A stretch of DNA of 64,000 nucleotides from an uncultured bacterium (GTDB lineage Bacteria > Patescibacteriota > Patescibacteriia > Patescibacteriales > UBA12465). Shown here piece after piece: positions 1-64,000 of the stretch (positions within the stretch are counted from its first letter, which is position 1; each line of letters begins with the position of its first letter). Below the pieces are notes generated by a model. The model did no database searches, was not told the origin of the DNA, and saw only the letters and a list, made by a program, of their open reading frames with translations. The stretch is from contig OW818634.1 of NCBI GenBank assembly GCA_942492765.1, forward strand, positions 793,159-857,158, written 5' to 3'. The position numbers and the translations under genes are program-made.

Positions 1-2
1 AG

Positions 3-98
3 ATCGATAAGGCGCTAGCTTTTGGATTAGAAGGAAATTTGGTTCTTGATACTTTAAAAAAGCGGAAAGACAAAATAAAAAAGGCTAGTTTAGTCTAG
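3..98 (+). CDS. 3' end of an unidentified CDS entering from upstream of the window
   Basis: Open frame from window edge (...IDKALAFGLEGNLVLDTLKKRKDKIKKASLV*), TAG at 96-98 inside a terminator hairpin; too short to name. Confidence 0.3.
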   Translation: MDKALAFGLEGNLVLDTLKKRKDKIKKASLV

Positions 99-104
99 CC
101 TTTT
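81..104 (+). terminator. Rho-independent terminator
   Basis: aaggctag / ctagcctt 8-bp stem, 6-nt loop, followed by TTTT. Confidence 0.55.
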
Positions 105-357
105 CGCTGGGGTCCTCTGTCCCTTTTTAGCTCGTTGTGTTAGGTGATTGGCATCTTTTCGGTTACAGCAGATACTAACATAGCACTAGCAGACATATGG
201 CCGTTAGCATTGCTTAGATTTGTTACGTTGCCTTGTCCGGGCGGTTTCTGCATCAGAAGTTTTTTCATGGCGTCTCGATTTTAGTGGGACATTTGTTGAA
301 AAGAACTAAAAGTGTAAATCTAAAACTTGTATAGTAATTATAGCATAATATTCCCAT

Positions 358-1314
358 ATGGCAATAAAAATTATCCATAATCATAAACCTCGGGTTTTGG
401 CAATTTTGGGCACTACTTCGGCCGGAAAGACCGGCTTGGCGGTAAAATTAGCCGCTAGGTTAGACGGTGAAATAGTTAGCGCTGATAGCCGCCAGGTCTA
501 TAGGGGTTTAGATATTGGCACTGGTAAAGACCTGGCTGAGTATAAGGTCGGGCGCAAGATTATTCCGTATCACCTGATCGATGTCGTTTCGCCTAAGATC
601 CAATTTGATCTGGCTAAGTTTCAGAAACTGGCATACAAAGCTATTGATGATATCCTGCGCCGTGGCAAGCTGCCGATAGTCGTCGGCGGCAGCGGCCTGT
701 ATCTGCAGGCGCTCATAGATAATTATGACTTGTCGCACGTCCAGGCAAAATCAGAGAACCGGGACAAATGGGAGAAGATGGGCGCTGATAAGCTGTTCGC
801 GCTAGTTGCTAAGAAGAAGCCGGATTTCGCGGCCCATCTTAATAATAGCGACAAGAATAATCCGCGGCGCCTAGCGCGCTATTTAGAGATAATCGAAGCG
901 GAGGGAATAGAAAAAATCGGCAAGCGGGAGAGCCACTATGATTTTTTGATTTTGGGTCTTAATTGGCCGGACAAGATTTTGCGTGAGCGCATCGTTCAGC
1001 GCTTATTGGATCGTTTAGAGAAAGAAGGCTTAGTCGCGGAAGTCAAACGTTTGAATGATGAAGGCGTCTCTTGGGAGCGCTTGCAGGCCTTCGGCTTAGA
1101 GTATAGATTTGTTTCCCGCCATCTCTTAGGTGAGCTGTCATATCAGGAAATGGTAGAAAAATTAAGTACGGCCTTGTATCGCTTTGCTAAGCGCCAGAAG
1201 ACCTGGTTCAGGCGCTGGGAAAAGCAAGGCACGAAAATAAATTGGATAAAAGATATAGCCGGAGCGGAGAAAAAGATTGGGAAGTGGAAGCCAGTAAAAA
1301 AAGACCCGTCTTAA
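358..1314 (+). CDS. miaA: tRNA dimethylallyltransferase
   Basis: P-loop GTTSAGKT, then SADSRQVYRGLDIGTGK and YLQAL motifs typical of MiaA; 318 aa. Confidence 0.93.
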   Translation: MAIKIIHNHKPRVLAILGTTSAGKTGLAVKLAARLDGEIVSADSRQVYRGLDIGTGKDLAEYKVGRKIIPYHLIDVVSPKIQFDLAKFQKLAYKAIDDILRRGKLPIVVGGSGLYLQALIDNYDLSHVQAKSENRDKWEKMGADKLFALVAKKKPDFAAHLNNSDKNNPRRLARYLEIIEAEGIEKIGKRESHYDFLILGLNWPDKILRERIVQRLLDRLEKEGLVAEVKRLNDEGVSWERLQAFGLEYRFVSRHLLGELSYQEMVEKLSTALYRFAKRQKTWFRRWEKQGTKINWIKDIAGAEKKIGKWKPVKKDPS

Positions 1315-1328
1315 AACGGGTCTTTTTT
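1299..1328. terminator. Bidirectional terminator between convergent miaA and gatB
   Basis: aagacccgt / acgggtctt stem flanked by A-run and T-run; overlaps miaA stop codon. Confidence 0.7.
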
Positions 1329-1340
1329 ATTTGATTATTC

Positions 1341-2867
1341 TTATCTACTCAACATTTTTTCTAATATCTCTTTCGCCATTGTCGGGTTCGCCTTGCCGCC
1401 GGTTTCGGCCATAAGTTTTCCGAGCAAGAATTGGATGACGTTGGTCTTGCCGTTCTTATATTGCGCGACTTGATCAGGATTGGCAGCCAAGACCTTATCG
1501 GCCGCTTTCTCTAATTCAGCGCTATCATCCAGCTGTTCTAGCCCGGCATCGCGCATGATATCGGTCGGATCGCCGCCATTTTGATACATTTTTTCTAAAA
1601 TGGTTTGCCCAACGGTAGAATTTATTTTTCCTTGATAGATCAGGCAGGTCAGTTCGGCGAAGTTCTCCGCTGTCAGTCTTAGGTCGCCAATTTTTCTATT
1701 ATCAGCGTTCAGATGCTTCAAGAGCGGGCCGCTGATAAGATTGGCCGCGGCTTTGGCTAAGCGCCTTTCCTGGCGCGCCTCACTGTCGCCATTCGCTTCT
1801 ATCCAGGCATCAAGCTCGGAAATGACATTCTCGGTCCAATCGGCCAGATCCTTGTCTGCGGTTAAAACTTCGGCTATCTCAGGCGTGAATTTATATTCGA
1901 AGATGAAGCGTTGTCTCTTGGCAAGCGGCATTTCCGGCAATTCGACGGATAATCGCTCCAACCAGTCTTCGCCGATCTTTAGCGGAGGGATATCTGGTTC
2001 AGGGAAATAGCGGTAATCAGCCGCGCTTTCTTTGACGCGCTGGCTGACAGTTGCAGCCTTGTTTTCGTCCCAGCCGCGGGTCTCGGCGCTGATCTTCTCG
2101 CCTTTTTCTAAAGCTTCGGTCTGGCGCTTGATTTCGAAATTGATCGCTTTCTCGACGGCGCGGAAAGAATTTATATTCTTCACTTCTACTTTCGGGTTGA
2201 GCTCGTAGCGTCCGCCGAATAAGCCTTTCTTTTTCGGCAATATCTTTCCATCTTTATATTCCCAGGTTCCAGCTTTCTGGACGCTGACATTCGCCTCACA
2301 GCGCATCTCGCCTTTTTCCATGTCGGCGCCGCTGACTCCTAAATAGCGCAGCGTCTGCTGGTAGGCTTGGCAGAATTTCTTAGCTTGCTCAGCGCTCTTG
2401 ATAACCGGCTCGGTTACGAGCTCCATCAGAGGCGTGCCGGCGCGATTGAAATCCAATAAGGTATAATCCGACTCTTTCTTGTGGGATGATTTTCCCGTAT
2501 CTTCTTCAAGATGGATGCGGGTGATGAGGATCTTGTCGCCATCTATCTCCAGATATCCTTCGGAAGAGAGAGGCTGGTCGTATTGGGATATCTGATATCC
2601 TTTCGGGAGATCAGGATAGAAATAATTTTTACGGTCGAACTTGGAGGAGCGGCCGATCTTGCCGTGGAGAGCCAGGCCGGTGAGGATAGTCCAGTCGATG
2701 GCTTGCTTATTAGGAACAGGCAGAGTGCCAGGATGGCCGAGGCAGATCGGGCAGACGTTCGTATTTGGCGCTTTGCCGTTAGCATCGTTATCGCAAGAGC
2801 AGAACATCTTGCTCTTAGTCTTCAGTTCGGCATGGATTTCCAGGCCGATGATAGCGTCGTATTTCAT
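1341..2867 (-). CDS. gatB: Asp/Glu-tRNA(Asn/Gln) amidotransferase subunit B
   Basis: N-terminal YDAIIGLEIHAEL...KMFCSC, DLPKGYQISQYD, NRAGTPLMELVTEP; full-length GatB-like, 508 aa. Confidence 0.95.
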   Translation of the reverse strand: MKYDAIIGLEIHAELKTKSKMFCSCDNDANGKAPNTNVCPICLGHPGTLPVPNKQAIDWTILTGLALHGKIGRSSKFDRKNYFYPDLPKGYQISQYDQPLSSEGYLEIDGDKILITRIHLEEDTGKSSHKKESDYTLLDFNRAGTPLMELVTEPVIKSAEQAKKFCQAYQQTLRYLGVSGADMEKGEMRCEANVSVQKAGTWEYKDGKILPKKKGLFGGRYELNPKVEVKNINSFRAVEKAINFEIKRQTEALEKGEKISAETRGWDENKAATVSQRVKESAADYRYFPEPDIPPLKIGEDWLERLSVELPEMPLAKRQRFIFEYKFTPEIAEVLTADKDLADWTENVISELDAWIEANGDSEARQERRLAKAAANLISGPLLKHLNADNRKIGDLRLTAENFAELTCLIYQGKINSTVGQTILEKMYQNGGDPTDIMRDAGLEQLDDSAELEKAADKVLAANPDQVAQYKNGKTNVIQFLLGKLMAETGGKANPTMAKEILEKMLSR

Positions 2868-2879
2868 ATTTTTCGCTTA

Positions 2880-4142
2880 TTAGAACTGTCCTGAACTGCC
2901 GAAGCCGTTGGCTTGGCGCTCGGTCTCATCGACGATCTTTTCTTCGCTTATCTCTAAATCTAGGATAGGCTGGATAAGTATCTGGGCGATTTTTTGGCCG
3001 GGAACGATATTGAGCATCTCTTCGCTGAGATTCTTGACGATGATCTTGATCTCGCCGCGGTAATTAGAATCGATAACGCCGCCCATAGTCTTGATGCCGC
3101 GGAAAGCGACGCCGCTCTTATCCCAGATCAGGCCGGCGTAGCCGGCAGGAATTATCATCCTCACTCCGCTCACTACCAGGTCTTGGCCGTAAGGAGGAAT
3201 GGAGTAGAAATCATTAGCGTATAGATCATAGCCAGCGTCGCCAGGATGCGCTTTTTGTGGCAGCTTGGCCTGCGGATTTATCTTTTCGATTATAAGCTTG
3301 ATCGGAGTCTTGCTTTCTGGATTGATATTTTTTTCTTCCGCCGGTTGCTTGGCAGAAGCTTCATGTTTTTCAAAAATTATCTCCCGATTGTTGACGATCT
3401 GACGGTTGGAGCCGATAATATTGCTGATCGCCTGGAAATCATTATTCTTCTTATTATCGCCGGCGATAATCTTCTTGACCGAGGGCCAGACTAGCGTACT
3501 GATATCTTCTCGGCTCAGAATCTCGCTATTGCGCGTGCAGCTGATGAGTTTGAAATCCGGAAAGCTATTAGCGATTTCCAGATAGATGCGTTCTGCTTTC
3601 TTCAAGTGATCCAGATTGTCTTCATGGATATCATTCTTTTTTCCGGCCCAGTCTTCACGGGCGCGCGCTTTAGCCAGTTTTTGGGATATCTCTGATTCGA
3701 CATGCAAGATAATCGACAAGTCGGGGCGAGGAATCTCAAAAATCTTATATTCCAAGTCATATAGCCAATTGAAGAACACCTTCCGTTCTAATGGATTCTC
3801 GATCTTGCAGCCCTGATGGCCCATGTTAGCGCTAGTGTAGCGGTTAGCGAGGACAATCTTGCCCTCTTTGAGCCATTCCCGGATCTTGAAGCTGGCGTCA
3901 TAACGGTCGACGGCGTAGAAGATCGAGGCTTTGTAAGAATTGACCTCGTCCGCCTGTCCGTATTTCCCGGAGAGATACTCTTCTACCAGTCCAGCCGACT
4001 TGGTATTGTATTGAGGAAAATCAGCGATAGCCACGACATAACCCTCCGCTTCTAGGCGGGTTTTAAGCAATTCCAGCTGCGTGGTTTTTCCGCTGCCGTC
4101 GGTGCCGTCGATGACGATGAATTTTCCTGAAATCTCTTGCAT
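2880..4142 (-). CDS. tmk/dut: Thymidylate kinase fused to dUTP diphosphatase (Tmk-Dut fusion)
   Basis: N-terminal half has Tmk P-loop FIVIDGTDGSGKTTQ and DRY motif. C-terminal ~135 aa has dUTPase motifs DAGYDLYA, GVIDSNYRGE, NGFGSSG. A ~70-aa linker joins them in one uninterrupted frame. Confidence 0.9.
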   Translation of the reverse strand: MQEISGKFIVIDGTDGSGKTTQLELLKTRLEAEGYVVAIADFPQYNTKSAGLVEEYLSGKYGQADEVNSYKASIFYAVDRYDASFKIREWLKEGKIVLANRYTSANMGHQGCKIENPLERKVFFNWLYDLEYKIFEIPRPDLSIILHVESEISQKLAKARAREDWAGKKNDIHEDNLDHLKKAERIYLEIANSFPDFKLISCTRNSEILSREDISTLVWPSVKKIIAGDNKKNNDFQAISNIIGSNRQIVNNREIIFEKHEASAKQPAEEKNINPESKTPIKLIIEKINPQAKLPQKAHPGDAGYDLYANDFYSIPPYGQDLVVSGVRMIIPAGYAGLIWDKSGVAFRGIKTMGGVIDSNYRGEIKIIVKNLSEEMLNIVPGQKIAQILIQPILDLEISEEKIVDETERQANGFGSSGQF

Positions 4143-4152
4143 AGCTTATAGA

Positions 4153-4713
4153 TTAGGCTGATTTTTTGATGGTGTCGATGATCTTATCTATCTGAGCGTA
4201 TAATTCTTCTTTAGTGCCATTATTGTCTATCTGATATTTAGCTGTCGCCATGACCGTCGGAATTTCTTGTTCAGCCTCGCGGCTGTTGTCAGCTATGAAT
4301 TCTTCGAAGGTCTTGGTGGCGTCGTCTTCGTTCTCGCGGCGCTTAGTCAGGCGCTCGTAGCGGGTGGGCAGGTCGACGTTCAGACTGATAAGATAGAATC
4401 CCGGGACATCCTTCAGGGAAGATATGTCTGGCAGGCGGCGGATGCCTTCGACGATTATTATTTCATGATCATCATTCTTGACGTCTTCAGCGATGACGCG
4501 GGCGAGCGTATCGCTGCCGAAGCGGGTTCTCAGGTCTAATGACAGGTTCTGCATGTTCTCTCTGGTGATCGGTAAGTACAGGCGGTTTAAGATATCGCGG
4601 AGCATCGTGGAATAGCGATGGCCGCTAGCGCCATATTTTTCCATGACATAAGTCTTACAGGTATCTTTGCCGCTGACCATGAGGCCGCTGAAACCGAGGA
4701 TGATTTTTGACAT
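4153..4713 (-). CDS. P-loop nucleotide kinase, dNMP-kinase-like
   Basis: N-terminal KIILGFSGLMVSGKDT resembles the phage T4 gp1-type dNMP kinase P-loop (LSGVKRSGKDT); sits inside the dTTP-synthesis operon. Confidence 0.55.
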   Translation of the reverse strand: MSKIILGFSGLMVSGKDTCKTYVMEKYGASGHRYSTMLRDILNRLYLPITRENMQNLSLDLRTRFGSDTLARVIAEDVKNDDHEIIIVEGIRRLPDISSLKDVPGFYLISLNVDLPTRYERLTKRRENEDDATKTFEEFIADNSREAEQEIPTVMATAKYQIDNNGTKEELYAQIDKIIDTIKKSA

Positions 4714-4716
4714 AGT

Positions 4717-5217
4717 TTAGTAGATGACCCGATAATGCAGCATCAGGGTATCGTCGTTTAGGTTTTTAATTTCTAATAATTTTAAATTAGCGTCTAAATC
4801 ACGGTTGAACAAGGAAAGCCCGGAGCCGAATATCTTTGGTTCAACTGTCAGGATAATTTCGGAAATCAGCTTTTTTTCTAAGAAAAGTGAATTAAGGAAT
4901 GAGCCGCCGCCCAGGAGGGCTGATTTATAGCCGAGAGCTTCTAATTCTTCCAGAACTTTTTCTGGCTCCCCTTTGACCCATTTCACCCCCTCAATCGGTT
5001 CATGTTCCATTTCGGAAAAGACGACATTCAGGCGATTTTTCAGGGGGGCGGGGAAGGTCTTGAAGGTGTTTTCGCCCATCATGATTACGCCGTGAGCTTT
5101 AGAAATCTCCACGAAGAGCTTTTTATCTTCGCGGCTGGTCCAATCGGCGAACTGCGTCTTGTCTTTGGCAATCTTGCCGTCAACGGTCATCGCCATCATC
5201 ATGGTGACTGGGATCAT
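4717..5217 (-). CDS. Dihydrofolate reductase-like protein (RibD C-terminal domain family)
   Basis: MAMTVDGKIA...MGENTF...LLGGGSFLN pattern of RibD_C/DHFR-fold reductases; directly downstream of thyA. Confidence 0.6.
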   Translation of the reverse strand: MIPVTMMMAMTVDGKIAKDKTQFADWTSREDKKLFVEISKAHGVIMMGENTFKTFPAPLKNRLNVVFSEMEHEPIEGVKWVKGEPEKVLEELEALGYKSALLGGGSFLNSLFLEKKLISEIILTVEPKIFGSGLSLFNRDLDANLKLLEIKNLNDDTLMLHYRVIY

Positions 5218-5235
5218 GTCTTTGTGAGTTAGTGA

Positions 5236-6051
5236 TTAAATCGCTATCGGCGCTTTTATGCCTGGCTCCGGATCATAGCCTTCCAGGGTAAAATCTTCAT
5301 ACTTGAAGCCGAAGATATCTTTAACTTGCGGGTTGATGATCATTTTCGGCAAAGCTTTTGGAGTACGGGCAAGCTGAGTCTGAACCTGTTCGAAATGGTT
5401 ATTATAGATATGGAGATCGCCGAAGGTATGGACGAATTCCCCGAGCTTGAGGTCGCAGACCTGAGCAATCATCATGGTTAGGAGCGCGTAGGAAGCGATA
5501 TTGAAAGGAACGCCTAGGAATAGGTCGGCGCTACGCTGGTATAATTGGCAGGATAATCTATTATCATGAGAAACATAGAATTGGAACATGGTGTGGCATG
5601 GCGGCGGTGCGGTTTTTTTGCCGCTGATGAGATTGCGCAGGTCGCCGACGTTCCAGCCGCTGATGATAATGCGGCGCGAGGTCGGATTATGCTTCAAAGT
5701 TTCAACTGTTTCAGCGATCTGATTTATTTTAGTGCCGTCTTTTGCTTCCCAGGCAGTCCATTGCTTGCCGTATATCGGTCCGAGGTCGCCGTTCTCGTCG
5801 GCCCATTCATCCCAGATGGTCACGCCGTTGTCATTCAGGTATTTTATATTAGTATCCCCTTTCAAGAACCATAGCAATTCATAGATGATAGATTTCAGAT
5901 GGACCTTCTTGGTCGTGAGTAAAGGGAAGCCTTCGTTCAGGTCATAGTGAACCTGGCGGCCGAAGACGCTTCTTGTCCCGGTTCCGGTTCGGTCGTCTTT
6001 GCTTTTTCCGTTTTCCCAGACATCTTTTAAGAGATCAAGATACTTTTTCAT
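5236..6051 (-). CDS. thyA: Thymidylate synthase (ThyA type)
   Basis: [32 protein letters not shown] motifs. Confidence 0.95.
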
Positions 6052-6065
6052 ATTTTTTTTTATGA

Positions 6066-6575
6066 TTATTGATCTTCGTATTTAGTCATCTCGTCATGCA
6101 CTAAAGAGTATTCGACTCCCGTTTCTTTAAAGATCTCTTTAGTCCTTTGTCCAGCGTGATAATCTTTGGCGCAGACAACGCGCTTGATTCCGGAATTGAT
6201 CAGCATCTTGGCGCAGGTATAGCAGGGAGTCATCTGGCAGTATAAAGTTCCGCCCTCTAAGCTGATTCCCATTCTGGCGGCCTCGCAGATCGCGTTTTGT
6301 TCGGCATGAGTAGTGCGGATGCAATGACGGCTTTGAGTAGCGTCTTCGTTAATTACCGTATGCATTTCGTGGCCGACTTCATCGCAGGTAGCCGCGCCAG
6401 CCGGAGCGCCATTATAGCCGGTGACGACTATGCGTTTATTGCGTGTGACGACACAGCCGCCGCGAAAGCGATCGCAATTGCCGCGCGTGCCAACCATCTC
6501 CACGATTTTCATGAAATATTCATCCCATGAAGGGCGTCGGTAAACCTCTTTTTTAACCTCATTTTCCCCGGCCAT
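6066..6575 (-). CDS. dCMP deaminase (cytidine/deoxycytidylate deaminase family)
   Basis: Zinc motifs HAEQNA and [18 protein letters not shown]. Confidence 0.9.
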
Positions 6576-6746
6576 AAGATTAAAGTTTAATTGTTTAAAA
6601 GCACTATTATTTTAACCTATTATTTAAATAAAATAAATCTTGACAGATGTGTTTTTCTATTTCCGCACGGGCTTTTAAAAACCATAAAAAGAGGTTAAAC
6701 TATAGGTATATTCTAAGCGTTTTCATATTGACTATAAACTGTAGAT

Positions 6747-7013
6747 ATGTTAGAAAAATATAGTAAAAATTTGGCTGATAATAAAGAAATTTATTTAAGA
6801 ATCAAGGTTCTGGCTGGAGCTGGAAAAACCGGCTTTGTGGAAGAAATGGCCGATGGGACGCTAAAAATTGCAGTAGCGGCCGCGCCAGAGAAAGGAAAAG
6901 CCAATTTAGAACTTATAAAGTATTTAGCCAAGGAGCTGGGAGCTGCTAAGAGTAATATTAAAATCATCAGCGGCGCCGGTGAAAGGCTGAAGCTTATCAA
7001 AGCTATCCGTTAA
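6747..7013 (+). CDS. DUF167 (YggU-like) family protein
   Basis: 88 aa with LKIAVAAAPEKGKAN..LIKYLAKELG pattern typical of DUF167. Confidence 0.7.
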   Translation: MLEKYSKNLADNKEIYLRIKVLAGAGKTGFVEEMADGTLKIAVAAAPEKGKANLELIKYLAKELGAAKSNIKIISGAGERLKLIKAIR

Positions 7014-7029
7014 TAAGATTATCGGTCAT

Positions 7030-7887
7030 ATGGATCTATCAATAATCATCGTTTCCTGGAACGTCAAAGACAAATTAAAAGAGAATCTGGCCGCCTTATA
7101 TAAATCGGAAGGCGATTTTAAATTTGAAGTCTTTGTCGTCGATAATAATTCCGGCGACGGCAGCGCGGCTATGGTCGCGGCCGAATTTCCGAATGTTCGG
7201 TTGATAGCTAATTCAGAAAATTTAGGCTTTGCTAAGGCGAATAATCAGGCCATTAATCTGGCGAGCGGAAGATATGTCCTTCTTTTGAATCCAGATATGC
7301 GCGTTCGCCTGGATACTTTGAAGAATATCTTAGTTTGGGCGGGAAATAATAGCCAAGCGACTGTCTGCGGCTGCAAGCTGGTTGATGAAAAGGGAAATAT
7401 TATTCCGCAAGTTCGCCGCTTTCCAAAGCTCTGGGATCAGTTAATGATCGTTTTGAAAGTGCCACATATTTTTTCAAGTGTCGTGAATGGATATTTAGAA
7501 TCCGGATTCGATTATAGTCGGGCTGCCAAAGTCGATTCTATCCGGGGCGCTTTTTTCTTGATCAATCGCGAGCAATATAAAAAAATCAGTGGCCTGGATA
7601 AGCCGTTTCTAGATGAGCGTTATTTTATCTGGTTCGAGGAAGTTGATTTCTGCCGCGAAGTCTATAAGTTGGGCGGCGAAGTCTGGTATACGCCGGCGGC
7701 AGAATGCCTAGATTATGTCGGCGCGAGTTTTAGTCAGGTGAAATTAGGCCAGAAGCAAAAATATGTGAGCGAATCAATGCTGAAATATTTTAAGAAATGG
7801 GAGAAAAGGTGGAAACACGCAGTTTTAAAAATAGCTTGGAAAATAATGGAAGCTCCGATCGCGCTCATGAGGATTTTTGTAAAATAA
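7030..7887 (+). CDS. Family 2 glycosyltransferase
   Basis: MDLSIIIVSWN, VVDNNSGDGS, NLGFAKANN, LLNPD, FEEVDFC (GT-A fold, DxD-type). Confidence 0.85.
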   Translation: MDLSIIIVSWNVKDKLKENLAALYKSEGDFKFEVFVVDNNSGDGSAAMVAAEFPNVRLIANSENLGFAKANNQAINLASGRYVLLLNPDMRVRLDTLKNILVWAGNNSQATVCGCKLVDEKGNIIPQVRRFPKLWDQLMIVLKVPHIFSSVVNGYLESGFDYSRAAKVDSIRGAFFLINREQYKKISGLDKPFLDERYFIWFEEVDFCREVYKLGGEVWYTPAAECLDYVGASFSQVKLGQKQKYVSESMLKYFKKWEKRWKHAVLKIAWKIMEAPIALMRIFVK

Positions 7888-7895
7888 AAATCAAT

Positions 7896-8963
7896 ATGTC
7901 GAAAAAAGTTGGAATCATCTTGATAAATTATAAAGATTACGCGGAGCGCTTCTTGAAGGCCTGCCGCGATTCTTTGCGTCGGCAGGATTATCCCGTGGAG
8001 CTGATGAATATCTATATAGTAGATAACGCCTCGACCGCGGAAACGCTAGAATATTTGCAAACGAATTATCCGGAAGCGCATATCTTGACCCGCCCGGACG
8101 GGAATTATTCAGCCGCCAATAATCTTGGTTTTAATCAGGCGGTAAAAGACGGCTGTGAATATCTGGTCACGGCTAATATGGATACGGAGATGGCGTCGCG
8201 CTGGCTTTCTGAATTAGTCAAAGCTCTTGATGAACATCCGAAGGCCGGTATCGCACAATCTAAGATATTATTATTTCCACGCACTGACGAAGAACGGAAA
8301 AATCCCCGCCTCAATAGCGTCGGTAATATTATCCATTTCCTCGGCTTCGGCTTTACCTCTGGTTATGGTGAGCCTGATAGAGAGATAAGCGGCTACCCCG
8401 AAATAAAAGGCTACGCCAGCGGCTGCTCTTTCATTATTAGATCGGAAGTTTTTAGGAAGATAGGCGGATATAATGAGGAATTCTACATGTATCATGACGA
8501 CGTGGAAGTGAGCTTGAAAGCTAGGTTGGCTGGGTATAAGATAATCTTAGCGCCGCAATCAGTCATCTTTCATAAATATGAATTCTCGCGAAGCGTTCGC
8601 ATGCTCTATTATATGGAACGCAACCGCTACCTGACCCTCATGATCTATTATCCAGCTCGAATTTTTTGGCTCATCGCGCTGCCGCTCGTCTTCATGGATA
8701 TCGCGATGATCTTCTACTCTATCGCCAGCGGCTGGTTCAAGGAAGAATTGAAAATCTGGGGATACTTCGGACGGCTCTCCACTTATTTCAAGATCCGCGC
8801 TGCCAAGAAAGAGATCAAGAAATTCAGCGTCGTCGATTTTTCCGAGATAGCGCGCGATTTCGCCGGGAAAATTGAGTTTCAGGAGATAGCTAATCCGCTT
8901 CTGAAATATATCGCTAACCCGCTGATGAATCTATATTGGAGTTTGGTGAGAAAAATTATTTAA
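7896..8963 (+). CDS. Family 2 glycosyltransferase with C-terminal membrane segments
   Basis: Start moved to the ATG giving MSKKVGIILINY (the track start at 7797 overlaps the previous gene). IVDNAS, HDDVEVSLKARLAGY; hydrophobic C-terminal third. Confidence 0.8.
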   Translation: MSKKVGIILINYKDYAERFLKACRDSLRRQDYPVELMNIYIVDNASTAETLEYLQTNYPEAHILTRPDGNYSAANNLGFNQAVKDGCEYLVTANMDTEMASRWLSELVKALDEHPKAGIAQSKILLFPRTDEERKNPRLNSVGNIIHFLGFGFTSGYGEPDREISGYPEIKGYASGCSFIIRSEVFRKIGGYNEEFYMYHDDVEVSLKARLAGYKIILAPQSVIFHKYEFSRSVRMLYYMERNRYLTLMIYYPARIFWLIALPLVFMDIAMIFYSIASGWFKEELKIWGYFGRLSTYFKIRAAKKEIKKFSVVDFSEIARDFAGKIEFQEIANPLLKYIANPLMNLYWSLVRKII

Positions 8964-8985
8964 TCGAGAATAAATAACGTTCAAT

Positions 8986-9807
8986 ATGGATCTATCAATA
9001 ATTATCGTCAACTATCAGAGCAAAGCCAAGCTGATCAATTGCTTGGAGTCTATCGATCGTGCGGACACGAATGGATTGAAATATGAGATCATCATCGTTG
9101 ATAATGCTTCTGGCGATGACCTGAATGATATCAATATCCGCTGGCCGGAGGCGAAATTTATCATCAGCTCTAAGAATCTCGGCATGGGCGGCGGCAATAA
9201 CCTCGGCATCGAAGCCGCCAGCGCGCCGCGAGTCCTCGTCCTTAATCCCGATACCGTCATCCAGGGCCGGGCTTTGTCTATCCTGTCGGATTACTTGCAG
9301 AATAATCCGAGCGTCGGCCTAGTCGGTCCGAAATTATTATATCCAGACGGATCCCTGCAATCTTCTTGTTCGCGTTTTCCGCGTTTTTTCATGCCTTTCT
9401 TGCGCCGGACTTCCTTGGGGCGCTATTTTAAGAAAGAGCGCGATCTTTTTACCATGAATGATTTTGATCATAACTCTATCGCGCCGGTCGATTGGCTCAT
9501 GGGCTCTTGCATCATGTTTCAGAAAGAACAGCTTCTCTCTGACGGCCAGAGATTTAAGCCGCGCTTTGATGAGCGTTATTTCATGTATTTTGAAGATACT
9601 GACCTGGCTCGCCAATTCTGGTTTAGGGGCTTGAAAGTGGTATATGATCCGGAGGCGGTCGTCATCCACGACCATCAGCGCGAGAGCGCTAAGTACCCCT
9701 GGTATTTAGCTTTATTCCTAGATAAGATGGCTTGGAGGCATATCGACTCCTGGTTGAAATATTTCTTGAAATGGGGCTTCCGGCCCGGAATCAAGAAAGC
9801 TGTTTAA
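8986..9807 (+). CDS. Family 2 glycosyltransferase
   Basis: MDLSIIIVNY, IVDNASGD, NLGMGGGNN, VLNPD, FEDTDLA; paralogue of 7030..7887. Confidence 0.85.
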   Translation: MDLSIIIVNYQSKAKLINCLESIDRADTNGLKYEIIIVDNASGDDLNDINIRWPEAKFIISSKNLGMGGGNNLGIEAASAPRVLVLNPDTVIQGRALSILSDYLQNNPSVGLVGPKLLYPDGSLQSSCSRFPRFFMPFLRRTSLGRYFKKERDLFTMNDFDHNSIAPVDWLMGSCIMFQKEQLLSDGQRFKPRFDERYFMYFEDTDLARQFWFRGLKVVYDPEAVVIHDHQRESAKYPWYLALFLDKMAWRHIDSWLKYFLKWGFRPGIKKAV

Positions 9808-9876
9808 GTTTAGTGAGGACTTGAATCGTGACGCCAAACTGGTAATATATAAGCAGAATAATAAATCATCAATAAT

Positions 9877-10749
9877 ATGAAAAAAGTCAGAAAAGCCATA
9901 TTTCCGGTAGCCGGTTTCGGAACGCGTTTCCTGCCGGCGACTAAGGCTCAGCCCAAAGAGATGCTCATGGTCGTCGATAAGCCGGTTATTCAATATCTGG
10001 TTGAAGAAGCGGTCAAGGCCGGCATTGAAGAGATCATTTTCGTGACTGGCCGCGGCAAGCGGGCAATCGAGGATCATTTCGATTATTCTTTCGAATTGGA
10101 AAAGACACTGGTAGAGAAGAATAAACTCGATCTCTTGAAGAAGGTCAAGGAAATAGAAAATCTGGCGAAGTTCTCTTATGTGCGCCAGCCGATCCCGTTA
10201 GGCGACGGCCACGCGATCTTATGCGCCGCCCATTTAGTCGAAGAAGATGAGCCGGTGCTCGTTATCTTCGGCGATACCATGTATGATGCCCCGACTTCTC
10301 ATATCAAGCAGGTGACTGACGTTTACGAAAAATATGGCGATCCGGTCGTCGGCCTGTCAGAAGTCGATAAGAATGAGGTCAACAAGTTCGGCGTTATCGG
10401 CGGCACTGATCTAGGAGATGGTAATTATGAGATCAAAGAATTCGTGGAGAAGCCGAAAGTCGGAGAAGCTCCGTCTAACCTAGCGGCTGTCGGCATTTAT
10501 GTGATAACTCCGGAAGTCTTGAAAGTCTTGGGAGGCATGAAATCAGGCAAATCTGGCGAGATCCGTTTGGCCGATGCTTTCGATCTGATGCTGGAGGATG
10601 GACGTCCGCTTTACGGCAAGAAGATCGAAGGAGAATGGATCGATACCGGCAATAAATTCAATTTCTTGAAAGCTTCTATCAAGTTCGGCTTGAAAGACGA
10701 AGAGATCGGAAAGGATTTGCAGAAGCTGATCAATGAACTAGCGGATTAA
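9877..10749 (+). CDS. galU: UTP-glucose-1-phosphate uridylyltransferase
   Basis: KAIFPVAGFGTRFLPATKAQPKEML, VEKPK motifs. Confidence 0.9.
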   Translation: MKKVRKAIFPVAGFGTRFLPATKAQPKEMLMVVDKPVIQYLVEEAVKAGIEEIIFVTGRGKRAIEDHFDYSFELEKTLVEKNKLDLLKKVKEIENLAKFSYVRQPIPLGDGHAILCAAHLVEEDEPVLVIFGDTMYDAPTSHIKQVTDVYEKYGDPVVGLSEVDKNEVNKFGVIGGTDLGDGNYEIKEFVEKPKVGEAPSNLAAVGIYVITPEVLKVLGGMKSGKSGEIRLADAFDLMLEDGRPLYGKKIEGEWIDTGNKFNFLKASIKFGLKDEEIGKDLQKLINELAD

Positions 10750-10770
10750 AGAAAATTATTTCTTCAATAA

Positions 10771-10797
10771 AAAAAGAACCGGAGACCGGTTCTTTTT
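10771..10797. terminator. Bidirectional terminator
   Basis: gaaccgg-aga-ccggttc hairpin flanked by A-run and T-run between convergent genes. Confidence 0.7.
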
Positions 10798-10815
10798 AAT
10801 TCATCAGCCTATGAT

Positions 10816-12144
10816 TTATTGCAGCACCATTTTATATATGCCAGATTCTTGTCCCCGTTTCGCCCAGAAGTAGATGAGATTATTCTTTTCATCTATCGAA
10901 GCTCCGCTGATCTTGTCTGCCTGGAAGATCTTAGTGGCGGCATTCATTTTCATATCCAGCGCGTTCAGGCTGTTCGCGGTCGAGAAGATTAGGTAGCCGC
11001 CGTCTTTATTCCATATTAATCTCGTGATTTCTTCGCCGACGCGCGTTAGGAGATCCGAGCTTCCGGTCTTGCGGCTGAAACGGTAGATTTCCCAGGTATT
11101 GTTATATAACAAGGTATCGGAATCGATCCATTGCCAACTGATGACATTGTTTATCGTCTGGGTCCCGCTTTGGATATTATTAGGGTTGATGATATAAAGA
11201 GTCCTATTCTGATTGTCATATAAATCCAAGGAAGCGGCGTTATCATGATGGAATTCATAGCGTCCTACTGTCGGAAGATTAAGCGTCTGTTCGATTTTTT
11301 GGGAAGAAAGGGAATATCTATTGATAGAAATTTTTCCAGAAGCGGAAGTGACGAAGAAGATATTATCTCCGCGCGGTTCATAGGTGTCATAAGTTTCGCC
11401 GCGCGTCACGAGCGTGCTTGTCTTGTCGGAAATCTTCAGATAGCTGAGAGAATTATCGTTGCGATAATATAAGCGATTTTGGCCCTCATCCAGATACCAG
11501 CTATCCGCTCCCGATCCGATCAGGCGTCCATAAGCGGCGTCGTCAGTCGGATCAGCTCCATAGATGTTCCCAGAGGCTAACAGCTTGTCGGCGTTGTTGA
11601 GCCAGACAGCGTCGATGCCTTCATCGGGGATGCTTCTCTCAGTACCATTCTTAAGGGCAATGACCTTGCTGAGAACCGGGATATAGAGATATTTCCGGCT
11701 GGCGCTGAGTTTCGCCTCTACCTCGCCGCTAGCCGCGAGCAGCAAGGGGGTATCATTGCGGAAAAGGTTGATATCTTCAGCGAAAGTCGTCTGCCCGGAA
11801 GAGACATAAATTTTTTTCTGGAAAGGCCAATAGCCCTCGCGTTCCAAGCGCAAGGTGTATTCGCCGGGCAGGACGTTCTTTACTTTGGCGGAGGTTGTCA
11901 GATATTCCTTATTGAAAGGATTAAGGGAAAGATTAGACTGGGGCTTGTCATCGAGATAGACGACGGCGCCTCTCGGGACCGTATCGACAGCGATCATGCC
12001 GGTCTTGATGAGCAGGCGATTGAATTTCAGAGGCCAGCTCAGATTGAATTTATAGCCGGAAGCATATAGGGATATCAGGATAGTGCCGGTCACAAAAAAG
12101 AAGATGAAAAGATAAAAGATGTAGTCTCGGGTCTTTTTAGTCAT
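10816..12144 (-). CDS. Membrane-anchored PEGA-domain / beta-propeller-like protein
   Basis: N-terminal TM helix, PEGA-like segment (VDTVPRGAVVYLDD), long beta-rich C-terminal region. Confidence 0.55.
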   Translation of the reverse strand: MTKKTRDYIFYLFIFFFVTGTILISLYASGYKFNLSWPLKFNRLLIKTGMIAVDTVPRGAVVYLDDKPQSNLSLNPFNKEYLTTSAKVKNVLPGEYTLRLEREGYWPFQKKIYVSSGQTTFAEDINLFRNDTPLLLAASGEVEAKLSASRKYLYIPVLSKVIALKNGTERSIPDEGIDAVWLNNADKLLASGNIYGADPTDDAAYGRLIGSGADSWYLDEGQNRLYYRNDNSLSYLKISDKTSTLVTRGETYDTYEPRGDNIFFVTSASGKISINRYSLSSQKIEQTLNLPTVGRYEFHHDNAASLDLYDNQNRTLYIINPNNIQSGTQTINNVISWQWIDSDTLLYNNTWEIYRFSRKTGSSDLLTRVGEEITRLIWNKDGGYLIFSTANSLNALDMKMNAATKIFQADKISGASIDEKNNLIYFWAKRGQESGIYKMVLQ

Positions 12145-12156
12145 AGAGCGGGATTA

Positions 12157-13416
12157 TTATTCGACGCGCTGGATATCGGCGCCTAATTTTCTAAGCCTCT
12201 CATCCAGCTTCTCGTAGCCGCGATCGATCTGGTAGATATTATCTATCTCAGTCGTCCCTTCGGCGATGAGCGCGGCAATGACAAGCGCGATGCCAGCGCG
12301 GATATCCGGGCTGATCAAGCGCTTGCCGTAAAGCTTGGTCGGACCGCTAACGACGACGCGGTGCGGATCACACATAACAATATTGGCGCCCATCTGCGAC
12401 AGCATATCGGTCCAGATGAGGCGGCGGTCATAGATATTTTCCTGGATAAGAGAGTTTCCATGCGCCTGGGTCATAAGCACGACATAAGGAGATTGCAGGT
12501 CTGTCGAGAAGCCGGGGTATTCATGAGTCTTCATGTCATAAGCGCGGATGTCCGAAGATTTTTTAATCTTTATCCAATCGGCGCCCTTTTCGTAATTGAC
12601 TCCGATCTTGTCGAAGATGGTCAGGAGGTTGAGCAGGTGTTCCGGATTGCATTTCTTGATGAGTATCTCTGAATTGGTCGCGGCGGCCATCAAGGCGAAA
12701 GAGCCAGCCTCGATACGGTCGGGGATTATTTCGCAATCGCCGGCATTTAATTTCTCGACCCCCTCGATAGTGATAGTGGGAGTGCCGGCGCCGATGATTT
12801 TTGCTCCTTGCGCGTTAAGATAATCAGCGAGCGCTTCGACCTCCGGTTCCATGGCGCAGTTTCTAAGAATAGTCTTGCCTTTGGCAAGGCAGGCGGTGGA
12901 CATCAAACTCTGAGTACCGGTTACAGTCGCAGTCGTGAAGAAGAAATCGCAGCCAGTTAAGTGTTTGCCTCTGATTTCGTAGTAATTGTCCTTTACTTCG
13001 ACTTTCGCTCCGAGAGCGGTAAAGCCTTCGAGAAATAGATCGATTGGGCGTCCGGCAGCTCCGATGACGCAGCCTCCCGGGTGAGGGAATCTAACTTCGC
13101 CGAAGCGGGCCAATAAAGGTCCGACGAACATGACCGAAGTCCGGAATTTATCGGCGATCTTCTTGTCTAGTTCCATCTTAGTGATATTGCTGGCGTCGAT
13201 TATGATATTCTCGCCGTTATCTTCTATCTTAGCGCCTAAATCGGCTAATAATTCTAAGGATTTTTCAACGCCATCGATTCTCGGCACGTTATGGAGATTG
13301 ATAGCGCTAGCTGATAATAAGGATATGGGCAGCATTATTTGGGCATTATTTTTGGCTCCGCCAGTAATGATTTCGCCGCTTAATTTGTTTCCGCCGGTAA
13401 TAATGAATTTTGGCAT
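12157..13416 (-). CDS. murA: UDP-N-acetylglucosamine 1-carboxyvinyltransferase
   Basis: ITGGNKLSGEI, PGGCVIGAAGRPIDL (active-site Cys loop), YPGFSTDLQ. Confidence 0.95.
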   Translation of the reverse strand: MPKFIITGGNKLSGEIITGGAKNNAQIMLPISLLSASAINLHNVPRIDGVEKSLELLADLGAKIEDNGENIIIDASNITKMELDKKIADKFRTSVMFVGPLLARFGEVRFPHPGGCVIGAAGRPIDLFLEGFTALGAKVEVKDNYYEIRGKHLTGCDFFFTTATVTGTQSLMSTACLAKGKTILRNCAMEPEVEALADYLNAQGAKIIGAGTPTITIEGVEKLNAGDCEIIPDRIEAGSFALMAAATNSEILIKKCNPEHLLNLLTIFDKIGVNYEKGADWIKIKKSSDIRAYDMKTHEYPGFSTDLQSPYVVLMTQAHGNSLIQENIYDRRLIWTDMLSQMGANIVMCDPHRVVVSGPTKLYGKRLISPDIRAGIALVIAALIAEGTTEIDNIYQIDRGYEKLDERLRKLGADIQRVE

Positions 13417-13467
13417 ATTTGTAAAGCCTGTTTATTAGTTAATCTTAGCTTCACTATAACCCATTTG

Positions 13468-13495
13468 TTGACATTTTTCAAATATTTGCTATCAT
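13468..13495 (+). promoter_or_regulatory. Sigma70-type promoter for rplU
   Basis: TTGACA - 16 nt - TATCAT about 50 nt upstream of the rplU ATG. Confidence 0.5.
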
Positions 13496-13545
13496 TAAGT
13501 TAGTTCAGAGATACATCTGATTTTTTATTAAAAAAATTCGCTAAT

Positions 13546-13854
13546 ATGTCAAAAATTGCAGTCATCAAGACCGGAGGCAAACAGTACAAAGTCAAGGAGG
13601 GGGATACTATTAAGGTAGAAAAACTGGAAGCTGAAAACGGCCAGAAAATTAAATTCGATACCCTTTTGATCGCCGATGGCGATAAATTAGAGTTGGGCCA
13701 GCCGTCTTTGGGCGAGAAGGTCGAAGCCGAGGTAATGGAAACCGCTAAGGGCAAGAAAGTAACCGTCGTCAAATACAAGAACAAGACTAGATATAAGAAG
13801 ACTGTCGGCCATCGTCAGCAGTTCACTGCCGTCAAGGTCTTGAAGATTGCTTAA
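13546..13854 (+). CDS. rplU: 50S ribosomal protein L21
   Basis: IAVIKTGGKQYKV.EGD, GHRQQFT motifs; 102 aa. Confidence 0.95.
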   Translation: MSKIAVIKTGGKQYKVKEGDTIKVEKLEAENGQKIKFDTLLIADGDKLELGQPSLGEKVEAEVMETAKGKKVTVVKYKNKTRYKKTVGHRQQFTAVKVLKIA

Positions 13855-13882
13855 TCTGTCAGCGCAAAAATTTCTTAAAATA

Positions 13883-13913
13883 AAAAACCGCTTTTAATCA
13901 AAGCGGTTTTTTT
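13883..13913 (+). terminator. Rho-independent terminator after rplU
   Basis: accgctt / aagcggt stem followed by a T-run. Confidence 0.7.
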
Positions 13914-14254
13914 GTGATCATTCTTTTTTGTTTCTGCCACCAGGTTCGTCTTTTGTTTTTCCTGGCTAACCTCTTTTTGCGGCGGCGGCCTACTCTTTCC
14001 TTTCTATTGGCTTTTATTCTTTTCATCATTCTTAGGAATATCAGACCCCTTTTACGAGGCAGAAGTTTTATCAGAAGCAAAATTCTTGGAAATAATTTTC
14101 TGGTGTTCTCTTTATTGAATTTTAATGTCCTGACAAACCCTACAATCAGGTTGACATGGCCGTTGACTCGCTTGTTAAAGAGCCCGATGAGCCACATTAT
14201 TCCTAGCGCCAGAGCCGCTAGGACGACTACTGCAGCTATTGATAATGTTACCAT
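13898..14254 (-). CDS. Hypothetical small membrane protein with highly basic tail
   Basis: N-terminal TM helix (LSIAAVVVLAALALGIMWLIGLF), Arg/Lys-rich C-terminus, AGGAA-type SD upstream, 19 nt downstream of recR on the same strand. Confidence 0.4.
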   Translation of the reverse strand: MVTLSIAAVVVLAALALGIMWLIGLFNKRVNGHVNLIVGFVRTLKFNKENTRKLFPRILLLIKLLPRKRGLIFLRMMKRIKANRKERVGRRRKKRLARKNKRRTWWQKQKRMITKKPL

Positions 14255-14273
14255 CTTCTTTCCTTTCTTATTT

Positions 14274-14873
14274 TTATTTGTTTATTTCATTGCGATATTT
14301 CAGGGCGTTGCTGAGAGTCAGTTCATCGGCGTACTCTAAATCGGAGCCGGCCGGCAAGCCTTTAGCCAGGCGAGTTATCTTCAGGCGGTCTTTCAAAATC
14401 TTGGTCAGATACATGGAAGTTGTTTCTCCCTCCATCGTGAAGTTAAGGGCTAAAATGATTTCTTTAACGTTTCCAGATTTTATCTTTTTTAGTAGTTTTT
14501 CAATATTCAGATCTTCCGGCCCGACGCCGCTGATCGTATTTATCAAGCCGCCGAGGATGAAGTAGCGGCCGTCGTATTGCTTAGTCGCCTCAATAGCGAT
14601 CAAATCTTGGATATTCTCGATTATGCAGAGGATGTCTTGGCGCCGCGATGCATCGGAGCAGATCGGGCAGGGGTCGCTTTCACAGATGCTCTGGCATTCG
14701 CGGCAGACCGTAATTTTATCCTGGAGTCCGGAGATAGCCGCTCCAAAACTCTCTAATTTTTCCGGTGCCTGCCTCAATAGATAAAAAGCATAGCGTTCCG
14801 CCGTTTTCGGGCCGACGCTAGGCAAGCCGGATAGCTTATCTATTAAGTTTTGGAGAGCGGCTGGATATTTCAT
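14274..14873 (-). CDS. recR: Recombination protein RecR
   Basis: LPSVGPKTAER, C4 zinc finger CRECQSI..CPIC, Toprim-like region. Confidence 0.95.
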   Translation of the reverse strand: MKYPAALQNLIDKLSGLPSVGPKTAERYAFYLLRQAPEKLESFGAAISGLQDKITVCRECQSICESDPCPICSDASRRQDILCIIENIQDLIAIEATKQYDGRYFILGGLINTISGVGPEDLNIEKLLKKIKSGNVKEIILALNFTMEGETTSMYLTKILKDRLKITRLAKGLPAGSDLEYADELTLSNALKYRNEINK

Positions 14874-15148
14874 TAGTTTAATCCTGGAATTCCGCCCATG
14901 TCCTGAAGCTTTTTGGCCATCAGTCTCTGGGCGCGTTTCAAGGCATCGTTAAAGCAGGATTTGATAGTCTCTTCTTGGACGTTTTTGGTCAGTTCGCCGT
15001 TAAGCTTTATCTCGAGCACTTCCATATTACCATTGAGGACGATCTTGACGCCGTTCTTTTCTTCGGTCACGGTTTCCTGGGCTAGAGCGCTCTGCATGGT
15101 CTTAGCCTGGCTGCGTAAGTCTTTGAACTGTTTCAATTTGCTGAACAT
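14873..15148 (-). CDS. ybaB: Nucleoid-associated protein YbaB/EbfC family
   Basis: 91 aa, KQAKTMQ..L, GGIPGLN tail; stop/start abuts recR. Confidence 0.85.
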   Translation of the reverse strand: MFSKLKQFKDLRSQAKTMQSALAQETVTEEKNGVKIVLNGNMEVLEIKLNGELTKNVQEETIKSCFNDALKRAQRLMAKKLQDMGGIPGLN

Positions 15149-15195
15149 ATTTATTGTTGCTTAGTTAATGATTAATAATTTTAGCACGATATTTC

Positions 15196-16584
15196 TTAAA
15201 ATTCCACTGGCGCGGAGTTGGTCGGCATCTTGGCGAGGTTCTTGAAGTTGACGGTGTTCTCATCGAAGAATAAGTCGACTTTTCCGGTCGGGCCGTTTCT
15301 ATGCTTGGCGATATGGATTTCCGCCTTATAACGTTCGTCTTGGGGCAGGTCGTTAGTGTTATATCCGCGATCAGCCGCTTTGCGGTAAATGAACATAACG
15401 ACGTCGGCGTCCTGCTCGATAGAACCGGAATCGCGCAGATGGGAAAGTTTCGGGATAGCTGGGTGAGTCATTTCCACGGCGCGGGATAACTGGGCTAGAG
15501 CTAAGATAGGGACATTTAGTTCGCGAGCGATGGCTTTGAGGCCGCGGCTGATTTCGGCAATCTCTTGGACGCGGTTGTCGCCGTATTTTCCTCGACCCTC
15601 CATCAGCTGCAGATAGTCGATGATGATGAGACCTAAGCCTTTTTCCATTTGCAAGCGACGAGCTTTGGCTCTGATTTCCATGATCGACAGGGTTCCGGAG
15701 TCGTCGATGTATATCGGCGCTTCAGCCAGTTTGCCCATACCATCGTTAAGTTTCATGAAATCGTCATCGGAAAGGTTACCAGTGCGCATCTTCCACAAGC
15801 TGATATTAGATTGGGCGCAGAGCATGCGGTCGACTAATTGCTCCTTGCTCATTTCCAGCGAGAAGATGCCGACGCCTTCTTTGCTCTTAATCGCCGCTTG
15901 GCGGGCGATATCGAGCGCGAAGGAAGTCTTGCCGACAGAAGGGCGGGCGGCGAGAATAATCAGGTCTGATTTCTGCAGTCCGGCTAAGAGGTTATCAAGA
16001 TCAGCAAAACCGGTCGAGAGGCCGCGGAGCTTACCGCCATATTTATGGAGTTCGTCGATGCGGTCGAAGGCAGCGCTTAAGAGATTATCGATCGGCATGA
16101 AAGCGTTTTTCAGGTATTTGCGGGAGACGCCGAAGACTTTCTTTTCGGTCTCGTCGAGGATCTCGTCTATCTCCCTTTCTTCGTTGAAGCTCATCGACGA
16201 TATTTCGGCCGCGGCTTGCTGCAAGCGGCGCAGGGTCGCCTTGCGCTGGATGATGTTAGCGTAATTGACGATATTTCCGGAAGTCGCGACGGTGTTCGAG
16301 AGCTGGGCTAGATAAGAGCGTCCGCCGATCGTGGTCATTTTCTTCTTGTCCTCTAAGCGGTTAGAAAGGGTAATGATATCTATCGGTTCCTGAGCAGCAT
16401 AAAGCTCCTTGATCGCATCATAGATTATTCTGTGCGCATCCTTATAGAAATCTTGCGGCATGATCGTGTCCGCGACTTTTATGATCGCGTCCTTATCGAT
16501 CAAGAGGGAACCGAGCAAAGATTCTTCGGCTTCAAGGCTATGCGGCGGCACTTTGCCGATTAAGTTTTCTTCATTAGTAGCCAT
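15196..16584 (-). CDS. dnaB: Replicative DNA helicase
   Basis: PPHSLEAEESLLGSLL, Walker A ARPSVGKTSFAL, IIIDYLQLM, RELNVPILALAQLSR. Confidence 0.95.
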   Translation of the reverse strand: MATNEENLIGKVPPHSLEAEESLLGSLLIDKDAIIKVADTIMPQDFYKDAHRIIYDAIKELYAAQEPIDIITLSNRLEDKKKMTTIGGRSYLAQLSNTVATSGNIVNYANIIQRKATLRRLQQAAAEISSMSFNEEREIDEILDETEKKVFGVSRKYLKNAFMPIDNLLSAAFDRIDELHKYGGKLRGLSTGFADLDNLLAGLQKSDLIILAARPSVGKTSFALDIARQAAIKSKEGVGIFSLEMSKEQLVDRMLCAQSNISLWKMRTGNLSDDDFMKLNDGMGKLAEAPIYIDDSGTLSIMEIRAKARRLQMEKGLGLIIIDYLQLMEGRGKYGDNRVQEIAEISRGLKAIARELNVPILALAQLSRAVEMTHPAIPKLSHLRDSGSIEQDADVVMFIYRKAADRGYNTNDLPQDERYKAEIHIAKHRNGPTGKVDLFFDENTVNFKNLAKMPTNSAPVEF

Positions 16585-16749
16585 AATATTTTAGCCTATT
16601 AGATAATGATAGCTAAGTTTTCTTCACCCTTATCTTAGCTTATGCTCATCATTTTTTCAATGACTTTTTATTAACCTTTTATCAACGCCTTATTAACCCG
16701 GCCCGATTGACAAAGCTCGCTTTTTCTTATGAATTTTCGGTGATTTTTT

Positions 16750-16769
16750 AAAAAACCGCTCGCGCGGTT
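16750..16769 (-). terminator. Terminator downstream of the tRNA-Lys/tRNA-Thr pair
   Basis: On the minus strand aaccgc-gcga-gcggtt followed by a T-run. Confidence 0.5.
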
Positions 16770-16790
16770 AAAGCGTAAGCGGTTTTTATC

Positions 16791-16866
16791 TGGAGCCGAC
16801 TGTCGGGCTCGGACCGACGACCTGCTGTTTACAAGACAGCTGCTCTACCAGCTGAGCTAAGTCGGC
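16791..16866 (-). tRNA. tRNA-Thr (anticodon UGU), CCA encoded
   Basis: Hand-folded cloverleaf: acceptor gccgact/agtcggc, anticodon loop cuUGUaa, T-stem gtcgg/ccgac; T-loop reads tccgagc (non-canonical). Confidence 0.85.
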
Positions 16867-16966
16867 GCAACTGACATAATCAATATAAAAGATTTTTCTA
16901 ATTTTAGCAAGCCTTTGATCTTATTCAGCTTGGTAATAAAAAACAGGCGTTAACCTGTCTTTTATG

Positions 16967-17039
16967 TGCGCCCAGCTGGATTCGAACCAGCGACCATCAG
17001 CTTAAAAGGCTGTTGCTCTACCAACTGAGCTATAGGCGC
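16967..17039 (-). tRNA. tRNA-Lys (anticodon UUU)
   Basis: Acceptor gcgccta/tgggcgc, D-arm gctc-agttggta-gagc, anticodon loop cuUUUaa, T-loop ttcgaat; no encoded CCA. Confidence 0.9.
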
Positions 17040-17138
17040 TCGTTATAATAAAATGGCCATATAAATGAGCCAGTTTTATTACAAATCTGATAATAACAAA
17101 AGATTCATCGTTTGACAAGAGCGCGAGAAGAGTGGGTA

Positions 17139-17354
17139 TTAGAATTTGAATAATTCATTAATAGTCGTTCTCAATGCGACAGCCACATCATGCGCCAGTT
17201 TTAATGACGGATTATATTTTCCAGCCTCCAAGAATAGGATAGTCTCCCGCCTGACGCCGACTTTCTGCGCTAGATCTTCCTGGGTCAGGTTATAGAGCGC
17301 GCGCAATTCTTTTATCTTATTAGTCATAGCTTTCGGATTAGCGGCAGGTTTCAA
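17139..17354 (-). CDS. XRE-family HTH transcriptional regulator (YozG-like)
   Basis: 71 aa, [38 protein letters not shown]. Confidence 0.85.
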
Positions 17355-17910
17355 GAGGCATGGCCGCGCTCGGATTACCGTGCCGAGTCCAATTTCCGTC
17401 AGCGCAGATCCACTCGTCTTCGGGCGTGAACATTCGCAGGCTGGCGATAGCTAGAATAAAAGCGACTATCAGAGCGAGTAGAAAAAAGGGAAGATAATGC
17501 TTGAATCTTTTAGCGAAACCGTTTTTAGAAGCGGCGTCGCGTGTTTTAAGAAAATTGAAGACGACGGAATTAAGCAGCATCAGGCCGCAAGTAAGGTAGG
17601 CGAGGAGCATGGCGACGTTGGCGAATTCTGGCTGCTTAGCCTGGAGAGCCATCAAGATGAACATGCCCGCGACCATGATGACGGCGAAGATAGAAATGCT
17701 GTAGCGCGCGGCAGTTCCAGCCATATTATAGTCGCGTTCGTCTGCCAGCACTTCTTTGACTTTCTGCCGGCCGAGTCTGATTAAAATCATGCCAGCCGCT
17801 ATTGCGATGATTGGCGCGATATAATTTTTCATGCTGATAGAGATAGAGATAGCGCTCGCCAGCATGATGACGATAGCGATCTTGTAGCCCTGGAATTGTT
17901 TGGCGGTCAT
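17338..17910 (-). CDS. Multi-pass membrane protein (DUF2178-like)
   Basis: Four hydrophobic helices; overlaps the downstream XRE gene by 17 nt, the usual DUF2178/XRE pairing. Confidence 0.55.
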
Positions 17911-17945
17911 AAGATTTTTATTCGGATTTTTGAGGTCCGAATTTG

Positions 17946-17986
17946 ATGTTAGAATTATATAACTCTATGTTATATTATTCTAACAT
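17946..17986. promoter_or_regulatory. Candidate operator: 16-bp inverted repeat with 9-bp spacer
   Basis: atgttagaattatata-N9-tatattattctaacat (one mismatch), 36 nt upstream of the membrane-protein/XRE operon. Confidence 0.5.
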
Positions 17987-18060
17987 TATTGTCAAGAGAG
18001 AAAGAGGCAATACGGAGCCCGCAATCATTTTATGGGGATATGAAAAAATCTGCTTAAATA

Positions 18061-18088
18061 AAAACCCTCATTAATAATTTAATGAGGG
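18061..18088 (-). terminator. Terminator of the small lipoprotein gene
   Basis: ccctcattaa / ttaatgaggg 10-bp stem, T-run on the minus strand. Confidence 0.65.
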
Positions 18089-18109
18089 TGGTAAAAATAA
18101 GATTGCGAA

Positions 18110-18430
18110 TTAACCGCTGCAGCTAAAGCCTTGAGTCTCGCATTCGACGATAGTAACAGTCGCCGCGCTACAGCCAGTGCCGCCGCTGATACCCACTAAT
18201 TGCCAAGAATAGACGCCGGGGACTAACTCGATGTCCTTGTGTTCTCCTGGATCGAGAGTTCCATAATTGACGCCGTTGATCATAATTCTTTGGACGGTGC
18301 TATGGCTTTTGTTGGTAAGAGAAAGTGTCCCATGTCCATCGCATTCTTCTATCGGTTCGCAAGATGAGCCGATAAATAGCGGTATAATCAGTAGGGCTGT
18401 CAAAATTAAAATGCTTTTAATTTTTTTCAT
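18110..18430 (-). CDS. Small secreted lipoprotein, function unknown
   Basis: Signal peptide with lipobox-like FIGSSC; Cys-containing mature part; 106 aa. Confidence 0.55.
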   Translation of the reverse strand: MKKIKSILILTALLIIPLFIGSSCEPIEECDGHGTLSLTNKSHSTVQRIMINGVNYGTLDPGEHKDIELVPGVYSWQLVGISGGTGCSAATVTIVECETQGFSCSG

Positions 18431-18570
18431 TTTGGCCTCCGTTTTAAGTTGGTAATTTACTGTCTAGAATATATAATATTTTTGATAATATGTCAATTTT
18501 GGTAAAGTTGGAGTATGGCCCTTGTTTTGCTATAATTTTAGAAGCATATAATTAAATAACACTAATTAAT

Positions 18571-18996
18571 ATGGAAAACTCAGAGAGTAAGAAGAGTTTG
18601 ACAGTTTTGAGTAGTAAATTTTATAGACGCTGGATGTTTGTGCTAGGTATTATAGCGACTATTGCCTATCGTGCCATCGTTGTCTTAAATGGCTATAACC
18701 AGATTTACGTTCAAATTACTTGGTATATAGGTACTATCGGGTTTGTCTGGTATTTTGCTCATAGATTTAACGTCGAAAATCGCCGCGATAGGCTGATTAC
18801 GGGTATGGGCTTAGCAGAGAAGATAAAAGACAATAAATCTTTAAATAATCAAGAGAGGGAATCTTTGGTGTATATTTTAAAAGGCCTTCAAACCAGCTTG
18901 TCGAAATGGAACTATATTGCTATTTTCTTTTTTTCGGCCATCGCTTTAATTTACGGCTTCTTTCGGGATGTCTGGCCTTTAATTAATAATTTCTAG
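18571..18996 (+). CDS. Hypothetical membrane protein
   Basis: 141 aa with three hydrophobic segments; no recognisable motif. Confidence 0.45.
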   Translation: MENSESKKSLTVLSSKFYRRWMFVLGIIATIAYRAIVVLNGYNQIYVQITWYIGTIGFVWYFAHRFNVENRRDRLITGMGLAEKIKDNKSLNNQERESLVYILKGLQTSLSKWNYIAIFFFSAIALIYGFFRDVWPLINNF

Positions 18997-19093
18997 GTGA
19001 GCTCCGCGCTTATTTCCATAATACTATGCTCTCCTCGTTTGCCCATATTAATAAAAATAGACCCAACATTCGTTGAGTCTATTTTTATCTTCG

Positions 19094-19165
19094 TAGCCCC
19101 TAGGGGAATCGAACCCCTATTACCAGGATGAGAACCTGGCGTCCTAACCGTTAGACGAAAGGGCC
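19094..19165 (-). tRNA. tRNA-Glu (anticodon CUC)
   Basis: Acceptor ggccctt/aggggct (G1-U72), D-loop tctaacggttag, anticodon stem ccagg/cctgg with loop uuCUCau, T-loop ttcgatt; 5' part overlaps the fmt stop region. Confidence 0.85.
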
Positions 19166-20091
19166 TTATAGCCGTTGATGAACTCGTCGGCGTTCATTAT
19201 CCTTTTTCCAGCTAGCTGTAATTTTAATACAACTAAAGCATTTTGTCTACACTGGAGCAGCAGGCGTTCGTCGTCGAGGAATAATTGGCCCGGCTCGGCC
19301 TTATTTATTCCCGCCACCTCATGTTCGACCGCTATAATCTTGAGAGTTTCACCGTTTATTCCCGTGTAAGTTCCGGGCCAAGGATTATAAGCGCGGATCA
19401 TCCTCTCTATTTCAACTGCGCTCTTATTGAAATCGATGCGCCCGTCTTCTTTTTTCAAAGTCTTGATATAACTGGCTTGCGTTTCATCTTGAGCTTGCGG
19501 CTTGATCTTGCCGTCAACGAAATCAAGCAAGGTCGGCACGAGCTGGCTAGCGCCTAATTCTGCCAGCTGGTCATGAACATCCTCTAGGGTTTCTGAACCG
19601 CTTAATTCCATTTTAGCTTGCCGTAATATCGGCCCAGTGTCAAGACCGGCCTCCATTATCATTATTGTCACTCCGGTTTCCTCGTCGCCGTTTAAGATTG
19701 GCGCGTTCAAGCAGGCTGCCCCGCGATATTTAGGCAAGAGGGAAGCATGGACATTAACGCAGCCGAAAGTCGGAATATCCAGAATCTCCTGCGGAATTAT
19801 TTTTCCATAAGCGATGACGACTATCAGGTCTGGCTTCAAGCTTCTTATCGTCTCTGCCTCCGGGCGGATCTTTTCCGGCTGGAAGATTTTGATATTATTC
19901 TTCAGGGCTAATTCCTTGACCGGCGGCGGAGTCAGGAGCTGCTTGCGCCCGACCGGCTTATCCGGTTGAGTAAAGACACCGACGATTTCGAATTCGGGCG
20001 CGGCGATCAAACGGCTCAACCCGGGGCAGGCGAACTCGGGCGTGCCCATGAAGATGGCGCGGATATTTTTATTTTTCGGGCTGATGGACAT
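19144..20091 (-). CDS. fmt: Methionyl-tRNA formyltransferase
   Basis: IFMGTPEFA, NVHASLLPKYRGAA, C-terminal Fmt domain; last 7 codons plus the stop codon lie inside tRNA-Glu. Confidence 0.92.
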   Translation of the reverse strand: MSISPKNKNIRAIFMGTPEFACPGLSRLIAAPEFEIVGVFTQPDKPVGRKQLLTPPPVKELALKNNIKIFQPEKIRPEAETIRSLKPDLIVVIAYGKIIPQEILDIPTFGCVNVHASLLPKYRGAACLNAPILNGDEETGVTIMIMEAGLDTGPILRQAKMELSGSETLEDVHDQLAELGASQLVPTLLDFVDGKIKPQAQDETQASYIKTLKKEDGRIDFNKSAVEIERMIRAYNPWPGTYTGINGETLKIIAVEHEVAGINKAEPGQLFLDDERLLLQCRQNALVVLKLQLAGKRIMNADEFINGYKALSSNG

Positions 20092-20122
20092 AAGGAGAAA
20101 ATTAATGATATATTAAGATTAT

Positions 20123-20764
20123 ATGTTTTCTAATCTTATCGAATGGATATTGAATATTACTCAGGGCCTCGGTTATTTCGGGGTCGTGATTTTAATGGCG
20201 ATTGAAAGCTCTTTCCTGCCGTTGCCCTCTGAAATCATCATCCCGCCGGCCGCTTATCTGGCTAGCCAAGGCAAGATGAATCTGATGCTTATAATTGTCG
20301 CCGGAACCTTGGGCAGTATGATCGGGGCGGCTGTCAATTATTTTCTGTCCTTATACTTGGGGCGTCTAGTCGTCTATAAATTGGCCGGCACGCGCGCCGC
20401 TAGATTCGTTCTTATTACTCCGGAAAAGATTGCGCGGGTAGAGGCCTATTTCCTCTCTAATTCTAAATCAGCTACTTTTTTCGGGCGCCTCATCCCGGTC
20501 GTTCGCCATCTGATATCTATCCCGGCCGGTTTTTGCCGCATGCCTTTCGGATCCTTTATGCTTTATACTGCCCTCGGCGCTTTCATCTGGGTCAGTATCT
20601 TGTCGGCTCTCGGCTATCTCGTCGGCGCGAACCAGGCGCTGCTCCTGAAATACTATAAGGAAATATATTGGACCTTGCTCGCTCTCGGCATCGTTTGGAT
20701 AGCTTGGAAATTCCGGAAATGGCGGAGCCAGAAAAACAACAGAACGCCAGCCAGTCTTATCTAG
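20123..20764 (+). CDS. DedA/SNARE-associated family membrane protein
   Basis: GYFGVVILMAIESSFLPLPSEII and GRLIPVVRHLISIPAG motifs. Confidence 0.85.
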   Translation: MFSNLIEWILNITQGLGYFGVVILMAIESSFLPLPSEIIIPPAAYLASQGKMNLMLIIVAGTLGSMIGAAVNYFLSLYLGRLVVYKLAGTRAARFVLITPEKIARVEAYFLSNSKSATFFGRLIPVVRHLISIPAGFCRMPFGSFMLYTALGAFIWVSILSALGYLVGANQALLLKYYKEIYWTLLALGIVWIAWKFRKWRSQKNNRTPASLI

Positions 20765-20770
20765 AGCGGC

Positions 20771-21241
20771 TTATTTGACGAGCTTATCGATGAAGAGGAC
20801 TCCGTCCAGATGATCAAGCTCGTGTTGGATAATGCGCGACATAATCTTGTCAGCGCTTATTTTTTTAGCCCGGCCTTTTTCGTCTAAGTAAGCGCAATTG
20901 ACTTTCTTGTGGCGTTCGACGCGTCCGTAGATAATTTCGCCTTTCTTATCGAGCACTGATAAGCAGCCCTCTTCTTCGATTTCTTTTGCCCACGATCTCT
21001 TAGTGATTTTGGGGTTGATCATGAAGAAGACCTTGTCGTTATGATGAATCACGACGGCGCGGATATTATGCCCGATCTGCGGCGCGGCTAAGCCGGCGCC
21101 GTCTTTTTTTATCATCGTCTCTTTCATGTCAGCTAAAAGTTCCCGAAAATCAGGATGTTCTATCTTTTTCGGGTCGACCTTATCGGAGATCCGGCGCAGG
21201 ATCGGATTCGGGTTGATGAGTATTGGTAGTTGCTTAGGCAT
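20771..21241 (-). CDS. def: Peptide deformylase
   Basis: GAGLAAPQIG, EEGCLS, HELDHLDG metal-site motifs. Confidence 0.93.
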   Translation of the reverse strand: MPKQLPILINPNPILRRISDKVDPKKIEHPDFRELLADMKETMIKKDGAGLAAPQIGHNIRAVVIHHNDKVFFMINPKITKRSWAKEIEEEGCLSVLDKKGEIIYGRVERHKKVNCAYLDEKGRAKKISADKIMSRIIQHELDHLDGVLFIDKLVK

Positions 21242-21245
21242 ATGA

Positions 21246-21491
21246 TTATTTTTGGTCGATTATCTTAAAAAAATATTTCCAGCGCGCCCCAGTCTTGCAT
21301 AGTTCTTTCGTGTCGTTGAGTGCGATCTCTATCTGGTTGGCTGGCTTTTCTTTGCAGACCTTGAAAACCGCTCCGCGCTTGAAGCCGGGGATGCCGAGAT
21401 CTCTGATTATTCGCAAAGCTAAATCCTGCCAGGGATAGGCCGGCGGCTTGACGGTCTTGCGATTCTTTAAGATGTCTGCGAGGGCGTCCAT
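21246..21491 (-). CDS. Hypothetical protein
   Basis: 81-aa ORF in operon position between the LigB-like gene and def; no motif recognised. Confidence 0.45.
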   Translation of the reverse strand: MDALADILKNRKTVKPPAYPWQDLALRIIRDLGIPGFKRGAVFKVCKEKPANQIEIALNDTKELCKTGARWKYFFKIIDQK

Positions 21492-22285
21492 AGTTTAAAA
21501 TTCATAGCGAGATAACCGATGCCGAAATCCGTCTGGTAAGACAGGACTTCCGGCTGCCATTTAGAGCCGTTCACGACTCCGAGCAGGATGAGGAGCGGGC
21601 GCAAGCCGCATTCGCCGGCGTCGCTTATCAGCTTAGCGTCCATCTTTAGGATATTTTCTGAAGCACTTTCCGGATCACTCAGGTATTCTATCAGCTTATT
21701 GTCGAATTTGGCGCCCTTAGGAGAATAGCCTCCTGGAGATTTCTTCTTTAATCGATGTGATAAGTCGCCAGAAGCGATCAGGGCGATATTTTTATCGTTA
21801 GCCATGAGCACGGCTCGCAACTTTTCGCCGAAACGCCATTGATCTTCCAGACTGAGGCTGCCGTTCGGAGAGATGACGATTATCTTGGCCGATCCGCAAG
21901 CATCCTTAAGAAGGTATAGGGGGATGGCGCTGCCATGGTCCAAGATAGTCTCCGAAACTAATTGCAGGGAAAACTCGGGGCGGAGAGCGTTAGTGATCTG
22001 ATCGGCCAAGAAGGCGTCTCCGGTAAGCACAGTCTTGGGAGGAATGAAACCGAAGTCCTTGAGGTTTATTTCCATTTCCGGAGCGACGTTAAGAACGAAA
22101 GAATCGGCTTGCGGCGCGCTATGCGGGCTGACTATTATGATAGTATCGACCGGGTTGGCCTTCAGGGCATTTCTTATCTCCTCATAAGCCGCCACGGTTT
22201 TAGCCAGAAAATTATAATTAGCCCGGCCGATTTCCGGGATTAATAAGGGAGAATGGGGAAGCAGAGCGACAGTTGTCAGAGCCAT
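21467..22285 (-). CDS. Class III extradiol dioxygenase-fold (LigB/MEMO-like) protein
   Basis: ALLPHSPLL N-terminus and IASGDLSHRL resemble the LigB/MEMO superfamily. Confidence 0.5.
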   Translation of the reverse strand: MALTTVALLPHSPLLIPEIGRANYNFLAKTVAAYEEIRNALKANPVDTIIIVSPHSAPQADSFVLNVAPEMEINLKDFGFIPPKTVLTGDAFLADQITNALRPEFSLQLVSETILDHGSAIPLYLLKDACGSAKIIVISPNGSLSLEDQWRFGEKLRAVLMANDKNIALIASGDLSHRLKKKSPGGYSPKGAKFDNKLIEYLSDPESASENILKMDAKLISDAGECGLRPLLILLGVVNGSKWQPEVLSYQTDFGIGYLAMNFKLWTPSQTS

Positions 22286-22420
22286 AAATTTAGGATTTTA
22301 GGTATTTTTAGTATAGTATTATTTAGCTTTTTAGGGAAGTTGACTTTTTTCTTAATTTGTTGCAAGATATTGTTATTAAATTGTGTTGATTTTGATATAG
22401 TACGTTTAAAGAAAGGAGGA

Positions 22421-22699
22421 ATGATGGAAAATAATCAAAGACAGGATTTTTGGGCAGGCATGCCCATAAATATATTGGAGAATCATCAAGTAATTGATAG
22501 GGCTGTAGTCCTTGATATCAAGGACAAAAGAATTACGATTAAAAGCTTGCAGCTCTTTCCCAAAGAAACGTCTCAATTCGTCCAGGTTGGCGAAGAGGAC
22601 GGGAAAATATCTTGGGCTCTGATAGGCGAAGGAGCGTTTGGCGAGCCTTGTTTCAGCGAACGGGCGCCATTTTATACGATGGTCAAAGCACGCGTCTAA
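22421..22699 (+). CDS. Hypothetical protein
   Basis: Start placed at ATG 22421, preceded by AAAGGAGGA; the track start at 22253 would run antisense into the neighbouring gene. Confidence 0.45.
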   Translation: MMENNQRQDFWAGMPINILENHQVIDRAVVLDIKDKRITIKSLQLFPKETSQFVQVGEEDGKISWALIGEGAFGEPCFSERAPFYTMVKARV

Positions 22700-22720
22700 A
22701 TTCCATGCTCATTAAAAAAA

Positions 22721-22746
22721 AGCCCAGCTTACGTTGGGCTTTTTAT
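22721..22746. terminator. Bidirectional terminator
   Basis: agcccagc-ttac-gttgggct hairpin flanked by A-run and T-run. Confidence 0.7.
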
Positions 22747-22766
22747 TATTCCTCGCCAATCTTTTA

Positions 22767-24296
22767 TTATTGAATGCTTTCACCCATGTCGTAATTATAT
22801 AAGAATTTTGAGGAGACGGTCAGGACGTTGAGCGGGTTATAGCCTAAAGTAGAGAAGGCGGCGTCGGTCGCAAAGGGGCGCTTCTTGCCGTTAGAGATCA
22901 GATAGATCGTCGGGAAAGTATCGGTTCGGACGAGCGTACCCTCGTCGAGCAGTATCGGAGTCGTCGTGGCATAAACCTTCAATTCCTTGGTAGTCTTCTT
23001 CACGATTTTTTTGCCCGTGAATTTTATATCGAGCAAGACCTTGTCGACTAGAGCGCGCGTGCCATTCTCGACATAGAATATTTCGGCAGTCTTAGAGTCT
23101 TGAAAGAGAACTCCGGTTATGTAGGTCGAAGTGGCAGTGATAGTCTTGCCAGCTACGTAGCCCGCCAAATCTTCGATAGTGGCCTCTTCGATCTCTTCCG
23201 GATTGAAGCCGATCTTTTTGAAGACCGCGGTCGAAGCGATTAGGCGTTTTTCTTTGTCGACGAGCAGATATATCTTTTTATCCGGCGTCCGGACGATAGA
23301 GTAATTCGCGAATTTTATCTCGCTGCCGAGCGGATAATTATCTAGGTCGGCGGTCGTGACGTTAACTATCTGTTCCGGCCGGAAGCGGGAGGCGAAAGAT
23401 GACCAATTAGCGAAAGGACGCTTGGTGCCGCCAGAAATCAGCCAGACCTTAGGATCGCCTTCGGCTTTGATGATCGAACCGTCCGGATATAGGCGCGAGA
23501 CTTTCGGGAAATAAGTATTCCAGAGCTTATAGGTATTATAATTGCCGTTGAAGACGTGCGGCGTGTAATTATATAAAGCGGCAGTCGCTAGATTTTCCGG
23601 AGTGACGCTAACGTGGTCCGGAGAAGCCATGATTGTGTTATAATCTCCATCGTTTATGGCTTTAGCTACCGGTTTTAAGATGCCGTATTTATCTTTAGCG
23701 ATATAGGTCTGGCCGACTTTAAAGCTATAACGTTCCGGCTCTTTCAGGTAGGCTAAGAATTGCAGAGAGGCGCTATTAACCTGTTTGCCAAAGCCCTTAT
23801 AATAAGGATTGCAGACCCAACTGTCGGGGCAGCCGTATCCGGTCGCCCAATCAAGATGAGATTGAGCCGGGGAGCTATCAGTGACTAGGCTCGCTTCTTT
23901 CTGAAGCAGAACGAGCAGGAATTTAGGATTAACGGTCGTTATCTGGCGGCATTTCGCTTTTTTTTCCGCTTCGGTCGGCGTATCGCTTAAAGTCACGCCT
24001 TCGCAATCGTAATTATTATGAGTCGCGTCATATATTATCTGGGCCGCGCTCCTGGTATCGCCGTGCGTGTTCAGGGTACTGTAATTAGCGAGGTAGCTGC
24101 CCTTATTATTAAGGAAGTTCTGGATCTCCGGCAGGCCCATAGAATTACAATTGAGCATTTCGCCATCTTCCAGGATGCGGTTCGGGTTGAAAGTCGCGTC
24201 GATATCGCTTTGCGCTTTGGCTAATAACGGCAAAAGACAGAAGATGAGCGCGCTTAAGCCAATCAAGTTGGCTTTGATAGGTTTGGTATTTTTCAT
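22767..24296 (-). CDS. Secreted protein with four C-terminal ~55-aa repeats
   Basis: Signal peptide (..LLAKAQS); Cys-containing N-terminal domain; C-terminal repeats with recurring (I/V)(Y/W)L(I/V)..G.KRPF...F...G(F/Y)NP pattern. Confidence 0.6.
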   Translation of the reverse strand: MKNTKPIKANLIGLSALIFCLLPLLAKAQSDIDATFNPNRILEDGEMLNCNSMGLPEIQNFLNNKGSYLANYSTLNTHGDTRSAAQIIYDATHNNYDCEGVTLSDTPTEAEKKAKCRQITTVNPKFLLVLLQKEASLVTDSSPAQSHLDWATGYGCPDSWVCNPYYKGFGKQVNSASLQFLAYLKEPERYSFKVGQTYIAKDKYGILKPVAKAINDGDYNTIMASPDHVSVTPENLATAALYNYTPHVFNGNYNTYKLWNTYFPKVSRLYPDGSIIKAEGDPKVWLISGGTKRPFANWSSFASRFRPEQIVNVTTADLDNYPLGSEIKFANYSIVRTPDKKIYLLVDKEKRLIASTAVFKKIGFNPEEIEEATIEDLAGYVAGKTITATSTYITGVLFQDSKTAEIFYVENGTRALVDKVLLDIKFTGKKIVKKTTKELKVYATTTPILLDEGTLVRTDTFPTIYLISNGKKRPFATDAAFSTLGYNPLNVLTVSSKFLYNYDMGESIQ

Positions 24297-24362
24297 ATTT
24301 TAAAATTATACTATAATTTTTGATTTTCTCCAAAATGTAGGTCGCTCAATCGTTAATATTAC

Positions 24363-24390
24363 AAAAAATCCCGCTAGTGCGGGATTTTTT
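24363..24390. terminator. Terminator downstream of clpB (hairpin readable on both strands)
   Basis: aaaatcccgc-tagt-gcgggatttt perfect hairpin. Confidence 0.75.
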
Positions 24391-24408
24391 AGAAGCAGTG
24401 AAGCTGTC

Positions 24409-27048
24409 TTATCCATTAACCTTGAGAAGTATATTTTCTTTCTCGCCCAGGTCGATCTTAACCTTGTCGCCATCCTTGATCTTGCCTTCAATTATTTCCA
24501 TAGCGAGCTCGTCGAGGATCATAGTCTGGATGATGCGCTTGAGCGGCCGGGCGCCATAAGTGATATCATAGCCTTTTTCGGCCAGCATCTTCTTGACCTT
24601 CGGGCCGACTTTGACGCTGATATTCTTATTGCTTAAGCGCTTTTCAACCTTAGCCAGCTCTAATTCGACGATCTTCTCCAGCGCTTCCGGAGTCAGGCTT
24701 TCGAAGAGGACGATCTCGTCAATGCGGTTTAAGAATTCCAGCTTGAAATGATTCTTCAGGATCTTATCGATCTTCTCCTTCATTTCAGCAGTGCGGAGTT
24801 TCTTCTCCTGTTTCTTGTCGCCGTTATCGCTGAAGCCGATAGAGTATTGCTTGATGATTTCATTACCGAGATTGGAAGTCATGATGATGATAGTGTTCTT
24901 GAAATTGACGACGCGGCCCTTAGAATCAGTCAGGCGGCCGTCGTCTAATATCTGCAAGAGCATATTGAACATATCCGGATGCGCTTTCTCGATCTCGTCG
25001 AAGAGGACGACGCTGTAAGGATGGCGGCGAACCTTGTCGGTCAGCTGTCCGCCCTCGTCGTGGCCGATATAGCCGGGAGGCGAACCGATCAGCTTGGCGA
25101 CGCTGTGCTTTTCCATGTATTCGCTCATGTCTAAGCGGATCAAAGCTTTCTCGTCATCGAACATGAAGCGGGCCAGGGTTTTCGCGAGCTCGGTCTTGCC
25201 GACGCCGGTCGGGCCGACGAAGAGGAAAGAGCCGATCGGCTTCTTCTCTTCATTGATGCCGGCGCGGCTGCGGCGCAGGGCGCTGGCGATCGCTTTGATC
25301 GCTTCTTCTTGGCCGACGACCTCATGATTCAATTCGGTTTCCGCAGAACTTAATTTTTGGATGTCGTCCTGAAGCATGCGGTTGACCGGGATGCCGGTCC
25401 AGCGAGCGACGACTTTGGCGACATCTTCTTCGTCGACCTCCTCCTTCAATATGCGCTGGCCTTTCTTCTGGATCTTGACCAGCTCTTCTTGGAATTTTTT
25501 AGATTTATTCTCCAATTCCGGAATCAGGCCGTATTTTATCTTGGCGACCTCGGTCAGGTCGGCGCCTTGGCGTTGCGCAATCTCCGCCTTGATCTTCAGG
25601 TCCTCGATCTCTTTCTTGGAAGTGCGGATATGGGAGATGATATTCTTTTCATTATTCCAATGCAGTTCTAGCTGGTCGGCTTTTTCTTTCAGTTTCGCCA
25701 GTTCGACATTAAGCGTTCGGATCTTCGAAGATTTCTTGTCAGTCGTCATTAGGCCCGCTTTGTTCAATTCTAACTGGTTTATCTTTCTCTTTAATTGATC
25801 AAGCTCATCCGGCATGGAGTCTATTTCCATGCGGAGCGATGAGGTCGCTTCGTCGATCAGATCGACAGCTTTATCAGGCAAGGCGCGGTCGCTGATATAG
25901 CGGTTAGATAATTTAGCGGCGGCGATGAGGGCGTTGTCAGTGATACGGACGCCGTGATGGACTTCATATTTTTCTTTCAGGCCGCGCAGCATGCTGATCG
26001 TGTCTTCGACGCTCGGCTCGTTGACCATGATCGGCTGGAAGCGGCGTTCTAGAGCCGCGTCCTTCTCGATATATTTCTGGTATTCCTTGGTTGTGGTCGC
26101 GCCGATAGTGCGGAGTTCGCCGCGGGCAAGCGCCGGCTTCAGCATGTTCGAAGCGTCCATTGAACCCTCGGAAGCGCCGGCGCCGATGAGGGTATGGAGC
26201 TCATCAATAAAGAGGATGATGCGGCCGCTCTGAGATTTTACTTCCTTTAAGACGGCCTTGAGGCGGTCTTCGAATTCGCCGCGGAATTTTGCGCCCGCGA
26301 CTAATGATCCTAGGTCTAAGGTGACGATTTCTTTATTTTTTAAGTTTTCCGGAACATCGCCGGCGACGATGCGCTGGGCCAACCCTTCGACGATAGCAGT
26401 CTTGCCCGTGCCGGCCTCGCCGATGAGCACTGGATTATTCTTAGTGCGGCGCAGGAGCACTTGCATGATGCGGCGTATTTCCTGATCGCGGCCAACGACC
26501 GGATCAAGCTTTTCTTGGCGCGCCAGTTCTGTCAGGTTAGTCGTATATTTTTCTAAGACCTTATATTTATTTTCTGGAGACGGATCAGTGATGGTCGTGC
26601 CGCCGCGCAATTCCTTCAAGACATTCTTGACGTTCTCATAATCGACTTTGAAATTGAGCAAAACGCTTTGCGCCGGAGAGGGAACGCCGATAAGAGCGGA
26701 GAAGATATGTTCGGTCGAGATATAGTCATCATTCATGCCGTCGGCTTCTTTTTGGGCGCGCTCTAATATCAAGGCAGTTTCGGCCGTGCCGGAGACAGCT
26801 TGAACCGGACCGTTATTCGGATTGATCTTGACGCGCGGCAATCGCTTGATTTCCTTGATCGTATATTCCTCGATTATTTCCGGGTCGATCTTCATTTTTT
26901 CTAAGATCGGCTTAACCAGGCCCTCGCTCTGCTGCAAGAGAGCTAATAATATATGCAGGGCCTCAATATTCGCTTGGCCGTAAGTGGAGGCGATGATCTG
27001 GGAATTGATGATCGCTTCTTGGGATTTTTCTGTTAATTTATTGAACAT
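24409..27048 (-). CDS. clpB: ATP-dependent chaperone ClpB
   Basis: Clp_N repeats; D1 GEAGTGKT / ILFIDELH; long coiled-coil middle domain; D2 GPTGVGKTE / [10 protein letters not shown]; 879 aa. Confidence 0.95.
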
Positions 27049-27075
27049 ATATAGTATTTATATAAAAGCTTTATT

Positions 27076-27102
27076 TTAGCACTCTCATTATTAGAGTGCT
27101 AA
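27076..27102. promoter_or_regulatory. CIRCE element (HrcA operator)
   Basis: Perfect TTAGCACTC-N9-GAGTGCTAA, 28 nt upstream of the clpB start codon. Confidence 0.9.
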
Positions 27103-27106
27103 TTCT

Positions 27107-27135
27107 ATGATAATATAAGGAAGACAGCTTGTCAA
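27107..27135 (-). promoter_or_regulatory. Sigma70-type promoter of clpB
   Basis: Minus strand TTGACA - 17 nt - TATCAT, immediately upstream of CIRCE. Confidence 0.6.
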
Positions 27136-27150
27136 TTATCAAAAAAATTA

Positions 27151-27180
27151 TTGTCAATCAAATCTGAAACATGCTATTAT
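27151..27180 (+). promoter_or_regulatory. Candidate promoter for the 27200-32595 operon
   Basis: TTGTCA - 18 nt - TATTAT, 20 nt upstream of the ATG at 27200. Confidence 0.4.
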
Positions 27181-27199
27181 ATTAGAGTAAAAAAGGACT

Positions 27200-27568
27200 A
27201 TGTTAAATCATAATTTTCTCACTTATACCGGCAAGATTATCCTTCAGATTGCGGGAGAAATCTTATATTTCCCGGTCTGGTGGTATAGCGTCGGCTTTAT
27301 CCGGACAGTCAAAAGCGTCTTCCGTTTCTGGCGGGCGCGCGAGGAATCCTTAGGATTCAGCGTCTGGCTGAAGAATATCTTCGTGCCCATGTACGGCCAG
27401 CGCGATATGGCCAGCCGCATCATCAGTTTTGTCATGCGCTTCATCCAAATCATCTTCCGCGGCATTGTCTTATTGATATGGCTCGGCATCATCTTGGCGA
27501 TTCTTATTATCTGGCTGGTTTTCCCGATCCTGCTATTCTTAGGATTAGTCTTTCAATTGGCGAATTAA
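27200..27568 (+). CDS. Small multi-pass membrane protein
   Basis: 122 aa, hydrophobic N- and C-terminal helices; 4 nt upstream of the Clp paralogue. Confidence 0.5.
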   Translation: MLNHNFLTYTGKIILQIAGEILYFPVWWYSVGFIRTVKSVFRFWRAREESLGFSVWLKNIFVPMYGQRDMASRIISFVMRFIQIIFRGIVLLIWLGIILAILIIWLVFPILLFLGLVFQLAN

Positions 27569-27572
27569 AAAT

Positions 27573-30251
27573 ATGGAACCAGAAAAAATAATCTTTACCG
27601 AAGAGCAGAATAACGGAGGCCGCGGCGCTTGGTTCTTAGGGCGTTTCTTATTCTGGGGAACTGCGCCTCGCCGTTCGGTCATCAGTCTAGAGAGGACGAG
27701 AGAGAAGATCGATAGCCTGCTGATCTTCTTCGCCTGGCTGATACTGTTCGCGGGCTGGGTCGCTTTCGGTTTCTGGATCTTCAATAATCAAGCGGCTCTT
27801 TTAGCTAAGCCGATCAGCTTGCTTTTTTTCTGGAGGAAATTCGATCCGCTCATCTTCGTCTTCCTGATTTCCCTCTGGTTCGACTTGTTTCTGATTTATC
27901 GCCATAGCCAAGATAAGGCGGCGCTAAGCAAGATCGACTATCGCCTGTTCGATGAGAAGAAAAAGAGCGGCCGCGCCGCTAAGAAATATAATGTCGCCGC
28001 CGCTTATGCGCGCGCGAGTCTCAGGGCGGTCGAAGACGCTTATCTCTTAGCCGTGAAGCTGAACCAGAGCCAGGTCGAGATCATCCATCTCTTCCGCGTC
28101 ATTCTGAAATCCAAGGATATCCAGAATCTTTTCATTCGCCTTAATGTCGACGCGAAAAAATTAGTGGAGCTCGTCGATCGCCATCTAGTCAAGCCGCAAG
28201 ACGATAAGTCAGGGCGGACGATCTTGTCGCCGGCCCTGCAAGAGGCGCTTGTGGCGGCTTTCGTCGATGCTTATAGCTTGAAGCAGGCGAGCGTCGACTT
28301 ATTGAACATTATCCAATTCTGTTATGAGCGCGATCCGATTCTAGCCGAGATACTTTATGAATTAGAAATTGATAAGGATAAGATTATAAATACTGTCGCC
28401 TGGTTCCGAGTGAATCATCGCCTCTTAGAAAATTATCGCAATTATCGCCGCTTGGCCGGTTTCAAGCCGGGCAGCAATATGAATCGCGCTTACACGGCAA
28501 TCGCGACTCCGACCCTTGATCATTTTTCTCATGACCTGACTATTCGCGCTAAATCCGGAAGCCTGGATATCTGCGTCGGCCGCGACCAGGAAATCAATAG
28601 CATCTTTGAAGCTTTTACGGGCGGGCATAACGGCGTCCTCTTGGTCGGCCCAGTCGGCGTCGGCAAGAGCACTATCATCGGCGGACTCGCGCAGCTGATG
28701 GTCGCCGAAGACGTGCCCGAATTCCTTAAGGATAAGCGTTTGGTCGAGCTTGATATTTCACGCTTGATCGCCGGCGCTGATGCCGCGACGGCGGAAGAGC
28801 GCTTATTGACGAGTCTAAATGAGATCAGCCGCTCCGAGAATATCATTCTTTATCTAGATAATATCGAAAATATCATCGGCATCACCGCGGGCAGCCAAGA
28901 GAGCTTGGACTTGTCTGAAGTATTAGCGGAAGCGATCAGCCGCAAGAACCTGTACTGCTTAGCGTCGGCTACGACCGAGAATTATTCTAAGCATATCGAG
29001 AGCAAGTCGATCGGCAATGTCATGACGACTATCGGCATCAAGGAGCCCGAGACCAATATGGCCATCCAGATGCTAGAAAGCAAGGTCGGCTTTTTGGAAG
29101 CTAAATATAATGTCTATATCGTCTATAGCGCTATCGAGCAGGCGGTCATCATGTCTATGCGCTATCTGCATGATAAGTTCCTGCCGCTCAAGGCGATTGA
29201 TCTGCTTGAAAAAGCGGCAATAGCCTGCGCTAAGAGGACTGCGAACGATCCAGGAGCATCTTCTTTCTGCGGCCGTGAAGACGTGGCTATAGCTATCAGC
29301 GAATTGACCGGCATTCCGGCTAATAAAGTGACGGTTTCGGAAAGCCAGAAATTATTGAATCTGGAGAAAGAAATCCATCAGCGCTTAGTCGATCAAGTCG
29401 AAGCGGTCGAGGCCGTCGCCGCCAGCTTGCGCCGCGCGCGCGCCGAGATGAAAGACAGCAAGCGTCCGATCGCTAGCTTTCTTTTCCTCGGTCCGACCGG
29501 CGTCGGTAAGACCGAGCTCGCGAAATCAGTCAGCCAGGTGTATTTCGGCGACGAGGATTATCTCATCCGCCTGGATATGAGCGAATATCAGACAGCTGAT
29601 AGCGTCCGCAAGATGATCGGCGATGTCGACGGCACTCTCGGTTACCTGACCGAAGCGGTGCGCAAGAAGCCTTTTGCCTTAGTCCTGCTGGATGAAGTTG
29701 AGAAAGCCAATCCGGACATCTTGAATCTCTTATTGCAAGTGCTCGATGACGGCCGCCTGACCGACGGGCAAGGGCGGACCATCAGCTTCTCCGAATCCAT
29801 CATCATCGCTACTTCTAATATTGGCGCGGTCTTCATTCAGGATCAGATCAAGGCTAAGACCCCGATCAACATCATCAAGCAGGATCTCATCGATAATCAG
29901 CTGAATAAATACATGCGGCCGGAACTGATCAATCGCTTTGACGGCATCATCGTCTTCAAGCCTCTGAGCGAGGATGATACTATCTCGATCGCGACTCTCA
30001 TGCTCAAGAAGATCAAGAAGAATCTGGCGCTCAAGGGCATAGACCTGAAAGCGGACAAGGACGGCGTGGCCGTCTTAGCGCACGAAGGCTATGATCCGAA
30101 ATTCGGCGCCCGTCCGCTGCGCCGCTTGCTTCAGGACAAGATTGAGGATAATATCGCCAATAAGATCTTAGCTGGAGAATTGAAGCGCCGCGATACCATC
30201 ATCATCAATAGCCGCGCCGAGATCGAAATCGAGAAGGCTAAGGAATTATAA
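27573..30251 (+). CDS. Membrane-anchored two-ring Clp/Hsp100-family AAA+ ATPase (ClpA/C-like, no long middle domain)
   Basis: Residues ~20-115 contain 2-3 TM helices, followed by Clp_N-like double repeat. D1 Walker A GPVGVGKS but Walker B IILYLDNIE (DN instead of DE). D2 GPTGVGKTE / LVLLDEVEKA / GARPLRR intact. Confidence 0.85.
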   Translation: MEPEKIIFTEEQNNGGRGAWFLGRFLFWGTAPRRSVISLERTREKIDSLLIFFAWLILFAGWVAFGFWIFNNQAALLAKPISLLFFWRKFDPLIFVFLISLWFDLFLIYRHSQDKAALSKIDYRLFDEKKKSGRAAKKYNVAAAYARASLRAVEDAYLLAVKLNQSQVEIIHLFRVILKSKDIQNLFIRLNVDAKKLVELVDRHLVKPQDDKSGRTILSPALQEALVAAFVDAYSLKQASVDLLNIIQFCYERDPILAEILYELEIDKDKIINTVAWFRVNHRLLENYRNYRRLAGFKPGSNMNRAYTAIATPTLDHFSHDLTIRAKSGSLDICVGRDQEINSIFEAFTGGHNGVLLVGPVGVGKSTIIGGLAQLMVAEDVPEFLKDKRLVELDISRLIAGADAATAEERLLTSLNEISRSENIILYLDNIENIIGITAGSQESLDLSEVLAEAISRKNLYCLASATTENYSKHIESKSIGNVMTTIGIKEPETNMAIQMLESKVGFLEAKYNVYIVYSAIEQAVIMSMRYLHDKFLPLKAIDLLEKAAIACAKRTANDPGASSFCGREDVAIAISELTGIPANKVTVSESQKLLNLEKEIHQRLVDQVEAVEAVAASLRRARAEMKDSKRPIASFLFLGPTGVGKTELAKSVSQVYFGDEDYLIRLDMSEYQTADSVRKMIGDVDGTLGYLTEAVRKKPFALVLLDEVEKANPDILNLLLQVLDDGRLTDGQGRTISFSESIIIATSNIGAVFIQDQIKAKTPINIIKQDLIDNQLNKYMRPELINRFDGIIVFKPLSEDDTISIATLMLKKIKKNLALKGIDLKADKDGVAVLAHEGYDPKFGARPLRRLLQDKIEDNIANKILAGELKRRDTIIINSRAEIEIEKAKEL

Positions 30252-30254
30252 GTT

Positions 30255-31298
30255 ATGTTCTATTCTTTTATCTTCATCTCAGCCCTCCTCCTGACGGCCA
30301 TCTTAACGCTCCTGGTTAAGAGGGTCGCTTTTCGTTTTGACGTAGTGGATAGGCCGGACCAAGGCGCGGCGGCCAGCCGGAAGATCCATACGCGGCCGAT
30401 CCCTCTCTTAGGCGGAATAGCCATCTTTGCCACCTATTTTGCGATTCTCTTTTTTAATCAGAGTTATTTCTTGTCGGGAAATCTCAAGTCATCTCATCTT
30501 ATCGGCTTTTTTGTCGGCGCTCTGCTCATCATGATCGGCGGCGCGCTGGACGATAAGTATAATCTTAAGCCTTGGCAGCAGATAATCTTTCCTCTTCTGG
30601 CGATCGCAGCGGTCATTATCGGCGGCGTCGAGATAACTAAGATTACTAACCCTTTCGGAGATTATTTTGATCTAAGCGTCATTACCGTCATCTCGCCGCT
30701 TTTAATCGGCCTCTGGCTCCTAGGCATGATGTATACGACTAAATTATTGGACGGCGTTGACGGCCTAGTGACCGGAGTAAGCGGCATCGGCGGCCTGGTT
30801 ATTTTCTTATTTACGATCACGACTCGCTATTATCAGCCGGATATTGCTTTTGCCGCTATTCTTCTAGCCGGAGCTTGCACTGGCTTCCTGATTTTCAATT
30901 GGCACCCGGCTAAGATATTCTTAGGAGAAGGCGGGTCTTTGCTTTTGGGTTATATCTTGGGAGTGCTGGCGATAATTTCTGGTGGCAAGATCGCTATTGC
31001 GTTGTTAATCATGGGCATTCCTATACTCGACGTCGCTTGGACGATCGCGCGCCGCCTTATCCAAGGCAAGAATCCTTTCAGATTTTCCGACCAGAAACAT
31101 CTGCATCACCGGCTGCTCGCCTTAGGCATCGGCCAGCGCCGGACCGTCCTGGTCTTCTATTTCTTATCGCTCGTTTTCGGATTGAGCGGCTTATTCCTGC
31201 AGAGCCGCGGCAAATTCTGGGCGCTCATCGCTCTCTTAGCCGTCATGATGGCTATCATCATCGGTTTCTGGCTCTTAGATCGGCAGAGAAAAATATGA
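30255..31298 (+). CDS. Glycosyltransferase family 4 (MraY/WecA-type polyprenyl-phosphate sugar-phosphate transferase)
   Basis: ~10 TM helices, DDK.. and LLDGVDGL motifs. Confidence 0.85.
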   Translation: MFYSFIFISALLLTAILTLLVKRVAFRFDVVDRPDQGAAASRKIHTRPIPLLGGIAIFATYFAILFFNQSYFLSGNLKSSHLIGFFVGALLIMIGGALDDKYNLKPWQQIIFPLLAIAAVIIGGVEITKITNPFGDYFDLSVITVISPLLIGLWLLGMMYTTKLLDGVDGLVTGVSGIGGLVIFLFTITTRYYQPDIAFAAILLAGACTGFLIFNWHPAKIFLGEGGSLLLGYILGVLAIISGGKIAIALLIMGIPILDVAWTIARRLIQGKNPFRFSDQKHLHHRLLALGIGQRRTVLVFYFLSLVFGLSGLFLQSRGKFWALIALLAVMMAIIIGFWLLDRQRKI

Positions 31299-31837
31299 AA
31301 AAGTTGCTTTTACAAATCTGTTGCGCGCCTTGCGGCACCTATATCAGCCGGGAGCGCTTGGCGTCGCATTACGATCTGACTTGGTATTTCTGCAATCCCA
31401 ATCTCGTTTCTCGGGAAGAATATGAAAAGCGCTTAGAGATGGTCAAGCTGATGGCGGAGAAATATGATTGGCCGCTCATCGTCGAACCTTATGAGCATGC
31501 GGAATGGCAGGATATGGCTTGCGCTCGCGCTAGCGATCCCGAAAGAGGGGAAAGGTGCCGCCTCTGTTACCGCGATCGCCTGGTCCGCACGGCGTCTTTA
31601 GCGCAGAAGCTGGGCTTTGATATCTTCGGCACGACTCTCCTAGTTAGCCCGTATAAGGACGCGGCCGCCATCATCGCGATCGGCAAAGAGCTTGAGGAGG
31701 TGAGCGAAGTCTCTTTCTTGGATATGGATTTCCAGGCTGATGACGGTTATCGCCGCAGCCAGGAATTAGCCAAGGAGCTCGGGCTCTATCGGCAGAAATT
31801 CTGCGGCTGCGAGTATTCTTTAAATCAGAAAGTATAA
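31295..31837 (+). CDS. queH: Epoxyqueuosine reductase QueH (DUF208)
   Basis: Start at the ATGA overlap with the previous stop. LLQICCAPCGTY and CRLCY..R, FCGC cysteine motifs of DUF208. The track start at 31037 is an out-of-frame overlap with the GT4 gene. Confidence 0.8.
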   Translation: MKKLLLQICCAPCGTYISRERLASHYDLTWYFCNPNLVSREEYEKRLEMVKLMAEKYDWPLIVEPYEHAEWQDMACARASDPERGERCRLCYRDRLVRTASLAQKLGFDIFGTTLLVSPYKDAAAIIAIGKELEEVSEVSFLDMDFQADDGYRRSQELAKELGLYRQKFCGCEYSLNQKV

Positions 31838-31839
31838 TT

Positions 31840-32595
31840 ATGAACAGAAGTTATAATAGAGAGTTTAGGATTATTCAATCATTTTTTTCGCTCGCTGGCA
31901 TATTTTCTCTGGCAGCTTTTTTATTTTTGGCGCCCATCGTCCGCGCGGCTGATATCAGCCCTAGCCTTTCGGTCACTTCAGAATCAAAATCGGATTTCGA
32001 CGGCGACGGCTATAGCGATGCGGCTGAGATCAAGAGCGGCTATTCTCCTTTCAACCCCGAGAAGGTGAAGATAGTGAAGAGCGATATGGATTTCGACGGC
32101 CTGAGCGATTATTGGGAGCTGAAGTTCAAGACCGATCCCTTTATCGCTGATTCCGACGGCGATGGCTATAAGGATGGAGCGGAAATAGATTTCGGTTATG
32201 ATCCAATAGCTAGCTCGAGCGTTAAGCTAGCCCAGAAGATCGAAATAGACTTGGCCGCGCAAAGATTGACTTATCTCGTCGGCGGCCAGCCTTGGAAAGA
32301 ATTCATTATCTCCAGCGGCAAGCCGAGCATGGCGACGCCGAAAGGGAATTATAAGATCATCAATAAGATTTCTAAAGCTTGGTCAAATACTTATAAGCTC
32401 TGGATGCCTTATTGGCTGGGATTAGGCAGCGGCCAATTCGGCATCCATGAATTGCCGATCTGGCCGAGCGGTTATCGCGAAGGCGCGGATCATCTAGGCA
32501 AGCCGGTTTCGCACGGCTGTATCCGGCTTGGCATCGGTCCGGCTAAGTATATATATGAAAGGGTGAGCCAGGGGACCGAGGTTGTCATAAAATAG
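31840..32595 (+). CDS. L,D-transpeptidase (YkuD domain) with thrombospondin type-3-like Ca-binding repeats
   Basis: Signal/TM N-terminus; DFDGDGYSD, DFDGLSDYWE, DSDGDGYKDGAE repeats; catalytic HGCIRL. Confidence 0.85.
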   Translation: MNRSYNREFRIIQSFFSLAGIFSLAAFLFLAPIVRAADISPSLSVTSESKSDFDGDGYSDAAEIKSGYSPFNPEKVKIVKSDMDFDGLSDYWELKFKTDPFIADSDGDGYKDGAEIDFGYDPIASSSVKLAQKIEIDLAAQRLTYLVGGQPWKEFIISSGKPSMATPKGNYKIINKISKAWSNTYKLWMPYWLGLGSGQFGIHELPIWPSGYREGADHLGKPVSHGCIRLGIGPAKYIYERVSQGTEVVIK

Positions 32596-32682
32596 CCAGC
32601 CGATAAGCCTATCGGCTTTTGTTTTTCTAGCGTCTAAATGATATAATTACTTTAGCCTAGTTAACGCTAATTTTTTTGTCTT

Positions 32683-35085
32683 ATGTCAAAGAAAAATTTT
32701 TTATTATCCCTGGCGCTCTTGTTCCTGGCTTTTACCCTGAGCGCTTGCACTCTGCCTTGGCAGAAGAAGGCCGCGCCCGAAACCGACGCGACGGTCAATG
32801 AGACCGAAACATCAACGACTACGGAAGCGATCGTTTCAACCGGCACGAGCAAGCTCAAGAAATTTAATAATTACGACGAGCTGGCGGAATTTTTAGCCGC
32901 TAACGATAATCCGACCGCTGTCGCTGCCAAGATATCTTCCGGAATCTTCCGATCGGAGATGATGGCTGTCAGCGCTCCGACCGCCTCGCCGTCAGCCGCT
33001 GGCAGCGCACATTCCAGCGATAGCTCGCAGCCTAATAATGCTCTAGATTATTCTGCGACGAATAACCAGGTCGCCGGAGTCGATGAAGCCGATATTATCA
33101 AGACGGATGGGCGCTATATTTATGCTCTCGTCCGGAATGAATTATCAGTCATCAGCGCTACGCCCGCTGCCGAAGCTAAAGTCGTCAGTAAAATCGTCTT
33201 CAAATCTCGGCCGCAAGATATATTTATAAATGGGAATTTTCTCGCCGTCTTCGGTAATGATAACCTTATCTATTCCCAGAGCGTCTATCAGGACTTCCGC
33301 CGCCAGAATTCTTATACCTTCTTCAAGGTTTTTGACCTGACTGATCCGGCCAATCCGAAGCAGGTCCGCGACTTGGATTTCGAGGGTTCTTATCGCGACG
33401 CCCGCTTGATCGGCGATTACGTTTATTTTTTGACCGATACTTATAATAATTATATCGCCGGCGAACCGCTCGTGCCGCGGGTTCTCGACAACGGCTTAGT
33501 CCTGCCGTCAAAATGCGAAGCGAGCGAAAAATGCTTCGCGCCCGATGTCTATTATTTCGACATTGATTATGATTCGTATAATTTTTCCAATATCACCGCG
33601 ATCAATATAAAAAATGGCGCTGAGGCTATCAGCGGCCAGTCTTATCTCCTAAACAGTGGCCAGAATATCTATGTTTCCCAGAACAATATTTACGTCACTT
33701 ATACTCAATATATAAATGAGTATGACCTGGAACAGGAAGCGAGGAGAGAATTGATTTATCCGCGCTTGAGCGCGGAGACCAAGGATAAGATCGATAAGAT
33801 CGAGGCGACTCCGAGTTTCATTCTCAATAATCAGGAGAAGCGATCCAAAACAGCGCAGTATATCGACCGTTATTTTAATTCCTTAAGCTCTACTGATCAG
33901 GCAGCGCTTAGCTCCGATATCGACGCGAAGCTGGCGGAAAAGATCAGCGCGAAAGCCAAGGACATGGAGAAGACCGTCATCCATAAGATTGGCATCAGCG
34001 GCAACCAGATTTCTTATCGCGCCATGGGCGAAGTGAGCGGGCAGGTCTTGAATCAATTTTCTATGGATGAATCCGGAGATTATTTCCGGATAGCGACGAC
34101 CCGCAGCCAATATTCTTCCCGCCTCAGCGAATCCTCCTCGGATTCTTATAGCAGCGTCTATGTGCTCGATGCTAATCTGGCCATGGTTGGCAAGCTAGAG
34201 AACCTAGCGACGACCGAAAAGATTTACGCCGCCCGCTTTATCGGCAATCGCGTTTATCTCGTGACTTTCAAGCAAACCGACCCCTTATTTGTCATCAGCC
34301 TGAGCGACCCGGCCAAGCCGGCCGTTCTCGGCGCCATCAAGGTTCCGGGTTTTTCTAATTATCTCCATCCGGTCGACGCGGACGGGACTAAGCTTATCGG
34401 CCTCGGCCGTGATGCCGATGTCGCCGCTAATGGCAGCGTGACCGTCAAGGGTTTGAAATTATCCTTATTCGATTTCAGCGACTTATCTAAGCCGAAAGAA
34501 CTGGATAGCTATATCCTGGGCGGAGCTGGCAGCGATTCTATCGCTCTCTATGACCATAAGGCCTTCCTGTACTCAGCCGCTAAGAATCTCCTAGTCATTC
34601 CGGCCGCTCTGCGCGATTCTAATAATCGCTTGAACTTCGCGGGTTCGCTCGTCTTCACGCTTCAAGACAACGCCTTTACTCTGAAAGGGAAGATAGACCA
34701 TTCGGCCGGCGGGCACTACGGCACGTCAGATTATTGGGACGGCTTCAGTTATTATGATAATACGGCCAAGCGCAGTCTTTATATCAATGACAGCCTATAT
34801 ACTTTTTCTAATAAATTCTTAAAGATTAATAATTTAACCGACCTGGCAGAGCTTAAGAGCTTGGAATTGACGTCGGGCGGAGATGATTATATCATTACCC
34901 CGATGCCAGCGGCTCAAGGTTCCGCGCCTAGTGGCAGCTCCGCTTCTAGCAGCGGCTCTGCGGAAGCGCCTTCGACCCCGGAAGCATCGGTAGAGACTCC
35001 GGCTACAGACGCTTCGCTTCCGGCAGAAACTCCAGTATCGGCAGAAACCCCGGCTGCCGCGACTTCATCCGCAGCCATTAACTAA
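32683..35085 (+). CDS. Beta-propeller domain lipoprotein (PF09826-like), Ser/Ala/Pro-rich tail
   Basis: Lipobox LSAC; NNQVAGVDEADIIKTDGRYIY and DPLF motifs typical of the secreted beta-propeller family; low-complexity C-terminus. Confidence 0.7.
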   Translation: MSKKNFLLSLALLFLAFTLSACTLPWQKKAAPETDATVNETETSTTTEAIVSTGTSKLKKFNNYDELAEFLAANDNPTAVAAKISSGIFRSEMMAVSAPTASPSAAGSAHSSDSSQPNNALDYSATNNQVAGVDEADIIKTDGRYIYALVRNELSVISATPAAEAKVVSKIVFKSRPQDIFINGNFLAVFGNDNLIYSQSVYQDFRRQNSYTFFKVFDLTDPANPKQVRDLDFEGSYRDARLIGDYVYFLTDTYNNYIAGEPLVPRVLDNGLVLPSKCEASEKCFAPDVYYFDIDYDSYNFSNITAINIKNGAEAISGQSYLLNSGQNIYVSQNNIYVTYTQYINEYDLEQEARRELIYPRLSAETKDKIDKIEATPSFILNNQEKRSKTAQYIDRYFNSLSSTDQAALSSDIDAKLAEKISAKAKDMEKTVIHKIGISGNQISYRAMGEVSGQVLNQFSMDESGDYFRIATTRSQYSSRLSESSSDSYSSVYVLDANLAMVGKLENLATTEKIYAARFIGNRVYLVTFKQTDPLFVISLSDPAKPAVLGAIKVPGFSNYLHPVDADGTKLIGLGRDADVAANGSVTVKGLKLSLFDFSDLSKPKELDSYILGGAGSDSIALYDHKAFLYSAAKNLLVIPAALRDSNNRLNFAGSLVFTLQDNAFTLKGKIDHSAGGHYGTSDYWDGFSYYDNTAKRSLYINDSLYTFSNKFLKINNLTDLAELKSLELTSGGDDYIITPMPAAQGSAPSGSSASSSGSAEAPSTPEASVETPATDASLPAETPVSAETPAAATSSAAIN

Positions 35086-35105
35086 AATTAATTAGCTTTT
35101 CCGTT

Positions 35106-35867
35106 ATGACCTATAAAAGATTGACTCCGCTTGTCATCCCCCTGGTAATCTGGATTTTCGGCCAGCTATATCTGCATTGGTCTGGTTTGTTTTACTCGGC
35201 TTTAGCTAGCGGCGCTCTGCTGATAGTGTTAAGCGTCAAGTATCTGGCGGGCCGGGAAAAGCAGGATTGGCCGCTTCTCGCGATCGCGCCGCTCCTGTTC
35301 TTTCTGAATTTTTCCGTCTATGCTTCGATTATCATCGGCAGCTTCTGGGTCCAAGCTATCCTAGTCCTAGTCGCTTGGTTCTTATTCGTCTATTTCAAGA
35401 ATCTGTATTATTATTTCGCCCATAAGGAATCAGAATCTATTTTCGAAGACAAGCTGGATAACCTCTTGATCGTCAGCGGCTTCTTATCCATTTTTTCCGT
35501 TACGACCGTCCTGTTCAGCCTGCCTATCTTCATCAATTGGCCGACTTGGGCGACTATACTTATCCTGGCGGCGGAAATCTGTCTCTTATTCCTCCAGTTT
35601 ATGCCGCTCAAGAAGATGAAGCCGGAACAAGCCAAGGTCCTGATACTGGTCAGCATAGTCGGGTTGGTTGAATTAGCCTGGGGATTGTCTCTCCTACCGT
35701 TGAAATTCCATCTGCTCGGATTATTCCTGGCTATCAGCTATTATTTAGCTCTGACTATTATCCGCGCGCATCTGCGCGGCACCTTGAATCGCCGAGTTTT
35801 GAAGCTGCCTATCATCCTCAGCGCGCTCGCGTTCATAATATTATTCTTAACAGCCCGCTGGCTTTAA
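35106..35867 (+). CDS. Polytopic membrane protein, unknown function
   Basis: 253 aa, about 7-8 hydrophobic helices. Confidence 0.5.
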   Translation: MTYKRLTPLVIPLVIWIFGQLYLHWSGLFYSALASGALLIVLSVKYLAGREKQDWPLLAIAPLLFFLNFSVYASIIIGSFWVQAILVLVAWFLFVYFKNLYYYFAHKESESIFEDKLDNLLIVSGFLSIFSVTTVLFSLPIFINWPTWATILILAAEICLLFLQFMPLKKMKPEQAKVLILVSIVGLVELAWGLSLLPLKFHLLGLFLAISYYLALTIIRAHLRGTLNRRVLKLPIILSALAFIILFLTARWL

Positions 35868-35878
35868 TTTTTAAAAAT

Positions 35879-37063
35879 ATGTCCAACGAATCGAAGATTG
35901 AAAAATCCAAAAACGGTCAGGCTAAATCATCTCTGCCCGGAGCCAGGTTCTGGCTCCTAGTCTCGATCGCTCTCATCTGCGGCTTAGCGGCCGGAGTTTT
36001 GGGAGAATCCCTGGCTAAGATATATATCTTTAAGGATTTCGGCGCTTCGACTTTTTCGGGAGAATTGAACCTTTCCGGACTGAATGCGGCTAATTCAGGA
36101 TTAGTCATCCGCGACGCTAAGAAAGTGGTCGTCAATCAGGACGTAAAGATCGCGGAAACCGTCGCCGGCGTCCGGCCGGTCCTAGCCAGCGTCTTCAAGG
36201 AGATCCCCGCGACTTCTTCAGCCTCGGAATATTATAATCTGGAAGATCCTCTATTCGTCGGTTTGATCGTCACGGCCGACGGCTGGGTAGCGGCTATGGC
36301 GCCCAACGAGCTGAAGAATGATTTTAAATTCAAGAATTACGTCGTGATTACCGGCGACCGCCAGATTTATAAGATCGATAAGTTAGCGGCGCTCAAGAAT
36401 CTGCCGGGCGATCCTTTGATCTTTCATCTCGCCGGCGCCAATAATCTTTCCGTCAAGAAGAATGCGGCTCGCGCTGAATTGACTTTGGGCGAGAGCCTGC
36501 TCGTCATCAATGACTTGACGTCTGTTCGGCCGGTGACCCTGGTGGCCTTATCAAGGACTTCTGTCGTCGCTAGCAGCGATCTAGCCGGAGCTCGCCTTAA
36601 GCTCAGCAGCGAAGGCGATGAGAGCCTGAAGAATTCTTTCGTCTTTGATCTGTCTGGAAACTTAGTCGCTCTCGTCGCCGGCGATGAAGCGGTCGTGCCA
36701 GCCTTCTCTTTCAATTCCGCTTGGTCCAGCCTTTCCCAGAAGAACCAGATTCTATCTCCTTACTTAGGAGTTAACTATTTAGACCTAGCTAGAATAAAGA
36801 CAAGCATCGTCTCTTTAGATAAGGGCGCTTGGCTTTATCCAGCCTCTGCCAATCAGCCGGCGGTCATCAAGAATAGCCCGGCCGAAGCTGCCGGACTCAA
36901 AGCCGGAGATGTGATCACCTGGGTTAATAATATCGAGATAGATGCGAATAACGATTTAGCCGACTTATTAGCTAATTATAAGGCCGGCGATAAGATCACG
37001 CTGACTTATGTCCGCGCCGGAGCAGAAAAGGAAGTCGAGATCAAGTTAGGCGAGAAAAAATAA
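35879..37063 (+). CDS. Membrane-anchored HtrA-like protein with C-terminal PDZ domain; catalytic triad not recognisable
   Basis: TM anchor; PDZ signature SPAEAAGLKAGDVITWVNN..I; GNSGGP replaced by DLSGNLVA; no TNxHV histidine motif. Confidence 0.6.
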   Translation: MSNESKIEKSKNGQAKSSLPGARFWLLVSIALICGLAAGVLGESLAKIYIFKDFGASTFSGELNLSGLNAANSGLVIRDAKKVVVNQDVKIAETVAGVRPVLASVFKEIPATSSASEYYNLEDPLFVGLIVTADGWVAAMAPNELKNDFKFKNYVVITGDRQIYKIDKLAALKNLPGDPLIFHLAGANNLSVKKNAARAELTLGESLLVINDLTSVRPVTLVALSRTSVVASSDLAGARLKLSSEGDESLKNSFVFDLSGNLVALVAGDEAVVPAFSFNSAWSSLSQKNQILSPYLGVNYLDLARIKTSIVSLDKGAWLYPASANQPAVIKNSPAEAAGLKAGDVITWVNNIEIDANNDLADLLANYKAGDKITLTYVRAGAEKEVEIKLGEKK

Positions 37064-37064
37064 T

Positions 37065-38240
37065 ATGAAGATAAATTCGCTTAAGAAATTAAAAGCCTTA
37101 TCAGGAAAGACGGTTTTCTTGCGGGTAGATTTCAACGTGCCCCTGAAAGACGGAAAGATAAAAGAAGATTATCGCATCAAGGCTGGGCTCGAGACGATCG
37201 AATTCTTGCTGAGCCGCGGCGCGCGCCTCGTGATCGCTTCGCATCTAGGCGAACCTAAAGGCTATGAAGCCGCGTCTTCGCTAAGACCAGTGGCGGCACG
37301 CTTAAAGACTCTCTTGAAGCGTCCGGTCAGATTTATGGGAGAGACTGTCGGCTCGAAAGTTTCGGCCGCAGCCAAGGAATTGAAAAAAGGCGAAGCGATC
37401 ATGTTGGAGAACTTGCGCTTCAATGAAGGCGAATATAAGAATGACGCTAAGTTCGCGGCTAGCTTAGCCGCTTTGGCTGACATATATGTCAATGATGCTT
37501 TCGCCGTCTGCCATCGCGACCAAACTTCTGTTTCCGCTATCAAGAAATATCTGCCGTCTTATGCCGGGTTATTGTTAGAGAAAGAGCTGACAGCGCTCAA
37601 TAAGATATTGAAGCCGAAGAAGCCGCTAGTCGTCATTATGGGCGGAGCGAAGATAGGCACGAAAGCGCCGCTCATCTCTAAATTATATCCGGCGGCCAGC
37701 CATATCCTCATCGGCGGCGCCTTAGCTAATAATTTTTTTAAATTTCAGGGGCTCGAGATCGGCCGTTCGCTGGTCGATGCTGATAGCGAGAAATATATCA
37801 AGAAATTTTTTAAAGGCAAGAAATTGATGCCTAAGATAATCTTGCCCCAAGATCTAGTCGTGAAGTCTAAGGACGGCCAAGCTAGGGTCATCGCCTCGAC
37901 GGCAGTCAGGGCGAGCGATACCATCCTTGATGTCGGTCCGGCATCTATCAGTAATTTTGCTTCTTATATAAAGAAAGCCAATACTTTAGCCTGGAACGGC
38001 CCGTTAGGAAAATTTGAAGAAGCGAGCTTTAAGCACGGAACTCTAGCGATCGCGATGTTGTTCGCGGCCCGTTCTTCCGGCTTGGCCTATGGAGTGGCTG
38101 GCGGCGGAGAAACGGTCGAGGCGCTTAATCTCGCTCAGGTCGCTGCATATGTTGATTGGGTATCGACAGCCGGCGGCGCTATGCTGACTTATCTCGGCGG
38201 CGGGAAGATGCCGGGACTCAAGAAAATAATTCAAGCTTAA
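37065..38240 (+). CDS. pgk: Phosphoglycerate kinase
   Basis: RVDFNVP, ASHLG(E)P, GGAKI..K, STAGGAML. Confidence 0.95.
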   Translation: MKINSLKKLKALSGKTVFLRVDFNVPLKDGKIKEDYRIKAGLETIEFLLSRGARLVIASHLGEPKGYEAASSLRPVAARLKTLLKRPVRFMGETVGSKVSAAAKELKKGEAIMLENLRFNEGEYKNDAKFAASLAALADIYVNDAFAVCHRDQTSVSAIKKYLPSYAGLLLEKELTALNKILKPKKPLVVIMGGAKIGTKAPLISKLYPAASHILIGGALANNFFKFQGLEIGRSLVDADSEKYIKKFFKGKKLMPKIILPQDLVVKSKDGQARVIASTAVRASDTILDVGPASISNFASYIKKANTLAWNGPLGKFEEASFKHGTLAIAMLFAARSSGLAYGVAGGGETVEALNLAQVAAYVDWVSTAGGAMLTYLGGGKMPGLKKIIQA

Positions 38241-38250
38241 TCTTAAATTT

Positions 38251-39510
38251 ATGGCAACCATCAAGAGCATTTCAGCTCGAGAAATCTTGGATGCGCGCGG
38301 CGTGCCGACGCTAGAAGCGAAGGTTACTCTGAGCAATGGGCTGAGCGGAGTGGCTAGCGTTCCTAGCGGCTCGGCTGAGGGTCAATACGAAGCCTTAGAT
38401 CTACGTGACGGGGACATGAAGCGCTATAAAGGCAAGGGAGTCTTAAAAGCCGTCAGTAAGATTAAGGAAATAATCGCTCCGGCCCTTATCGGTAAAAAGA
38501 TAACCGAGCAAGAAAAGATAGATAAGATAATCATCGAACTTGACGGAACCACTAATAAGAAGAATTTGGGGGCAAATTCTACCCTGGTAGTTTCTATGGC
38601 CTGCGCTCGCGCGGCAGCTCTCGACAGCAAACAAGAGCTATTCGTCTATCTCAGACAAGCTTTTTCTTTTTCGGAGCCGAAGATTCCGATACCGCTTTTC
38701 AATATTTTCAATGGCGGCAAGAATGCTGACACTAATCTTGATTTTCAAGAATTCTTGATTATTCCCAAAATGAATAACATCTCGGAGATTATCAGGCAGG
38801 GCGCAGAAATATGTTATGAGTTAGGAAATGTCTTGCGCGAATCCGGCTATAGCGCCAATACTGGCTCGTTGGGCGGATATGCCCCAGAATTAGACTCCAC
38901 TATCGAAGCCCTAGAAATGATCATGGCGGCGACAGTCAGGGCTGGCTATAAGCCAGGAGAAGACACCCATCTCGGCATCGATGTCGGTTCATCGCTCCTG
39001 TATGATAAGGAAAAGAATAGGTATATCTTTCCGCTCGAGCAATCTTATTTCAGTTCCAGTAACCTGCTCGGCCTATATGATAGCTGGCTGAAGAAATATC
39101 CTATAATATATCTCGAAGACGGATTAGCCGATGACGATTGGGCGTCTTGGCGGGAATTGACTACGGAATTAGGCAAAAAGATTATCATCGCTGGCGATGA
39201 GCTATTTGCGACCAATATCAATCGTTTGCGCCAGGCTTTAGAAGAAAAAGTCGCTAATACTATCGTGATAAAACCAAGCCAGACTGGTACCTTGACTGAA
39301 ACAGTCGAATGTGTAAAACTTGCTCAGAAGCACGGCTATCGGGTAGTTATCTCACATCGCAGCGGAGAGACTACTGACGATTTTATAACCGATTTAGCCG
39401 TCGCTTGCGGCGCCGACTATCTAAAGGCCGGCTCGTTGAATCGCGGCGAACGCCTATCTAAATATAATCGTTTGCTAGCGATAGCTGATATCATTGAACA
39501 AGTATGGTAG
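38251..39510 (+). CDS. eno: Enolase
   Basis: SAREILDARGVPTLEA, IKPSQTGTLTE, SHRSGETTD. Confidence 0.95.
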   Translation: MATIKSISAREILDARGVPTLEAKVTLSNGLSGVASVPSGSAEGQYEALDLRDGDMKRYKGKGVLKAVSKIKEIIAPALIGKKITEQEKIDKIIIELDGTTNKKNLGANSTLVVSMACARAAALDSKQELFVYLRQAFSFSEPKIPIPLFNIFNGGKNADTNLDFQEFLIIPKMNNISEIIRQGAEICYELGNVLRESGYSANTGSLGGYAPELDSTIEALEMIMAATVRAGYKPGEDTHLGIDVGSSLLYDKEKNRYIFPLEQSYFSSSNLLGLYDSWLKKYPIIYLEDGLADDDWASWRELTTELGKKIIIAGDELFATNINRLRQALEEKVANTIVIKPSQTGTLTETVECVKLAQKHGYRVVISHRSGETTDDFITDLAVACGADYLKAGSLNRGERLSKYNRLLAIADIIEQVW

Positions 39511-40352
39511 TACTCGTGATCCTAGACGGCTGGGGCGTAGCTCCGGCTAGCGACGCTAACGCGATAACGGCCGCCAAGACCCCGACTTTTTTAAATCTGA
39601 TAAAAGAATATCCGGTCGCACTTCTTGAGGCTGGAGACAAGAGCCTGAATGCCCGTTATCTGACTTTGGGCAGCGGCCGAGAATTAGACGATGAGAATGT
39701 CGAAGCGAGGGCTAATCTTTCCGCGGTCATCGCTGCTGCCGGCTTGGCGCAAGTTAAAGTCGCGGAAACCGAAAGGTTCGCCGCCTTGACCCATTTTTTC
39801 AACGGCCATCATGAAGATAAATTCGCTCGGGAAGATTGGAAGATAATCTCTTCCAAGACCGGATCGAAGACCATCAAACCCTGTCTGACTCTGAAGCGGA
39901 CCGCTAAAGAGATAATCAGCCTGATTAATGCCGATGCAGCGCCTGATTTCTTAGCCGCAGCCATACCCTGTTTAGACCTGACGGCCGCGAGCGGAGATTT
40001 TTTAGAAAATAAGAAAGCGGTCGAGACCGTCGATAAGATACTTAAAGACATATTTTCCGCCGTGAATACGAAAGATGGCATCCTGATAATTACGGCGGCG
40101 GGCGGCAACGTTGAAAAATTAAAAGACATGGCGACTGATCTTCCAGATACGGAGCGGACCGATAATCCGGTTCCTCTCGTCATCGTCGGTTCAGCCTTCA
40201 AAGGCAAGACCATCGGTTTGGCTGATCCGCTTAATAACGATCTGAGCTCTCTGACTCCGGCTGGAACTCTGGCGGATGTAGCGCCGACCATACTCAGGAT
40301 AATGAAATTGGATATCCCGGCAGACATGACAGGGAAGAGCCTGATCGAATAA
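39504..40352 (+). CDS. Truncated, catalytically degenerate cofactor-independent phosphoglycerate mutase (iPGM)-like protein
   Basis: N-terminus VLVILDGWG and C-terminus LADVAPTILRIMKLDIPADMTGKSLI match iPGM ends. Only 282 aa (central transferase domain absent) and metal/phospho-Ser motifs altered. Confidence 0.65.
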   Translation: MVVLVILDGWGVAPASDANAITAAKTPTFLNLIKEYPVALLEAGDKSLNARYLTLGSGRELDDENVEARANLSAVIAAAGLAQVKVAETERFAALTHFFNGHHEDKFAREDWKIISSKTGSKTIKPCLTLKRTAKEIISLINADAAPDFLAAAIPCLDLTAASGDFLENKKAVETVDKILKDIFSAVNTKDGILIITAAGGNVEKLKDMATDLPDTERTDNPVPLVIVGSAFKGKTIGLADPLNNDLSSLTPAGTLADVAPTILRIMKLDIPADMTGKSLIE

Positions 40353-40408
40353 TCTTATAATCAACAGATTAAAATAATAGTAGTAACTTAAAAATAGGAG
40401 GATTAATC

Positions 40409-40858
40409 ATGATCAATTTGGATATCGATTTGCGCCGAGCTTTATTGCGGGCCATCGAAACTATAGATGATGATGACCAGCTGTTCTTGCAGATATTGCA
40501 GACAGTCGAAGGCCAGCATGTCTTTGGAAAAGACCAGGTGAAAGAATTTATCGACAGGGTCTTTACTGACCCAGTTTGCTTGAAAAAGGCCTGGGATACG
40601 CCAGGATTCCCATTCGTGGGGCTGAGTGATATCTATAAAAGGATAACCGGAGCAGAGCATCCCGTCTTCGTAGAATTATTCAGCCATTCATTTATCGCCG
40701 GAACTTACAAGGTCGAGGAAGAAACGCTGGGCAGCTGTGGCCATTTCTCATTGCTTGAGGTCAGGTATTATGGCATCGCGCCAAAAAAAGATAATCCCAT
40801 CTTGTTCAAAGTAAATAAAGGTGGAAATACTTACGTCGCCTCGCGCCCTCAATCTTAG
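40409..40858 (+). CDS. Hypothetical protein
   Basis: 149-aa ORF with AGGAGGA SD 6 nt upstream and terminator downstream. Confidence 0.5.
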   Translation: MINLDIDLRRALLRAIETIDDDDQLFLQILQTVEGQHVFGKDQVKEFIDRVFTDPVCLKKAWDTPGFPFVGLSDIYKRITGAEHPVFVELFSHSFIAGTYKVEEETLGSCGHFSLLEVRYYGIAPKKDNPILFKVNKGGNTYVASRPQS

Positions 40859-40885
40859 AAAAGCAATCTTTTAAGCCAAACAAAA

Positions 40886-40909
40886 ACCGGAAAAAAATCC
40901 GGTTTTTTT
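40886..40909. terminator. Terminator (bidirectional hairpin)
   Basis: accgga-aaaaaa-tccggt followed by a T-run. Confidence 0.6.
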
Positions 40910-40935
40910 ATTTGTCTTTTAAATTATGTCGTTGC

Positions 40936-41370
40936 TTATCGGATGATCAAGAAGCCGATGACGCTGGTCAGGAAGCCGACCGCGCCGCCAATCAGAACCT
41001 GAAGAGGGGTGTGTCCGATATGCTCCAAGAGCTTTGGATAATTATTGTCTAGGAATTCGTCTTCTTTCAGATCTTTGACTAGGACGTTCAAGGTCTTGCC
41101 GTGCTGACCAAGATAATTTCTCAGGCCGATAGCGTCGGTGATGACGATGGCCATAAAGACGAAAGCGACGGCGAATTCCGGCGTCGAGAGGCCGCGCGCT
41201 AGCGCCAGAATAGTGACGAGCGAGACGACAACCGCAGTATGTCCGGACGGCATGTCGGAATAAGCAAAGATATCGCGCCAGGTTAGTTTTTTCTTAAAGG
41301 ATTTGAGCAGGACTTTTGTGCCTTGGGCGAGAGCGAACGCGATGACCGGACAGGCGATATAGATGTACAT
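40936..41370 (-). CDS. Divergent PAP2 family (DUF212) membrane protein
   Basis: YSDMPSGHTAVVVSL and HTPLQVLIG motifs, 4 TM helices. Confidence 0.75.
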   Translation of the reverse strand: MYIYIACPVIAFALAQGTKVLLKSFKKKLTWRDIFAYSDMPSGHTAVVVSLVTILALARGLSTPEFAVAFVFMAIVITDAIGLRNYLGQHGKTLNVLVKDLKEDEFLDNNYPKLLEHIGHTPLQVLIGGAVGFLTSVIGFLIIR

Positions 41371-41374
41371 ATTT

Positions 41375-43492
<2,118 letters not shown>

Positions 43493-43608
43493 TTATCTTA
43501 GTATATTTTAGCAAAAAAAATAGGTTTTGGCAAATGTTTTTAACCCCGCTTTTTAAAACTAAAAAATCGTGTTATCATGATTATATAAAGTTAAAAAACC
43601 CTTAAATT

Positions 43609-44538
43609 ATGTCTAAAATCCTAGTAACCGGCGGCGCCGGTTTTATCGGTTCCACGCTGGCAGATCGCCTCATTTCCGAAGGCCATGAAGTCGTCGTTAT
43701 TGATGATCTTTCGTCCGGCTTGAAGGCCTATCTTAATCCGGCCGCCAAGTTCTATCACCTCGATATCGCTTCGCCTGAGGTGGCAGAAATGTTCAAGGTC
43801 GAGCGCTTCGATATCGTCTATCATCTGGCCGCTCAGATGGAGGTCATCAAATCCATGCTCGATCCGAAGCATGATAATGCCGTCAATCTTCAGGGAGGTT
43901 TCAATATCTTAGAGAATGCCCGCCTGAACGGAGTCAAGAAGATGATTTTTTCTTCGACCGGCGGAGCCGTCTATGGCGATGCGGCAGAAATTCCGACGAC
44001 AGAATCATATCCGACCTACCCGATCTCTTTCTATGGCATCCATAAGCTCGCCTTTGAAAAATATCTGAATTGCTATTATCAGGTCTACGGCTTAGATTAT
44101 ACTATTCTGCGTTTCGCTAACGTCTACGGCCCGCGCCAATTTAAGGGCGGAGAAGCCGGAGTCATCGCGATCTTCATTGATAACGCTGTTAAGGATCTGG
44201 AAAGCCGGCAGAACGGCGACGGCACGCAGACTCGCGACTTCGTCTATGTCGATGATGTCGCTGCGGCTCTGTCGCGCGCTAAAGAAATTTCTTATCAGGG
44301 CGAGATAAATATCGGCTCAGGCATTGAGACGAATCTTTTAGATATGCGCCGGGATATCAGCAAGGCTTTAGGCAAAGAGATGGCGGTCAAAGTCGGCCCG
44401 GCTAAGCCGGGAGAGCAGATGCGCAGCTGCCTGAACGTCGACCTCGCTAAGAAAATCTTAGATTGGGAACCCAAGGTCATGCTAGAAGAAGGCATACGGC
44501 GCACGATCGAGTGGGCGAAATCCGTCAATAATAAATAA
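43609..44538 (+). CDS. NAD-dependent epimerase/dehydratase (GalE-like SDR)
   Basis: ILVTGGAGFIGS Rossmann motif, YGIHK catalytic YxxxK. Confidence 0.85.
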   Translation: MSKILVTGGAGFIGSTLADRLISEGHEVVVIDDLSSGLKAYLNPAAKFYHLDIASPEVAEMFKVERFDIVYHLAAQMEVIKSMLDPKHDNAVNLQGGFNILENARLNGVKKMIFSSTGGAVYGDAAEIPTTESYPTYPISFYGIHKLAFEKYLNCYYQVYGLDYTILRFANVYGPRQFKGGEAGVIAIFIDNAVKDLESRQNGDGTQTRDFVYVDDVAAALSRAKEISYQGEINIGSGIETNLLDMRRDISKALGKEMAVKVGPAKPGEQMRSCLNVDLAKKILDWEPKVMLEEGIRRTIEWAKSVNNK

Positions 44539-44542
44539 AGCT

Positions 44543-45277
44543 ATGAAGACTATCATCGCTAATTGGAAAATGCAGCTTTCTTTAAAAGAAAGCTTGGAAT
44601 TGGCTAAACAGTCAGCCAAGAAGATAAAAGGGAAGAACAGGGTCGTGCTTTGTCCAGATTTTTTAGCCCTGCCTTTCGTTGGTCCGGTCCTGAAAGGAAC
44701 AGGCCTAGATCTAGGCGCTCAGAATAGCGCGATGGCTGGCCGCGGCGCTTATACCGGCGAGGTTTCTCCTTTGAATCTGAAAGCTTTAGGGGCTAAATAT
44801 GTGATTCTGGGCCATAGCGAAAGGCGCGAGCACTTGCATGAGAATTCCAGCGTCATTAATTTGAAGATAAAAGCCGCCTTAGAGAGCGGCTTGATTCCGG
44901 TTTTATGCGTCGGCGAGAAACTGGTAATCAGGAAGAACGGCGAAACCCAGGAATATCTTAGTCAGGAAATCGTTCATTCCCTGAAAGGCGTGAAAATAAA
45001 GAAAGCTTCCGATCTCTTGATCGCTTATGAACCGATCTGGGCGATCAGCACGAACAAGAATGCCCGCCCGATGAGCCCGGCCGAAGCCGATAGTATCCAT
45101 AAATTCATCGCCGCTAAAGCGTCGAGGATATTGAAGCAGCCGGTCGCTGTCTTATACGGTGGTAGCGTTAATGCCGCCAATGCGGCAGATTATCTCGGCC
45201 AGGAGAATATCGCCGGCCTCTTAGTCGGCGGAGCTTCTCTGAAGATTAAAGATTTTAGCTATATATGCTCAATATAA
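44543..45277 (+). CDS. tpiA: Triosephosphate isomerase
   Basis: IANWKM, LGHSERR, AYEPIWAI, YGGSV. Confidence 0.93.
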   Translation: MKTIIANWKMQLSLKESLELAKQSAKKIKGKNRVVLCPDFLALPFVGPVLKGTGLDLGAQNSAMAGRGAYTGEVSPLNLKALGAKYVILGHSERREHLHENSSVINLKIKAALESGLIPVLCVGEKLVIRKNGETQEYLSQEIVHSLKGVKIKKASDLLIAYEPIWAISTNKNARPMSPAEADSIHKFIAAKASRILKQPVAVLYGGSVNAANAADYLGQENIAGLLVGGASLKIKDFSYICSI

Positions 45278-46068
45278 TATCCCTCATCACCAGCGGTTTG
45301 GCCATAGCGGTCATCCTTTTCATCGTCATCAAGAAGTTTCCGGCTCTGGCTATTCTTGATGCGGAAAATATTCCTGGAGAGAAAGAAGCTAAATTCAAGG
45401 AGCAGATCATCAAGGCGCGCGTTGAGCGCGATTTGGCTCGTTGGGGTGGTTTTCTGGGCGGGATTTGGCTGTTCTTGAGTAAGCGCTTATCCGCCTCGCT
45501 CAAGTCTCATCAGACCAGCTTGAAGAAGATTAGGACGGGCTACCGGACGAATATCAAGATGCCTTGGCTGGAGAAGCAGAAGAAGATTAAGGAATTAGCG
45601 TCAGCTGCTGAGGATTTCCTGAAGAAGGAAGATGAGAAGTCGGCGGAAGAGAAGCTGCTAGAGATTATCAGCCTTGATTCTAAGAATCTCGGCGCTTTTT
45701 TCGAGCTGGGAGAATTATATGTCAGCCAGAAGAAATGGTCGGAGGCGAGCCAGACTTTTGACTATGCCTTGAAACTAGCCCGCCAGCTCCAGAATACCGA
45801 AGCGGCTGGAGAAATAACCCTGCAGCGGATATATTTCGCTCAGGCCGAAGTCGAAAAAGAGGCCGGAAATCTCGATGCCGCCCTGGAAAATATCCGAGAA
45901 GCCTTGGAATTAGAGCCGAATAGCCCCCGCTATCTTGATTTAATTTTATATTTAAGTATAATGAGAAAAGACAAATCTCTAGCGCAGGAATCCTGGGAGA
46001 AATTAGCCGCCGTCAATCCGGAAAACCAGAAGCTGGAGAAGTGGAAAGAGAAGATCGAAAATCTATAA
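45265..46068 (+). CDS. Membrane-anchored TPR-repeat protein
   Basis: N-terminal TM helix, TPR-like helices (ALENIREALELEPNSPRY); overlaps tpiA by 13 nt. Confidence 0.6.
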   Translation: MLNIISLITSGLAIAVILFIVIKKFPALAILDAENIPGEKEAKFKEQIIKARVERDLARWGGFLGGIWLFLSKRLSASLKSHQTSLKKIRTGYRTNIKMPWLEKQKKIKELASAAEDFLKKEDEKSAEEKLLEIISLDSKNLGAFFELGELYVSQKKWSEASQTFDYALKLARQLQNTEAAGEITLQRIYFAQAEVEKEAGNLDAALENIREALELEPNSPRYLDLILYLSIMRKDKSLAQESWEKLAAVNPENQKLEKWKEKIENL

Positions 46069-46072
46069 GAGC

Positions 46073-46148
46073 GCCGTTGTAGCTCAGCTGGTAGAGCATC
46101 TCCATGGTAAGGAGAAGGTCACCGGTTCAATCCCGGTCAACGGCTCCA
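46073..46148 (+). tRNA. tRNA-Thr (anticodon GGU), CCA encoded
   Basis: Acceptor gccgttg/caacggc, anticodon stem tctcc/ggaga with loop auGGUaa, T-loop ttcaatc. Confidence 0.9.
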
Positions 46149-46155
46149 GAGTTGA

Positions 46156-46185
46156 AAAATCTCCTATACTATTAGGGGATTTTTT
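46156..46185 (+). terminator. Terminator after tRNA-Thr
   Basis: aaaatctcct / aggggatttt stem (one G-U) plus T-run. Confidence 0.6.
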
Positions 46186-46189
46186 ATAT

Positions 46190-46216
46190 AAAAAAGCCGG
46201 AATTATTTTTCCGGCT
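46190..46216 (-). terminator. Terminator of the minus-strand gene 46227..46892
   Basis: agccgg / ccggct stem, T-run on the minus strand. Confidence 0.55.
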
Positions 46217-46226
46217 TTGCTATTTT

Positions 46227-46892
46227 TTAATCATCATCACCACTGTCATCGCAGATATAGCAATACCCATAACAGGTACAGTGGCCGCAGTTGCAGCGAC
46301 TTGGGTTGATTGTATAGCAGCTCATGCAGACGTCTTCTCCCTTTGCTTGCGCGGCTTCTGCTAGCTGTTTTTTGATGGCCAGTTCTTCCGCTCTTTTTTT
46401 CTCCTCTAGCTTATCTTGCTCTATCTTTTCAAGTTTTTTTCGCTCTTCTTCTGCCGCTATTTTCTTAAATTCTTCCTCTAATCGCATTCCTTCCCATTTT
46501 TTTAACATTTTGTAATATTCTGGGTCATAACGGCTACGATCTATCAGCCTGGGTGGAGGCGGCATAATATTTGCTGGCTTTAAAGATCCGGAGCGGTCGA
46601 AAAAGATGATCCATATGATTACTAGATAGAAGAGATATATCGGCAGAAGAAGCCACATATTCCATTTATGCTGCGAGATTAAGTGTATCGGAACAAAAAT
46701 TAGGGCAGTAATCAAAAGAAGTATTAGGTAAGAGAAAAGTTCTCCATTTTTTTTGATATTTTCCTCCTGCGCTGCTTTTAGTTTTTCCTGCTTACCAATT
46801 TCTGTCCATAGCTCCGATAGGCTCCATTTATGCAAATGCAGTCTATCTAGATCAACTAAGGAGCCTCTATTAAGATCGTCTCTGTCTTTCAT
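46227..46892 (-). CDS. Hypothetical membrane protein with Lys/Glu-rich coiled coil and Cys-rich acidic tail
   Basis: Two TM helices, EEERKKLEKIEQDKLEEKKRAEEL segment, C-terminus CMSCYTINPSRCNCGHCTCYGYCYICDDSGDDD. Start set at ATG 46892; the track start 46916 is a TTG only ~9 nt from the predicted TSS. Confidence 0.5.
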   Translation of the reverse strand: MKDRDDLNRGSLVDLDRLHLHKWSLSELWTEIGKQEKLKAAQEENIKKNGELFSYLILLLITALIFVPIHLISQHKWNMWLLLPIYLFYLVIIWIIFFDRSGSLKPANIMPPPPRLIDRSRYDPEYYKMLKKWEGMRLEEEFKKIAAEEERKKLEKIEQDKLEEKKRAEELAIKKQLAEAAQAKGEDVCMSCYTINPSRCNCGHCTCYGYCYICDDSGDDD

Positions 46893-47026
46893 GACTCTTA
46901 AGTTTTTAAAATACAATTTTGAAATCTCAAAAGATTATCAACTTTTATTAGTATTGTCAATTATATATAATATTTTGTTTATTATTAGCAGATTATTTGT
47001 AAATACTTGATATTTGACCCATCGGA

Positions 47027-47055
47027 TTGACAAAAATCTTAAAAAGTAGTATAAT
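47027..47055 (+). promoter_or_regulatory. Consensus sigma70 promoter
   Basis: TTGACA - 17 nt - TATAAT; leaves a ~90-nt leader before the ATG at 47150. Confidence 0.65.
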
Positions 47056-47149
47056 TATTTGAACACAATGAGTAATGGATGCCTAGGCAAAAGTTGCTCT
47101 TTTACAACTAAATAACGAAAAAATAAACTAAAAATAAGGAGACTGAATC

Positions 47150-47728
47150 ATGGCATTCAACTTGAAAGATTCTATTATGACTGGAGCGATTGAAGGTTTC
47201 GTAGTAAATTTCTTCCACTCCATAGGCGAGAGCGCCAGTGCAACCGCCAAAGAAAAAGGCGGCGAATTTCTTAAAGCTAAGGTATTCGGCATCGGAACAA
47301 ATGACGAGCATTTATTCCTTTCGGCTTGCGCTTACGCGCTGAACAAAGGCATGGTGACACATGATCAACTGATTTTGATCTGCAAGGTTATCGATAGCTA
47401 TGCTCCTTCTCAGAGAAGCCGCATCATTGATACCTTGGGCAAGACTGAAGATGAAGTAATCATGGATGACACCGAGAAGACCCACATCAAAGCGAACGTC
47501 AAAGGCGCTTTCATGTTAGCCATGTTGGCTAAATTAGACGAACCGGAGATGAAGAAAATTCTAGAAACATCCGGAGCCACAAACAGTTTCGCGGAGAACA
47601 TCAGCAAACTGACCAAGAATGTAACCGAGAAGATCGAGGGAGGCAAGTTTAACGAAGATTGCAAAGATTTCTTCGCTAAAGAAACTTTTCTAGAGAAACT
47701 CGCGAGAGAAGCAAAAGCAAAAGTATAA
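47150..47728 (+). CDS. Hypothetical soluble protein
   Basis: 192-aa ORF with AAGGAG SD; no motif recognised. Confidence 0.5.
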   Translation: MAFNLKDSIMTGAIEGFVVNFFHSIGESASATAKEKGGEFLKAKVFGIGTNDEHLFLSACAYALNKGMVTHDQLILICKVIDSYAPSQRSRIIDTLGKTEDEVIMDDTEKTHIKANVKGAFMLAMLAKLDEPEMKKILETSGATNSFAENISKLTKNVTEKIEGGKFNEDCKDFFAKETFLEKLAREAKAKV

Positions 47729-47751
47729 CTTAAAAAATGGAGGATTAAAAA

Positions 47752-48969
47752 ATGCATCTTATTCTGATCTTATTAATCGTTGCCTTATTGGCAGCCCTTT
47801 TCTTTTCTAGCGGTTTCCGTAGCTGGCTTTGGCGCCAACTGACCGCTATCTGGACTCTAATCCAGATTTACTTCCCGGTAGTTTCGAGAATAGTCAGGAT
47901 CTATTATATGATCATTCTCGGCATCGCCGCTTTCGCGTTTCTTCTGATGATGATTTCTTTGCCGTTCCAACTTTCAAGCCTGACAGCCTTTGCTTTCGTA
48001 CTCGCCATCTCGGCGGTATTGCTAGCTTGGCTGCCAATAGGAATAGTCCTGAGGACTCTCAGAGCGACTTCATCGGTCATTCCAAAAATTCTGAAGACCT
48101 TTGTAGCTTATGTAGCTTTCGTCGGTTTTATCGGATTAATGTATCCTGACGCTATCAGTTTCAAGACCATGCTGGGCGCTGCTTTAGTGGGGTTTATCTG
48201 CCTCGGAGTAACGGCCAAGATCAATCTTTTGGATAAGATTATCTTTCCATTAGTGATCTTCATGTGCCTGGTAGCAGTCTGGAAATATGTTTCTCCTGAC
48301 GGTTTCCGCTCGACGGTAAGATATGCTAGCTCTTGGAGCAAGCAGCTGAATACCCACAAAGACAGGGGAAGCATCAGACATGAAACCGACGCCGCCACTA
48401 CTTACGGGATAATATTGAAGGATGTTGATATCCTTTATACGTTATCAGACGCAGGGTTATCGGATGTTACAGCGGATCTGGCTAAGGGCACTATCGTGAA
48501 ATTAGCCGATCACAAAGAAGAAGTTAAGATTATCGACGGTCAAGGCTTTGTCCAAATCCAGTTAGCAAAGGCGAATAAGTCTTTCGTCCGCGGCAAGAAA
48601 TACTGGATCGAAGCTGAATTCGTGCAATTAGCCTCTCCTCGCGATATTACTCCCGAGGAAGATATTTCCCATAATGCTAATAAGGCAGTGACTGTAACGA
48701 GCCAAGCTGATACTATCGCGGTTCTATATCCAGGAGCGCGCAAGTTCGACTTAGTAGACGGAAAGTCTACAGGCTGGCTGACGCTTCCTAAATTTGGTAA
48801 ATTCCGTTATAGCATTTCTTCTCCTAATTACAACTATAAGATTATTTTTTCAGACGGAAAAGAGTATGCAGGAGGACCAAATACGGTTATTCCTTGGCGA
48901 GAAAGACCGATCTTTAAGGTTATAGCTCTCGATAATGAGACTATTTCCGTATCGATCATGAAAGTTTGA
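47752..48969 (+). CDS. Hypothetical membrane protein (about 6 TM N-terminal half, beta-rich C-terminal domain)
   Basis: 405-aa ORF with GGAGGA SD, 23 nt after the previous gene. Confidence 0.55.
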   Translation: MHLILILLIVALLAALFFSSGFRSWLWRQLTAIWTLIQIYFPVVSRIVRIYYMIILGIAAFAFLLMMISLPFQLSSLTAFAFVLAISAVLLAWLPIGIVLRTLRATSSVIPKILKTFVAYVAFVGFIGLMYPDAISFKTMLGAALVGFICLGVTAKINLLDKIIFPLVIFMCLVAVWKYVSPDGFRSTVRYASSWSKQLNTHKDRGSIRHETDAATTYGIILKDVDILYTLSDAGLSDVTADLAKGTIVKLADHKEEVKIIDGQGFVQIQLAKANKSFVRGKKYWIEAEFVQLASPRDITPEEDISHNANKAVTVTSQADTIAVLYPGARKFDLVDGKSTGWLTLPKFGKFRYSISSPNYNYKIIFSDGKEYAGGPNTVIPWRERPIFKVIALDNETISVSIMKV

Positions 48970-48972
48970 TTT

Positions 48973-49010
48973 AAAGGGGTGGTATTCGATGAGAATATCA
49001 TCCCTTTTTT
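48973..49010 (+). terminator. Rho-independent terminator
   Basis: 15-bp stem (aaaggggtggtattc / gaatatcatcccttt, two G-U) plus T-run. Confidence 0.7.
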
Positions 49011-49063
49011 ATTTTTTCACGAGATGATATAATACTAACAAGCATAAAATAATTTTTAAGAGT

Positions 49064-49435
49064 ATGAAAAAATTTCTTTTTTCTGGATTATTAATTTTTG
49101 TCTTCGTCTTTAGTTTCAACATCGTTTGGGCTCAGACGGGTACTGGCGGTTCAAACACCGGCGGCTCCGGCATCACCTTATCTAACCCCCTTGGCGACGT
49201 CACCTCCCCGCAAGCCTTTATCGGCAAGATCATCAATTCCATTCTCGGCGTGGTTGGATCCCTGGCTCTCCTCATGTTCGTCTATGGCGGCCTGACTTGG
49301 ATGACCTCTTCGGGCAGTCCGGACAAGGTTAAGAAAGGTCGGGATACCTTGCTTTGGGCAGCTATCGGCCTAGTCGTGATCTTTTCCGCTTACGGCTTGA
49401 CCCGCTTCATTCTCGGTACGGTCGTCACGCAATAG
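49064..49435 (+). CDS. TrbC/VirB2-like pilin-family protein
   Basis: Signal peptide, NPL motif, two hydrophobic helices flanking YGGLTWMTSSGSPDKVKKGRD; pattern of the small T4SS-pilin-like family common in CPR genomes. Confidence 0.6.
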   Translation: MKKFLFSGLLIFVFVFSFNIVWAQTGTGGSNTGGSGITLSNPLGDVTSPQAFIGKIINSILGVVGSLALLMFVYGGLTWMTSSGSPDKVKKGRDTLLWAAIGLVVIFSAYGLTRFILGTVVTQ

Positions 49436-49467
49436 TATTTAAGCTAGCTTCAAGAAAATATCGGACT

Positions 49468-49490
49468 CCGGCCTGTTTTCAGGCCGGTTT
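49468..49490 (+). terminator. Terminator after the pilin gene
   Basis: ccggcct / aggccgg stem followed by TTT. Confidence 0.5.
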
Positions 49491-49517
49491 GACAATTACC
49501 GATATTTTTTTTAATAT
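49489..49517 (+). promoter_or_regulatory. Sigma70-type promoter for tRNA-Tyr (and probably RNA copy A)
   Basis: TTGACA - 17 nt - TAATAT, 18 nt upstream of the tRNA 5' end. Confidence 0.65.
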
Positions 49518-49534
49518 AGAAGAGCAATCATCAA

Positions 49535-49618
49535 GGGTCGATACCAAAGCGGTCAACTGGGGCAGACTGTAAATCTGCTGGCCTTGCGCCTTCGTTGGTT
49601 CGAATCCAACTCGGCCCA
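49535..49618 (+). tRNA. tRNA-Tyr (anticodon GUA), long variable arm
   Basis: Acceptor gggtcga/tcggccc, anticodon stem gcaga/tctgc with loop cuGUAaa, variable arm tggccttgcgccttc, T-loop ttcgaat; no encoded CCA. Confidence 0.9.
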
Positions 49619-49636
49619 CTCTTTGAGATTTCAGTC

Positions 49637-49837
49637 ATTTTAAAAATCACCTCCGAAACCCGATCATTCGGGATATTAGCAATTATTTTTTGGACATGGC
49701 GTTGCTTCGTTAATATCGAAGCCATATCCGAGAGATAGTTATGTCACCTTTTTACGGCTTCGCTAGATTTAACTCGTATTCGGCCATAGTCGACCGGATA
49801 TCTTGGGGGTGATTTTTAAAATATGTTTCGCTAGTAA
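49637..49837 (+). ncRNA. RT-associated structured RNA, copy A (stand-alone, terminator-ended)
   Basis: 18-bp terminal stem: 49637-49654 pairs with 49805-49822. Internal hairpins cccga-tcat-tcggg and cttcg-ttaata-cgaag. Homologous to copy B; carries ATGTTT followed by an early stop. Confidence 0.6.
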
Positions 49838-49859
49838 GAGCCTGTTCAGGCTCTTTTTT
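49836..49859 (+). terminator. Rho-independent terminator ending RNA copy A
   Basis: aagagcc-tgttca-ggctctt followed by a T-run. Confidence 0.7.
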
Positions 49860-49895
49860 GTTGGGCGGTTTCCTCGGGTTTTTGCGCTGGTGAAG

Positions 49896-49924
49896 TTGAT
49901 AAAAAAGACGGATTAGGCTAAAAT
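49896..49924 (+). promoter_or_regulatory. Sigma70-type promoter for RNA copy B / RT operon
   Basis: TTGATA - 17 nt - TAAAAT, ending ~15 nt before the copy B 5' stem arm. Confidence 0.6.
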
Positions 49925-49939
49925 ATTAATGTGCTAGTT

Positions 49940-50129
49940 ATTTTAAAAATCATCCTCAAAACCCGATCATTCGGGATATTAGCAATTATTTTTCGGACAT
50001 GGCGCTAGCTTCGTTAATATCGAAGTCGTATCCGAGAAATAGTCAGAAGGGGTATCTGTTAAATTTAATTCATATCCGGCCGCAGCCGACCGGTTATCTT
50101 GGGGATGATCTTTAAAATATGTTTAGTAA
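49940..50129 (+). ncRNA. RT-associated structured RNA, copy B (5' leader of the RT gene)
   Basis: Terminal stem: 49940-49957 pairs with 50101-50118 (one mismatch, one G-U). Same internal hairpins as copy A. 3' arm ends 1 nt before the RT ATG. Confidence 0.6.
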
Positions 50130-51324
50130 AATTTTGTGTTACTCTAATTTCGAAGCCGCTTATCTGGAGATAATTGAACAGTTTTCTAATGATCGCCGCA
50201 ACTTCAAGTATCATGGCCTGGATAATATCTTTCTGCGCGATCTTGATCTCAAATCTCGGAAGATAATCAAGTCGGCTCTAGCCGATCTCTCGCAGAAGAA
50301 GGAGATTGAGCCGGCTCTCTGCGTTTCCATCCCTAAGCCTAATAAGCCGGGCGAGCATCGGGAAATCTTTATCTACAACCTGAAAGAAAGGATCAAAGCT
50401 CAGGCTATCTACCGCATCGTCCTGCCGGAGTTCGAGAAGATCTTTTCCGACAGGCTTTTTTCATATCGGCCAGGCAAGCCGCCTTATCTCGCCGCGCGGA
50501 TATTCTGCCGCCGCTATCGCCGCTCTTTTAAGAGCGACCAAGCGCTGGTGATAGACTTGAAGAATTATTCCGACAGAATAGATCGAGAGAAGATGTTTGC
50601 GCAGCTGCAGGCGATATTTCCCGATAAGAAAGTCTTGGAGCTCTTGCGCCTCTTCATTTTCAACAAGGTCTATCGCGATGGCGTCTGTCTAACGCCTGAT
50701 AAAGGCTTGGTGCAGGGCGTGCCGCTTATCGCTTTGTTCGCTAATCTTTATCTGACCGACTTGGACTTTAAATATCAGGCTGAAGCCGATTTCTATATCC
50801 GCGTCGGCGACGATATTGCCTTATTGGATCCGGATTTAGAAAAGCTCCGGAATATATTGGCGGAGATTTCTGAAGATATTGCCGCGCGCGGACTGGAGAT
50901 CAACCAGAAGAAATTATTCATCGGTCCGGCTAAGGAGAGGTTCTCCTTCCTCGGCTACGCCTTTAATTCCGGCCTGATCGGCTTGGAACCGGGCTTCATC
51001 AGGCGTATCGAGATGGAATGGAAGAGGCTCTTGATCTACCAGCACTCGGCAGAATGGGCTAAGCGGCGGATAATCATGAAGATGATGAGCCGGCCGGAGA
51101 AAAGCATCAACGATCAGTTTCAGAAGATCGTTAGGGATAAATGCCAGATCAATGACTCGGATCAGATCAAGAAGGTGTCGGAGAAATTCTTTTCGATCCT
51201 GACCAAGTTCTTCTATGAGCATTATTCGCCGCGTAATCGCCGCCGCTTAGAAGGCGACTTGAAAGAGTTCGGCATAGTCTCCCTTTATAATACCTATAAG
51301 AATTTTCATTATGATAGACGATAA
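50119..51324 (+). CDS. Reverse transcriptase (stand-alone, unclassified prokaryotic RT)
   Basis: RT motifs: IPKPNKPGEHREI (1/2), SYRPGKPP (3), LVIDLKNYSDRID (A), GLVQGVPLIALFANLYL (B'), YIRVGDDIALL (C), FSFLGYAF (E); 401 aa. Confidence 0.85.
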   Translation: MFSKILCYSNFEAAYLEIIEQFSNDRRNFKYHGLDNIFLRDLDLKSRKIIKSALADLSQKKEIEPALCVSIPKPNKPGEHREIFIYNLKERIKAQAIYRIVLPEFEKIFSDRLFSYRPGKPPYLAARIFCRRYRRSFKSDQALVIDLKNYSDRIDREKMFAQLQAIFPDKKVLELLRLFIFNKVYRDGVCLTPDKGLVQGVPLIALFANLYLTDLDFKYQAEADFYIRVGDDIALLDPDLEKLRNILAEISEDIAARGLEINQKKLFIGPAKERFSFLGYAFNSGLIGLEPGFIRRIEMEWKRLLIYQHSAEWAKRRIIMKMMSRPEKSINDQFQKIVRDKCQINDSDQIKKVSEKFFSILTKFFYEHYSPRNRRRLEGDLKEFGIVSLYNTYKNFHYDRR

Positions 51325-53023
51325 GAATCAGATAAGCTTATTGAGGAAGGTCCGGATGCGGCGCGTCAAACATCAGACGCAGGAATCCGAGGACCTCAAT
51401 AAGGATTATATCCGCGCTTTTTTCAATAAGCATAAGCTCCTTATCTTGGGGACTCTCGCTTTATTCCTGACCCAAGGAATCATCGAAACCTTTCTCGTCA
51501 TCGTCGGCCGAAGCCGGCTGGCTTATGACGGCGGCCGGACGGCGGGAACGCTCTTCTGGCAGCTCTTGATTATTCTGCTCACGTTATTCGTCGTCAATTC
51601 CTTTTTCTCTATCAAACAGGAGAAGACGATCGTCGTTATTTTTGTTAACAATCTCCGCCGCCGCATCTTTAGGAATTATCTGGGTAAGGCGCCGGAGAAG
51701 ATGAGAGCGGAGGGGCAAGCCGATCTCGTCGCTAAGATCTCTTATCATCTGCCGCTCGTCTCGATGGGCGTCTCTAATTCTTTTTTCGGTCTGGCGAGAT
51801 GGGTTATCTACTTGGCTTCAGCCTCGGTCGTCGCGCTTTTAGCCGGCCTTAACGTATCTCTCATCGCTGCCTTCTTCATTGTATTATCAGTCATCATCGC
51901 CTTAGCTTCATATTTCACAGTTAAGCGCTATGTTTCGCAGGAAGTCACCTTCTTCTCGCAGATTATTAAGCACATCAATCTCAGCTTGTCGGAAAAATAT
52001 TTTTCCAAAGGCTTTAATCTGGAGCCCGTGGTCATGAAGAAGTTCGACCGCCTGGTCGATTTCGATTCTATTTTCAGGATACGCCGCGACCTCTGGATGA
52101 AGATGGGCTTCAAGATAGTCTTCGCTATCGTTCTGGTCGTTTCTGTATTGAGTAACGCTTTTTACGGCGGGCTGGCTGAGAAGATAAATCTGATTCGGCC
52201 GGAGCTGAAGTTTTTGTATGTCTTCCTTCTGATTTATCTGTCGCGCATCATTACTGAATCCCTGCGTATCGGTCTTTATTTCTTCCCGGCCAAGCTGGGC
52301 TTGTCGCTCACTAATGTGCCGCTCGAAAAATACTTGCATCGCAGCAATATCAAGAATATCAAGAGCGAGATTGCTTTCTCTAGCCAGAAGACGAAACTGT
52401 TCAGGCAGGGCAGGTATTATCGAAACCTTGAGCTCCGTTTCTTAAGAGGCGGACGTTATCTGTTCTTCGGACCCAATCTCTCGGGTAAGACTGTTTTAGC
52501 CAAGTTATTTTTCGGCGGCGAGACTTATAACTCTAAGGCGCTGAAAGTAAAGATAGACGGGCAGAGGTTGGATTTCTATGAGTACCAGAGGAAATTCAAT
52601 CAGGCTTATTATTTCGATCCTAATTTTAATTCCCAAAAGAGCCTGATTGAGATAATTACCGGCTCAGACAGGGAAGAGACCGCTTTCCCGGAAATCGAAG
52701 AAGCCTTGCGGATAATGGCTGCTCAGCCCGCGATCTCCAACTTAGTTTCTCCGAAGAAGAATTTTAATCTGTCGGCTGGCGATATCTGGGATAATCACTT
52801 GACCGCCTTTGCCCTGCATGCGGCGCATTGCTTGGTCGTAAAACCCGCGCTTATCATCATCGATAATCTCTGGCTTGATCTGGATTACCCGGGTATCAAG
52901 GAGATGTTGAGCACTATCAGTCGGGAATTGCCAGAGTCCATCATCATCGTTTTTGCCCATAAGGATATTGATAATTTAAATTATGATAAACGTTATGACC
53001 TGGAAAAAAATCTTAAATTTTAG
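51311..53023 (+). CDS. ABC exporter-like TMD-NBD protein with degenerate ATPase motifs
   Basis: ~6 TM helices of the type I exporter pattern. NBD has Walker A GPNLSGKT, signature LSAGD (vs LSGGQ), Walker B LIIIDN (no catalytic Glu), H-loop FAHK. Start overlaps the RT stop by 14 nt. Confidence 0.7.
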   Translation: MIDDKNQISLLRKVRMRRVKHQTQESEDLNKDYIRAFFNKHKLLILGTLALFLTQGIIETFLVIVGRSRLAYDGGRTAGTLFWQLLIILLTLFVVNSFFSIKQEKTIVVIFVNNLRRRIFRNYLGKAPEKMRAEGQADLVAKISYHLPLVSMGVSNSFFGLARWVIYLASASVVALLAGLNVSLIAAFFIVLSVIIALASYFTVKRYVSQEVTFFSQIIKHINLSLSEKYFSKGFNLEPVVMKKFDRLVDFDSIFRIRRDLWMKMGFKIVFAIVLVVSVLSNAFYGGLAEKINLIRPELKFLYVFLLIYLSRIITESLRIGLYFFPAKLGLSLTNVPLEKYLHRSNIKNIKSEIAFSSQKTKLFRQGRYYRNLELRFLRGGRYLFFGPNLSGKTVLAKLFFGGETYNSKALKVKIDGQRLDFYEYQRKFNQAYYFDPNFNSQKSLIEIITGSDREETAFPEIEEALRIMAAQPAISNLVSPKKNFNLSAGDIWDNHLTAFALHAAHCLVVKPALIIIDNLWLDLDYPGIKEMLSTISRELPESIIIVFAHKDIDNLNYDKRYDLEKNLKF

Positions 53024-54197
53024 TGATAGGAATAATCGCGGGCGGAAAGCCCGGTTAATTATTCTGCCGCTCGTGATTTTGGGACTGGTAGCATACGCGG
53101 GCATGATGATATTCCGCTTGTATCAGGAGTCAGTCGGCCGCCAGATCGCGCCAGCAGAGATGATCAAGATCAACGAGCCGTTCTCAGGCAGTGCGCATTT
53201 TAACGACAAACTCGGCCAGGATGATTTTTCTCAGCTGATCGTTAGCAGCATTGATCAGGCCGAGAAGACCGTTGATATCGCCGTCTATTCCATGGATAGC
53301 CAGGACATCCGGGACGCTCTCTATCGCGCGGCCAAGAGAGGCGTCACGGTTAGCGCCATCTTCAGCGATAAGCGCCAAGAGATAATCGTGGCGCTTTTCA
53401 AGGATAAGCCGGATAACGTTAAGATCGGCTTCATTCCTTCGGATATTTCCAGCTACATGCATCATAAGTTCATGTTGGTCGACCGCGGTTTGAGCCGCCA
53501 GAAATTATTTTTCTCTTCTTATAATTTTACTTATTTCCAAGGCAAATATGACCCGAGCTTCATCCTCGAGACCGGCCGTCCGGAATTAGTAGCCGTCTTT
53601 GGCAAAGAATTCGACCGCCTAGTCATCGAGCTCAATGATAAGGTGAAGCAGCCGCCCGTCAATCCTTTTGCCGCCCGGATAGAATATACCGACGGCTTCT
53701 TGGAAGTTTGGTTCGCGCCGGGAACGCCTAAACATAATATCAAGAGCCGGATGATCGGCTTGATTCAGAGCTCCACGAACAATATCAAGGTTTTGATCTG
53801 GTATCTGACCGATAAAGAGATTGCCGCTGAATTAGCGGAAGCGTCTCGGACCAAGCCGGTCTGTCTAGTGACTGACGATTTTAATTGGCTCGCTCCAGGC
53901 TCGGCTTTCCCGATCCTAGAAGCTCAGAGGGCCAGGCAGAAATTAGATAAGCTTGAGCTTATCCAAGACAGCCAGCGGAACGCGGAAGTAGGCCGGCTCA
54001 TGAACGATACTGGCTTCAATTCTTTCTTGCACCAGCATCTTTTGATAATCGATGATAAAATTGCTTTGTTTGGAACTAATAATTGGAGTTTCGGCGGCTT
54101 CTTTACTAACAGCGAATCAATCATGATTACTGACATTAAGAGCCTAGTCGACGCCTTTAGAGGCTCATACCAGGCTAACTATGACGCTAATAAATAA
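52983..54197 (+). CDS. Membrane-anchored PLD/HKD-superfamily protein (nuclease- or phospholipase-like)
   Basis: N-terminal basic stretch plus single TM. HKD-1 HHKFMLVD..SSYNFT. HKD-2 HQHLLIIDDKIALFGTNNWS (Lys replaced by His). Overlaps the previous gene by 41 nt. Confidence 0.75.
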   Translation: MINVMTWKKILNFSDRNNRGRKARLIILPLVILGLVAYAGMMIFRLYQESVGRQIAPAEMIKINEPFSGSAHFNDKLGQDDFSQLIVSSIDQAEKTVDIAVYSMDSQDIRDALYRAAKRGVTVSAIFSDKRQEIIVALFKDKPDNVKIGFIPSDISSYMHHKFMLVDRGLSRQKLFFSSYNFTYFQGKYDPSFILETGRPELVAVFGKEFDRLVIELNDKVKQPPVNPFAARIEYTDGFLEVWFAPGTPKHNIKSRMIGLIQSSTNNIKVLIWYLTDKEIAAELAEASRTKPVCLVTDDFNWLAPGSAFPILEAQRARQKLDKLELIQDSQRNAEVGRLMNDTGFNSFLHQHLLIIDDKIALFGTNNWSFGGFFTNSESIMITDIKSLVDAFRGSYQANYDANK

Positions 54198-54322
54198 TCC
54201 TGTATAATATTGCTATATGCCTATAATCAACCCTGACAAGATCGGTGTCGGTATGGTGAAAATTTTCGCCATTGAGTTCGTCGTGCTAGCGATCGTCACC
54301 CTTGTCTTGCTCGCCCTATAAT

Positions 54323-55204
54323 ATGCCTGAGCTTCCCGAGGTAGAAACTATCCGCCGCGATCTGGCGGCTATCATGCTGGGCTCTAAAATTATTTCCGTG
54401 GACATCATGTCTCCGGGGAGCGCTTCGCATTCCGCGGCTTTTTTCAGGAAGGAACTCATCGGCCGGAAGATAATCGAAGTCGGTCGCCGCGGCAAGCTCC
54501 TGATGTTCCGCCTTTCGCCGAGCGCCGGCAAGAAGATGGATTATATCATCGTGCACCTGAAGATGACGGGTCAGTTGATATTTTCTGGAAATAAAGAGGA
54601 GGTCGCCGGTGGGCATAGCCATAATGCTAAAGCAGAATTGAAGAATTTGCCGAACAAGCACACGCGCGCAGTCTTGAAACTCGCGGACGGCGGAAAATTA
54701 TTCTTCAACGACATGCGCCGCTTCGGCTATATCAAGTTAGTTTCTAAAAAAGAGCTGGAAGATGTCTTGGCGAGAAGCTATGGCCCAGAACCGCTAACTC
54801 CAACCTTTACTTTTCCGGCTTTCTTGTACGCTCTCAGCCGCACGAACGTGAAGATCAAAGCCGCGCTTCTGAATCAGAAGCTGATTGCGGGGCTCGGCAA
54901 TATTTATGCCGATGAAGTCCTCTGGGAAGCGCGCCTGCGGCCGGACCGCCCGACTCAGAGCCTGAAACCGGCGGAACTGAAGAAGCTCTATAATGCTATC
55001 AATCGGATAATAAAGCTAGCTATCAAGAAGCGGGGCACGACTTTCAGCGATTATGTCGACTCCCGCGGCCGCAGCGGCAATTTTTCCAAGTTCTTAAAAG
55101 TCTATGGCCGGGGCGGGGAAAAATGCCCGAATTGCCGTAATCCTCTCCAAAAAGCCAAAATCGCCGGACGCGGCACGCATTATTGCGCTATTTGCCAAAA
55201 ATAA
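54323..55204 (+). CDS. mutM: Formamidopyrimidine-DNA glycosylase
   Basis: Start set at MPELPEVE (catalytic N-terminal Pro); H2TH region; C-terminal zinc finger CPNC..CAIC. Confidence 0.9.
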   Translation: MPELPEVETIRRDLAAIMLGSKIISVDIMSPGSASHSAAFFRKELIGRKIIEVGRRGKLLMFRLSPSAGKKMDYIIVHLKMTGQLIFSGNKEEVAGGHSHNAKAELKNLPNKHTRAVLKLADGGKLFFNDMRRFGYIKLVSKKELEDVLARSYGPEPLTPTFTFPAFLYALSRTNVKIKAALLNQKLIAGLGNIYADEVLWEARLRPDRPTQSLKPAELKKLYNAINRIIKLAIKKRGTTFSDYVDSRGRSGNFSKFLKVYGRGGEKCPNCRNPLQKAKIAGRGTHYCAICQK

Positions 55205-55286
55205 GCTAAATAAGGCGCAAAAATTTGACTTTTAGTCAGTTTTTATATATTGTTTAAACAGTTAATAAATTAATCGCGTCATCAAT

Positions 55287-55442
55287 ATGTCACAGGACAA
55301 CATGATCAAAATGGAGTGTACGGTTTGCAAGACCACTACTCATCATTCTCGCAAGAACAAGAAAGTTATCAAGGAACGCTTGGAACTGTCTAAATATTGC
55401 AATAAGTGCAAGAAGAATACGCCTCACAAAGAAACTAAATAA
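55287..55442 (+). CDS. rpmG: 50S ribosomal protein L33
   Basis: Not in the ORF track (51 aa). Hand translation: MSQDNMIKMECTVCKTTTHHSRKNKKVIKERLELSKYCNKCKKNTPHKETK, with the CxxC...CxxC L33 pattern. Confidence 0.85.
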   Translation: MSQDNMIKMECTVCKTTTHHSRKNKKVIKERLELSKYCNKCKKNTPHKETK

Positions 55443-55474
55443 ACGCCTTCCGGCTCAGCCGGCAGCTAAATATT

Positions 55475-56620
55475 ATGCCTCAAAAATTAACCAAGCCTTT
55501 CATCTTAATTTTAGTGGGTTTAGTTCTCGCCGGCTGTTATCTAGTCTTTAAGCCGTTTTTAACGGAAATAATCGTCGCCGCCATTCTGGCGTCGGTTTTT
55601 TATACTCCGTTCATCCGTTTTTCTAATTTCCTCAAAGGCCGCAAGAGCTTAGCGGCTCTTTTGATGTGCTTGTTGCTTCTCGTTATCGTCATCCTGCCGT
55701 CAATCAAGCTCATGGTCTATGCCGGCGAGAAATCTGTCGGCGCCTATAGCGCGACTGTGGAATTCTTCGATAACCATACCATCAACGACCTATTCAAGAC
55801 TGAGTTCTTTAATCGCGGCGTTCTGCGCCGCATCAATGTAGATAATTTTGATTTCCATAGCGAGAACTTCAAGAATGCGCTGCTCACGACTTTCAAAGAA
55901 TCGAGCAATTGGCTCTTATCCGGCGCGACTTTCGCTGTCAAAGAGACGACGAGCTTTATTGTCTCTCTCGTTCTCATCATCATTACGATGTTCTTCTTCT
56001 TCGTCGACGGCGAAAAGATGCTTAATAAGCTCATGTTCTTATCGCCGCTTCAGAATAAGTATGACAAGGAATTATTCCGGAAATTCCGGGTAGTCAGCCG
56101 CACGACTTTCGTCTCGACTTTTGTCGTCGCCTTAGCGCAAGGCGCGGTCGGCGCTATCGGCTTCGCGATTGTCGGCTTTCCGGCGTTCTTAGCCGGCGTC
56201 TTGGTGGCTGTCCTGTCGCTCTTGCCTTATGTCGGCTCTATGATTTTCTATGTTCCGGTCGGCATCTATTATCTTTTGACTGGCGATATCTGGCAGGGAA
56301 TCTTTATTCTCCTTTGGGGCATGCTGATCATCGGCACTATCGATAACGTCATCCGCACCTATATGGTTAAGGACGAAGCGGAAATAAATCCGGTCTTCGT
56401 CTTCTTCTCTATCCTCGGCGGCATCGTCCTTTTCGGCTTCTGGGGGGTCGTCCTTGGTCCGCTTTTGATCGCGCTGGCGGTTACGGTCTTCCATATCTAT
56501 GAACTCGAATTCTGCGATTCGCTCGATGGCGAGAATTGCCGCGAATTGAGGAACGAAGTCGAGATAGCGGAGCGCCAGGAAGCGGCCCGCTTAGCAGAGC
56601 TAAGCGCCAAGAAGAAGTAA
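55475..56620 (+). CDS. AI-2E family transporter (PerM-like)
   Basis: 8 TM helices, LLPYVGSMIFYVP and GG..LFG..G motifs. Confidence 0.8.
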   Translation: MPQKLTKPFILILVGLVLAGCYLVFKPFLTEIIVAAILASVFYTPFIRFSNFLKGRKSLAALLMCLLLLVIVILPSIKLMVYAGEKSVGAYSATVEFFDNHTINDLFKTEFFNRGVLRRINVDNFDFHSENFKNALLTTFKESSNWLLSGATFAVKETTSFIVSLVLIIITMFFFFVDGEKMLNKLMFLSPLQNKYDKELFRKFRVVSRTTFVSTFVVALAQGAVGAIGFAIVGFPAFLAGVLVAVLSLLPYVGSMIFYVPVGIYYLLTGDIWQGIFILLWGMLIIGTIDNVIRTYMVKDEAEINPVFVFFSILGGIVLFGFWGVVLGPLLIALAVTVFHIYELEFCDSLDGENCRELRNEVEIAERQEAARLAELSAKKK

Positions 56621-56646
56621 GCTTTTAAAAATTAATATAACATCAT

Positions 56647-57177
56647 ATGATCGGACCAAAAACCAAGAAAAACCTGGAGGAGGCGTTCGCTGGCGAATCC
56701 ATGGCTCGCAATAAATATGATTATTTCGCTTCAGCTTTCCGGAAAGCCGGCTATGTCCAGATAGCTAATATCTTCGAAGAGACCGCGCGCAACGAGAAAG
56801 AGCACGCTAAGGTCTGGGCTAAGCAACTGGGACTAATTCCGATGGAGCTTATGGAAGACCTGAAGGCAGCCATCAAGGGCGAGCATTACGAGAATTCGGA
56901 AATGTATCCGCGCATGCAGGCGGAAGCGCTCGAAGAGGGGCATGAAAATATCGCTAAGTTATTTAAGGAGATTGGTGAAGTCGAAGAGAAGCACGAAGCG
57001 CGCTACCAGAAATTACTCGCGAATATGGAGAAGGGCGAAGTCTTCAAGAAGCCGGAAGTTAAACGCTGGAAATGTGATAATTGCGGCTATATCCATGAAG
57101 GGACGGAGGCTCCGGACAAGTGCCCGGCCTGCAGCCATCCGCAAGCTTATTTCGAGGTTTTTGTTGAGACTTACTAA
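56647..57177 (+). CDS. Rubrerythrin
   Basis: Diiron four-helix bundle E..EH motifs plus C-terminal rubredoxin CDNCG...CPAC. Confidence 0.9.
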   Translation: MIGPKTKKNLEEAFAGESMARNKYDYFASAFRKAGYVQIANIFEETARNEKEHAKVWAKQLGLIPMELMEDLKAAIKGEHYENSEMYPRMQAEALEEGHENIAKLFKEIGEVEEKHEARYQKLLANMEKGEVFKKPEVKRWKCDNCGYIHEGTEAPDKCPACSHPQAYFEVFVETY

Positions 57178-57188
57178 GCAATAAATAT

Positions 57189-57329
57189 ATGAGCACACGA
57201 GTCGGAAAAACTTATTTCTGCCGTATCTGCGGCAACGAAGTCAAATTCGAGAAGGACGGGAACGGCCAGCTTATCTGCTGCGGGGAAGAGATGCAAATCA
57301 AGAAGGATGGGTTTGACGGGGAGGAATAG
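57189..57329 (+). CDS. Desulforedoxin-type small iron protein
   Basis: Not in the ORF track (46 aa): MSTRVGKTYFCRICGNEVKFEKDGNGQLICCGEEMQIKKDGFDGEE; CxxCG...G.L.CCG..M matches the desulforedoxin motif. Confidence 0.7.
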   Translation: MSTRVGKTYFCRICGNEVKFEKDGNGQLICCGEEMQIKKDGFDGEE

Positions 57330-57360
57330 GGCTAGTCATAAATAAGATAAATCTGATAAT

Positions 57361-57390
57361 AAAGGCCGTTTTTTGCGGTCTTTATTTTTT
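57361..57390 (+). terminator. Terminator after the rubrerythrin/desulforedoxin pair
   Basis: aaaggccg / cggtcttt stem plus T-rich tail. Confidence 0.55.
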
Positions 57391-57440
57391 GTTTAGGTTT
57401 TCTTTAAAATTCCATTAGGTGTTATTGCTATAATATAGGT

Positions 57441-58103
57441 ATGGAAAATATCCTTAAGCAAAAAGCGTTGGATTTGAGAAAACAGGGCTATTCTTTTAAT
57501 GAAATGAGCCGGCTGCTTAATGTTGCTAAAAGTACGGTTTCTCTATGGACTAGATCAGTACCACTGAGCGAGAATGCTAAGCTGAGGATAAGAGATTTAG
57601 GCGATAAAGGCAGGTGGAAAGCTAGAGAGACTATCAGGCGCAAACAAGCCTTGATTCTCGATGGCATTAAAAATGATTGCGGCGCGTTGGTTAATAAAAA
57701 ATACGGGTTAGATGATTATAAGTTATTCTTGGCGCTTTTATATTGGGGAGAAGGGGCTAAGACTGAGCATAGACTTAATTTTATCAATTCTGATCCAGAC
57801 ATGATCAGGATATACCTATGGCTATTAAGAAAGTCTTTTATTATTAAGGAAGAGCACTTGAAAGGCCTGCTTCATCTTCACGAATATCATAATCGGGAGG
57901 AAATGGTTGATTTTTGGTCTAAAATAACGGGTATTCCCAAAAATAATTTTTCCATATATAATAAGCCCCATACTGGAATCAATAAGAAGCCCGGTTATAA
58001 GGGCTGCTTGTCAATTCGGTATGGAGATAGTAGAATAATAAAAGAGATTTTTATTATCATTGAGAGGTTTAAAAATCTAGCTAATATTGCGGGATTGGTG
58101 TAG
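57441..58103 (+). CDS. HTH-domain protein with possible single LAGLIDADG-like motif
   Basis: N-terminal HTH (YSFNEMSRLLNVAKSTVSLW); LALLYWGEGAK resembles a LAGLIDADG/GEG motif; stop codon lies 15 nt inside tRNA-Trp; visibly more AT-rich than its neighbours. Confidence 0.45.
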   Translation: MENILKQKALDLRKQGYSFNEMSRLLNVAKSTVSLWTRSVPLSENAKLRIRDLGDKGRWKARETIRRKQALILDGIKNDCGALVNKKYGLDDYKLFLALLYWGEGAKTEHRLNFINSDPDMIRIYLWLLRKSFIIKEEHLKGLLHLHEYHNREEMVDFWSKITGIPKNNFSIYNKPHTGINKKPGYKGCLSIRYGDSRIIKEIFIIIERFKNLANIAGLV

Positions 58104-58159
58104 TGGTAACATATCTCTCTCCAAAAGAGCAGACGGGGGTTCGATTCCCTCATCCCGTG
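58089..58159 (+). tRNA. tRNA-Trp (anticodon CCA)
   Basis: Acceptor gcgggat/atcccgt (G1-U72), anticodon loop cuCCAaa, T-arm ggggg-ttcgatt-ccctc. Confidence 0.8.
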
Positions 58160-58170
58160 CGGAAAAGCAT

Positions 58171-58199
58171 AAAAGACGCCTTGATTTAAGGCGTCTTTT
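58171..58199 (+). terminator. Terminator after tRNA-Trp
   Basis: aaaagacgcc / ggcgtctttt 10-bp stem. Confidence 0.7.
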
Positions 58200-58246
58200 A
58201 TCTTAGTATAAAGCTATCATTCTATCATTAATGAATTCTAGATTCT

Positions 58247-58933
58247 ATGGAAAAATCTTATAAATATTTCAGCGCTATCTGCGTCTTCTTCGTCTCTGTG
58301 CTCTTGATCTCTAACGTCGCGTCGACGAAGATCGTCGACTTGAAATGGTTTACTTTCGACGGCGGAACCTTATTATTCCCGTTGAGCTATATCTTCGGCG
58401 ATATCCTGACCGAAGTCTATGGCTATAAGAAATCTAGGCAGGCGATTTGGCTCGGCTTCTTCGCGGCCCTCGTCATGTCTTTAGTCTTCATTATCGTAGG
58501 TAAGCTACCGGCCGCTCCGGGCTGGGAGAATCAGGAGGCTTATGACAAGATACTGGGTCTCACGCCGCGCATCGTCGTCGCGAGCTTAGTCGCCTATCTT
58601 TGTGGCGAGTTCATGAATTCTTTTATACTCGCCAAGATGAAGATAATGACTAAGGGCAAGTGGCTCTGGACGCGGACAATCGGTTCGACCTTGGTCGGGG
58701 AGCTAGTCGACAGCCTGATTTTCGTCCTCGTCGCTTTTGCCGGTTTATTGCCATGGCCTTTGATTATGACCCTCATAGTTTCTAATTACGTCTTTAAGAC
58801 TTTGGTCGAGATATTGTTTACGCCTTTGACCTATAAGGTTGTCGGCTTCCTGAAAAAGAACGAGCAGGAGGATTATTATGACTATGGGACGAAGTTTGGG
58901 GTGTTTGGGAGGGTAGGGAAATTGGATAGATAA
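58247..58933 (+). CDS. yhhQ: Queuosine-precursor transporter (YhhQ/DUF165 family)
   Basis: FPLSYIFGDILTEVYGY and polytopic membrane pattern of DUF165. Confidence 0.8.
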   Translation: MEKSYKYFSAICVFFVSVLLISNVASTKIVDLKWFTFDGGTLLFPLSYIFGDILTEVYGYKKSRQAIWLGFFAALVMSLVFIIVGKLPAAPGWENQEAYDKILGLTPRIVVASLVAYLCGEFMNSFILAKMKIMTKGKWLWTRTIGSTLVGELVDSLIFVLVAFAGLLPWPLIMTLIVSNYVFKTLVEILFTPLTYKVVGFLKKNEQEDYYDYGTKFGVFGRVGKLDR

Positions 58934-58941
58934 AGATAAAG

Positions 58942-58962
58942 AAAGGATGTGGGAATCCTTTT
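58942..58962 (+). terminator. Terminator after yhhQ
   Basis: aaaggat-gtggga-atccttt hairpin plus T. Confidence 0.55.
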
Positions 58963-59045
58963 GAATATTATTTAAGCTAATTCTTTAATTTTTGCTAAAT
59001 ATGTATATTTGTATTAGAATATAGTTATAGCATATTCTAAATATA

Positions 59046-59936
59046 ATGAATAAAATTCAACTTGATAAAATAATTAATATTTTGCCAAAATCAAAAGTAA
59101 AGCTCTTGAAAAAAGGGAAAAATTTTCATATTTTATTAACAGGCGACTCTGCGAAAATATTAGAATCATTTCCAGATGGTTCGGTTGATGTTATCTTTAC
59201 CGACCCCCCATACAATGCCAGATTAAATTATGGTGATACATATAATGATAATTTACCTCGAGCCGAGTATTTTGAACAAACTCTTCTATGGTTCAAGGAT
59301 TATGCAAGGATACTAAGCGATAAGGGGTGTCTGTATTTGATGAATTATCCAGAAATTAATGCAAGAATTTTGCCTTATTTAGAAGATAAGCTGGGGTTAA
59401 TTTTTAAAAGATGGATTACGTGGCACTACCCGACAAATATTGGCCACTCTAGGAACAATTTTACTAGAAGTCAGAGATCAATTCTATTTTTATCAAAAAC
59501 AGATAATCATACATTTAATAGAGATAGAATATTGCAACCATACAAGAACCCTGGGGTTGGAAAAATAAAGAAACTTTTACAAGAGGGAAGTAAGGGTCGT
59601 GCAGCATATGATTTTTTGGATTTTATTGATTTGTTAGAAATGAGGACTGTCGAAAATGATTTTAGCCCCCTGGATGTGCATGACGTTGATTTATTGAAAA
59701 ATGTAAGTAAGGATAGATTAAATGAAAAACATCCATGTCAGCTCCCATTTGAATTGATAAAAAGATTATTATTAGTTAGTAGCAAAGCAGGAGATGTGGT
59801 GTTGGACCCATTCGCCGGGACATTTAGCACATCTTCCGTGGCAACAAATTTAGGGCTTAGTTCTGTCGGCATTGAAATAAATCCAGAATACGTTAATTTA
59901 GGATTGGAGAGGTTGAAACGACATGTAACACAATAG
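59046..59936 (+). CDS. DNA methyltransferase, beta-class N4-cytosine/N6-adenine type
   Basis: Motif IV FTDPPYN precedes motif I VLDPFAGTFST (order IV then I = beta class). Confidence 0.85.
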   Translation: MNKIQLDKIINILPKSKVKLLKKGKNFHILLTGDSAKILESFPDGSVDVIFTDPPYNARLNYGDTYNDNLPRAEYFEQTLLWFKDYARILSDKGCLYLMNYPEINARILPYLEDKLGLIFKRWITWHYPTNIGHSRNNFTRSQRSILFLSKTDNHTFNRDRILQPYKNPGVGKIKKLLQEGSKGRAAYDFLDFIDLLEMRTVENDFSPLDVHDVDLLKNVSKDRLNEKHPCQLPFELIKRLLLVSSKAGDVVLDPFAGTFSTSSVATNLGLSSVGIEINPEYVNLGLERLKRHVTQ

Positions 59937-59963
59937 GTTGGTAGAAACATAAGGTGTTTAAAT

Positions 59964-61670
59964 ATGGATAAAAATAAAAAAAAACCTACAACAGATAAAG
60001 AACGTCTTCGTCTCCAGAAAAAAATACGACAAGATATTCGATCTATTTTTAACAATGCAGGTTTTACTTTGATTCCTCAGCATGATATCGATATAGAAAT
60101 ACAAGGTAGTAAAAGTGATTTAGATAACATATTTATTTTTGAAAACGTTATAGTCATCGCAGAGGACACAATTACCTCGGCTGATAAGAATGCCCATTTA
60201 AGAAAAAAAGCGGAGTTTTTTAAACTTTGTTTAGATAACAAATCTGAATTTATTCAATTTTTAAAAACAATTCCAGCATATAAAACTTGCAAAGCGATGA
60301 CATGCAGCGATAGTGATATTAAACTATCGTTTTTGTATGTATCATTATTTGAAGTAGACACTCAACATAAAAAAATTTACTCATCTCTTAGTTTTATTGA
60401 TTCGAAGGCATTAAATTATTTTTTTAGTATTTCGAAAACAATTAAAAAATCTGTTAAATTCGAAATATTTAAATTTCTAGGAATTAATAATGATGAAATT
60501 GGAATCCAGGGGAGCAGCACTACTAACAAGCAATATCCCGGTTTAATTTTGCCGCAAACACTGAGTGGTTTTCCGGCTGGGTATCAATTAGTTTCTTTTC
60601 TAATTGATCCAGAAACTTTACTTGAGCAAGCCTATGTTTTAAGAAAAGATGGTTGGATGGATAACGATTGTGTTTATCAGAGAATACTCGTTGGCAGCAA
60701 AATACTTAATATGAGAAAGTACCTCACAACAGAGGGGCGAGTTTTTGTAAATAATGTAATTATTACACTACCAGACGATGTAAAAGTGACAGATGCAAGC
60801 CATAATTCTTTAAATACACCTTTGACCACTAGAATCGTAAAACATCCGGTTTTAATCGAAATTCCACAGAAATCTGGAAATATAGGAATTATTGATGGAC
60901 AGCACAGAGTTTTTTCTTATCATGAAGGAGGAAGCGATGACCAATATGAAAAAATTATTAGCAAGATGAGGGGTGAACAGCACTTGTTAGTTACAGGAAT
61001 TATATTTCCTAAAGATATGTTAGAAAATGAACGTATAAGATTTGAGGCAAAATTATTTTTAGAAATTAATGATAAACAAACAAGGACAAATACTGCGCTC
61101 CGACAAGTGCTGGGCATGATCATTAATCCATTTGAAGAACTGTCTATCGCAAAGATGGTCGTTAATAGACTGGCCGAACGTGCACCAATGGATGATGTGT
61201 TAGAGCAACATTTTTTTGATAAGAGAAAATTAAAAACATCTTCTATCGTTTCCTATGGCATGAAACACTTAATTAAGCTTTCCGGCGACGACTCTTTTTT
61301 TTCTGTTTGGAGTAATAAAAAAAAGAATTCTTTGCGGAAAGGTAAAGATAAAGTATTGTTAAAGCAATATATAGATTTTTGTACCAACGAGACTAATGGA
61401 TTTTTGCAAGCTTTTAAAAAAAATACTCCGTCAGACATGTGGACTACTAATCAAAAGATAAGTAGAGTTTTAACGGCGACTACTATTATAGGTTTAATTT
61501 ATTGTTTGAGACTCTTAATTAAAAATAAAAAACAGCTTGATTTTAATTATTATGATAAATGTTTTAAAAAATTAAATAAAAAAATTGATTTTACTCCTAA
61601 AAAATTTAAATTTAAATCTAGTCACTGGAAGGATCTCGGAGACGAAATATATAATATTTGTTTTATCTGA
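59964..61670 (+). CDS. DGQHR-domain (DndB/ParB-Srx-like) protein
   Basis: IGIIDGQHRVFSY and FLEINDKQTRTN motifs; 568 aa; 27 nt downstream of the methyltransferase. Confidence 0.75.
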   Translation: MDKNKKKPTTDKERLRLQKKIRQDIRSIFNNAGFTLIPQHDIDIEIQGSKSDLDNIFIFENVIVIAEDTITSADKNAHLRKKAEFFKLCLDNKSEFIQFLKTIPAYKTCKAMTCSDSDIKLSFLYVSLFEVDTQHKKIYSSLSFIDSKALNYFFSISKTIKKSVKFEIFKFLGINNDEIGIQGSSTTNKQYPGLILPQTLSGFPAGYQLVSFLIDPETLLEQAYVLRKDGWMDNDCVYQRILVGSKILNMRKYLTTEGRVFVNNVIITLPDDVKVTDASHNSLNTPLTTRIVKHPVLIEIPQKSGNIGIIDGQHRVFSYHEGGSDDQYEKIISKMRGEQHLLVTGIIFPKDMLENERIRFEAKLFLEINDKQTRTNTALRQVLGMIINPFEELSIAKMVVNRLAERAPMDDVLEQHFFDKRKLKTSSIVSYGMKHLIKLSGDDSFFSVWSNKKKNSLRKGKDKVLLKQYIDFCTNETNGFLQAFKKNTPSDMWTTNQKISRVLTATTIIGLIYCLRLLIKNKKQLDFNYYDKCFKKLNKKIDFTPKKFKFKSSHWKDLGDEIYNICFI

Positions 61671-61734
61671 GAAGATTTTTTTTGGTTACCGTAAAGATAT
61701 CTTCTGTAAATTATAATTTACACCTAATATGGAC

Positions 61735-61757
61735 AACTCAGCGCGGGCTGGGTTTTT
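61735..61757 (+). terminator. Terminator after the DGQHR gene
   Basis: ctcagc-gcgg-gctggg stem followed by TTTTT. Confidence 0.55.
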
Positions 61758-61784
61758 ATTTTTGACTTTTTTGTAATATTATGA

Positions 61785-61826
61785 GATTATGAAGAAAAGA
61801 TAAAAAGATTATGAAGAAAAGATAAA
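61785..61826 (+). repeat. Tandem direct repeat, 2 x 20 nt at 22-nt period
   Basis: gattatgaagaaaagataaa at 61785-61804 and 61807-61826, each containing the mini-ORF ATG AAG AAA AGA TAA; ends 9 nt before the endonuclease ATG. Confidence 0.9.
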
Positions 61827-61835
61827 TTTAATATT

Positions 61836-62513
61836 ATGTTAAAAACAGCGCAAGAAGTCTTTAACCTGCTCAAGAAGCAACATATTGAGAAGTACAATGG
61901 GAATATATCTCTAAATTTAATGAATATTTCTGTCGCGCTTACCGATAAAAGTGCCGTGGGTTATATTTTTCAGGAGTGGCTCGCCTCTTGGTTATCTAAA
62001 AATAAAATTAATTTTGAAGTAAATTTAAATACTCAAGAATTTCCCGATTTTTATCTTAACCCCGGTCGTCATAATCGGAATTTGTTAGAAGTAAAGACAT
62101 TCGATATTGAGGCGAGCGCTAATTTTGATATAGCTAATTTTGATGCTTATTGTAGATCTTTAGAAACAAAAGCTTATAGACTTGACGCTGATTATTTAAT
62201 TTTCGGGTATTCTTTTGTCGATGGGCTTTTAACAATTAAAGAGGTTTGGTTGAAAAAAATTTGGGAAATTACAAGCCCAAGTGCTCGTTTTTCTGTAAAG
62301 ACACAAGTGAAGCAGGATATTATATATAATATAAGACCGTGCACTTGGTGGTCTGATAAAGCCGAATATAAGGCCTTCGAGACAAAAGGAGATTTTGTAA
62401 AAGCATTGTATAAAACTTTAATAGAATATAGAGGCAACAAAAAAATAGCTGATCATTGGATCAAAAGTGTAGAGGCTGGTTATATTAGAGGTGGCGGAAG
62501 AAAATTTTTATAG
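61836..62513 (+). CDS. Putative type II restriction endonuclease (PD-(D/E)xK)
   Basis: EFPDF...(14 aa)...LLEVKTFD matches PD...ExK; convergent with and overlapping the C5-MTase gene by 6 nt. Confidence 0.6.
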   Translation: MLKTAQEVFNLLKKQHIEKYNGNISLNLMNISVALTDKSAVGYIFQEWLASWLSKNKINFEVNLNTQEFPDFYLNPGRHNRNLLEVKTFDIEASANFDIANFDAYCRSLETKAYRLDADYLIFGYSFVDGLLTIKEVWLKKIWEITSPSARFSVKTQVKQDIIYNIRPCTWWSDKAEYKAFETKGDFVKALYKTLIEYRGNKKIADHWIKSVEAGYIRGGGRKFL

Positions 62514-63830
62514 TAAGCTCTGTATTATTTTCTCTGAAACTGCTTGGACTACGGGGACAACTATTGAATTACCTAATAAATCATACGCCTTGCTGTCTTG
62601 GAGTGTAATGTTATAATTTTCTGGAAATCCAAATAGTCTTAAACCCTCTCTTATGGTTAATTTTCTGAGCCCCCCATTATCAATCACCGCAATCTTATTC
62701 ATGTCGGTTGCAACGAGAGTCGGGCTATATTTATTTGAATCCAGAATTTTGCTAATTTCAAAACTTAATTTTCCCGTTATTATATTGTAACCTTTCTCGT
62801 TAGAATTGTCATGTTGTCGAACATGTTTTAGGTTTCCTCTGTTATCTTTTATTTCAAACAAATCTTTAGGATATTCTAATTTTAGATATCCTTTTTTTAT
62901 TAAATCATCTAGTATCTTTTTTAGTTCCTTCTTTGAATTTATTTTGTTATGGTAGAAAGAATAGATATCATCTAGAGTGAGAGGCATTCCATCCATCCAT
63001 TTTATATTTTTTTCTTCAGCCCATTTTTTTTTCCTGCGTTCTTTAAATATTGTATTTAGTAAATCACGTTGCACGAAACTTACTTTTCCTTTTAGATTAA
63101 AGTCCCAACTGTGTATATTATTTGTGCCGCCACGCTTATCTTTGATAGCCTTTCCTTCTAATTCGTCTGTATTGAAATGAGAAAATAATTTCTTTGTAAA
63201 GTCGTTAATTAAGTGGGGTTTATTTATTTCTAATATGTCAGATAATTTTTTATTTATTTTTTTAAAATTATTAATTTCTATTTTTTTCTTTAACGAACCT
63301 GCAATGTAAATTCTTTTTCTTTCTTGCGGCACTCCAAAGTCAACTGCATTTAAAACTTGCCAGCTTACTTTGTATCCCAAACTTTCTAATGTGTTTACGA
63401 TTACTTTAAAAGTTCTTCCCGTCTTGTCGTTGTAATTTTCTTTGTCATGATTAACAAGTCCCTCCACGTTTTCTAATAGAAAAATGGAAGGTTTCTTTTC
63501 TTTTAAAATTCTCTCTATTTCAAAAAATAAAGTACCTCTTGTATCCATAAAACCCTCTCTTTTTCCGGAATAACTAAATGGTTGGCACGGAAAACCGGCT
63601 AGTAGGCAGTCAAAATTTGGTATCTCACTAGTTTTTATTTGGGTGATATCTCCTTTTATGTTATGATCTTTGAAGTATTTTGAATAAACTTCCGTCGCAT
63701 AGTTTTTTATTTCTGAAGTAAAAACACACTCAGACGTAAAGCCCATCGCGTGGGCCGCTTTTTCAAAACCTATTCTTGTTCCTCCTAATCCAGCAAATAA
63801 ATCGATGAATTTTAGGTGTTTTTTTCTCAT
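62508..63830 (-). CDS. DNA (cytosine-5)-methyltransferase
   Basis: Motif I DLFAGLGG, IV GFPCQPFS, VI ENVEGL, VIII QERKR, X GNSIVVPV; long variable TRD. Confidence 0.93.
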   Translation of the reverse strand: MRKKHLKFIDLFAGLGGTRIGFEKAAHAMGFTSECVFTSEIKNYATEVYSKYFKDHNIKGDITQIKTSEIPNFDCLLAGFPCQPFSYSGKREGFMDTRGTLFFEIERILKEKKPSIFLLENVEGLVNHDKENYNDKTGRTFKVIVNTLESLGYKVSWQVLNAVDFGVPQERKRIYIAGSLKKKIEINNFKKINKKLSDILEINKPHLINDFTKKLFSHFNTDELEGKAIKDKRGGTNNIHSWDFNLKGKVSFVQRDLLNTIFKERRKKKWAEEKNIKWMDGMPLTLDDIYSFYHNKINSKKELKKILDDLIKKGYLKLEYPKDLFEIKDNRGNLKHVRQHDNSNEKGYNIITGKLSFEISKILDSNKYSPTLVATDMNKIAVIDNGGLRKLTIREGLRLFGFPENYNITLQDSKAYDLLGNSIVVPVVQAVSEKIIQSLL

Positions 63831-64000
63831 ATTATCATTTTATCTTCTTATTTTTATATAACACTTTACACTACTATACAGTATTATTAGTAAAAATGAA
63901 ATAAGTAAATTTAATTAAAATAATTTATTCCCCCTCATTGTTCAACTCCAACCACAACTCCTCCTTATCCTTTATTCGCCTTTTCAGATCCTCTAATTCT

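Follow-up and report, generated by a model that had tools for sequence, protein, structure and literature searches.

G2L reverse transcriptases (RTs) such as G2L4, and the neighbouring CRISPR-associated RTs, are group-II-like enzymes that have no intron RNA. G2L4 is a stand-alone repair enzyme and another G2L cluster lies in a queuosine-like gene set; the described G2L groups occur without a dedicated non-coding RNA (ncRNA) and without ABC or PLD partners (PMC8632793). Class 2 UG/Abi RTs (DRT2/UG2, DRT9/UG28, DRT10/UG17 with SLATT, and UG26) combine a compact RT with a pseudoknotted ncRNA just upstream. Some of these RTs have an ncRNA template encoded next to them and act with a membrane effector, as DRT10 does with SLATT (PMC12632851); the reported partner of UG26 is a Vsr-like endonuclease and not an ABC or PLD protein (PMC9226505). 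Retrons follow a tripartite logic in which a long terminal inverted repeat (a1/a2) closes an ncRNA that lies directly 5' of the RT and contains a variable hairpin region, and membrane, nuclease and ATPase effectors are common among their types.

Here we analysed a cassette in a 64-kb stretch of patescibacterial DNA (the window) that shares features with each of these groups. It encodes a group-II-like RT, a pseudoknotted RNA, an ABC-exporter-like membrane protein and an anchored PLD-family protein. We found no description of this combination in the RT literature, using full-text searches and RT reviews, and PADLOC recognized no system at the locus. The original prediction, made from the DNA letters, had read the locus as an RT–ncRNA system of an undescribed type with a membrane ABC-like and PLD module. 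That reading is supported by the placement of the RT, PADLOC, synteny, RNA conservation and the literature.

Organization of the cassette

A tRNA-Tyr gene is followed by two copies of one structured RNA of about 190 nt and then by the overlapping RT, ABC-like and PLD genes, each at or near the position predicted for it (Table 1). The predicted overlaps of 14 nt (RT/ABC-like) and 41 nt (ABC-like/PLD) are present when the PLD gene is read from 52983. Homologues of the PLD protein begin at the position of Met5 (MTW/MIW...), and the start is therefore probably the ATG at 52995, which shortens the second overlap to 29 nt. Within 5 kb of the cassette there is no ORF for an integrase or transposase, again as predicted, and its GC content (0.47) equals that of the flanks (0.46–0.49). 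A promoter of its own had been proposed for each RNA copy. This holds for copy 2, and promoter-like sites occupy the same position in relatives, but the site assigned to copy 1 lies 5' of the tRNA and probably drives tRNA-Tyr and copy 1 together, copy 1 beginning 14 nt past the tRNA. The hairpin behind copy 1 is the putative end of that transcript. The tRNA adjacency, which lies outside the conserved module, and the RNA duplication are lineage-specific: L001, the closest relative at 93% RT identity, combines the tRNA with a single RNA copy, and the tRNA-side region varies between close relatives.

Table 1. Features of the cassette, in window coordinates
Feature	Position	Strand	Basis
Promoter-like site TTGACA-17-TAATAT, 5' of tRNA-Tyr	49489..49517	+	10/12 matches; consensus match only
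tRNA-Tyr (GTA)	49535..49619	+	Rfam tRNA, 53.5 bits
ncRNA copy 1	about 49633..49825-49828	+	direct repeats, folding, covariance model 178.5 bits
Copy 1 P1	49646-49655/49804-49813, extended 49637-49654/49805-49822	+	
Copy 1 P2, P3, P5	49659-49672; 49682-49739; 49776-49801	+	
Copy 1 pseudoknot	49673-49678 with 49711-49716	+	
Terminator-like hairpin and T-run after copy 1	49836..49862 (hairpin 49836-49855)	+	hairpin with T-run
Promoter-like site TTGATA-17-TAAAAT, directly 5' of copy 2	49896..49924	+	consensus match
ncRNA copy 2	about 49936..50121-50124	+	direct repeats, folding, covariance model 172.2 bits
Copy 2 P1	49949-49958/50100-50109, extended 49939-49959/50099-50119	+	
Copy 2 P2, P3, P5	49962-49975; 49985-50043; 50072-50097	+	
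Copy 2 pseudoknot	49976-49981 with 50015-50020	+	
Copy 2 short variable region	50045-50056	+	
RT, 401 aa	50119..51324	+	ORF, profile and fold matches
ABC-exporter-like half-transporter, 570 aa	51311..53023	+	ORF; 14-nt overlap with RT gene
PLD-family protein, 404 aa or (from ATG 52995) 400 aa	52983/52995..54197	+	ORF; overlaps ABC-like gene

A new family of structured RNA

Both RNA copies are delimited by direct-repeat blocks of 69, 36 and 65 nt (85–92% identity) and carry a terminal inverted repeat of 18–21 nt. They fold far more stably than shuffled sequence (copy 1, −65.6 kcal/mol, z = −6.5; copy 2, −60.2 kcal/mol, z = −5.3), and in the closing stem they differ from each other by a compensatory C-G to U-A change. 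With a covariance model derived from relatives, they score 172–178 bits. In RNAalifold, 27 of 39 pairs showed compensatory changes, and in an alignment of 32 sequences the 50 base pairs were 91.6% paired with double changes in 44; slid pairs reached 37–46%, and none of 500 shuffles attained the observed values. The 6-bp pseudoknot, which is among these 50 pairs, was 96.7% paired with four of its six pairs covarying, and this support is independent of the model used for the alignment, which contained no pseudoknot. Rfam holds no match. The upstream RNA is thus a real, new RNA family, conserved across relatives with strong covariation.

In clades both near and distant, almost every locus has the RNA 5' of the RT, sometimes duplicated and sometimes separately terminated, and no significant match to the model occurred away from an RT gene in the DNA examined. 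Scores were 126–185 bits on the plus strand versus at most 36 bits on the reverse strand. In copy 2 the P1 3' arm runs up to the RT start codon. Behind copy 1 there is no gene but a 3-codon remnant and the terminator, and at one locus (L003) the sole copy, which carries a terminator of its own, lies 2 kb and two pilin genes away from the RT. Members of the family are about 190–290 nt long. As in retrons, a long P1 (10–21 bp) closes the RNA and an internal hairpin region varies (12–106 nt); unlike in retrons, no conserved G follows the P1 5' arm, where the junction reads AAAAC, and the RNA has a pseudoknot and another helix order. Neither template, priming site nor product could be identified from sequence.

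A group-II-intron-like RT

The catalytic aspartates that had been reported intact, D146 and those of the R-V-G-D-D motif (230–232; D231, D232), are invariant in 22 homologues. The best profile match was the group II intron RT model TIGR04416, at 119.5 bits against a cut-off of 300, and profile comparison with the PDB gave 115 bits for the GsI-IIC RT and 48 bits for the DGR enzyme bRT. The predicted structure (pLDDT 90) has a full fingers, palm, thumb and D-like fold that matches the GsI-IIC RT over its full length (TM 0.83/0.80), a match that takes in the RNA-binding thumb and D regions; the TM score to G2L4 was 0.72, and DRT9 was the second-best distinct fold match (0.68). PADLOC models for UG26, UG17, UG4, UG27 and Drt9 matched the RT domain at 63–118 bits, with the UG26 match (118) partial, whereas retron models reached 23–29 bits. 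The RT is therefore group-II-intron-like in sequence and fold; it belongs neither to the retrons nor to the DGRs, is no clear UG/DRT member and does not fall in any characterized clade with ABC and PLD partners. The cassette resembles Class 2 UG/Abi systems in its compact RT with upstream pseudoknotted RNA, and DRT10 in having a membrane protein as putative effector, but its matches to UG/Abi models cover partial domains and score no higher than those to group II models, and its putative effectors, RNA family, host phylum and non-island context differ. No intron model matched in an Rfam scan (E ≤ 1) of positions 49000–54500. In a search of 1.84 billion representative proteins the RTs formed a discrete block of about 45–50 clusters at 50% identity (225–560 bits), with other RTs at about 160 bits or less. 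The next-best proteins were longer RT-containing proteins of about 600–980 aa; judged by that length, they may be group II RTs or RT–Cas1 fusions.

Two membrane proteins with altered motifs

The ABC-like protein has six long transmembrane helices and a nucleotide-binding domain (NBD). Its fold aligned over the full length with MsbA/TAP/HlyB/McjD-like type IV exporter half-transporters, across 545–576 columns (probability 1.00, TM 0.5–0.6), although sequence identity to them is just 13–17% and catalytic motifs are lost; Pfam ABC_membrane or ABC_tran matches were recorded for several homologues. This full transmembrane exporter fold differs from the soluble SMC/OLD-type ATPases of retrons. Walker A Lys393 and Walker B Asp518 are retained, and Asn519 takes the place of the catalytic Glu. 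Across the family, Asn replaces Glu after the Walker B Asp, and the Q-loop Gln, LSGGQ signature and H-loop His are not conserved. Nucleotide binding has probably been kept and canonical ATP hydrolysis lost; a homodimer would contain two dead sites because the catalytic Glu, Q-loop, signature and H-loop are gone. PADLOC has no model for this protein.

The PLD protein carries an N-terminal membrane anchor and two PLD domains in one chain, with motif 1 as H160-x-K162-x4-D167 and motif 2 as H350-x-H352-x4-D357. Within the family, neither the first HKD motif nor either of the two Asn-containing GSxN-like motifs varies, and the second HKD motif is always H-x-H-x4-D, with His for Lys. It scored 101 bits with PLDc_2, 45–61 with NucT models and 61 with DISARM DrmC, and its top PDB sequence matches were NucT, Zucchini/mitoPLD and Nuc. 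The protein is closest to Nuc/NucT-type nucleases, which it resembles, as it does DrmC, in sequence and first HKD motif; its substrate may be DNA, RNA or lipid. It differs from these proteins in its two fused domains behind an anchor, its HxH second motif and its predicted location outside the cell. In 20 of 21 homologues the short N-side of the single anchor holds 2–8 Lys/Arg, and the catalytic domain is therefore predicted to face outward.

Conservation and genomic context

The linkage proposed for the three genes was confirmed in related genomes: the order RT, ABC-like, PLD is intact in all 49 loci whose downstream DNA is long enough, at RT identities from 93% to 32% (14 further loci at contig ends were left out of this count). 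Percent identities to the three proteins of the window rise and fall together from locus to locus (r = 0.96, 0.91 and 0.95). Wherever a source is named, it is a member of the Patescibacteria. Evolution is faster in the cassette than in its housekeeping flanks (72/69/56% versus 80–89% identity at L008), and its chromosomal position is unchanged in relatives whose flank proteins are down to 80–89% identical. Cassette GC matches the genome. Flanking genes are of housekeeping type and form no defence island: a T4SS pilin, MutM, an AI-2E transporter and rubrerythrin in the window; L32, NusB and RNase III at L062; and, at L060, ThrRS and a type IV pilus operon whose PilM-PilB-PilC genes abut the cassette. 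The cassette is kept, at times twice, in genomes of about 1 Mb, and one 568-kb Falkowbacteria contig carries two divergent cassettes.

Of 61 loci, 14 have type IV pilin-like genes within 6 kb, in many cases immediately 5' and in the same orientation; the association is not universal, the loci are phylogenetically non-independent and pilin genes are abundant in these genomes. Giant tail-fibre-like surface proteins are encoded 5' of the RNA in 13 loci.

Explanations for the cassette

In the explanation that we tentatively favour, a domesticated G2L-type RT, encoded beside its own pseudoknotted ncRNA, would bind that RNA to form a ribonucleoprotein. By analogy with retron, DRT2, DRT9 and DRT10 RTs, the RNA would be a scaffold and probably a template for cDNA. 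A membrane complex of the homodimeric ABC-exporter-derived protein and the Nuc/NucT-like PLD would read the state of the particle and serve as effector in anti-phage or abortive-infection defence. We count for this explanation the linkage, co-varying identities and ORF overlaps; the covariation and location of the RNA, and its probable existence as a discrete molecule (terminators at copy 1 and L003, strand-specific scores); the invariant residues and fold of the RT; the PLD matches to nucleases and a defence PLD (NucT 61, DrmC 61 bits); the rapid evolution of the cassette and its presence twice on one contig; and the precedent of Class 2 UG RTs. Against it we count the housekeeping context, a stable position and genome-like GC that are unusual for defence genes, the failure to find template, priming site or product in the sequence, and the lack of a PADLOC call; an outward-facing PLD would also be an odd abortive-infection effector.

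Three further readings concern the RNA or the RT. It is improbable that the upstream element acts solely in cis, as a 5' leader that controls translation of the operon (for example as a riboswitch or, in the manner of group II intron DIVa, through RT autoregulation), and is neither substrate nor partner in reverse transcription. Its multi-helix junction and pseudoknot are of riboswitch-like complexity, and in the main clade the P1 3' arm, which spans a purine-rich GGGG(A/G)UGA stretch, stops 0–3 nt 5' of the RT start codon. There are parallels in riboswitches, of which tandem arrangements are known, and in group II intron RTs, which bind a hairpin holding their own start codon. Yet copy 1 leads into a terminator and not a gene, the terminated L003 copy is 2 kb and two genes away from the RT, the RNA was found solely with this RT family in the DNA examined, and autoregulation is compatible with the RNA being a template or scaffold as well. 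A mobile retroelement of degenerate or unusual form (a group II intron remnant), with ABC and PLD genes as chance neighbours, is very improbable: the RT is nearest to group II intron RTs, its ORF starts within structured RNA and the tRNA-side region differs between close relatives, but the invariant synteny, the co-evolution of the three proteins and the intron-free Rfam scan contradict it. Intron domains V and VI would have no space, as the RT stop is overlapped by the next gene; the endonuclease domain is absent, the RT model ending at the D-like region; and the RNA in the window is confined to the region upstream of the RT, so there is no sign of spread. We give hardly any credence to a diversity-generating retroelement in which the repeated RNA would be the template repeat and a pilin or tail-fibre-like gene 5' of it the mutagenized target. 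A review puts the share of DGRs among the RTs of these bacteria at about 80% (PMC8632793), surface-protein genes often lie 5' of the RNA and the element is duplicated at some loci. This reading is contradicted by the lack of any variable-repeat-like match to the RNA in the flanking genes of 30 loci or in the window, by window copies that differ by helix-preserving transitions and not at adenines alone, by the bRT score and by the absence of an Avd-like gene at the locus; moreover, what the RNA preserves from genome to genome is its structure and not a coding sequence.

A lineage-specific envelope role, rather than defence, is less probable than not yet carries real weight, as episymbiotic Patescibacteria must scavenge nucleic acids and lipids. 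An outward PLD nuclease or phospholipase and an ABC-derived conduit or flippase could act in DNA/RNA uptake, salvage or lipid acquisition, or the two could export and trim nucleic acid made by the RT; in either version the RT–ncRNA particle would be a cytoplasmic partner or regulator. The stable chromosomal position, genome-like composition, housekeeping neighbours, co-divergence of the three proteins and retention in small genomes fit such a role, as do the predicted PLD topology, the fold shared with lipid and peptide exporters (MsbA, TAP, HlyB) and the nearby pilin, pilus-operon and surface-protein genes. NucT, the closest characterized PLD relative, is a membrane-associated nuclease that in Helicobacter pylori has been linked to purine salvage and the uptake of DNA. 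On the other side, no known uptake, salvage or lipid pathway requires an RT and a dedicated RNA, the NBD has lost the motifs needed to power transport, the PLD topology is a prediction, and the pilin association is subject to the limits given above.

Taken as a whole, the cassette may be a Patescibacteria-specific, vertically inherited four-part module in which a retron- or DRT-like RT–ncRNA particle is coupled to a membrane effector pair for defence, a reading that we hold at somewhat short of even confidence. For the biology of these bacteria, a defence role is the most likely but unproven function, and an envelope or nucleic-acid role is its serious rival.

Conservation and layout of the cassette

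A four-part module, consisting of a reverse transcriptase (RT), a pseudoknotted RNA, an apparently ATPase-dead exporter fold and a membrane-anchored PLD protein, is solidly co-inherited across a broad range of Patescibacteria. The original prediction had grouped the three protein genes into one operon, and in all 49 related loci long enough to hold them the order RT, ABC-like protein, PLD protein was kept on one strand; in each of the 14 loci lacking a partner, the sequence stops no more than 1.8 kb from the RT. Relative to the window proteins, identities of the RT, ABC-like and PLD proteins drop jointly, from 93/94/98% to 32/22/33% (r = 0.91–0.96). The loci compared came from species-representative genomes (5), metagenomes (54) and later look-ups (4); the scan of the genome collection, run with narrow peptide patterns, gave 5 loci.

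In the window, ARAGORN, Rfam, direct repeats and open reading frame (ORF) calls located the tRNA-Tyr, the duplicated RNA and the three overlapping ORFs where they had first been read. Each RNA copy had also been assigned its own promoter, which held for copy 2, whereas the site assigned to copy 1 precedes tRNA-Tyr. Given the positions of the promoter-like and terminator-like sites, copy 1 is most simply an RNA co-transcribed with tRNA-Tyr and terminated separately, and copy 2 the 5′ end of the operon transcript. Because homologues of the PLD protein start at the position of window Met5, the ATG at 52995 is the likelier start of that gene. Cassette and flanks have the same GC content.

Features of the cassette and of the low-GC island downstream
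Feature	Position	Strand	Basis or remark
Promoter-like site	49489-49517		before tRNA-Tyr
tRNA-Tyr	49535-49619		ARAGORN + Rfam
ncRNA copy 1	49633-49828	plus	direct-repeat blocks
Terminator-like hairpin	49836-49855		between ncRNA copies 1 and 2
Promoter-like site	49896-49924		before ncRNA copy 2
ncRNA copy 2	49936-50124	plus	direct-repeat blocks
RT	50119-51324	plus	ORF call
ABC-like protein	51311-53023	plus	ORF, 14-nt overlap with RT
PLD protein	52983-54197	plus	ORF, 41-nt overlap with ABC-like gene
DNA methyltransferase-like protein	59046-59936		named by reading sequence
568-aa protein, DGQHR (DndB-like) motif	59964-61670		named by reading sequence
225-aa ORF	61836-62513		
C5-cytosine-methyltransferase-like protein	62508-63830	minus	named by reading sequence

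A protein search with the RT returned 158 clusters of homologues of about 400 amino acids. All informative source names were patescibacterial (Falkowbacteria, Magasanikbacteria and Parcubacteria), and the two names from other phyla belonged to metagenome bins. A profile search of 1.84 billion representative proteins delimited a discrete RT family of about 45–50 clusters at 50% identity, with full-length matches of 225–560 bits. Below about 160 bits came longer RT-containing proteins, taken by length alone to be of group II or RT-Cas1 type. Three proteins of 834–858 amino acids (P0288, P0290 and P0299) matched the profile in two stretches, at 162–225 bits; they are possibly relatives of this family in which two RTs are fused or in tandem.

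A group II-like RT without an intron

Profile scores and predicted fold both place the RT closest to group II intron RTs. It scored 59 bits against Pfam RVT_1 and 119.5 bits against the NCBIfam group II RT/maturase model TIGR04416, whose equivalog cut-off is 300. Among PADLOC models, used here without cut-offs, the scores were 129 bits for generic RT, 118 for UG26, 103 for the RT-Cas1 model, 83 for UG17 and 63 for Drt9; the UG26 match spans only positions 44–294 of a 398-position model, and the group II models reach equal or higher scores. Searched against PDB sequences, the family profile ranked group II intron RTs first (115–111 bits; GsI-IIC 114.7), followed by Cas6-RT-Cas1 (102), DRT9 (54), DRT2 (50), the DGR RT bRT (48.5) and the retron RT Ec86 (28.8). 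An AlphaFold model of the RT (pLDDT 90) superposed over its full length on the GsI-IIC RT (TM 0.83/0.80, r.m.s.d. 3.4 Å); other fold matches were G2L4 (TM 0.72), DRT9 (0.68), bRT (0.63), DRT2 (0.52) and a retron RT (0.51). D146 and the R-V/I-G-D-D motif are invariant in the homologue alignment, and the RT has no endonuclease domain. Group II introns carry ribozyme domains I–VI around their ORF; the cassette RT lacks them, a permissive Rfam scan of 49000–54500 found no group II intron RNA, and the next gene overlaps the RT stop. Since it is closest to group II RTs and without intron RNA, the RT is of G2L type by the published definition (PMC8632793). None of the described G2L and UG groups has ABC-like or PLD partners, and the HMM searches left the RT outside any characterised clade known to have them.

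These results also bear on better-known RT systems. The cassette shares with retrons a1/a2-like inverted repeats (here helix P1) flanking an ncRNA directly upstream of the RT. Retrons have a conserved branching G next to the inverted repeat; here the junction after the P1 5′ arm is AAAAC, with no conserved G. The cassette RT does not belong to the retron clade: the sole retron model among the best 25 of 41 PADLOC matches was RT_II-A (23.4 bits), which, with the Ec86 score, compares with 115 bits for group II RTs. On these RT scores we rejected retron membership. A group II intron or other mobile element was rejected on the missing intron RNA, the fixed neighbours and the lack of other RNA copies in the window. 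DGRs are marked by a template/variable repeat pair, adenine-specific differences and Avd, none of which was seen at the cassette; this reading was rejected because no such pair was found in the flanking genes of 30 loci or in the 64-kb window, the RNA copies do not differ adenine-specifically and the bRT score is low.

A conserved, pseudoknotted RNA

Direct-repeat blocks of 69, 36 and 65 nt (85–92% identity, about 300 nt apart) delimit the two RNA copies of the window, each of which is closed by an 18–21-nt inverted repeat. Both adopt one multi-helix fold, with stability z-scores of −6.5 and −5.3 relative to shuffled sequence. The region 5′ of the RT was alignable across loci, and RNAalifold returned 39 pairs, 27 of them with compensatory changes. 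A covariance model made from 18 sequences scored the element upstream of the RT at 126–185 bits in the main clade and at 24–90 bits in distant clades (E from 1e-17 to 0.02); reverse-strand scores were at most 36 bits, and the DNA scanned held no significant match away from an RT gene. The upstream RNA first noticed in the window is kept with strong covariation and linked to the RT in near and distant clades alike. Rfam 15 gave no match other than tRNA, even at E ≤ 1, which led us to reject a known RNA family.

The RNA runs in the order P1 5′ arm, helix P2, pseudoknot, a long three-part helix P3, a variable region of 12–106 nt that carries up to three hairpins or none, a conserved A/U-rich single strand (CUCnUUGGAUUUAAUU) and helix P5; the P1 3′ arm ends at the RT start codon. 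P1, which closes the whole RNA, has 10 conserved, covarying pairs (98.7% paired) and is extended to 18–21 bp in the window. The pseudoknot joins the strand after P2 (GAUAUUA) to the complementary apical loop of P3 (UAAUAUC), and its strands change together by clade (GAUAUCA/UGAUAUC, GGUAUUA/UAAUACC and GGCAUUA/UAAUGCC). Counted on a 32-sequence alignment whose guiding model lacked that helix, it was 96.7% paired, with double changes in 4 of 6 pairs, and the full 50-pair structure was 91.6% paired, with 44 pairs covarying. Slid controls were 37–46% paired, and 0 of 500 shuffles reached the observed values. A template or priming site was sought in the RNA sequence and none was identified; the conserved single-stranded GAUUUAAUU segment is a candidate for either.

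The RNA is probably a discrete molecule. Downstream of window copy 1 come ATG-TTT-CGC-TAG and a terminator. In the L003 locus the sole copy (3798–3987) is followed by a 14-bp terminator hairpin, and two pilin genes lie between it and the RT. Because of these terminated stand-alone copies, a pure 5′ leader or riboswitch is unlikely. Taken together, the analyses largely exclude the locus being a leader only, an intron remnant or a DGR. In the clade of L028, L030 and L047, a terminator between RNA and RT was seen by eye, went uncalled by the scanner and was left unused as evidence. Tandem second copies occur in L023 (5598–5778 and 5797–5992), L029 (1643–1920 and 1949–2239) and L031 (5386–5660 and about 5700–5990), L002 has a partial extra copy (5641–5706), and L001, the nearest relative of the window, has a single copy; duplication therefore arose several times, independently in several lineages besides that of the window. 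Most differences between duplicated copies fall in the variable hairpin region, and their helices are kept by compensatory change.

Two membrane partners

The ABC-like protein scored 23 bits against Pfam ABC_tran, below the 25-bit cut-off, and matched MsbA and TM288 weakly. As modelled by AlphaFold (AF2; pLDDT 84, pTM 0.73), it is a complete type IV exporter half-transporter, a six-helix TMD plus NBD, whose best solved Foldseek matches are TAP, MsbA, HlyB, McjD and TM287/288 (full length, 13–17% identity). It shares this fold with type IV ABC exporters but not the Walker B Glu, Q-loop, LSGGQ or H-loop: across 27 homologues, Walker A K393 and Walker B D518 are invariant, D518 is followed by Asn (N519) in place of the catalytic Glu, with D518-N519 invariant or nearly so, and the Q-loop Gln, the LSGGQ signature and the H-loop His are not conserved. 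A homodimer would have two dead sites, and we infer a nucleotide-binding, non-hydrolysing gate, sensor or scaffold, not a pump. Several charged residues in its long helices are invariant (E59, R116, R163, E211, R256, R259, D260 and R312), which hints at a particular ligand or partner.

The PLD protein matched PLDc_2 above cut-off (100.9 bits), and its best named relatives are nucleases (NucT models 45–61 bits; DISARM DrmC 61 bits). Its matches among PDB entries were NucT, Zucchini and Nuc, and cardiolipin synthase models scored 24–26 bits. A single chain carries two PLD domains. Nuclease-type members of the superfamily have two HxK(x)4D motifs that together make one active site; the cassette protein has one, the canonical and invariant H160-x-K162-x4-D167, and its second is invariably H350-x-H352-x4-D357, with HxH in place of HxK. 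All homologues have a single N-terminal hydrophobic segment, preceded in 20 of 21 by a short tail with 2–8 Lys/Arg, from which the positive-inside rule predicts that the catalytic domain faces outward. A second two-domain PLD protein (344 amino acids, L062 19813–20847), which has no RT or ABC partners, adjoins a UvrA-like gene some 6 kb downstream from the second of the Falkowbacteria cassettes.

Genomic context

The neighbours of the cassette in the window are a T4SS-type pilin, tRNA-Tyr, MutM, an AI-2E transporter and rubrerythrin, and the same flanks surround it in L001, L007, L008 and L015. In those four loci, identity is 80–97% for the flank proteins and 56–98% for the cassette proteins; the cassette is therefore chromosomally stable and evolves somewhat faster than its neighbours. 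Next to it we found no integrase, as originally noted, and no recognised defence gene. Integration at tRNA-Tyr was rejected, the adjacency being confined to the window lineage and the cassette GC genome-typical. L062 has L32, NusB, RNase III and a PilT-like ATPase as neighbours, and in L060 the cassette is preceded by a PilM...PilB-PilC operon, which ends 350 nt short of the RT, and followed by pilin-like genes. Defence-island enrichment was not seen, the neighbours in the window, L060 and L062 being housekeeping and pilus genes.

Of 61 loci, 14 have type IV pilin-like genes no more than 6 kb away, a raw count over these loci. Pilin-like genes with an AFTLIEL/GFTLIEL N-terminal motif stand directly upstream on the same strand in several lineages (L003, 2794–5992; L004, L013, L027, L049, L054 and L060). 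The 123-aa T4SS-type pilin of the window (49064–49435, just 5′ of tRNA-Tyr; PF18895, 53.8 bits; TrbC/VirB2-like) is kept at that position in L001, L008 and L015. Giant, repeat-rich surface proteins of up to about 1,400 amino acids immediately precede the RNA in 13 loci (L026 1502–5719, L063 1502–5719 and 11 others) and match the phage tail-fibre families phrog_9942 and phrog_18345. L063, an IMG/VR contig carrying a relative of the cassette, has the layout of the bacterial locus L026 and was probably filed as viral because of these tail-fibre-like proteins; we treated it as uninformative on phage origin.

A family of about 200 amino acids, with an N-terminal membrane segment, an internal repeat (NNDYQ.W...F..F...Y.LL.QG; for example L026 10218–10832) and no significant Pfam match, occurs in 15 distant-clade loci (L026, L029, L031, L036, L037, L039, L040, L042, L043, L045, L048, L053, L058, L060 and L061), after the PLD gene in 13 and before the RT in L043 and L058, and in these clades it could form a fifth component. 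About 5 kb downstream of the window cassette, and compositionally separate from it, a low-GC region (59000–64000; 0.31 versus about 0.47) starts about 0.9 kb after tRNA-Trp (58089–58160) and looks like an acquired restriction-modification or defence island. A 220-aa ORF (57441–58103) with a weak N-terminal HTH match overlaps the start of that tRNA by 15 nt.

Possible functions

An RT joined to an ncRNA and accessory genes follows a logic that is already known. The association of this RT lineage, the RNA family, both partners and the phylum are undescribed in PADLOC 2023, Rfam 15 and the literature searched, mostly outside subscription journals, which gave no description of an RT with an ncRNA, an ABC-like and a PLD protein; the original judgement that the combination is not a described type is borne out. 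Because the RT keeps all RNA-binding regions of a group II intron RT and the RNA is always co-encoded, an RT–RNA particle is the natural expectation. By analogy with retrons, DRT2, DRT9 and DRT10, the ncRNA would probably serve both as scaffold and as template in making a DNA product, while the ABC-like and PLD membrane proteins would read or execute the output of the particle.

We tentatively give somewhat less than an even chance to the model in which this RT–ncRNA and membrane-pair system acts in defence or abortive infection. It draws on the antiviral roles of those comparable modules that have been characterised (retrons, DRT2, DRT9 and DRT10) and on partners of the types typical among effectors, namely PLD nucleases, ABC-type ATPases and membrane proteins. 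UG/Abi class 2 systems (DRT2/9/10 and UG26) likewise have a structured ncRNA adjoining the RT, but they are enriched in defence islands, from which the housekeeping and pilus context of the cassette differs. That stable context, the predicted outward-facing PLD enzyme, the exporter fold, the adjoining pilus and surface-protein genes and the scavenging lifestyle of Patescibacteria point instead to an envelope role unrelated to defence, which we hold possible though on balance unlikely. A further, improbable reading is a non-immune core surface pathway of these episymbiotic ultra-small bacteria, in which reverse transcription would be physically coupled to the membrane: the particle would dock on a non-hydrolysing channel derived from an ABC exporter and hand over or receive nucleic acid, which the outward PLD nuclease would process at the surface, possibly with type IV pili involved. 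If true, this would be the first RT devoted to moving nucleic acid through the envelope of a bacterium; an envelope role, if right, would make the cassette categorically new.

Domesticated bacterial RTs that come with an RNA of their own (retrons, DRT2, DRT9 and DRT10) have each yielded a new mode of making DNA and now serve as tools for genome engineering. To these the family adds a compact, 401-aa group II-type RT with a full thumb and D-like fold, and a new pseudoknotted RNA partner defined by covariation. To our knowledge, neither an ATPase-dead ABC exporter fold nor a predicted ecto-PLD has a precedent as a partner beside an RT. With the RNA model, three protein alignments and 60 loci, the cassette can be put directly to the test in a heterologous host. 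Restricted to Patescibacteria, it belongs to organisms of almost unknown cell biology, in whose tiny genomes few accessory genes are retained. A defence role would extend RT-based immunity to this phylum, with a new effector type; any other role would place a reverse-transcription step in envelope or host-interaction biology.

What the first reader, a model, noticed from the sequence alone, without database searches (positions are those of the whole stretch)
49637..50129. Two copies of a ~190-nt RNA element with a long terminal stem supported by compensatory substitutions
Seen: copy A (49637-49837) and copy B (49940-50129) align over their whole length. The 5' ~100 nt and 3' ~60 nt are highly similar in my manual alignment. 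A central ~25-30 nt segment is essentially unrelated (A 49737-49765, B 50039-50060). In each copy the 5' end pairs with the 3' end over 18 bp, extendable by 2. Between copies, A C50:G09 becomes B U53:A05 (full compensation), and two further positions switch between C:G and U:G. The hairpins cccga-tcat-tcggg and cttcg-ttaata-cgaag are identical in both. Copy A ends in a strong terminator after ATG TTT CGC TAG. Copy B continues into the RT ORF (ATG TTT AGT AAA...). Inference: this is a conserved scaffold with a swappable central cassette, as expected for a template or specificity region of an RT-associated RNA. The end-joining stem recalls retron a1/a2 repeats and the ncRNA architecture used by DRT2-type RTs.
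Basis: partly seen in the sequence, partly recalled or inferred. Interest (0 to 1): 0.82.

Follow-up and report, generated by a model that had tools for sequence, protein, structure and literature searches.

The report
Paired RNA genes beside reverse transcriptase
Two neighbouring copies of a ~185-nt, tightly folded non-coding RNA belong to a previously undescribed RNA family that always sits in front of a reverse-transcriptase / ABC-exporter-like / phospholipase-D-like gene trio in Patescibacteria, which points to a new RNA-guided or RNA-templated reverse-transcriptase system.

Summary
Copy A (49637-49822) and copy B (49940-50118) align throughout. Identity is 80-100% in the 5' ~100 nt, 40-55% in the centre and 75-85% in the 3' ~60 nt. 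Both fold with an 18-20 bp end-joining stem (z -5.8 and -4.8).

The element is not a local accident. A homologous RNA abuts the start codon of the RT gene in nearly all of ~100 related Patescibacteria loci. On 32 homologues, 94% of cells form a standard pair, against 35-48% in slid controls. Rfam 15 has no match.

The operon (group-II-intron-like RT, divergent ABC exporter with Walker-B D-N, membrane-anchored PLD) is conserved in 59 of 59 genome loci.

The centre is a lineage-variable hairpin domain. Tandem copies that differ mainly there recur in at least four other loci, and one pair is retained across two species.

Copy A is structurally intact (45/46 pairs). It has no promoter of its own, follows tRNA-Tyr by 17 nt and ends in a terminator. 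The closest relatives lack it.

A template or specificity role for the centre is plausible but untested. The element is not a retron, DRT2, DGR or group II intron.

The parts
49489..49517 (+). Sigma-70-like promoter (TTGACA-17-TAATAT) of tRNA-Tyr. It is the only promoter-like site upstream of copy A.
49535..49619 (+). tRNA-Tyr (GTA). Copy A begins 17 nt after its 3' end, so A is probably co-transcribed with it and released by tRNA 3' processing (inferred).
49637..49822 (+). ncRNA copy A (orphan copy). 45 of 46 model pairs are intact.
   Evidence: (145.7 bits)
49637..49654 (+). Copy A P1 5' strand. It pairs with 49805-49822.
49659..49672 (+). Copy A P2 hairpin CCCGA-TCAT-TCGGG.
49673..49679 (+). 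Copy A pseudoknot 5' strand ATATTAG. It pairs with loop 49710-49716.
49705..49721 (+). Copy A P4 hairpin CTTCG-TTAATAT-CGAAG. The loop is the pseudoknot 3' strand. The hairpin is nested in P3 (49681-49694 with 49727-49740).
49741..49765 (+). Copy A variable central segment, unrelated to that of copy B.
49776..49801 (+). Copy A P6 hairpin.
49805..49822 (+). Copy A P1 3' strand.
49823..49834 (+). ATG TTT CGC TAG. The first two codons match the conserved RT N-terminus (Met-Phe), which marks copy A as derived from an ncRNA-RT junction.
49836..49861 (+). Intrinsic-terminator-like hairpin plus T-run that ends the tRNA-Tyr/copy A unit.
49896..49924 (+). Promoter-like site (TTGATA-17-TAAAAT) for copy B and the RT operon. 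It is conserved in L001.
49940..50118 (+). ncRNA copy B (operon-proximal copy). 43 of 46 model pairs are intact. Parts: P1 49940-49957 with 50101-50118; P2 49962-49975; pseudoknot 49976-49982 with 50014-50020; P4 50009-50025; variable centre 50045-50061; P6 50072-50097.
   Evidence: (139.4 bits)
50119..51324 (+). Reverse transcriptase, 401 aa, group-II-intron-like. The catalytic motif is RVGDD.
51311..53023 (+). Divergent type-IV ABC exporter-like protein, 570 aa, with a transmembrane domain and a nucleotide-binding domain. Walker A is present. Walker B is D-N, with no catalytic Glu.
52983..54197 (+). PLD-superfamily protein, 404 aa, with an N-terminal TM anchor. HKD1 is HxKx4D. HKD2 is HxHx4D.

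Best explanation
Both copies are genes for a previously undescribed, pseudoknotted ~180-190-nt non-coding RNA. [quoted passage not shown] The RT is encoded in a conserved ncRNA-RT-(ABC-exporter-like)-(membrane PLD) module of Patescibacteria.

Shown:
- The RNA family is real, strand-specific and conserved in structure. The structure is P1 (end-joining stem), P2, P3, P4 with a loop pseudoknot, a variable central hairpin domain, and P6.
- It is physically tied to the RT gene.
- Copy B is the operon's own RNA, transcribed from the promoter at 49896-49924.
- Copy A is a structurally intact orphan paralogue placed between tRNA-Tyr and a terminator.

Inferred:
- The conserved 5' domain (P2-P4 with the pseudoknot) plus P1 forms the RT-binding scaffold.
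- The 3' half (variable hairpin, the conserved CTCNTTG/ATTTAAT stretch, P6) carries the template or specificity function. The RT would copy part of it into cDNA, as in retrons and in DRT2 and DRT9.
- The two membrane proteins act as effectors.
- Loci with two RNA genes give the same RT two scaffold-compatible RNAs that differ in the central module.
- Copy A most likely arrived by recombination with, or duplication from, a diverged allele of the same system. It carries the first two RT codons, it is about equally distant from B and from L002, and the nearest relatives lack it.
For: RNA family and structure:
- A homologous element lies directly 5' of the RT start in nearly all related loci.
- On 32 sequences, 94.1% of cells are paired against 35-48% when partners are slid. 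39 of 46 pairs have double changes, and no shuffle out of 500 reaches the observed values.
- The pseudoknot is 96.4% paired, and 5 of its 7 pairs covary: ATATTA::TAATAT, ATGCCG::CGGCAT and ATATCA::TGATAT.
- The distant subfamily shows the same architecture, with 33 of 42 pairs compensated.
- Minus-strand CM scores are far lower (29.5 against 140.9 bits in L006), and G:U pairs are frequent. Both point to an RNA read from the + strand.

Linkage to the operon:
- The RT-ABC-PLD operon is present in 59 of 59 genome loci with differing flanks.

Action in trans:
- In L007 an RNA with 46 of 46 pairs intact is separated from the RT by two pilin genes.
- In L106 the RNA lies 1.8 kb upstream of the RT.
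- Copy A has its own terminator.

Two-RNA loci are recurrent and kept:
- Tandem pairs occur in L006, L036, L059 and L081.
- Each copy folds with its own P1.
- L036 and L059 have RTs only 79% identical in nucleotide sequence, yet both keep two copies that are orthologous copy by copy.

Copy A is intact:
- 45 of 46 pairs are formed, and its differences from B avoid or preserve pairs.
Against: - No expression, RNA-end or cDNA data exist for any member, so the template role is purely by analogy.
- The central domain behaves like an ordinary variable peripheral hairpin. Its stem covaries and its loop is conserved within subgroups.
- No copies of either central cassette occur elsewhere in the window. 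No match to an exact motif from the conserved scaffold was found in viral contigs.
- P1 buries the 18-20 nt just before the RT start codon. That would also suit a translational leader.
- Copy A is absent from the closest relatives at the same chromosomal site (L001, 93% RT identity; L064), so it may be a recent neutral rearrangement product.
- The G2L RT characterised so far (G2L4) is described in the paper held here without an ncRNA partner (title and abstract listed).
Confidence: 0.6

Rival explanations
1. The RNA is a cis-acting 5' leader. It would be an autoregulatory RT-binding site or translational switch, comparable to the DIVa site of group II introns. It would control operon expression by sequestering the translation-initiation region in P1. 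Upstream or orphan copies would then be non-functional by-products.
For: - The P1 3' strand ends 0-15 nt before the ATG in almost every locus.
- The RT is group-II-intron-like. Such RTs are known, from the established literature, to bind a stem-loop overlapping their own start codon.
- There is no terminator between copy B and the RT.
Against: - Intact copies are detached from any RT start: copy A with its own terminator, L007 2 kb away with 46 of 46 pairs, and L106.
- Upstream tandem copies are retained across species.
- A ~185-300 nt RNA with a pseudoknot and six helices is far more than a start-codon hairpin.
Confidence: 0.2
2. The RNA family is functional, but the two-copy state in this window is incidental. 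Copy A would be a recent recombination or duplication scar at the tRNA-Tyr hot spot, with no role of its own.
For: - L001 (93% RT identity) and L064, at the same site (pilin, tRNA-Tyr..., RT, Fpg), carry a small ORF where copy A sits and have one RNA copy only.
- Copy A keeps ATG TTT of an RT gene followed by a stop, which marks a truncated ncRNA-RT junction.
- The slot exchanges system variants. The RT is only 71-73% identical in L002 and L064, and in L002 the flanking Fpg is 93% identical.
Against: - Copy A keeps 45 of 46 pairs, more than copy B, despite ~17% divergence.
- It sits in a complete transcription unit of promoter, tRNA and terminator.
- Comparable second copies are maintained elsewhere.
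Confidence: 0.3
3. It is a retron. P1 would be a1/a2, the 5' domain msr and the centre/3' domain msd, giving branched msDNA.
For: - The terminal inverted repeat joins the RNA ends, the RNA lies directly upstream of the RT, and a variable hairpin sits in the 3' half.
- Some sources label homologues 'retron-type RT'.
Against: - The RT profile matches group II intron RTs at 1e-30 but retron Ec86 only at 1e-5.
- The best PADLOC retron model scores 23 bits.
- The linker after the 5' P1 strand is AAAAC, without a conserved G.
- The effectors, an ABC exporter-like protein and a PLD, are not the effectors I recall for the retron types of Mestre et al. 2020 (own knowledge; that paper was not read here).
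Confidence: 0.04
4. The copies are DNA-level repeats: either a DGR template/variable repeat pair, or att-like direct repeats left by an element integrated at tRNA-Tyr.
For: Two direct repeats lie next to an RT gene and a tRNA gene.
Against: - The differences are transitions in both directions plus an unrelated centre, not adenine-specific.
- Neither copy lies in a target ORF.
- The repeats are ~120 nt apart and flank only a terminator and a promoter.
- Covariation with G:U pairs and strand-specific CM scores indicate RNA structure.
Confidence: 0.02

Closest known systems
Retron msr-msd ncRNA with its RT and effector (for example type I-A retron Ec78: ncRNA-RT-ATPase-nuclease)
   Same: - A structured RNA of ~150-250 nt lies directly upstream of the RT.
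- Its 5' and 3' ends are joined by a long stem.
- It combines conserved 5' stem-loops with a variable hairpin.
- The three-gene layout is RT, then a P-loop protein, then a nuclease-superfamily protein.
   Different: - The RT belongs to the group-II-intron-like lineage, not the retron clade.
- There is no conserved branching G.
- A 7-bp pseudoknot is present.
- The P-loop protein is a membrane ABC exporter homologue, not an SMC-like PtuA.
- The third protein is a TM-anchored PLD, not an HNH nuclease.
DRT2 (UG2), DRT9 and DRT3 systems, which are RT plus ncRNA
   Same: An RT with an essential upstream ncRNA that acts as scaffold and template is the general logic proposed here.
   Different: - The RT scores 33 bits against NCBIfam Drt2, whose cut-off is 390.
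- The RNA matches no Rfam family.
- No repeat-junction or homopolymer template feature could be identified.
- Two membrane-protein genes are obligatory neighbours.
Free-standing group-II-intron-like RTs (G2L4/G2L5) and CRISPR-associated RTs
   Same: These are the closest RT sequence relatives: GsI-IIC RT at 1.5e-30, Cas6-RT-Cas1 at 1.9e-26 and G2L4 at 5e-9. The RT is free-standing with no intron ribozyme.
   Different: - A dedicated pseudoknotted ncRNA and the ABC-PLD partners are present.
- The active-site motif is RVGDD.
- The review section on G2L neighbourhoods lists no such association.
Group II intron domain IVa, the RT-binding and autoregulatory site
   Same: RNA structure overlapping the region just 5' of the RT start codon, in an RT of the same lineage.
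   Different: - The element is much larger.
- It is found detached from the RT and in tandem arrays.
- No intron domains V/VI were detected.

Membership tests
Retron | RT belongs to the retron RT clade | tested here: not met
   The best PADLOC retron RT model (RT_II-A) scores 23 bits, against 129 bits for a generic RT model (PDLC01136) and 118 bits for UG26. In PDB, Ec86 matches at 1e-5 against 1e-30 for group II RTs.
Retron | Inverted repeats a1/a2 pair the ncRNA 5' and 3' ends | tested here: met
   P1 has 13 modelled pairs, 95% paired, with 12 of 13 showing compensatory change.
Retron | Conserved branching G next to a1 | tested here: not met
   The linker between P1 and P2 is AAAAC, AACAC or ACAAC in most of the 32 sequences, with no conserved G.
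Retron | Production of branched msDNA | not testable with these tools
   This needs biochemistry.
DRT2 (UG2) | RT is a Drt2 equivalog | tested here: not met
   NF041746 scores 33.4 bits against a cut-off of 390. PADLOC Drt2 scores 33.6 bits.
DRT2 (UG2) | The ncRNA template supports rolling-circle cDNA synthesis | not testable with these tools
   No sequence signature could be assigned.
UG26 (UG/Abi class 2) | Full-length match to the UG26 RT profile and its context (occasional Vsr endonuclease) | tested here: inconclusive
   The match is 118 bits but covers only profile positions 44-294 of 398. The reported UG26 neighbour is YcjD/Vsr, not ABC plus PLD.
Group II intron | Ribozyme domains, especially V/VI, flank the ORF | tested here: not met
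   No Rfam intron hit appears at the gathering threshold or at E<=10. The RT stop overlaps the next gene.
Group II intron | RT/maturase equivalog | tested here: not met
   TIGR04416 scores 119.5 bits against a cut-off of 300. The RT is related but not a member.
Diversity-generating retroelement | A template/variable repeat pair differing at adenines, with the variable repeat inside a target gene | tested here: not met
   Substitutions are of mixed type, the centre is unrelated, and both copies are intergenic.
Any Rfam 15 family | Covariance-model match | tested here: not met
   Only the tRNA matches. Nothing else scores above 21 bits in 49400-50400.
Type IV ABC exporter (gene 2) | ABC_membrane transmembrane domain plus ABC nucleotide-binding domain | tested here: met
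   The profile hits PCAT1, TM287/288, MsbA and ABCB1 at about 1e-10. ABC_membrane is found in 11 of 16 members and ABC_tran in 12 of 16.
Type IV ABC exporter (gene 2) | Catalytic Glu after the Walker B Asp | tested here: not met
   The D is present in 57 of 57 members and is followed by N in 52 of 57 and never by E.
PLD superfamily (gene 3) | Two HxKx4D motifs | tested here: inconclusive
   The first motif is canonical in 54 of 55 members. The second is HxHx4D in 55 of 55. PLDc_2 matches at 6e-29.

The most novel reading that the evidence does not exclude
A Patescibacteria-specific reverse-transcriptase system would use interchangeable ncRNA genes. These share one RT-binding scaffold but carry different central modules. 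A single RT would thus be programmed with several templates or specificities (arrays of 'RNA cartridges'), and its output would be coupled to a catalytically altered ABC exporter and an outward-facing PLD nuclease or lipase. If so, this would be a new class of RT-based immunity or nucleic-acid handling in CPR bacteria.
Probability: 0.2. Interest if true: 0.9.

Novelty: new variant of a known kind. Interest (0 to 1): 0.72.

Why it matters
- RT-plus-ncRNA systems (retrons, DRT2, DRT3, DRT9, DRT10) have each revealed unexpected biochemistry and tools. All characterised ones use retron or UG/Abi RTs.
- Here a group-II-intron-like RT has its own elaborate, pseudoknotted RNA and two membrane partners. 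The system is widespread, with up to two per ~1-Mb genome, in a phylum with few recognised defence systems.
- The recurrent tandem RNA genes that differ in one module give a natural experiment for locating the template or specificity region.
- The covariance model and the ~100 loci collected here make the system directly testable by heterologous expression and cDNA sequencing.

Tried and rejected
- Rfam at the gathering and E<=10 thresholds gave no family.
- DGR reading: rejected on the substitution pattern.
- Retron and DRT2 membership: the RT profiles fail.
- Group II intron remnant: no ribozyme domains.
- Matches to either central cassette elsewhere in the window, with up to 3 mismatches: none.
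- Exact motif GGATATTAGCAAT...CGTTAATATCG in viral contigs: none.
- RT against the phage collection: only <30% identical RTs.
- Element against plasmids: no match.
- Exact-protein look-up of the window's RT: not on record.
- All-against-all column covariation to find further tertiary pairs was dominated by subgroup signal and gave nothing usable.
- Literature searches for UG26, G2L, CPR/Patescibacteria RT, and RT with ABC and PLD found no description of this system.
- One 2026 preprint on coevolutionary mining of non-coding elements was listed but could not be opened, so prior description there cannot be excluded.
- First attempts to align the ABC homologues failed on in-frame stops in L034 and L046.

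Full report
**Observation.**
- The two copies exist as described. Copy A (49637-49822) and copy B (49940-50118) align end to end.
- Identity in 20-column bins is 80-100% over the first ~100 nt, 40-55% in the centre and 75-85% over the last ~60 nt.
- Each copy folds into a multi-helix structure closed by an 18-20 bp stem that joins the 5' and 3' ends. MFE is -65.5 and -58.8 kcal/mol, z is -5.8 and -4.8, and none of 200 shuffles folds as well.
- The compensatory change in the terminal stem and the two C:G/U:G switches are confirmed.
- Copy A is followed by ATG TTT CGC TAG and a terminator-like hairpin at 49836-49855. Copy B runs into a 401-aa ORF.

**Local context.**
- tRNA-Tyr (49535-49619) ends 17 nt before copy A.
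- The only promoter-like sites are one upstream of the tRNA (49489-49517) and one upstream of copy B (49896-49924).
- Copy A therefore sits in a unit of promoter, tRNA-Tyr, copy A and terminator. Copy B heads the operon.
- Downstream genes overlap each other.
  - Gene 1 is an RT with an RVT_1 domain. [quoted passage not shown]
  - Gene 2 is a 570-aa protein.
  - Gene 3 is a 404-aa PLD-superfamily protein with an N-terminal TM helix.
- The 570-aa protein is a divergent type-IV ABC exporter.
  - It has six hydrophobic helices plus a nucleotide-binding domain.
  - Its profile hits PCAT1, TM287/288, MsbA and ABCB1.
  - ABC_membrane and ABC_tran are found in most family members.
- Across the family, the Walker B Asp is followed by Asn in 52 of 57 members and never by the catalytic Glu. 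The second PLD motif is HxH in 55 of 55.

**The RNA is a conserved family.**
- RT homologues number 152 clusters. All whose source names them are Patescibacteria or unclassified bacteria.
- In 59 genome loci the RT-ABC-PLD trio is present every time, while the flanks differ.
- BLASTN, inspection of upstream sequences and a covariance model built from 26 elements find one strong match ending at the RT start codon in most of L001-L028 and L038 (in L007 it lies ~2 kb upstream). Matches in the more distant loci are weaker but full-length.
- The same holds for 55 metagenome loci.
- On a 32-sequence alignment fitted to the model I counted 46 pairs, including a pseudoknot I added by eye.
  - 94.1% of cells are standard pairs, against 35-48% when 3' partners are slid by 1-3 columns.
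  - 39 pairs have changes on both sides.
  - No shuffle out of 500 reaches any observed measure.
- This alignment leans towards the model's structure. However, a MAFFT-only alignment gave the same helices, with 29 of 35 pairs compensated.
- An independent MAFFT alignment of the distant subfamily recovers the same architecture, with 33 of 42 pairs compensated.
- The pseudoknot joins the 7 nt after P2 to the 7-nt loop of P4. It switches as a block between ATATTA::TAATAT, ATGCCG::CGGCAT and ATATCA::TGATAT, and in the distant group between GCATTA::TAATGC, GTATCG::CGATAC and GTGTTA::TAACAC.
- Frequent G:U pairs and much lower minus-strand scores show that the structure belongs to the + strand transcript.
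- Rfam 15 has nothing comparable.

**The central segment.**
- Across the family, the region between P3 and the conserved CTCNTTG/ATTTAAT stretch is a hairpin domain of very variable length: ~20 nt here and up to ~150 nt with three hairpins elsewhere.
- Within subgroups its stem covaries and its loop is conserved, for example GTNTTAAGC in L013, L014, L017, L020 and L022.
- It is therefore a structured, lineage-specific module and not random spacer. That fits a template or specificity role, but it fits an ordinary peripheral domain equally well.

**Two copies.**
- The nearest relatives at the same chromosomal slot (pilin, tRNA-Tyr..., RT-ABC-PLD; Fpg follows in L001 and L002) have a single RNA gene, with a small ORF where copy A lies. 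These are L001 (93% RT identity) and L064 (73%).
- Copy A is about as far from B (roughly 81-85%) as from the element of L002 (84%), whereas B is 94% identical to L001's element.
- Copy A also retains the first two RT codons.
- It therefore most likely derives from a diverged ncRNA-RT junction brought in by recombination at a slot that exchanges system variants. The RT is 71-73% identical in L002 and L064, and in L002 the flanking Fpg is 93% identical.
- Copy A is nevertheless structurally intact (45 of 46 pairs, against 43 of 46 for B). Its differences from B fall at 9 of 92 paired but 31 of 95 unpaired columns.
- Second copies are also recurrent: L006, L036 (the same contig as L086), L059 (the same contig as L088) and L081.
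  - Each copy has its own self-complementary P1.
  - Identity is high in the scaffold and collapses in the centre.
- L036 and L059 have RT genes only 79% identical in nucleotide sequence. Both still keep both copies, upstream orthologous to upstream and proximal to proximal. This argues for selection on two-RNA loci.
- In L007 a perfectly paired RNA is separated from the RT by two pilin genes. In L106 the RNA lies 1.8 kb upstream. The RNA therefore need not be a contiguous leader.

**Mechanism.**
- What is shown is a conserved, strand-specific, pseudoknotted RNA genetically coupled to a G2L-type RT and two membrane proteins.
- What is inferred is an RNP in which P1 plus the conserved 5' domain bind the RT, and the 3' half with the variable module is copied or confers specificity. 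The ABC-like protein and the PLD would be effectors.
- By the positive-inside rule the PLD domain would face outward (inference).
- The ABC protein probably binds ATP but hydrolyses it poorly (inference).
- The main rival is a cis-acting translational leader, because P1 buries the nucleotides before the ATG. Detached and tandem copies weaken this rival.
- A second, non-exclusive rival is that copy A is a neutral recombination scar.

**Comparison and novelty.**
- The architecture recalls retrons (end-joining stem, RNA-RT-P-loop-nuclease order) and the DRT RNA-plus-RT systems. Every membership test on the RT and on the branching G fails.
- No paper I could search describes an RT-ABC-PLD system or this RNA. 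One possibly relevant 2026 preprint could not be read.
- I therefore file it as a new variant of the known kind 'RT with cognate ncRNA and effectors'. Interest is high, because the RT lineage, the RNA fold, the effectors and the host phylum are all new for this kind.

Noticed in passing
L007:2794-5992: Three tandem paralogues of a type-IV-pilin-like gene (N-terminus KKAFTLIELLVVIAIIGILA). The ncRNA (3808-3987) lies after the first, and two more are wedged between the ncRNA and the RT.
   Followed up: partly
L060:1, L061-L063:1, L066:1: Several metagenome contigs, including one of 126 kb, end inside the ncRNA or 51 nt upstream of it. Assemblies may break there because the element is repeated.
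   Followed up: no
L009+L030, L016+L043, L036+L044, L054+L055: Single small MAGs carry two complete, strongly diverged ncRNA-RT-ABC-PLD systems. In PHAI01000003 both lie on the same contig.
   Followed up: partly
window 49064-49435 and 54302-55204; L001, L002, L064: The same chromosomal slot (T4SS-pilin gene, tRNA-Tyr, ..., fpg) holds RT systems only 71-73% identical in L002 and L064, while in L002 the flanking Fpg is 93% identical. This suggests cassette exchange at a hot spot.
   Followed up: partly
L034:2922-4622, L046:7196-8908: The ABC-like homologues contain one in-frame stop each under table 11. Either they are pseudogenes or these genomes use an alternative genetic code.
   Followed up: no
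window 50788-50808 (RT residues ~224-230): The RT active-site motif is RVGDD (Y-x-R-V-G-D-D) across the family, instead of the YADD of group II intron RTs.
   Followed up: partly
window 50738-50880: A weak covariance-model hit (21.5 bits, E 0.059) lies inside the RT ORF. It is probably chance.
   Followed up: no
L002, L007, L008, L012 and others (record titles): Many MAGs that carry this Patescibacteria-type system are titled 'uncultured Gammaproteobacteria'. L058 is titled Flavobacteriaceae, and its sequence upstream of the RT start is nearly identical to that of L057. These are likely mislabelled or mis-binned.
   Followed up: no

What the first reader, a model, noticed from the sequence alone, without database searches (positions are those of the whole stretch)
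50119..51324. RT with an atypical motif C (VGDD) and no retron, DGR or group II accessory hallmarks
Seen: motif C reads YIRVGDDIALL, where prokaryotic RTs usually have Y/F-x-DD (RYADD, YMDD). Motif B' is GVPLIALFANLYL. The sequence after motif E is FLGYAF rather than a retron-type VTG. I find no DGR-type (I/L/V)GxxxSQ, no maturase X/En or HNH extension, no fused nitrilase, primase or HEAT-repeat domain, and only a ~100-aa C-terminal tail. Established: those motifs are the usual hand-checkable discriminators of the main prokaryotic RT classes. Inference: this is a minimal stand-alone RT of an unclassified or poorly sampled clade.
Basis: partly seen in the sequence, partly recalled or inferred. 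Interest (0 to 1): 0.6.

Follow-up and report, generated by a model that had tools for sequence, protein, structure and literature searches.

The report
RT–RNA–ABC–PLD module of Patescibacteria
The odd reverse transcriptase is real, but it is not a lone gene: it is the first gene of an undescribed, conserved four-part module found in ultra-small Patescibacteria (a structured RNA, the reverse transcriptase, a crippled ABC-exporter-like membrane protein and a membrane-anchored nuclease), and this module is most likely a new RT-based conflict or defence system.

Summary
The ORF at 50119-51324 and all quoted motifs are real. V-G-D-D is invariant across about 160 homologues, so it is a clade signature and not a one-off. 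The "stand-alone, no accessory hallmarks" reading is wrong on three counts.

1. The C-terminal "tail" folds as a group II-type thumb/X plus D-like region (TM 0.82 to GsI-IIC RT).
2. A 190-300-nt structured RNA with a 20-bp closing stem lies directly 5' of the RT. It has no Rfam match, 30 of its 33 modelled pairs covary, and it is duplicated in this window.
3. The RT is followed in every sufficiently long locus (49 of 49, plus later look-ups) by two overlapping genes. One is an ABCB-type exporter homologue whose catalytic Glu is Asn and whose signature motif is degenerate. The other is an N-terminally membrane-anchored Nuc/NucT/Zucchini-type PLD nuclease with HxK and HxH motifs.

No curated family accepts the RT. 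Its sister group is UG26, whose true members score 416-550 bits against 118 here and carry Y-S/A-D-D. The steric-gate Phe is Ser/Thr/Ala/Gly in 93% of members.

The module is under purifying selection, co-diverges as a unit, and has been swapped as a cassette at a fixed locus. Function is inferred, with defence the most likely.

The parts
50119..51324 (+). Reverse transcriptase, 401 aa. It has a group II intron-like fold (N-terminal extension, fingers/palm, thumb/X-like and D-like C-terminus). Motif A is D146 with Y150-S151, motif C is V229-G230-D231-D232.
49936..50124 (+). Structured RNA, copy 2, forming the 5' leader of the RT mRNA. The P1 closing stem pairs 49939-49959 with 50099-50119. Its 3' arm contains the Shine-Dalgarno-like GGGGATGA and ends on the A of the RT ATG. 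Inside P1 are a CCC/GGG hairpin, a long hairpin with apical loop CGUUAAUAUCG, a variable region and a 3' hairpin.
49633..49828 (+). Structured RNA, copy 1: an extra, RT-less copy about 79% identical to copy 2, with compensatory changes in P1 (P1 arms 49637-49654 / 49805-49822). It lies between tRNA-Tyr and a terminator-like hairpin.
49896..49924 (+). Promoter-like site (TTGATA-17-TAAAAT) about 12 nt upstream of RNA copy 2. This is a consensus match only.
49836..49865 (+). Terminator-like hairpin plus T-run directly after RNA copy 1. This is a consensus match only.
51311..53023 (+). ABC-exporter-like membrane protein, 570 aa, overlapping the RT by 14 nt. It has 6 TM helices plus an NBD. Walker A is kept, Walker B Asp518 is kept but the catalytic Glu is Asn519, and the LSGGQ signature and H-loop are degenerate.
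52983..54197 (+). Membrane-anchored tandem PLD-family (Nuc/NucT/Zucchini-type) protein, 404 aa, overlapping the ABC-like gene by 41 nt. It has a single N-terminal TM helix (residues 25-43), an H160-x-K162-x4-D167 motif, and an invariant variant second motif H350-x-H352-x4-D357.
49535..49619 (+). tRNA-Tyr, the upstream boundary of the variable locus in this lineage. It is not a conserved partner of the module.

Best explanation
SHOWN. The RT belongs to a discrete, Patescibacteria-restricted clade of domesticated group II intron-like RTs that is sister to UG26. It always occurs as one co-inherited unit with three partners. The first is a clade-specific structured RNA of 190-300 nt immediately 5' on the same strand. 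The second is an ABCB-type half-transporter homologue with a nucleotide-binding but catalytically degenerate NBD. The third is a tandem Nuc/NucT-type PLD nuclease with an N-terminal membrane anchor. The three genes overlap, are under purifying selection, co-diverge, and are exchanged as a cassette at a fixed chromosomal site.

INFERRED, the mechanism I commit to. The RNA is the RT's cognate partner, as intron RNA is for group II RTs and 5' ncRNAs are for DRT2 and DRT9. The RT binds it and copies part of it, or uses it as a scaffold. This cytoplasmic ribonucleoprotein docks on the cytoplasmic NBD of the ABC-like protein. That protein acts as a gated membrane effector or transducer rather than a pump, because it lacks the catalytic Glu and the signature motif. 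It is paired with the membrane-anchored PLD nuclease. The whole would be an accessory conflict (anti-phage or anti-MGE) system in which the RT/RNA module senses or times the response and the membrane pair executes it. In this subclade the P1 stem also occludes the RT's ribosome-binding site, which gives RNA- or RT-dependent control of RT translation.
For: Module conservation: the RT, ABC-like and PLD genes are present in 49 of 49 loci where the contig allows, with unrelated flanks. Look-ups starting from the PLD find the trio again. The most divergent member keeps all three genes in a different order. PLD and ABC-like homologue searches return only module orthologues.

Co-divergence and selection: identities correlate at r = 0.93-0.95, and dN/dS is 0.06-0.13 for all three genes.

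RNA: it ends at or near the RT start in about 38 of 49 loci, and also in L050 and L053. L051 shows the same architecture. In the 32-sequence alignment 94.7% of cells are paired, 30 of 33 pairs show compensatory change, and 0 of 500 shuffles reach the observed values, against 37-48% paired in slid controls. An independent MAFFT/RNAalifold analysis finds 16 of 33 compensatory pairs. Fold z-scores are -4.9 to -6.0.

Polymerase: the catalytic residues are invariant.

Precedent: 5' ncRNA plus RT in DRT2 and DRT9, and UG/Abi Class 2 RTs with ncRNAs (PMC9226505). Retron systems that pair RT and ncRNA with an ATPase plus a nuclease appear among the abstracts listed.

Accessory or conflict-like behaviour: the family comprises only about 46 clusters. 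Several genomes carry 2-3 copies. Against L002, identity is 100% in tRNA-Tyr, 62-78% across the module and 84-98% downstream, and module dS is 1.5-2.3 against 0.54 for fpg. Two R-M systems lie about 5 kb downstream in this window. The PLD has DrmC/MkoB-like PADLOC hits.
Against: There is no experimental or expression data. Flanking genes of 133 neighbours across loci are mainly housekeeping or stress genes, with only scattered defence hits, so there is no defence-island enrichment. Power is low, however, because defence models come from cultivated bacteria.

The positive-inside rule places the PLD catalytic domains outside the cytoplasm: about 5 K/R on the N-flank against about 2.4 on the C-flank in 46 of 46 orthologues. 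That is awkward for a cytoplasmic nuclease effector.

No template, primer or product can be read from the RNA, and a DRT2-like continuous ORF is absent. Sister group UG26 has only an 'inconclusive' defence prediction in the literature. The RNA could be purely a cis-regulatory leader.
Confidence: 0.5

Rival explanations
1. The module is an envelope nucleic-acid trafficking or scavenging machine, not a defence system. The surface-exposed NucT-like nuclease processes extracellular nucleic acid. The ABC-fold protein moves or gates nucleic acid or oligonucleotides across the membrane. The RT copies or converts the incoming strand, or alternatively makes a product that is exported. This would serve the nucleotide-auxotrophic, epibiotic lifestyle of Patescibacteria.
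For: The PLD profile is closest to NucT, Nuc and Zucchini nucleases (NCBIfam NucT models). The predicted N-in/C-out anchor puts the nuclease outside the cell. The type IV ABC fold is confirmed. Flanks are housekeeping genes rather than defence islands. The module is restricted to Patescibacteria. That NucT acts in natural transformation in Helicobacter, and that Patescibacteria depend on scavenged nucleotides, is my own knowledge and was not tested here.
Against: The module is rare and patchy (about 46 clusters; 49 of roughly 185,000 species genomes), which is unexpected for a core salvage function. It is exchanged as a divergent cassette. No ABCB-type protein is known to move nucleic acids. 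The NBD lacks the catalytic Glu and the signature needed for a transport cycle.
Confidence: 0.2
2. The 5' RNA is only a cis-regulatory leader, an autoregulatory RT-binding site or riboswitch-like element occluding the RBS. It is not a template or scaffold for polymerisation.
For: In this subclade the 3' arm of P1 contains the SD-like GGGGATGA and ends on the A of the ATG. Group II intron RTs autoregulate by binding DIVa, which covers their own RBS (established knowledge, not tested here).
Against: In more distant members the RNA ends 9-33 nt upstream of the ATG, leaving the RBS free (L025, L028, L049). RT-less extra copies are kept with compensatory changes in four independent lineages (window, L006, L028, L049). 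Here the extra copy has its own terminator-like site, which fits a trans-acting RNA. The RNA has 4-6 conserved helices and invariant unpaired blocks, more than an RBS-occluding hairpin needs.
Confidence: 0.25
3. The RT is a cellular DNA-repair or damage-tolerance polymerase like G2L4 RT, with the neighbours being incidental or auxiliary.
For: The fold resembles G2L4 RT (TM 0.71). G2L4 differs from group II RTs by a single motif C change, YIDD (abstract of 10.1101/2022.03.14.484287). In this window fpg and rubrerythrin lie downstream, and stress genes recur in the flanks.
Against: The sequence match to G2L4 is weak (41 bits, partial). The fpg and stress neighbours are not conserved. The strictly conserved partners are membrane proteins and a structured RNA, which G2L4 lacks. 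The distribution is patchy and cassette-like.
Confidence: 0.08
4. It is a mobile retroelement or a decayed group II intron, and the repeated RNA marks retro-duplication or element ends.
For: The RT core is closest to group II intron RTs (112 bits; TM 0.82). The locus is next to a tRNA and differs between near-isogenic genomes. The RNA is duplicated, and some genomes hold 2-3 copies.
Against: No intron RNA domains are found even at E <= 10. There is no En/HNH domain. The tRNA neighbourhood is not conserved. The RT never occurs without the two host-type membrane genes. The genes show strong purifying selection and co-divergence. The element is on one of 2.9 million viral contigs, and that one looks like a CPR genomic fragment.
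Confidence: 0.04
5. One reading: a minimal stand-alone RT with no partners.
For: No fused accessory domain is detectable by Pfam, NCBIfam or PADLOC.
Against: The three-gene synteny with overlapping ends is invariant, the 5' RNA is conserved and covarying, and the thumb is a full group II-type thumb.
Confidence: 0.02

Closest known systems
UG26 reverse transcriptases (Class 2 of the UG/Abi lineage; Mestre et al. 2022, PMC9226505)
   Same: UG26 is the nearest named group. All 81 tested members hit the RT_UG26 model. Bona fide UG26 proteins (P0217, P0228, P0195, P0265) fall in the clade that encloses the family in the NJ tree (121 of 200 bootstraps). Both are about 400 aa with no fused domain. 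Class 2 RTs are known for 5' ncRNAs.
   Different: The family scores 118-135 bits, mostly on the RT core, against 416-550 bits over the full profile for true UG26. Motif C is V-G-D-D rather than Y-S/A-D-D, and the gate residue is Ser rather than Phe. The literature reports only an occasional Vsr-type endonuclease neighbour for UG26, with no ABC or PLD partner and no RNA.
Group II intron RTs (e.g. GsI-IIC RT, PDB 6AR1) and the G2L lineage of intron-less group II-like RTs
   Same: These are the best sequence and fold matches among solved structures: 112 bits with the alignment starting in the N-terminal extension, and TM 0.82/0.79 over the whole chain. The family has no intron RNA, which is the defining trait of G2L (PMC8632793). 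The nearest non-family sequences include GIIM-containing RTs and RT-Cas1 fusions.
   Different: The NCBIfam group II RT/maturase model scores 119.5 against a cut-off of 300. Motif C is V-G-D-D rather than Y-A-D-D, and S151 replaces F143. The family is not G2L4 (41 bits). It has dedicated membrane partners and its own RNA family.
DRT2 (UG2) and DRT9 (UG28): RT plus an essential 5' ncRNA
   Same: The architecture is the same: a structured ncRNA immediately upstream of a roughly 400-500-aa RT on the same strand. The fold is similar to DRT9 (TM 0.69).
   Different: The Drt2 model scores 33 bits against a cut-off of 390, and the Drt9 model 63 bits. There is no rolling-circle-type continuous ORF. 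DRT2 and DRT9 are single-protein systems, whereas here there are two obligatory membrane partners. The RNA has no Rfam relative.
Retron systems with ATPase + nuclease effectors (type I-A; Retron-Eco7/Ec78 with PtuA/PtuB)
   Same: The logic is the same: RT plus a structured ncRNA closed by a long terminal stem, plus an ABC/SMC-type ATPase and a nuclease (paper abstracts listed).
   Different: The RT is not retron-type: it scores 28 bits to Ec86 with TM 0.46-0.48, and it has no VTG motif. The ATPase here is a membrane ABCB-type half-transporter with a degenerate site, and the nuclease is a membrane-anchored PLD rather than an HNH enzyme.
Nuc / NucT / Zucchini (MitoPLD) single-HKD nucleases and type IV ABC exporters (MsbA, TM287/288, McjD, HlyB)
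   Same: The PLD profile matches Zucchini, NucT and Nuc at E about 1e-17 to 1e-15. The ABC-like profile and model align over their full length with ABCB-type exporters.
   Different: The PLD is a fused tandem with a second motif HxH(x)4D, invariant in 46 of 46 orthologues, and a FAM83-like second half. In the ABC-like protein, Asn replaces the catalytic Glu in 38 of 40 orthologues, and the signature and H-loop are not conserved. Most orthologues get no Pfam call at all.

Membership tests
Group II intron RT/maturase (mobile intron) | Score at or above the curated cut-off of NCBIfam TIGR04416 (300 bits) | tested here: not met
   119.5 bits, covering model positions 13-270 of 353.
Group II intron RT/maturase (mobile intron) | ORF embedded in intron RNA (domains I-VI) | tested here: not met
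   No Rfam intron family is found at gathering score across the window or at E <= 10 in 49600-50200. The downstream gene overlaps the RT stop.
Group II intron RT/maturase (mobile intron) | Fingers/palm with N-terminal extension plus thumb (X) fold | tested here: met
   TMq 0.82 / TMt 0.79 to GsI-IIC RT over the full length. The model has pLDDT 92.6.
G2L (group II-like, intron-less) lineage | RT closest to group II intron / CRISPR-associated RTs and lacking intron RNA (definition in PMC8632793) | tested here: met
   Searches show closeness, and searches show no intron RNA. Placement in one of the published G2L clades could not be tested because no reference sequences were available.
G2L4 RT | Close sequence relationship to G2L4 and YIDD motif C | tested here: not met
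   41 bits with a partial alignment. Motif C is VGDD.
UG26 (Class 2 UG/Abi) | Full-length, high-scoring match to the RT_UG26 model | tested here: not met
   The window RT scores 118 bits on profile positions 44-294 of 398. The family's best E-value is 1e-39. Bona fide UG26 proteins score 416-550 bits on positions 1-397.
UG26 (Class 2 UG/Abi) | Phylogenetic placement inside the group | tested here: inconclusive
   The NJ tree puts the family as one clade (82 of 200 bootstraps) next to UG26 within an enclosing clade (121 of 200). That is sister-group placement with modest support. No ML tree on reference alignments was made.
Retron | Retron-type RT (VTG region, retron HMMs) and msr-msd with branching G | tested here: not met
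   Ec86 RT scores 28 bits, TM is 0.46-0.48, and no retron model is among the top PADLOC hits. The sequence after motif E reads FLGYAF. A long terminal stem exists, but no G follows the 5' arm.
DGR | DGR RT motif (I/L/V)GxxxSQ and a TR/VR repeat pair | tested here: not met
   Motif B reads VQGVPLIALFANLYL. The only repeats are the two RNA copies. TM to the DGR RT is 0.63.
DRT2 / DRT9 | Curated model score; for DRT2, an ncRNA giving a stop-free concatemer frame | tested here: not met
   Drt2 scores 33 bits against a cut-off of 390, and Drt9 63 bits. None of 25 RNAs has a circularly open frame.
CRISPR-associated RT | Fusion or adjacency to Cas1/Cas6 and a CRISPR array | tested here: not met
   There is no Cas domain and no array in 40-64 kb. 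The similarity to RT-Cas1 is confined to the RT core.
Type IV (ABCB-like) ABC exporter - partner gene 51311-53023 | Six-helix TMD plus NBD fold | tested here: met
   The profile aligns end to end with ABCB1, TM288 and PCAT1. The model (pLDDT 84) matches MsbA, TAP, McjD and HlyB at TM about 0.6.
Type IV (ABCB-like) ABC exporter - partner gene 51311-53023 | Catalytically competent NBD (Walker B Glu, LSGGQ, H-loop His) | tested here: not met
   Asn is at the Glu position in 38 of 40 orthologues, and the signature and H-loop columns are not conserved. Walker A and the Walker B Asp are kept.
PLD superfamily, Nuc/NucT nuclease branch - partner gene 52983-54197 | HxK(x)4D motifs forming one active site | tested here: inconclusive
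   The first motif is canonical and invariant. The second is an invariant HxH(x)4D with a conserved G-T-N-N-W-S. The best PDB relatives are Zucchini, NucT and Nuc. Activity and substrate were not tested.

The most novel reading that the evidence does not exclude
The clade's active site has lost both bulky residues that press on the sugar 2' positions: the steric-gate Phe is Ser/Thr/Ala/Gly in 93% of members, and the Y-A of YADD is V-G. This gives an RdRP-like '...GDD' palm, and some relatives even hit viral RdRP Pfam models. The enzyme may therefore polymerise ribonucleotides or mixed polymers from its own RNA. Its product, or an incoming strand, may be handed through or sensed by a non-hydrolysing ABC-exporter-like channel to an extracytoplasmic Nuc-type nuclease. 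That would make it an RT-derived, membrane-coupled nucleic-acid trafficking machine of the CPR cell envelope rather than a cytoplasmic abortive-infection system.
Probability: 0.1. Interest if true: 0.9.

Novelty: new variant of a known kind. Interest (0 to 1): 0.72.

Why it matters
Domesticated prokaryotic RTs (retrons, DRTs, Abi, DGRs, CRISPR-RTs, G2L4) have each turned out to use a different and often surprising chemistry. This module adds a clade with three features not reported together: a distinctive active site (Ser at the steric gate, V-G-D-D), a new and strongly covarying RNA family, and obligatory membrane partners (a degenerate ABC exporter homologue plus an anchored PLD nuclease).

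It is confined to Patescibacteria, whose defence repertoire and envelope biology are largely unknown. Standard defence annotation only gives these organisms generic 'RT' and 'hypothetical protein' labels. The module offers a compact, testable system of four parts in about 4.5 kb. It also provides a ready covariance model and a possible wider RT-ABC exporter association in UG26-like RTs. The altered sugar-contact residues make the enzyme a candidate for unusual substrate specificity, which may have biotechnological interest.

Tried and rejected
- **tRNA-linked integration as a family feature.** tRNA adjacency is seen only in the window, L001 and L002.
- **Group II intron or other known RNA.** No Rfam hit even at E <= 10.
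- **DRT2-like rolling-circle ORF in the RNA.** None in 25 RNAs.
- **CRISPR array or DGR repeats.** None.
- **Phage carriage.** One hit in 2.9 million viral contigs. Its neighbours are giant GIGTT-repeat proteins shared with CPR genomic loci, so it is probably not a phage.
- **Defence-island enrichment of flanks.** Not seen in 133 neighbours.
- **ABC-like or PLD relatives outside the module.** None found, but both searches are limited by the word index.
- **First NJ tree.** Discarded because the Kimura correction produced NaN distances, then redone with Poisson distances.
- **UG26 reference sequences from the supplements of PMC9226505.** Not held. Bona fide UG26 proteins were identified instead by HMM score.
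- **Literature searches.** Searches for RT + ABC + PLD, for VGDD, and for CPR G2L RTs found no description of this module.
- **Model coordinates.** These could not be inspected, so the position of Ser151 at the steric gate rests on sequence alignment to GsI-IIC and not on measured geometry.
Full report
**1. The observation**

ORF 50119-51324 (+) encodes 401 aa and contains the quoted strings YIRVGDDIALL, GVPLIALFANLYL and FLGYAF. It is a real reverse transcriptase: Pfam RVT_1 scores 59.4 bits, E 5e-16, covering the whole model. No HNH/En, nitrilase, primase, HEAT or DGR-type features are detected. No intron or other Rfam RNA is found, and there is no CRISPR array.

A homologue search gave 158 proteins, nearly all 398-425 aa, from Patescibacteria such as Falkowbacteria and Magasanikbacteria. 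In alignments of 27 and 81 of them the whole length is conserved, including the C-terminal 100 aa, and G230-D231-D232 is invariant. The atypical motif C is therefore a clade signature and not an accident.

**2.

A high-confidence model (pLDDT 92.6, pTM 0.87) superposes over its full length on the GsI-IIC group II intron RT (TMq 0.82 / TMt 0.79). It matches DRT9 (0.69), G2L4 (0.71), DGR (0.63), DRT2 (0.52) and retron RTs (0.46-0.48) less well. The "tail" is thus a group II-type thumb/X with a D-like end.

By sequence profile the best solved relatives are again group II RTs (112, 108 and 107 bits, with the alignment starting at residue 1 in the N-terminal extension) and Cas6-RT-Cas1 (98 bits).

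That alignment also shows that the GsI-IIC steric-gate residue F143 (catalytic D138 + 5) corresponds to Ser151. Across 160 family sequences this position is Ser, Thr, Ala or Gly in 149 and Phe in 8. It is Phe or Tyr in 91 of 101 of the nearest non-family RTs. At motif C the family reads V-G-D-D (Gly in 158 of 159) against mostly Y-A-D-D outside. So both residues that in RTs pack against the sugar of the incoming nucleotide and of the primer end are reduced in size. The exceptions (6% with Phe) mean this is a strong tendency and not an absolute rule. Its consequence for substrate choice is inference only.

**3. Classification**

No curated model accepts the protein. NCBIfam group II RT/maturase scores 119.5 against a cut-off of 300, Drt3a 34 against 200, and Drt2 33 against 390. 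The PADLOC best hits are a generic RT model (129 bits), RT_UG26 (118 bits, profile positions 44-294 of 398) and RT-Cas1 (103 bits). All 81 tested members behave the same way.

An exhaustive search of 1.84 billion representatives finds only 46 clusters at E <= 1e-30. Full-length family matches extend down to about 130 bits. Below that are RT-core-only matches to GIIM-containing RTs, RT-Cas1 and RT-primase fusions.

In a bootstrapped NJ tree of the RT core (149 sequences), all 67 sampled family members plus two further V-G-D-D sequences form one clade (82 of 200 bootstraps). The enclosing clades add about 400-aa Y-S/A-D-D RTs and double-RT proteins (121 of 200), then Y-G-D-D RTs (134 of 200). 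The ~400-aa sisters are bona fide UG26: they score 416-550 bits over the full RT_UG26 profile, with Y-S/A-D-D and an aromatic gate residue.

The family is therefore sister to UG26, a Class 2 UG/Abi group with "inconclusive" defence status and an occasional Vsr neighbour (PMC9226505). It is not a member of UG26, and V-G-D-D is not the norm of that class. It also satisfies the published definition of the G2L lineage: closest to group II and CRISPR RTs, with no intron RNA (PMC8632793).

**4. The RT is not alone: two partner genes**

The next ORF (51311-53023, 570 aa) overlaps the RT by 14 nt. The following ORF (52983-54197, 404 aa) overlaps that one by 41 nt. In 49 loci retrieved from GTDB species genomes, every locus long enough carries RT, ABC-like and PLD genes in this order, while the flanks are unrelated. 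Starting from divergent PLD homologues finds the same trio. The most divergent family member has PLD, a gap, RT and ABC. Searches with the PLD and with the ABC-like protein return only module orthologues. Identities of the three proteins across 46 loci correlate at r = 0.93-0.95, and all three are under purifying selection (dN/dS 0.06-0.13).

*The ABC-like protein.* It has a 2+2+2 set of TM helices and a C-terminal NBD. Its profile aligns end to end with ABCB-type exporters. Its model (pLDDT 84) matches MsbA, TAP, McjD, HlyB and TM287/288. Walker A and the Walker B Asp are kept, but the catalytic Glu is Asn in 38 of 40 orthologues, and the LSGGQ signature and H-loop are not conserved. Most orthologues receive no Pfam assignment. 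This suggests nucleotide binding without a normal hydrolytic transport cycle, which is an inference.

*The PLD protein.* It has one N-terminal TM helix in 46 of 46 orthologues. There are about 5 K/R residues before the helix and about 2.4 after it, which predicts an N-in/C-out topology with the catalytic domains outside the cytoplasm (inference from the positive-inside rule). It has an invariant H-x-K-x4-D...S-x-N motif and an invariant variant second motif H-x-H-x4-D...G-T-N-N-W-S. Its closest solved relatives are Zucchini/MitoPLD, NucT and Nuc, that is, the nuclease branch of the superfamily (NucT models; DrmC and MkoB).

**5. The RT is not alone: a new structured RNA**

The 500 nt between tRNA-Tyr (49535-49619) and the RT hold two copies of a ~190-nt element, at 49633-49828 and 49936-50124. 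Each folds with a ~20-bp closing stem around several hairpins (z = -5.4 and -4.9). The second copy ends on the RT start codon.

The element is found in the same place in relatives by nhmmer. A covariance model built from 13 sequences finds it directly upstream of the RT in about 38 of 49 loci, down to about 40% RT identity, and also in L050 and L053. L051, which the model missed, shows the same architecture (z = -6.0).

Covariation support is strong. The MAFFT/RNAalifold alignment has 16 of 33 pairs with compensatory changes. In the 32-sequence model alignment, 94.7% of cells are paired and 30 of 33 pairs show double changes. None of 500 shuffles reaches the observed values, and slid-register controls reach only 37-48% paired. 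That alignment is fitted to the model, so it leans towards the structure, but the independent MAFFT result agrees.

Individual folds give a common plan:
- P1, a 20-24 bp closing stem.
- A small hairpin followed by a conserved GGGAUAUUA-like block.
- A long hairpin with a conserved apical loop (CGUUAAUAUCG or CCGCUAAUGCCGG).
- Variable inserts.
- A 3' hairpin.

Rfam has no relative even at E <= 10. There is no DRT2-like continuous frame.

Tandem second copies occur independently in L006, L028 and L049, at 80-90% identity with compensatory changes. In the window, copy 1 is followed by a terminator-like hairpin, and copy 2 is preceded by a promoter-like site. Both are consensus matches only. This suggests that one copy is made as a free RNA and the other as the mRNA leader. 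In this subclade the P1 3' arm includes the SD-like GGGGATGA and the A of the ATG. In distant members the RNA ends 9-33 nt before the ATG.

**6. Population behaviour**

L001 and L002 share the window's locus, between tRNA-Tyr and fpg. Against L001, identity is a uniform ~91%. Against L002 it is 100% in the tRNA, 62-78% across the RNA, RT, ABC and PLD, and 84% rising to 98% through fpg and rpmG. Module dS is 1.5-2.3 against 0.54 for fpg, while dN/dS stays at 0.11-0.13. This indicates replacement by an older-diverged allele of the whole cassette, not relaxed or positive selection.

The stretch between the tRNA and the RNA differs in all three genomes. Some genomes hold two or three modules. The flanks of 133 neighbours are housekeeping or stress genes without defence-island enrichment. 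In this window, however, two R-M systems lie about 5 kb downstream in a low-GC island after tRNA-Trp. Only one of 2.9 million viral contigs has the module, and its neighbours look like CPR genomic genes.

**7. Wider link**

Two UG26-like Y-G-D-D RTs outside the family (P0162, P0192) each sit tail to tail with a canonical ABC exporter gene whose 3' end overlaps theirs. The RT-ABC exporter association may therefore be older than the Patescibacteria clade. This rests on 2 of 2 informative cases and needs a survey.

**8. Mechanism**

*Shown:* a co-inherited, selected four-part module with an intact polymerase site.

*Inferred:* the RNA is the RT's cognate partner, acting as template or scaffold as in group II introns, DRT2, DRT9 and retrons. 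The ribonucleoprotein communicates with the cytoplasmic, nucleotide-binding but hydrolysis-impaired NBD of the ABC-like protein. That protein, together with the anchored PLD nuclease, is the output device at the membrane.

I consider an accessory conflict or defence role the most likely (about 0.5). The reasons are the RT + ncRNA + ATPase + nuclease logic, the sister-group relation to UG/Abi RTs, the rarity, multi-copy occurrence and cassette exchange. The absence of defence-island context and the predicted extracytoplasmic nuclease count against it.

The main rival is an envelope nucleic-acid trafficking or scavenging role (about 0.2). A G2L4-like repair role (about 0.08) and a mobile element (about 0.04) are less likely. 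Whether the RNA is only a translational leader (about 0.25) is a separate question that does not exclude the others.

**9. Novelty and limits**

No paper in the searchable library describes this gene combination, the RNA or the V-G-D-D clade. Public records call the RT "reverse transcriptase/maturase family protein" and the ABC-like gene "hypothetical protein". I rate it a new variant of a known kind, namely RT + ncRNA + effector systems.

The limits are as follows. Nothing here is experimental. The phylogeny is NJ with moderate support. The topology and the steric-gate inference rest on sequence rules. The promoter and terminator calls are pattern matches. The homologue searches for the partner proteins are restricted by the word index.

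Noticed in passing
window 58089-63830: A low-GC stretch (0.31-0.38) directly after tRNA-Trp holds two restriction-modification systems: an N6/N4 methylase (59046-59936) with an unassigned 568-aa ORF (59964-61670), and an NgoBV-type endonuclease (61836-62513) with a C5 cytosine methylase (62508-63830, minus strand). A Vut_1 transporter (58247-58933) precedes them. It looks like an acquired defence island about 5 kb from the RT module.
   Followed up: partly
window 46073-49619: The segment between tRNA-Thr (46073-46148) and tRNA-Tyr (49535-49619) has lower GC (0.40). It differs from the near-isogenic L001. It encodes unassigned membrane or coiled-coil proteins plus a T4SS/TrbC-type pilin (49064-49435). 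This looks like a second variable islet bounded by tRNAs.
   Followed up: partly
L055 1059-4134; L056 85-3160; L057 13-3297: UG26-like RTs with Y-G-D-D motif C (P0162, P0192), outside the family, each lie tail to tail with a canonical ABC exporter gene that overlaps their 3' end. This may be a wider RT-ABC exporter association.
   Followed up: partly
L054 3721-8996: The most divergent family member has the order PLD (498 aa, with an extra LTD-like domain), a 780-nt gap, RT, then a Pfam-recognisable ABC exporter. The gap holds a different, tandemly repeated (~190-nt period) hairpin-rich element instead of the family RNA.
   Followed up: partly
P0161, P0165, P0166, P0241 (no locus): Among the nearest outsiders are 795-858-aa proteins with two tandem RVT_1 domains plus a GIIM fragment. 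One also has a weak viral RdRP_1 Pfam hit. These double-RT proteins were not examined further.
   Followed up: no
L025 11-5677 and 10173-12026; L030, L035, L036, L050: In one subclade the module is preceded by a giant (1400-1900 aa) 'NVGIGTTNP'-repeat protein with no Pfam domain. It is followed by two or three ~200-aa cupredoxin-like proteins. The same giant protein probably explains why L050 was catalogued as viral.
   Followed up: partly
L006 5632-6006; L028 920-1514; L049 5389-5992: Independent tandem duplications of the 5' RNA occur in three other lineages, with 80-90% identity between copies and compensatory changes. Recurrence suggests that two copies are useful, or that the element duplicates easily.
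   Followed up: partly
L002, L008-L010, L012, L013 and others (record titles): Many loci carrying this Patescibacteria-type module come from MAG records titled 'uncultured Gammaproteobacteria bacterium'. Single ones are labelled Omnitrophota, Flavobacteriaceae or Sphaerochaetaceae. These are probably placeholder or mis-binned taxonomy rather than true hosts.
   Followed up: no
window 61784-61826: A perfect 22-nt direct repeat (2 copies, AGATTATGAAGAAAAGATAAAA) lies just upstream of the NgoBV-type endonuclease gene.
   Followed up: no
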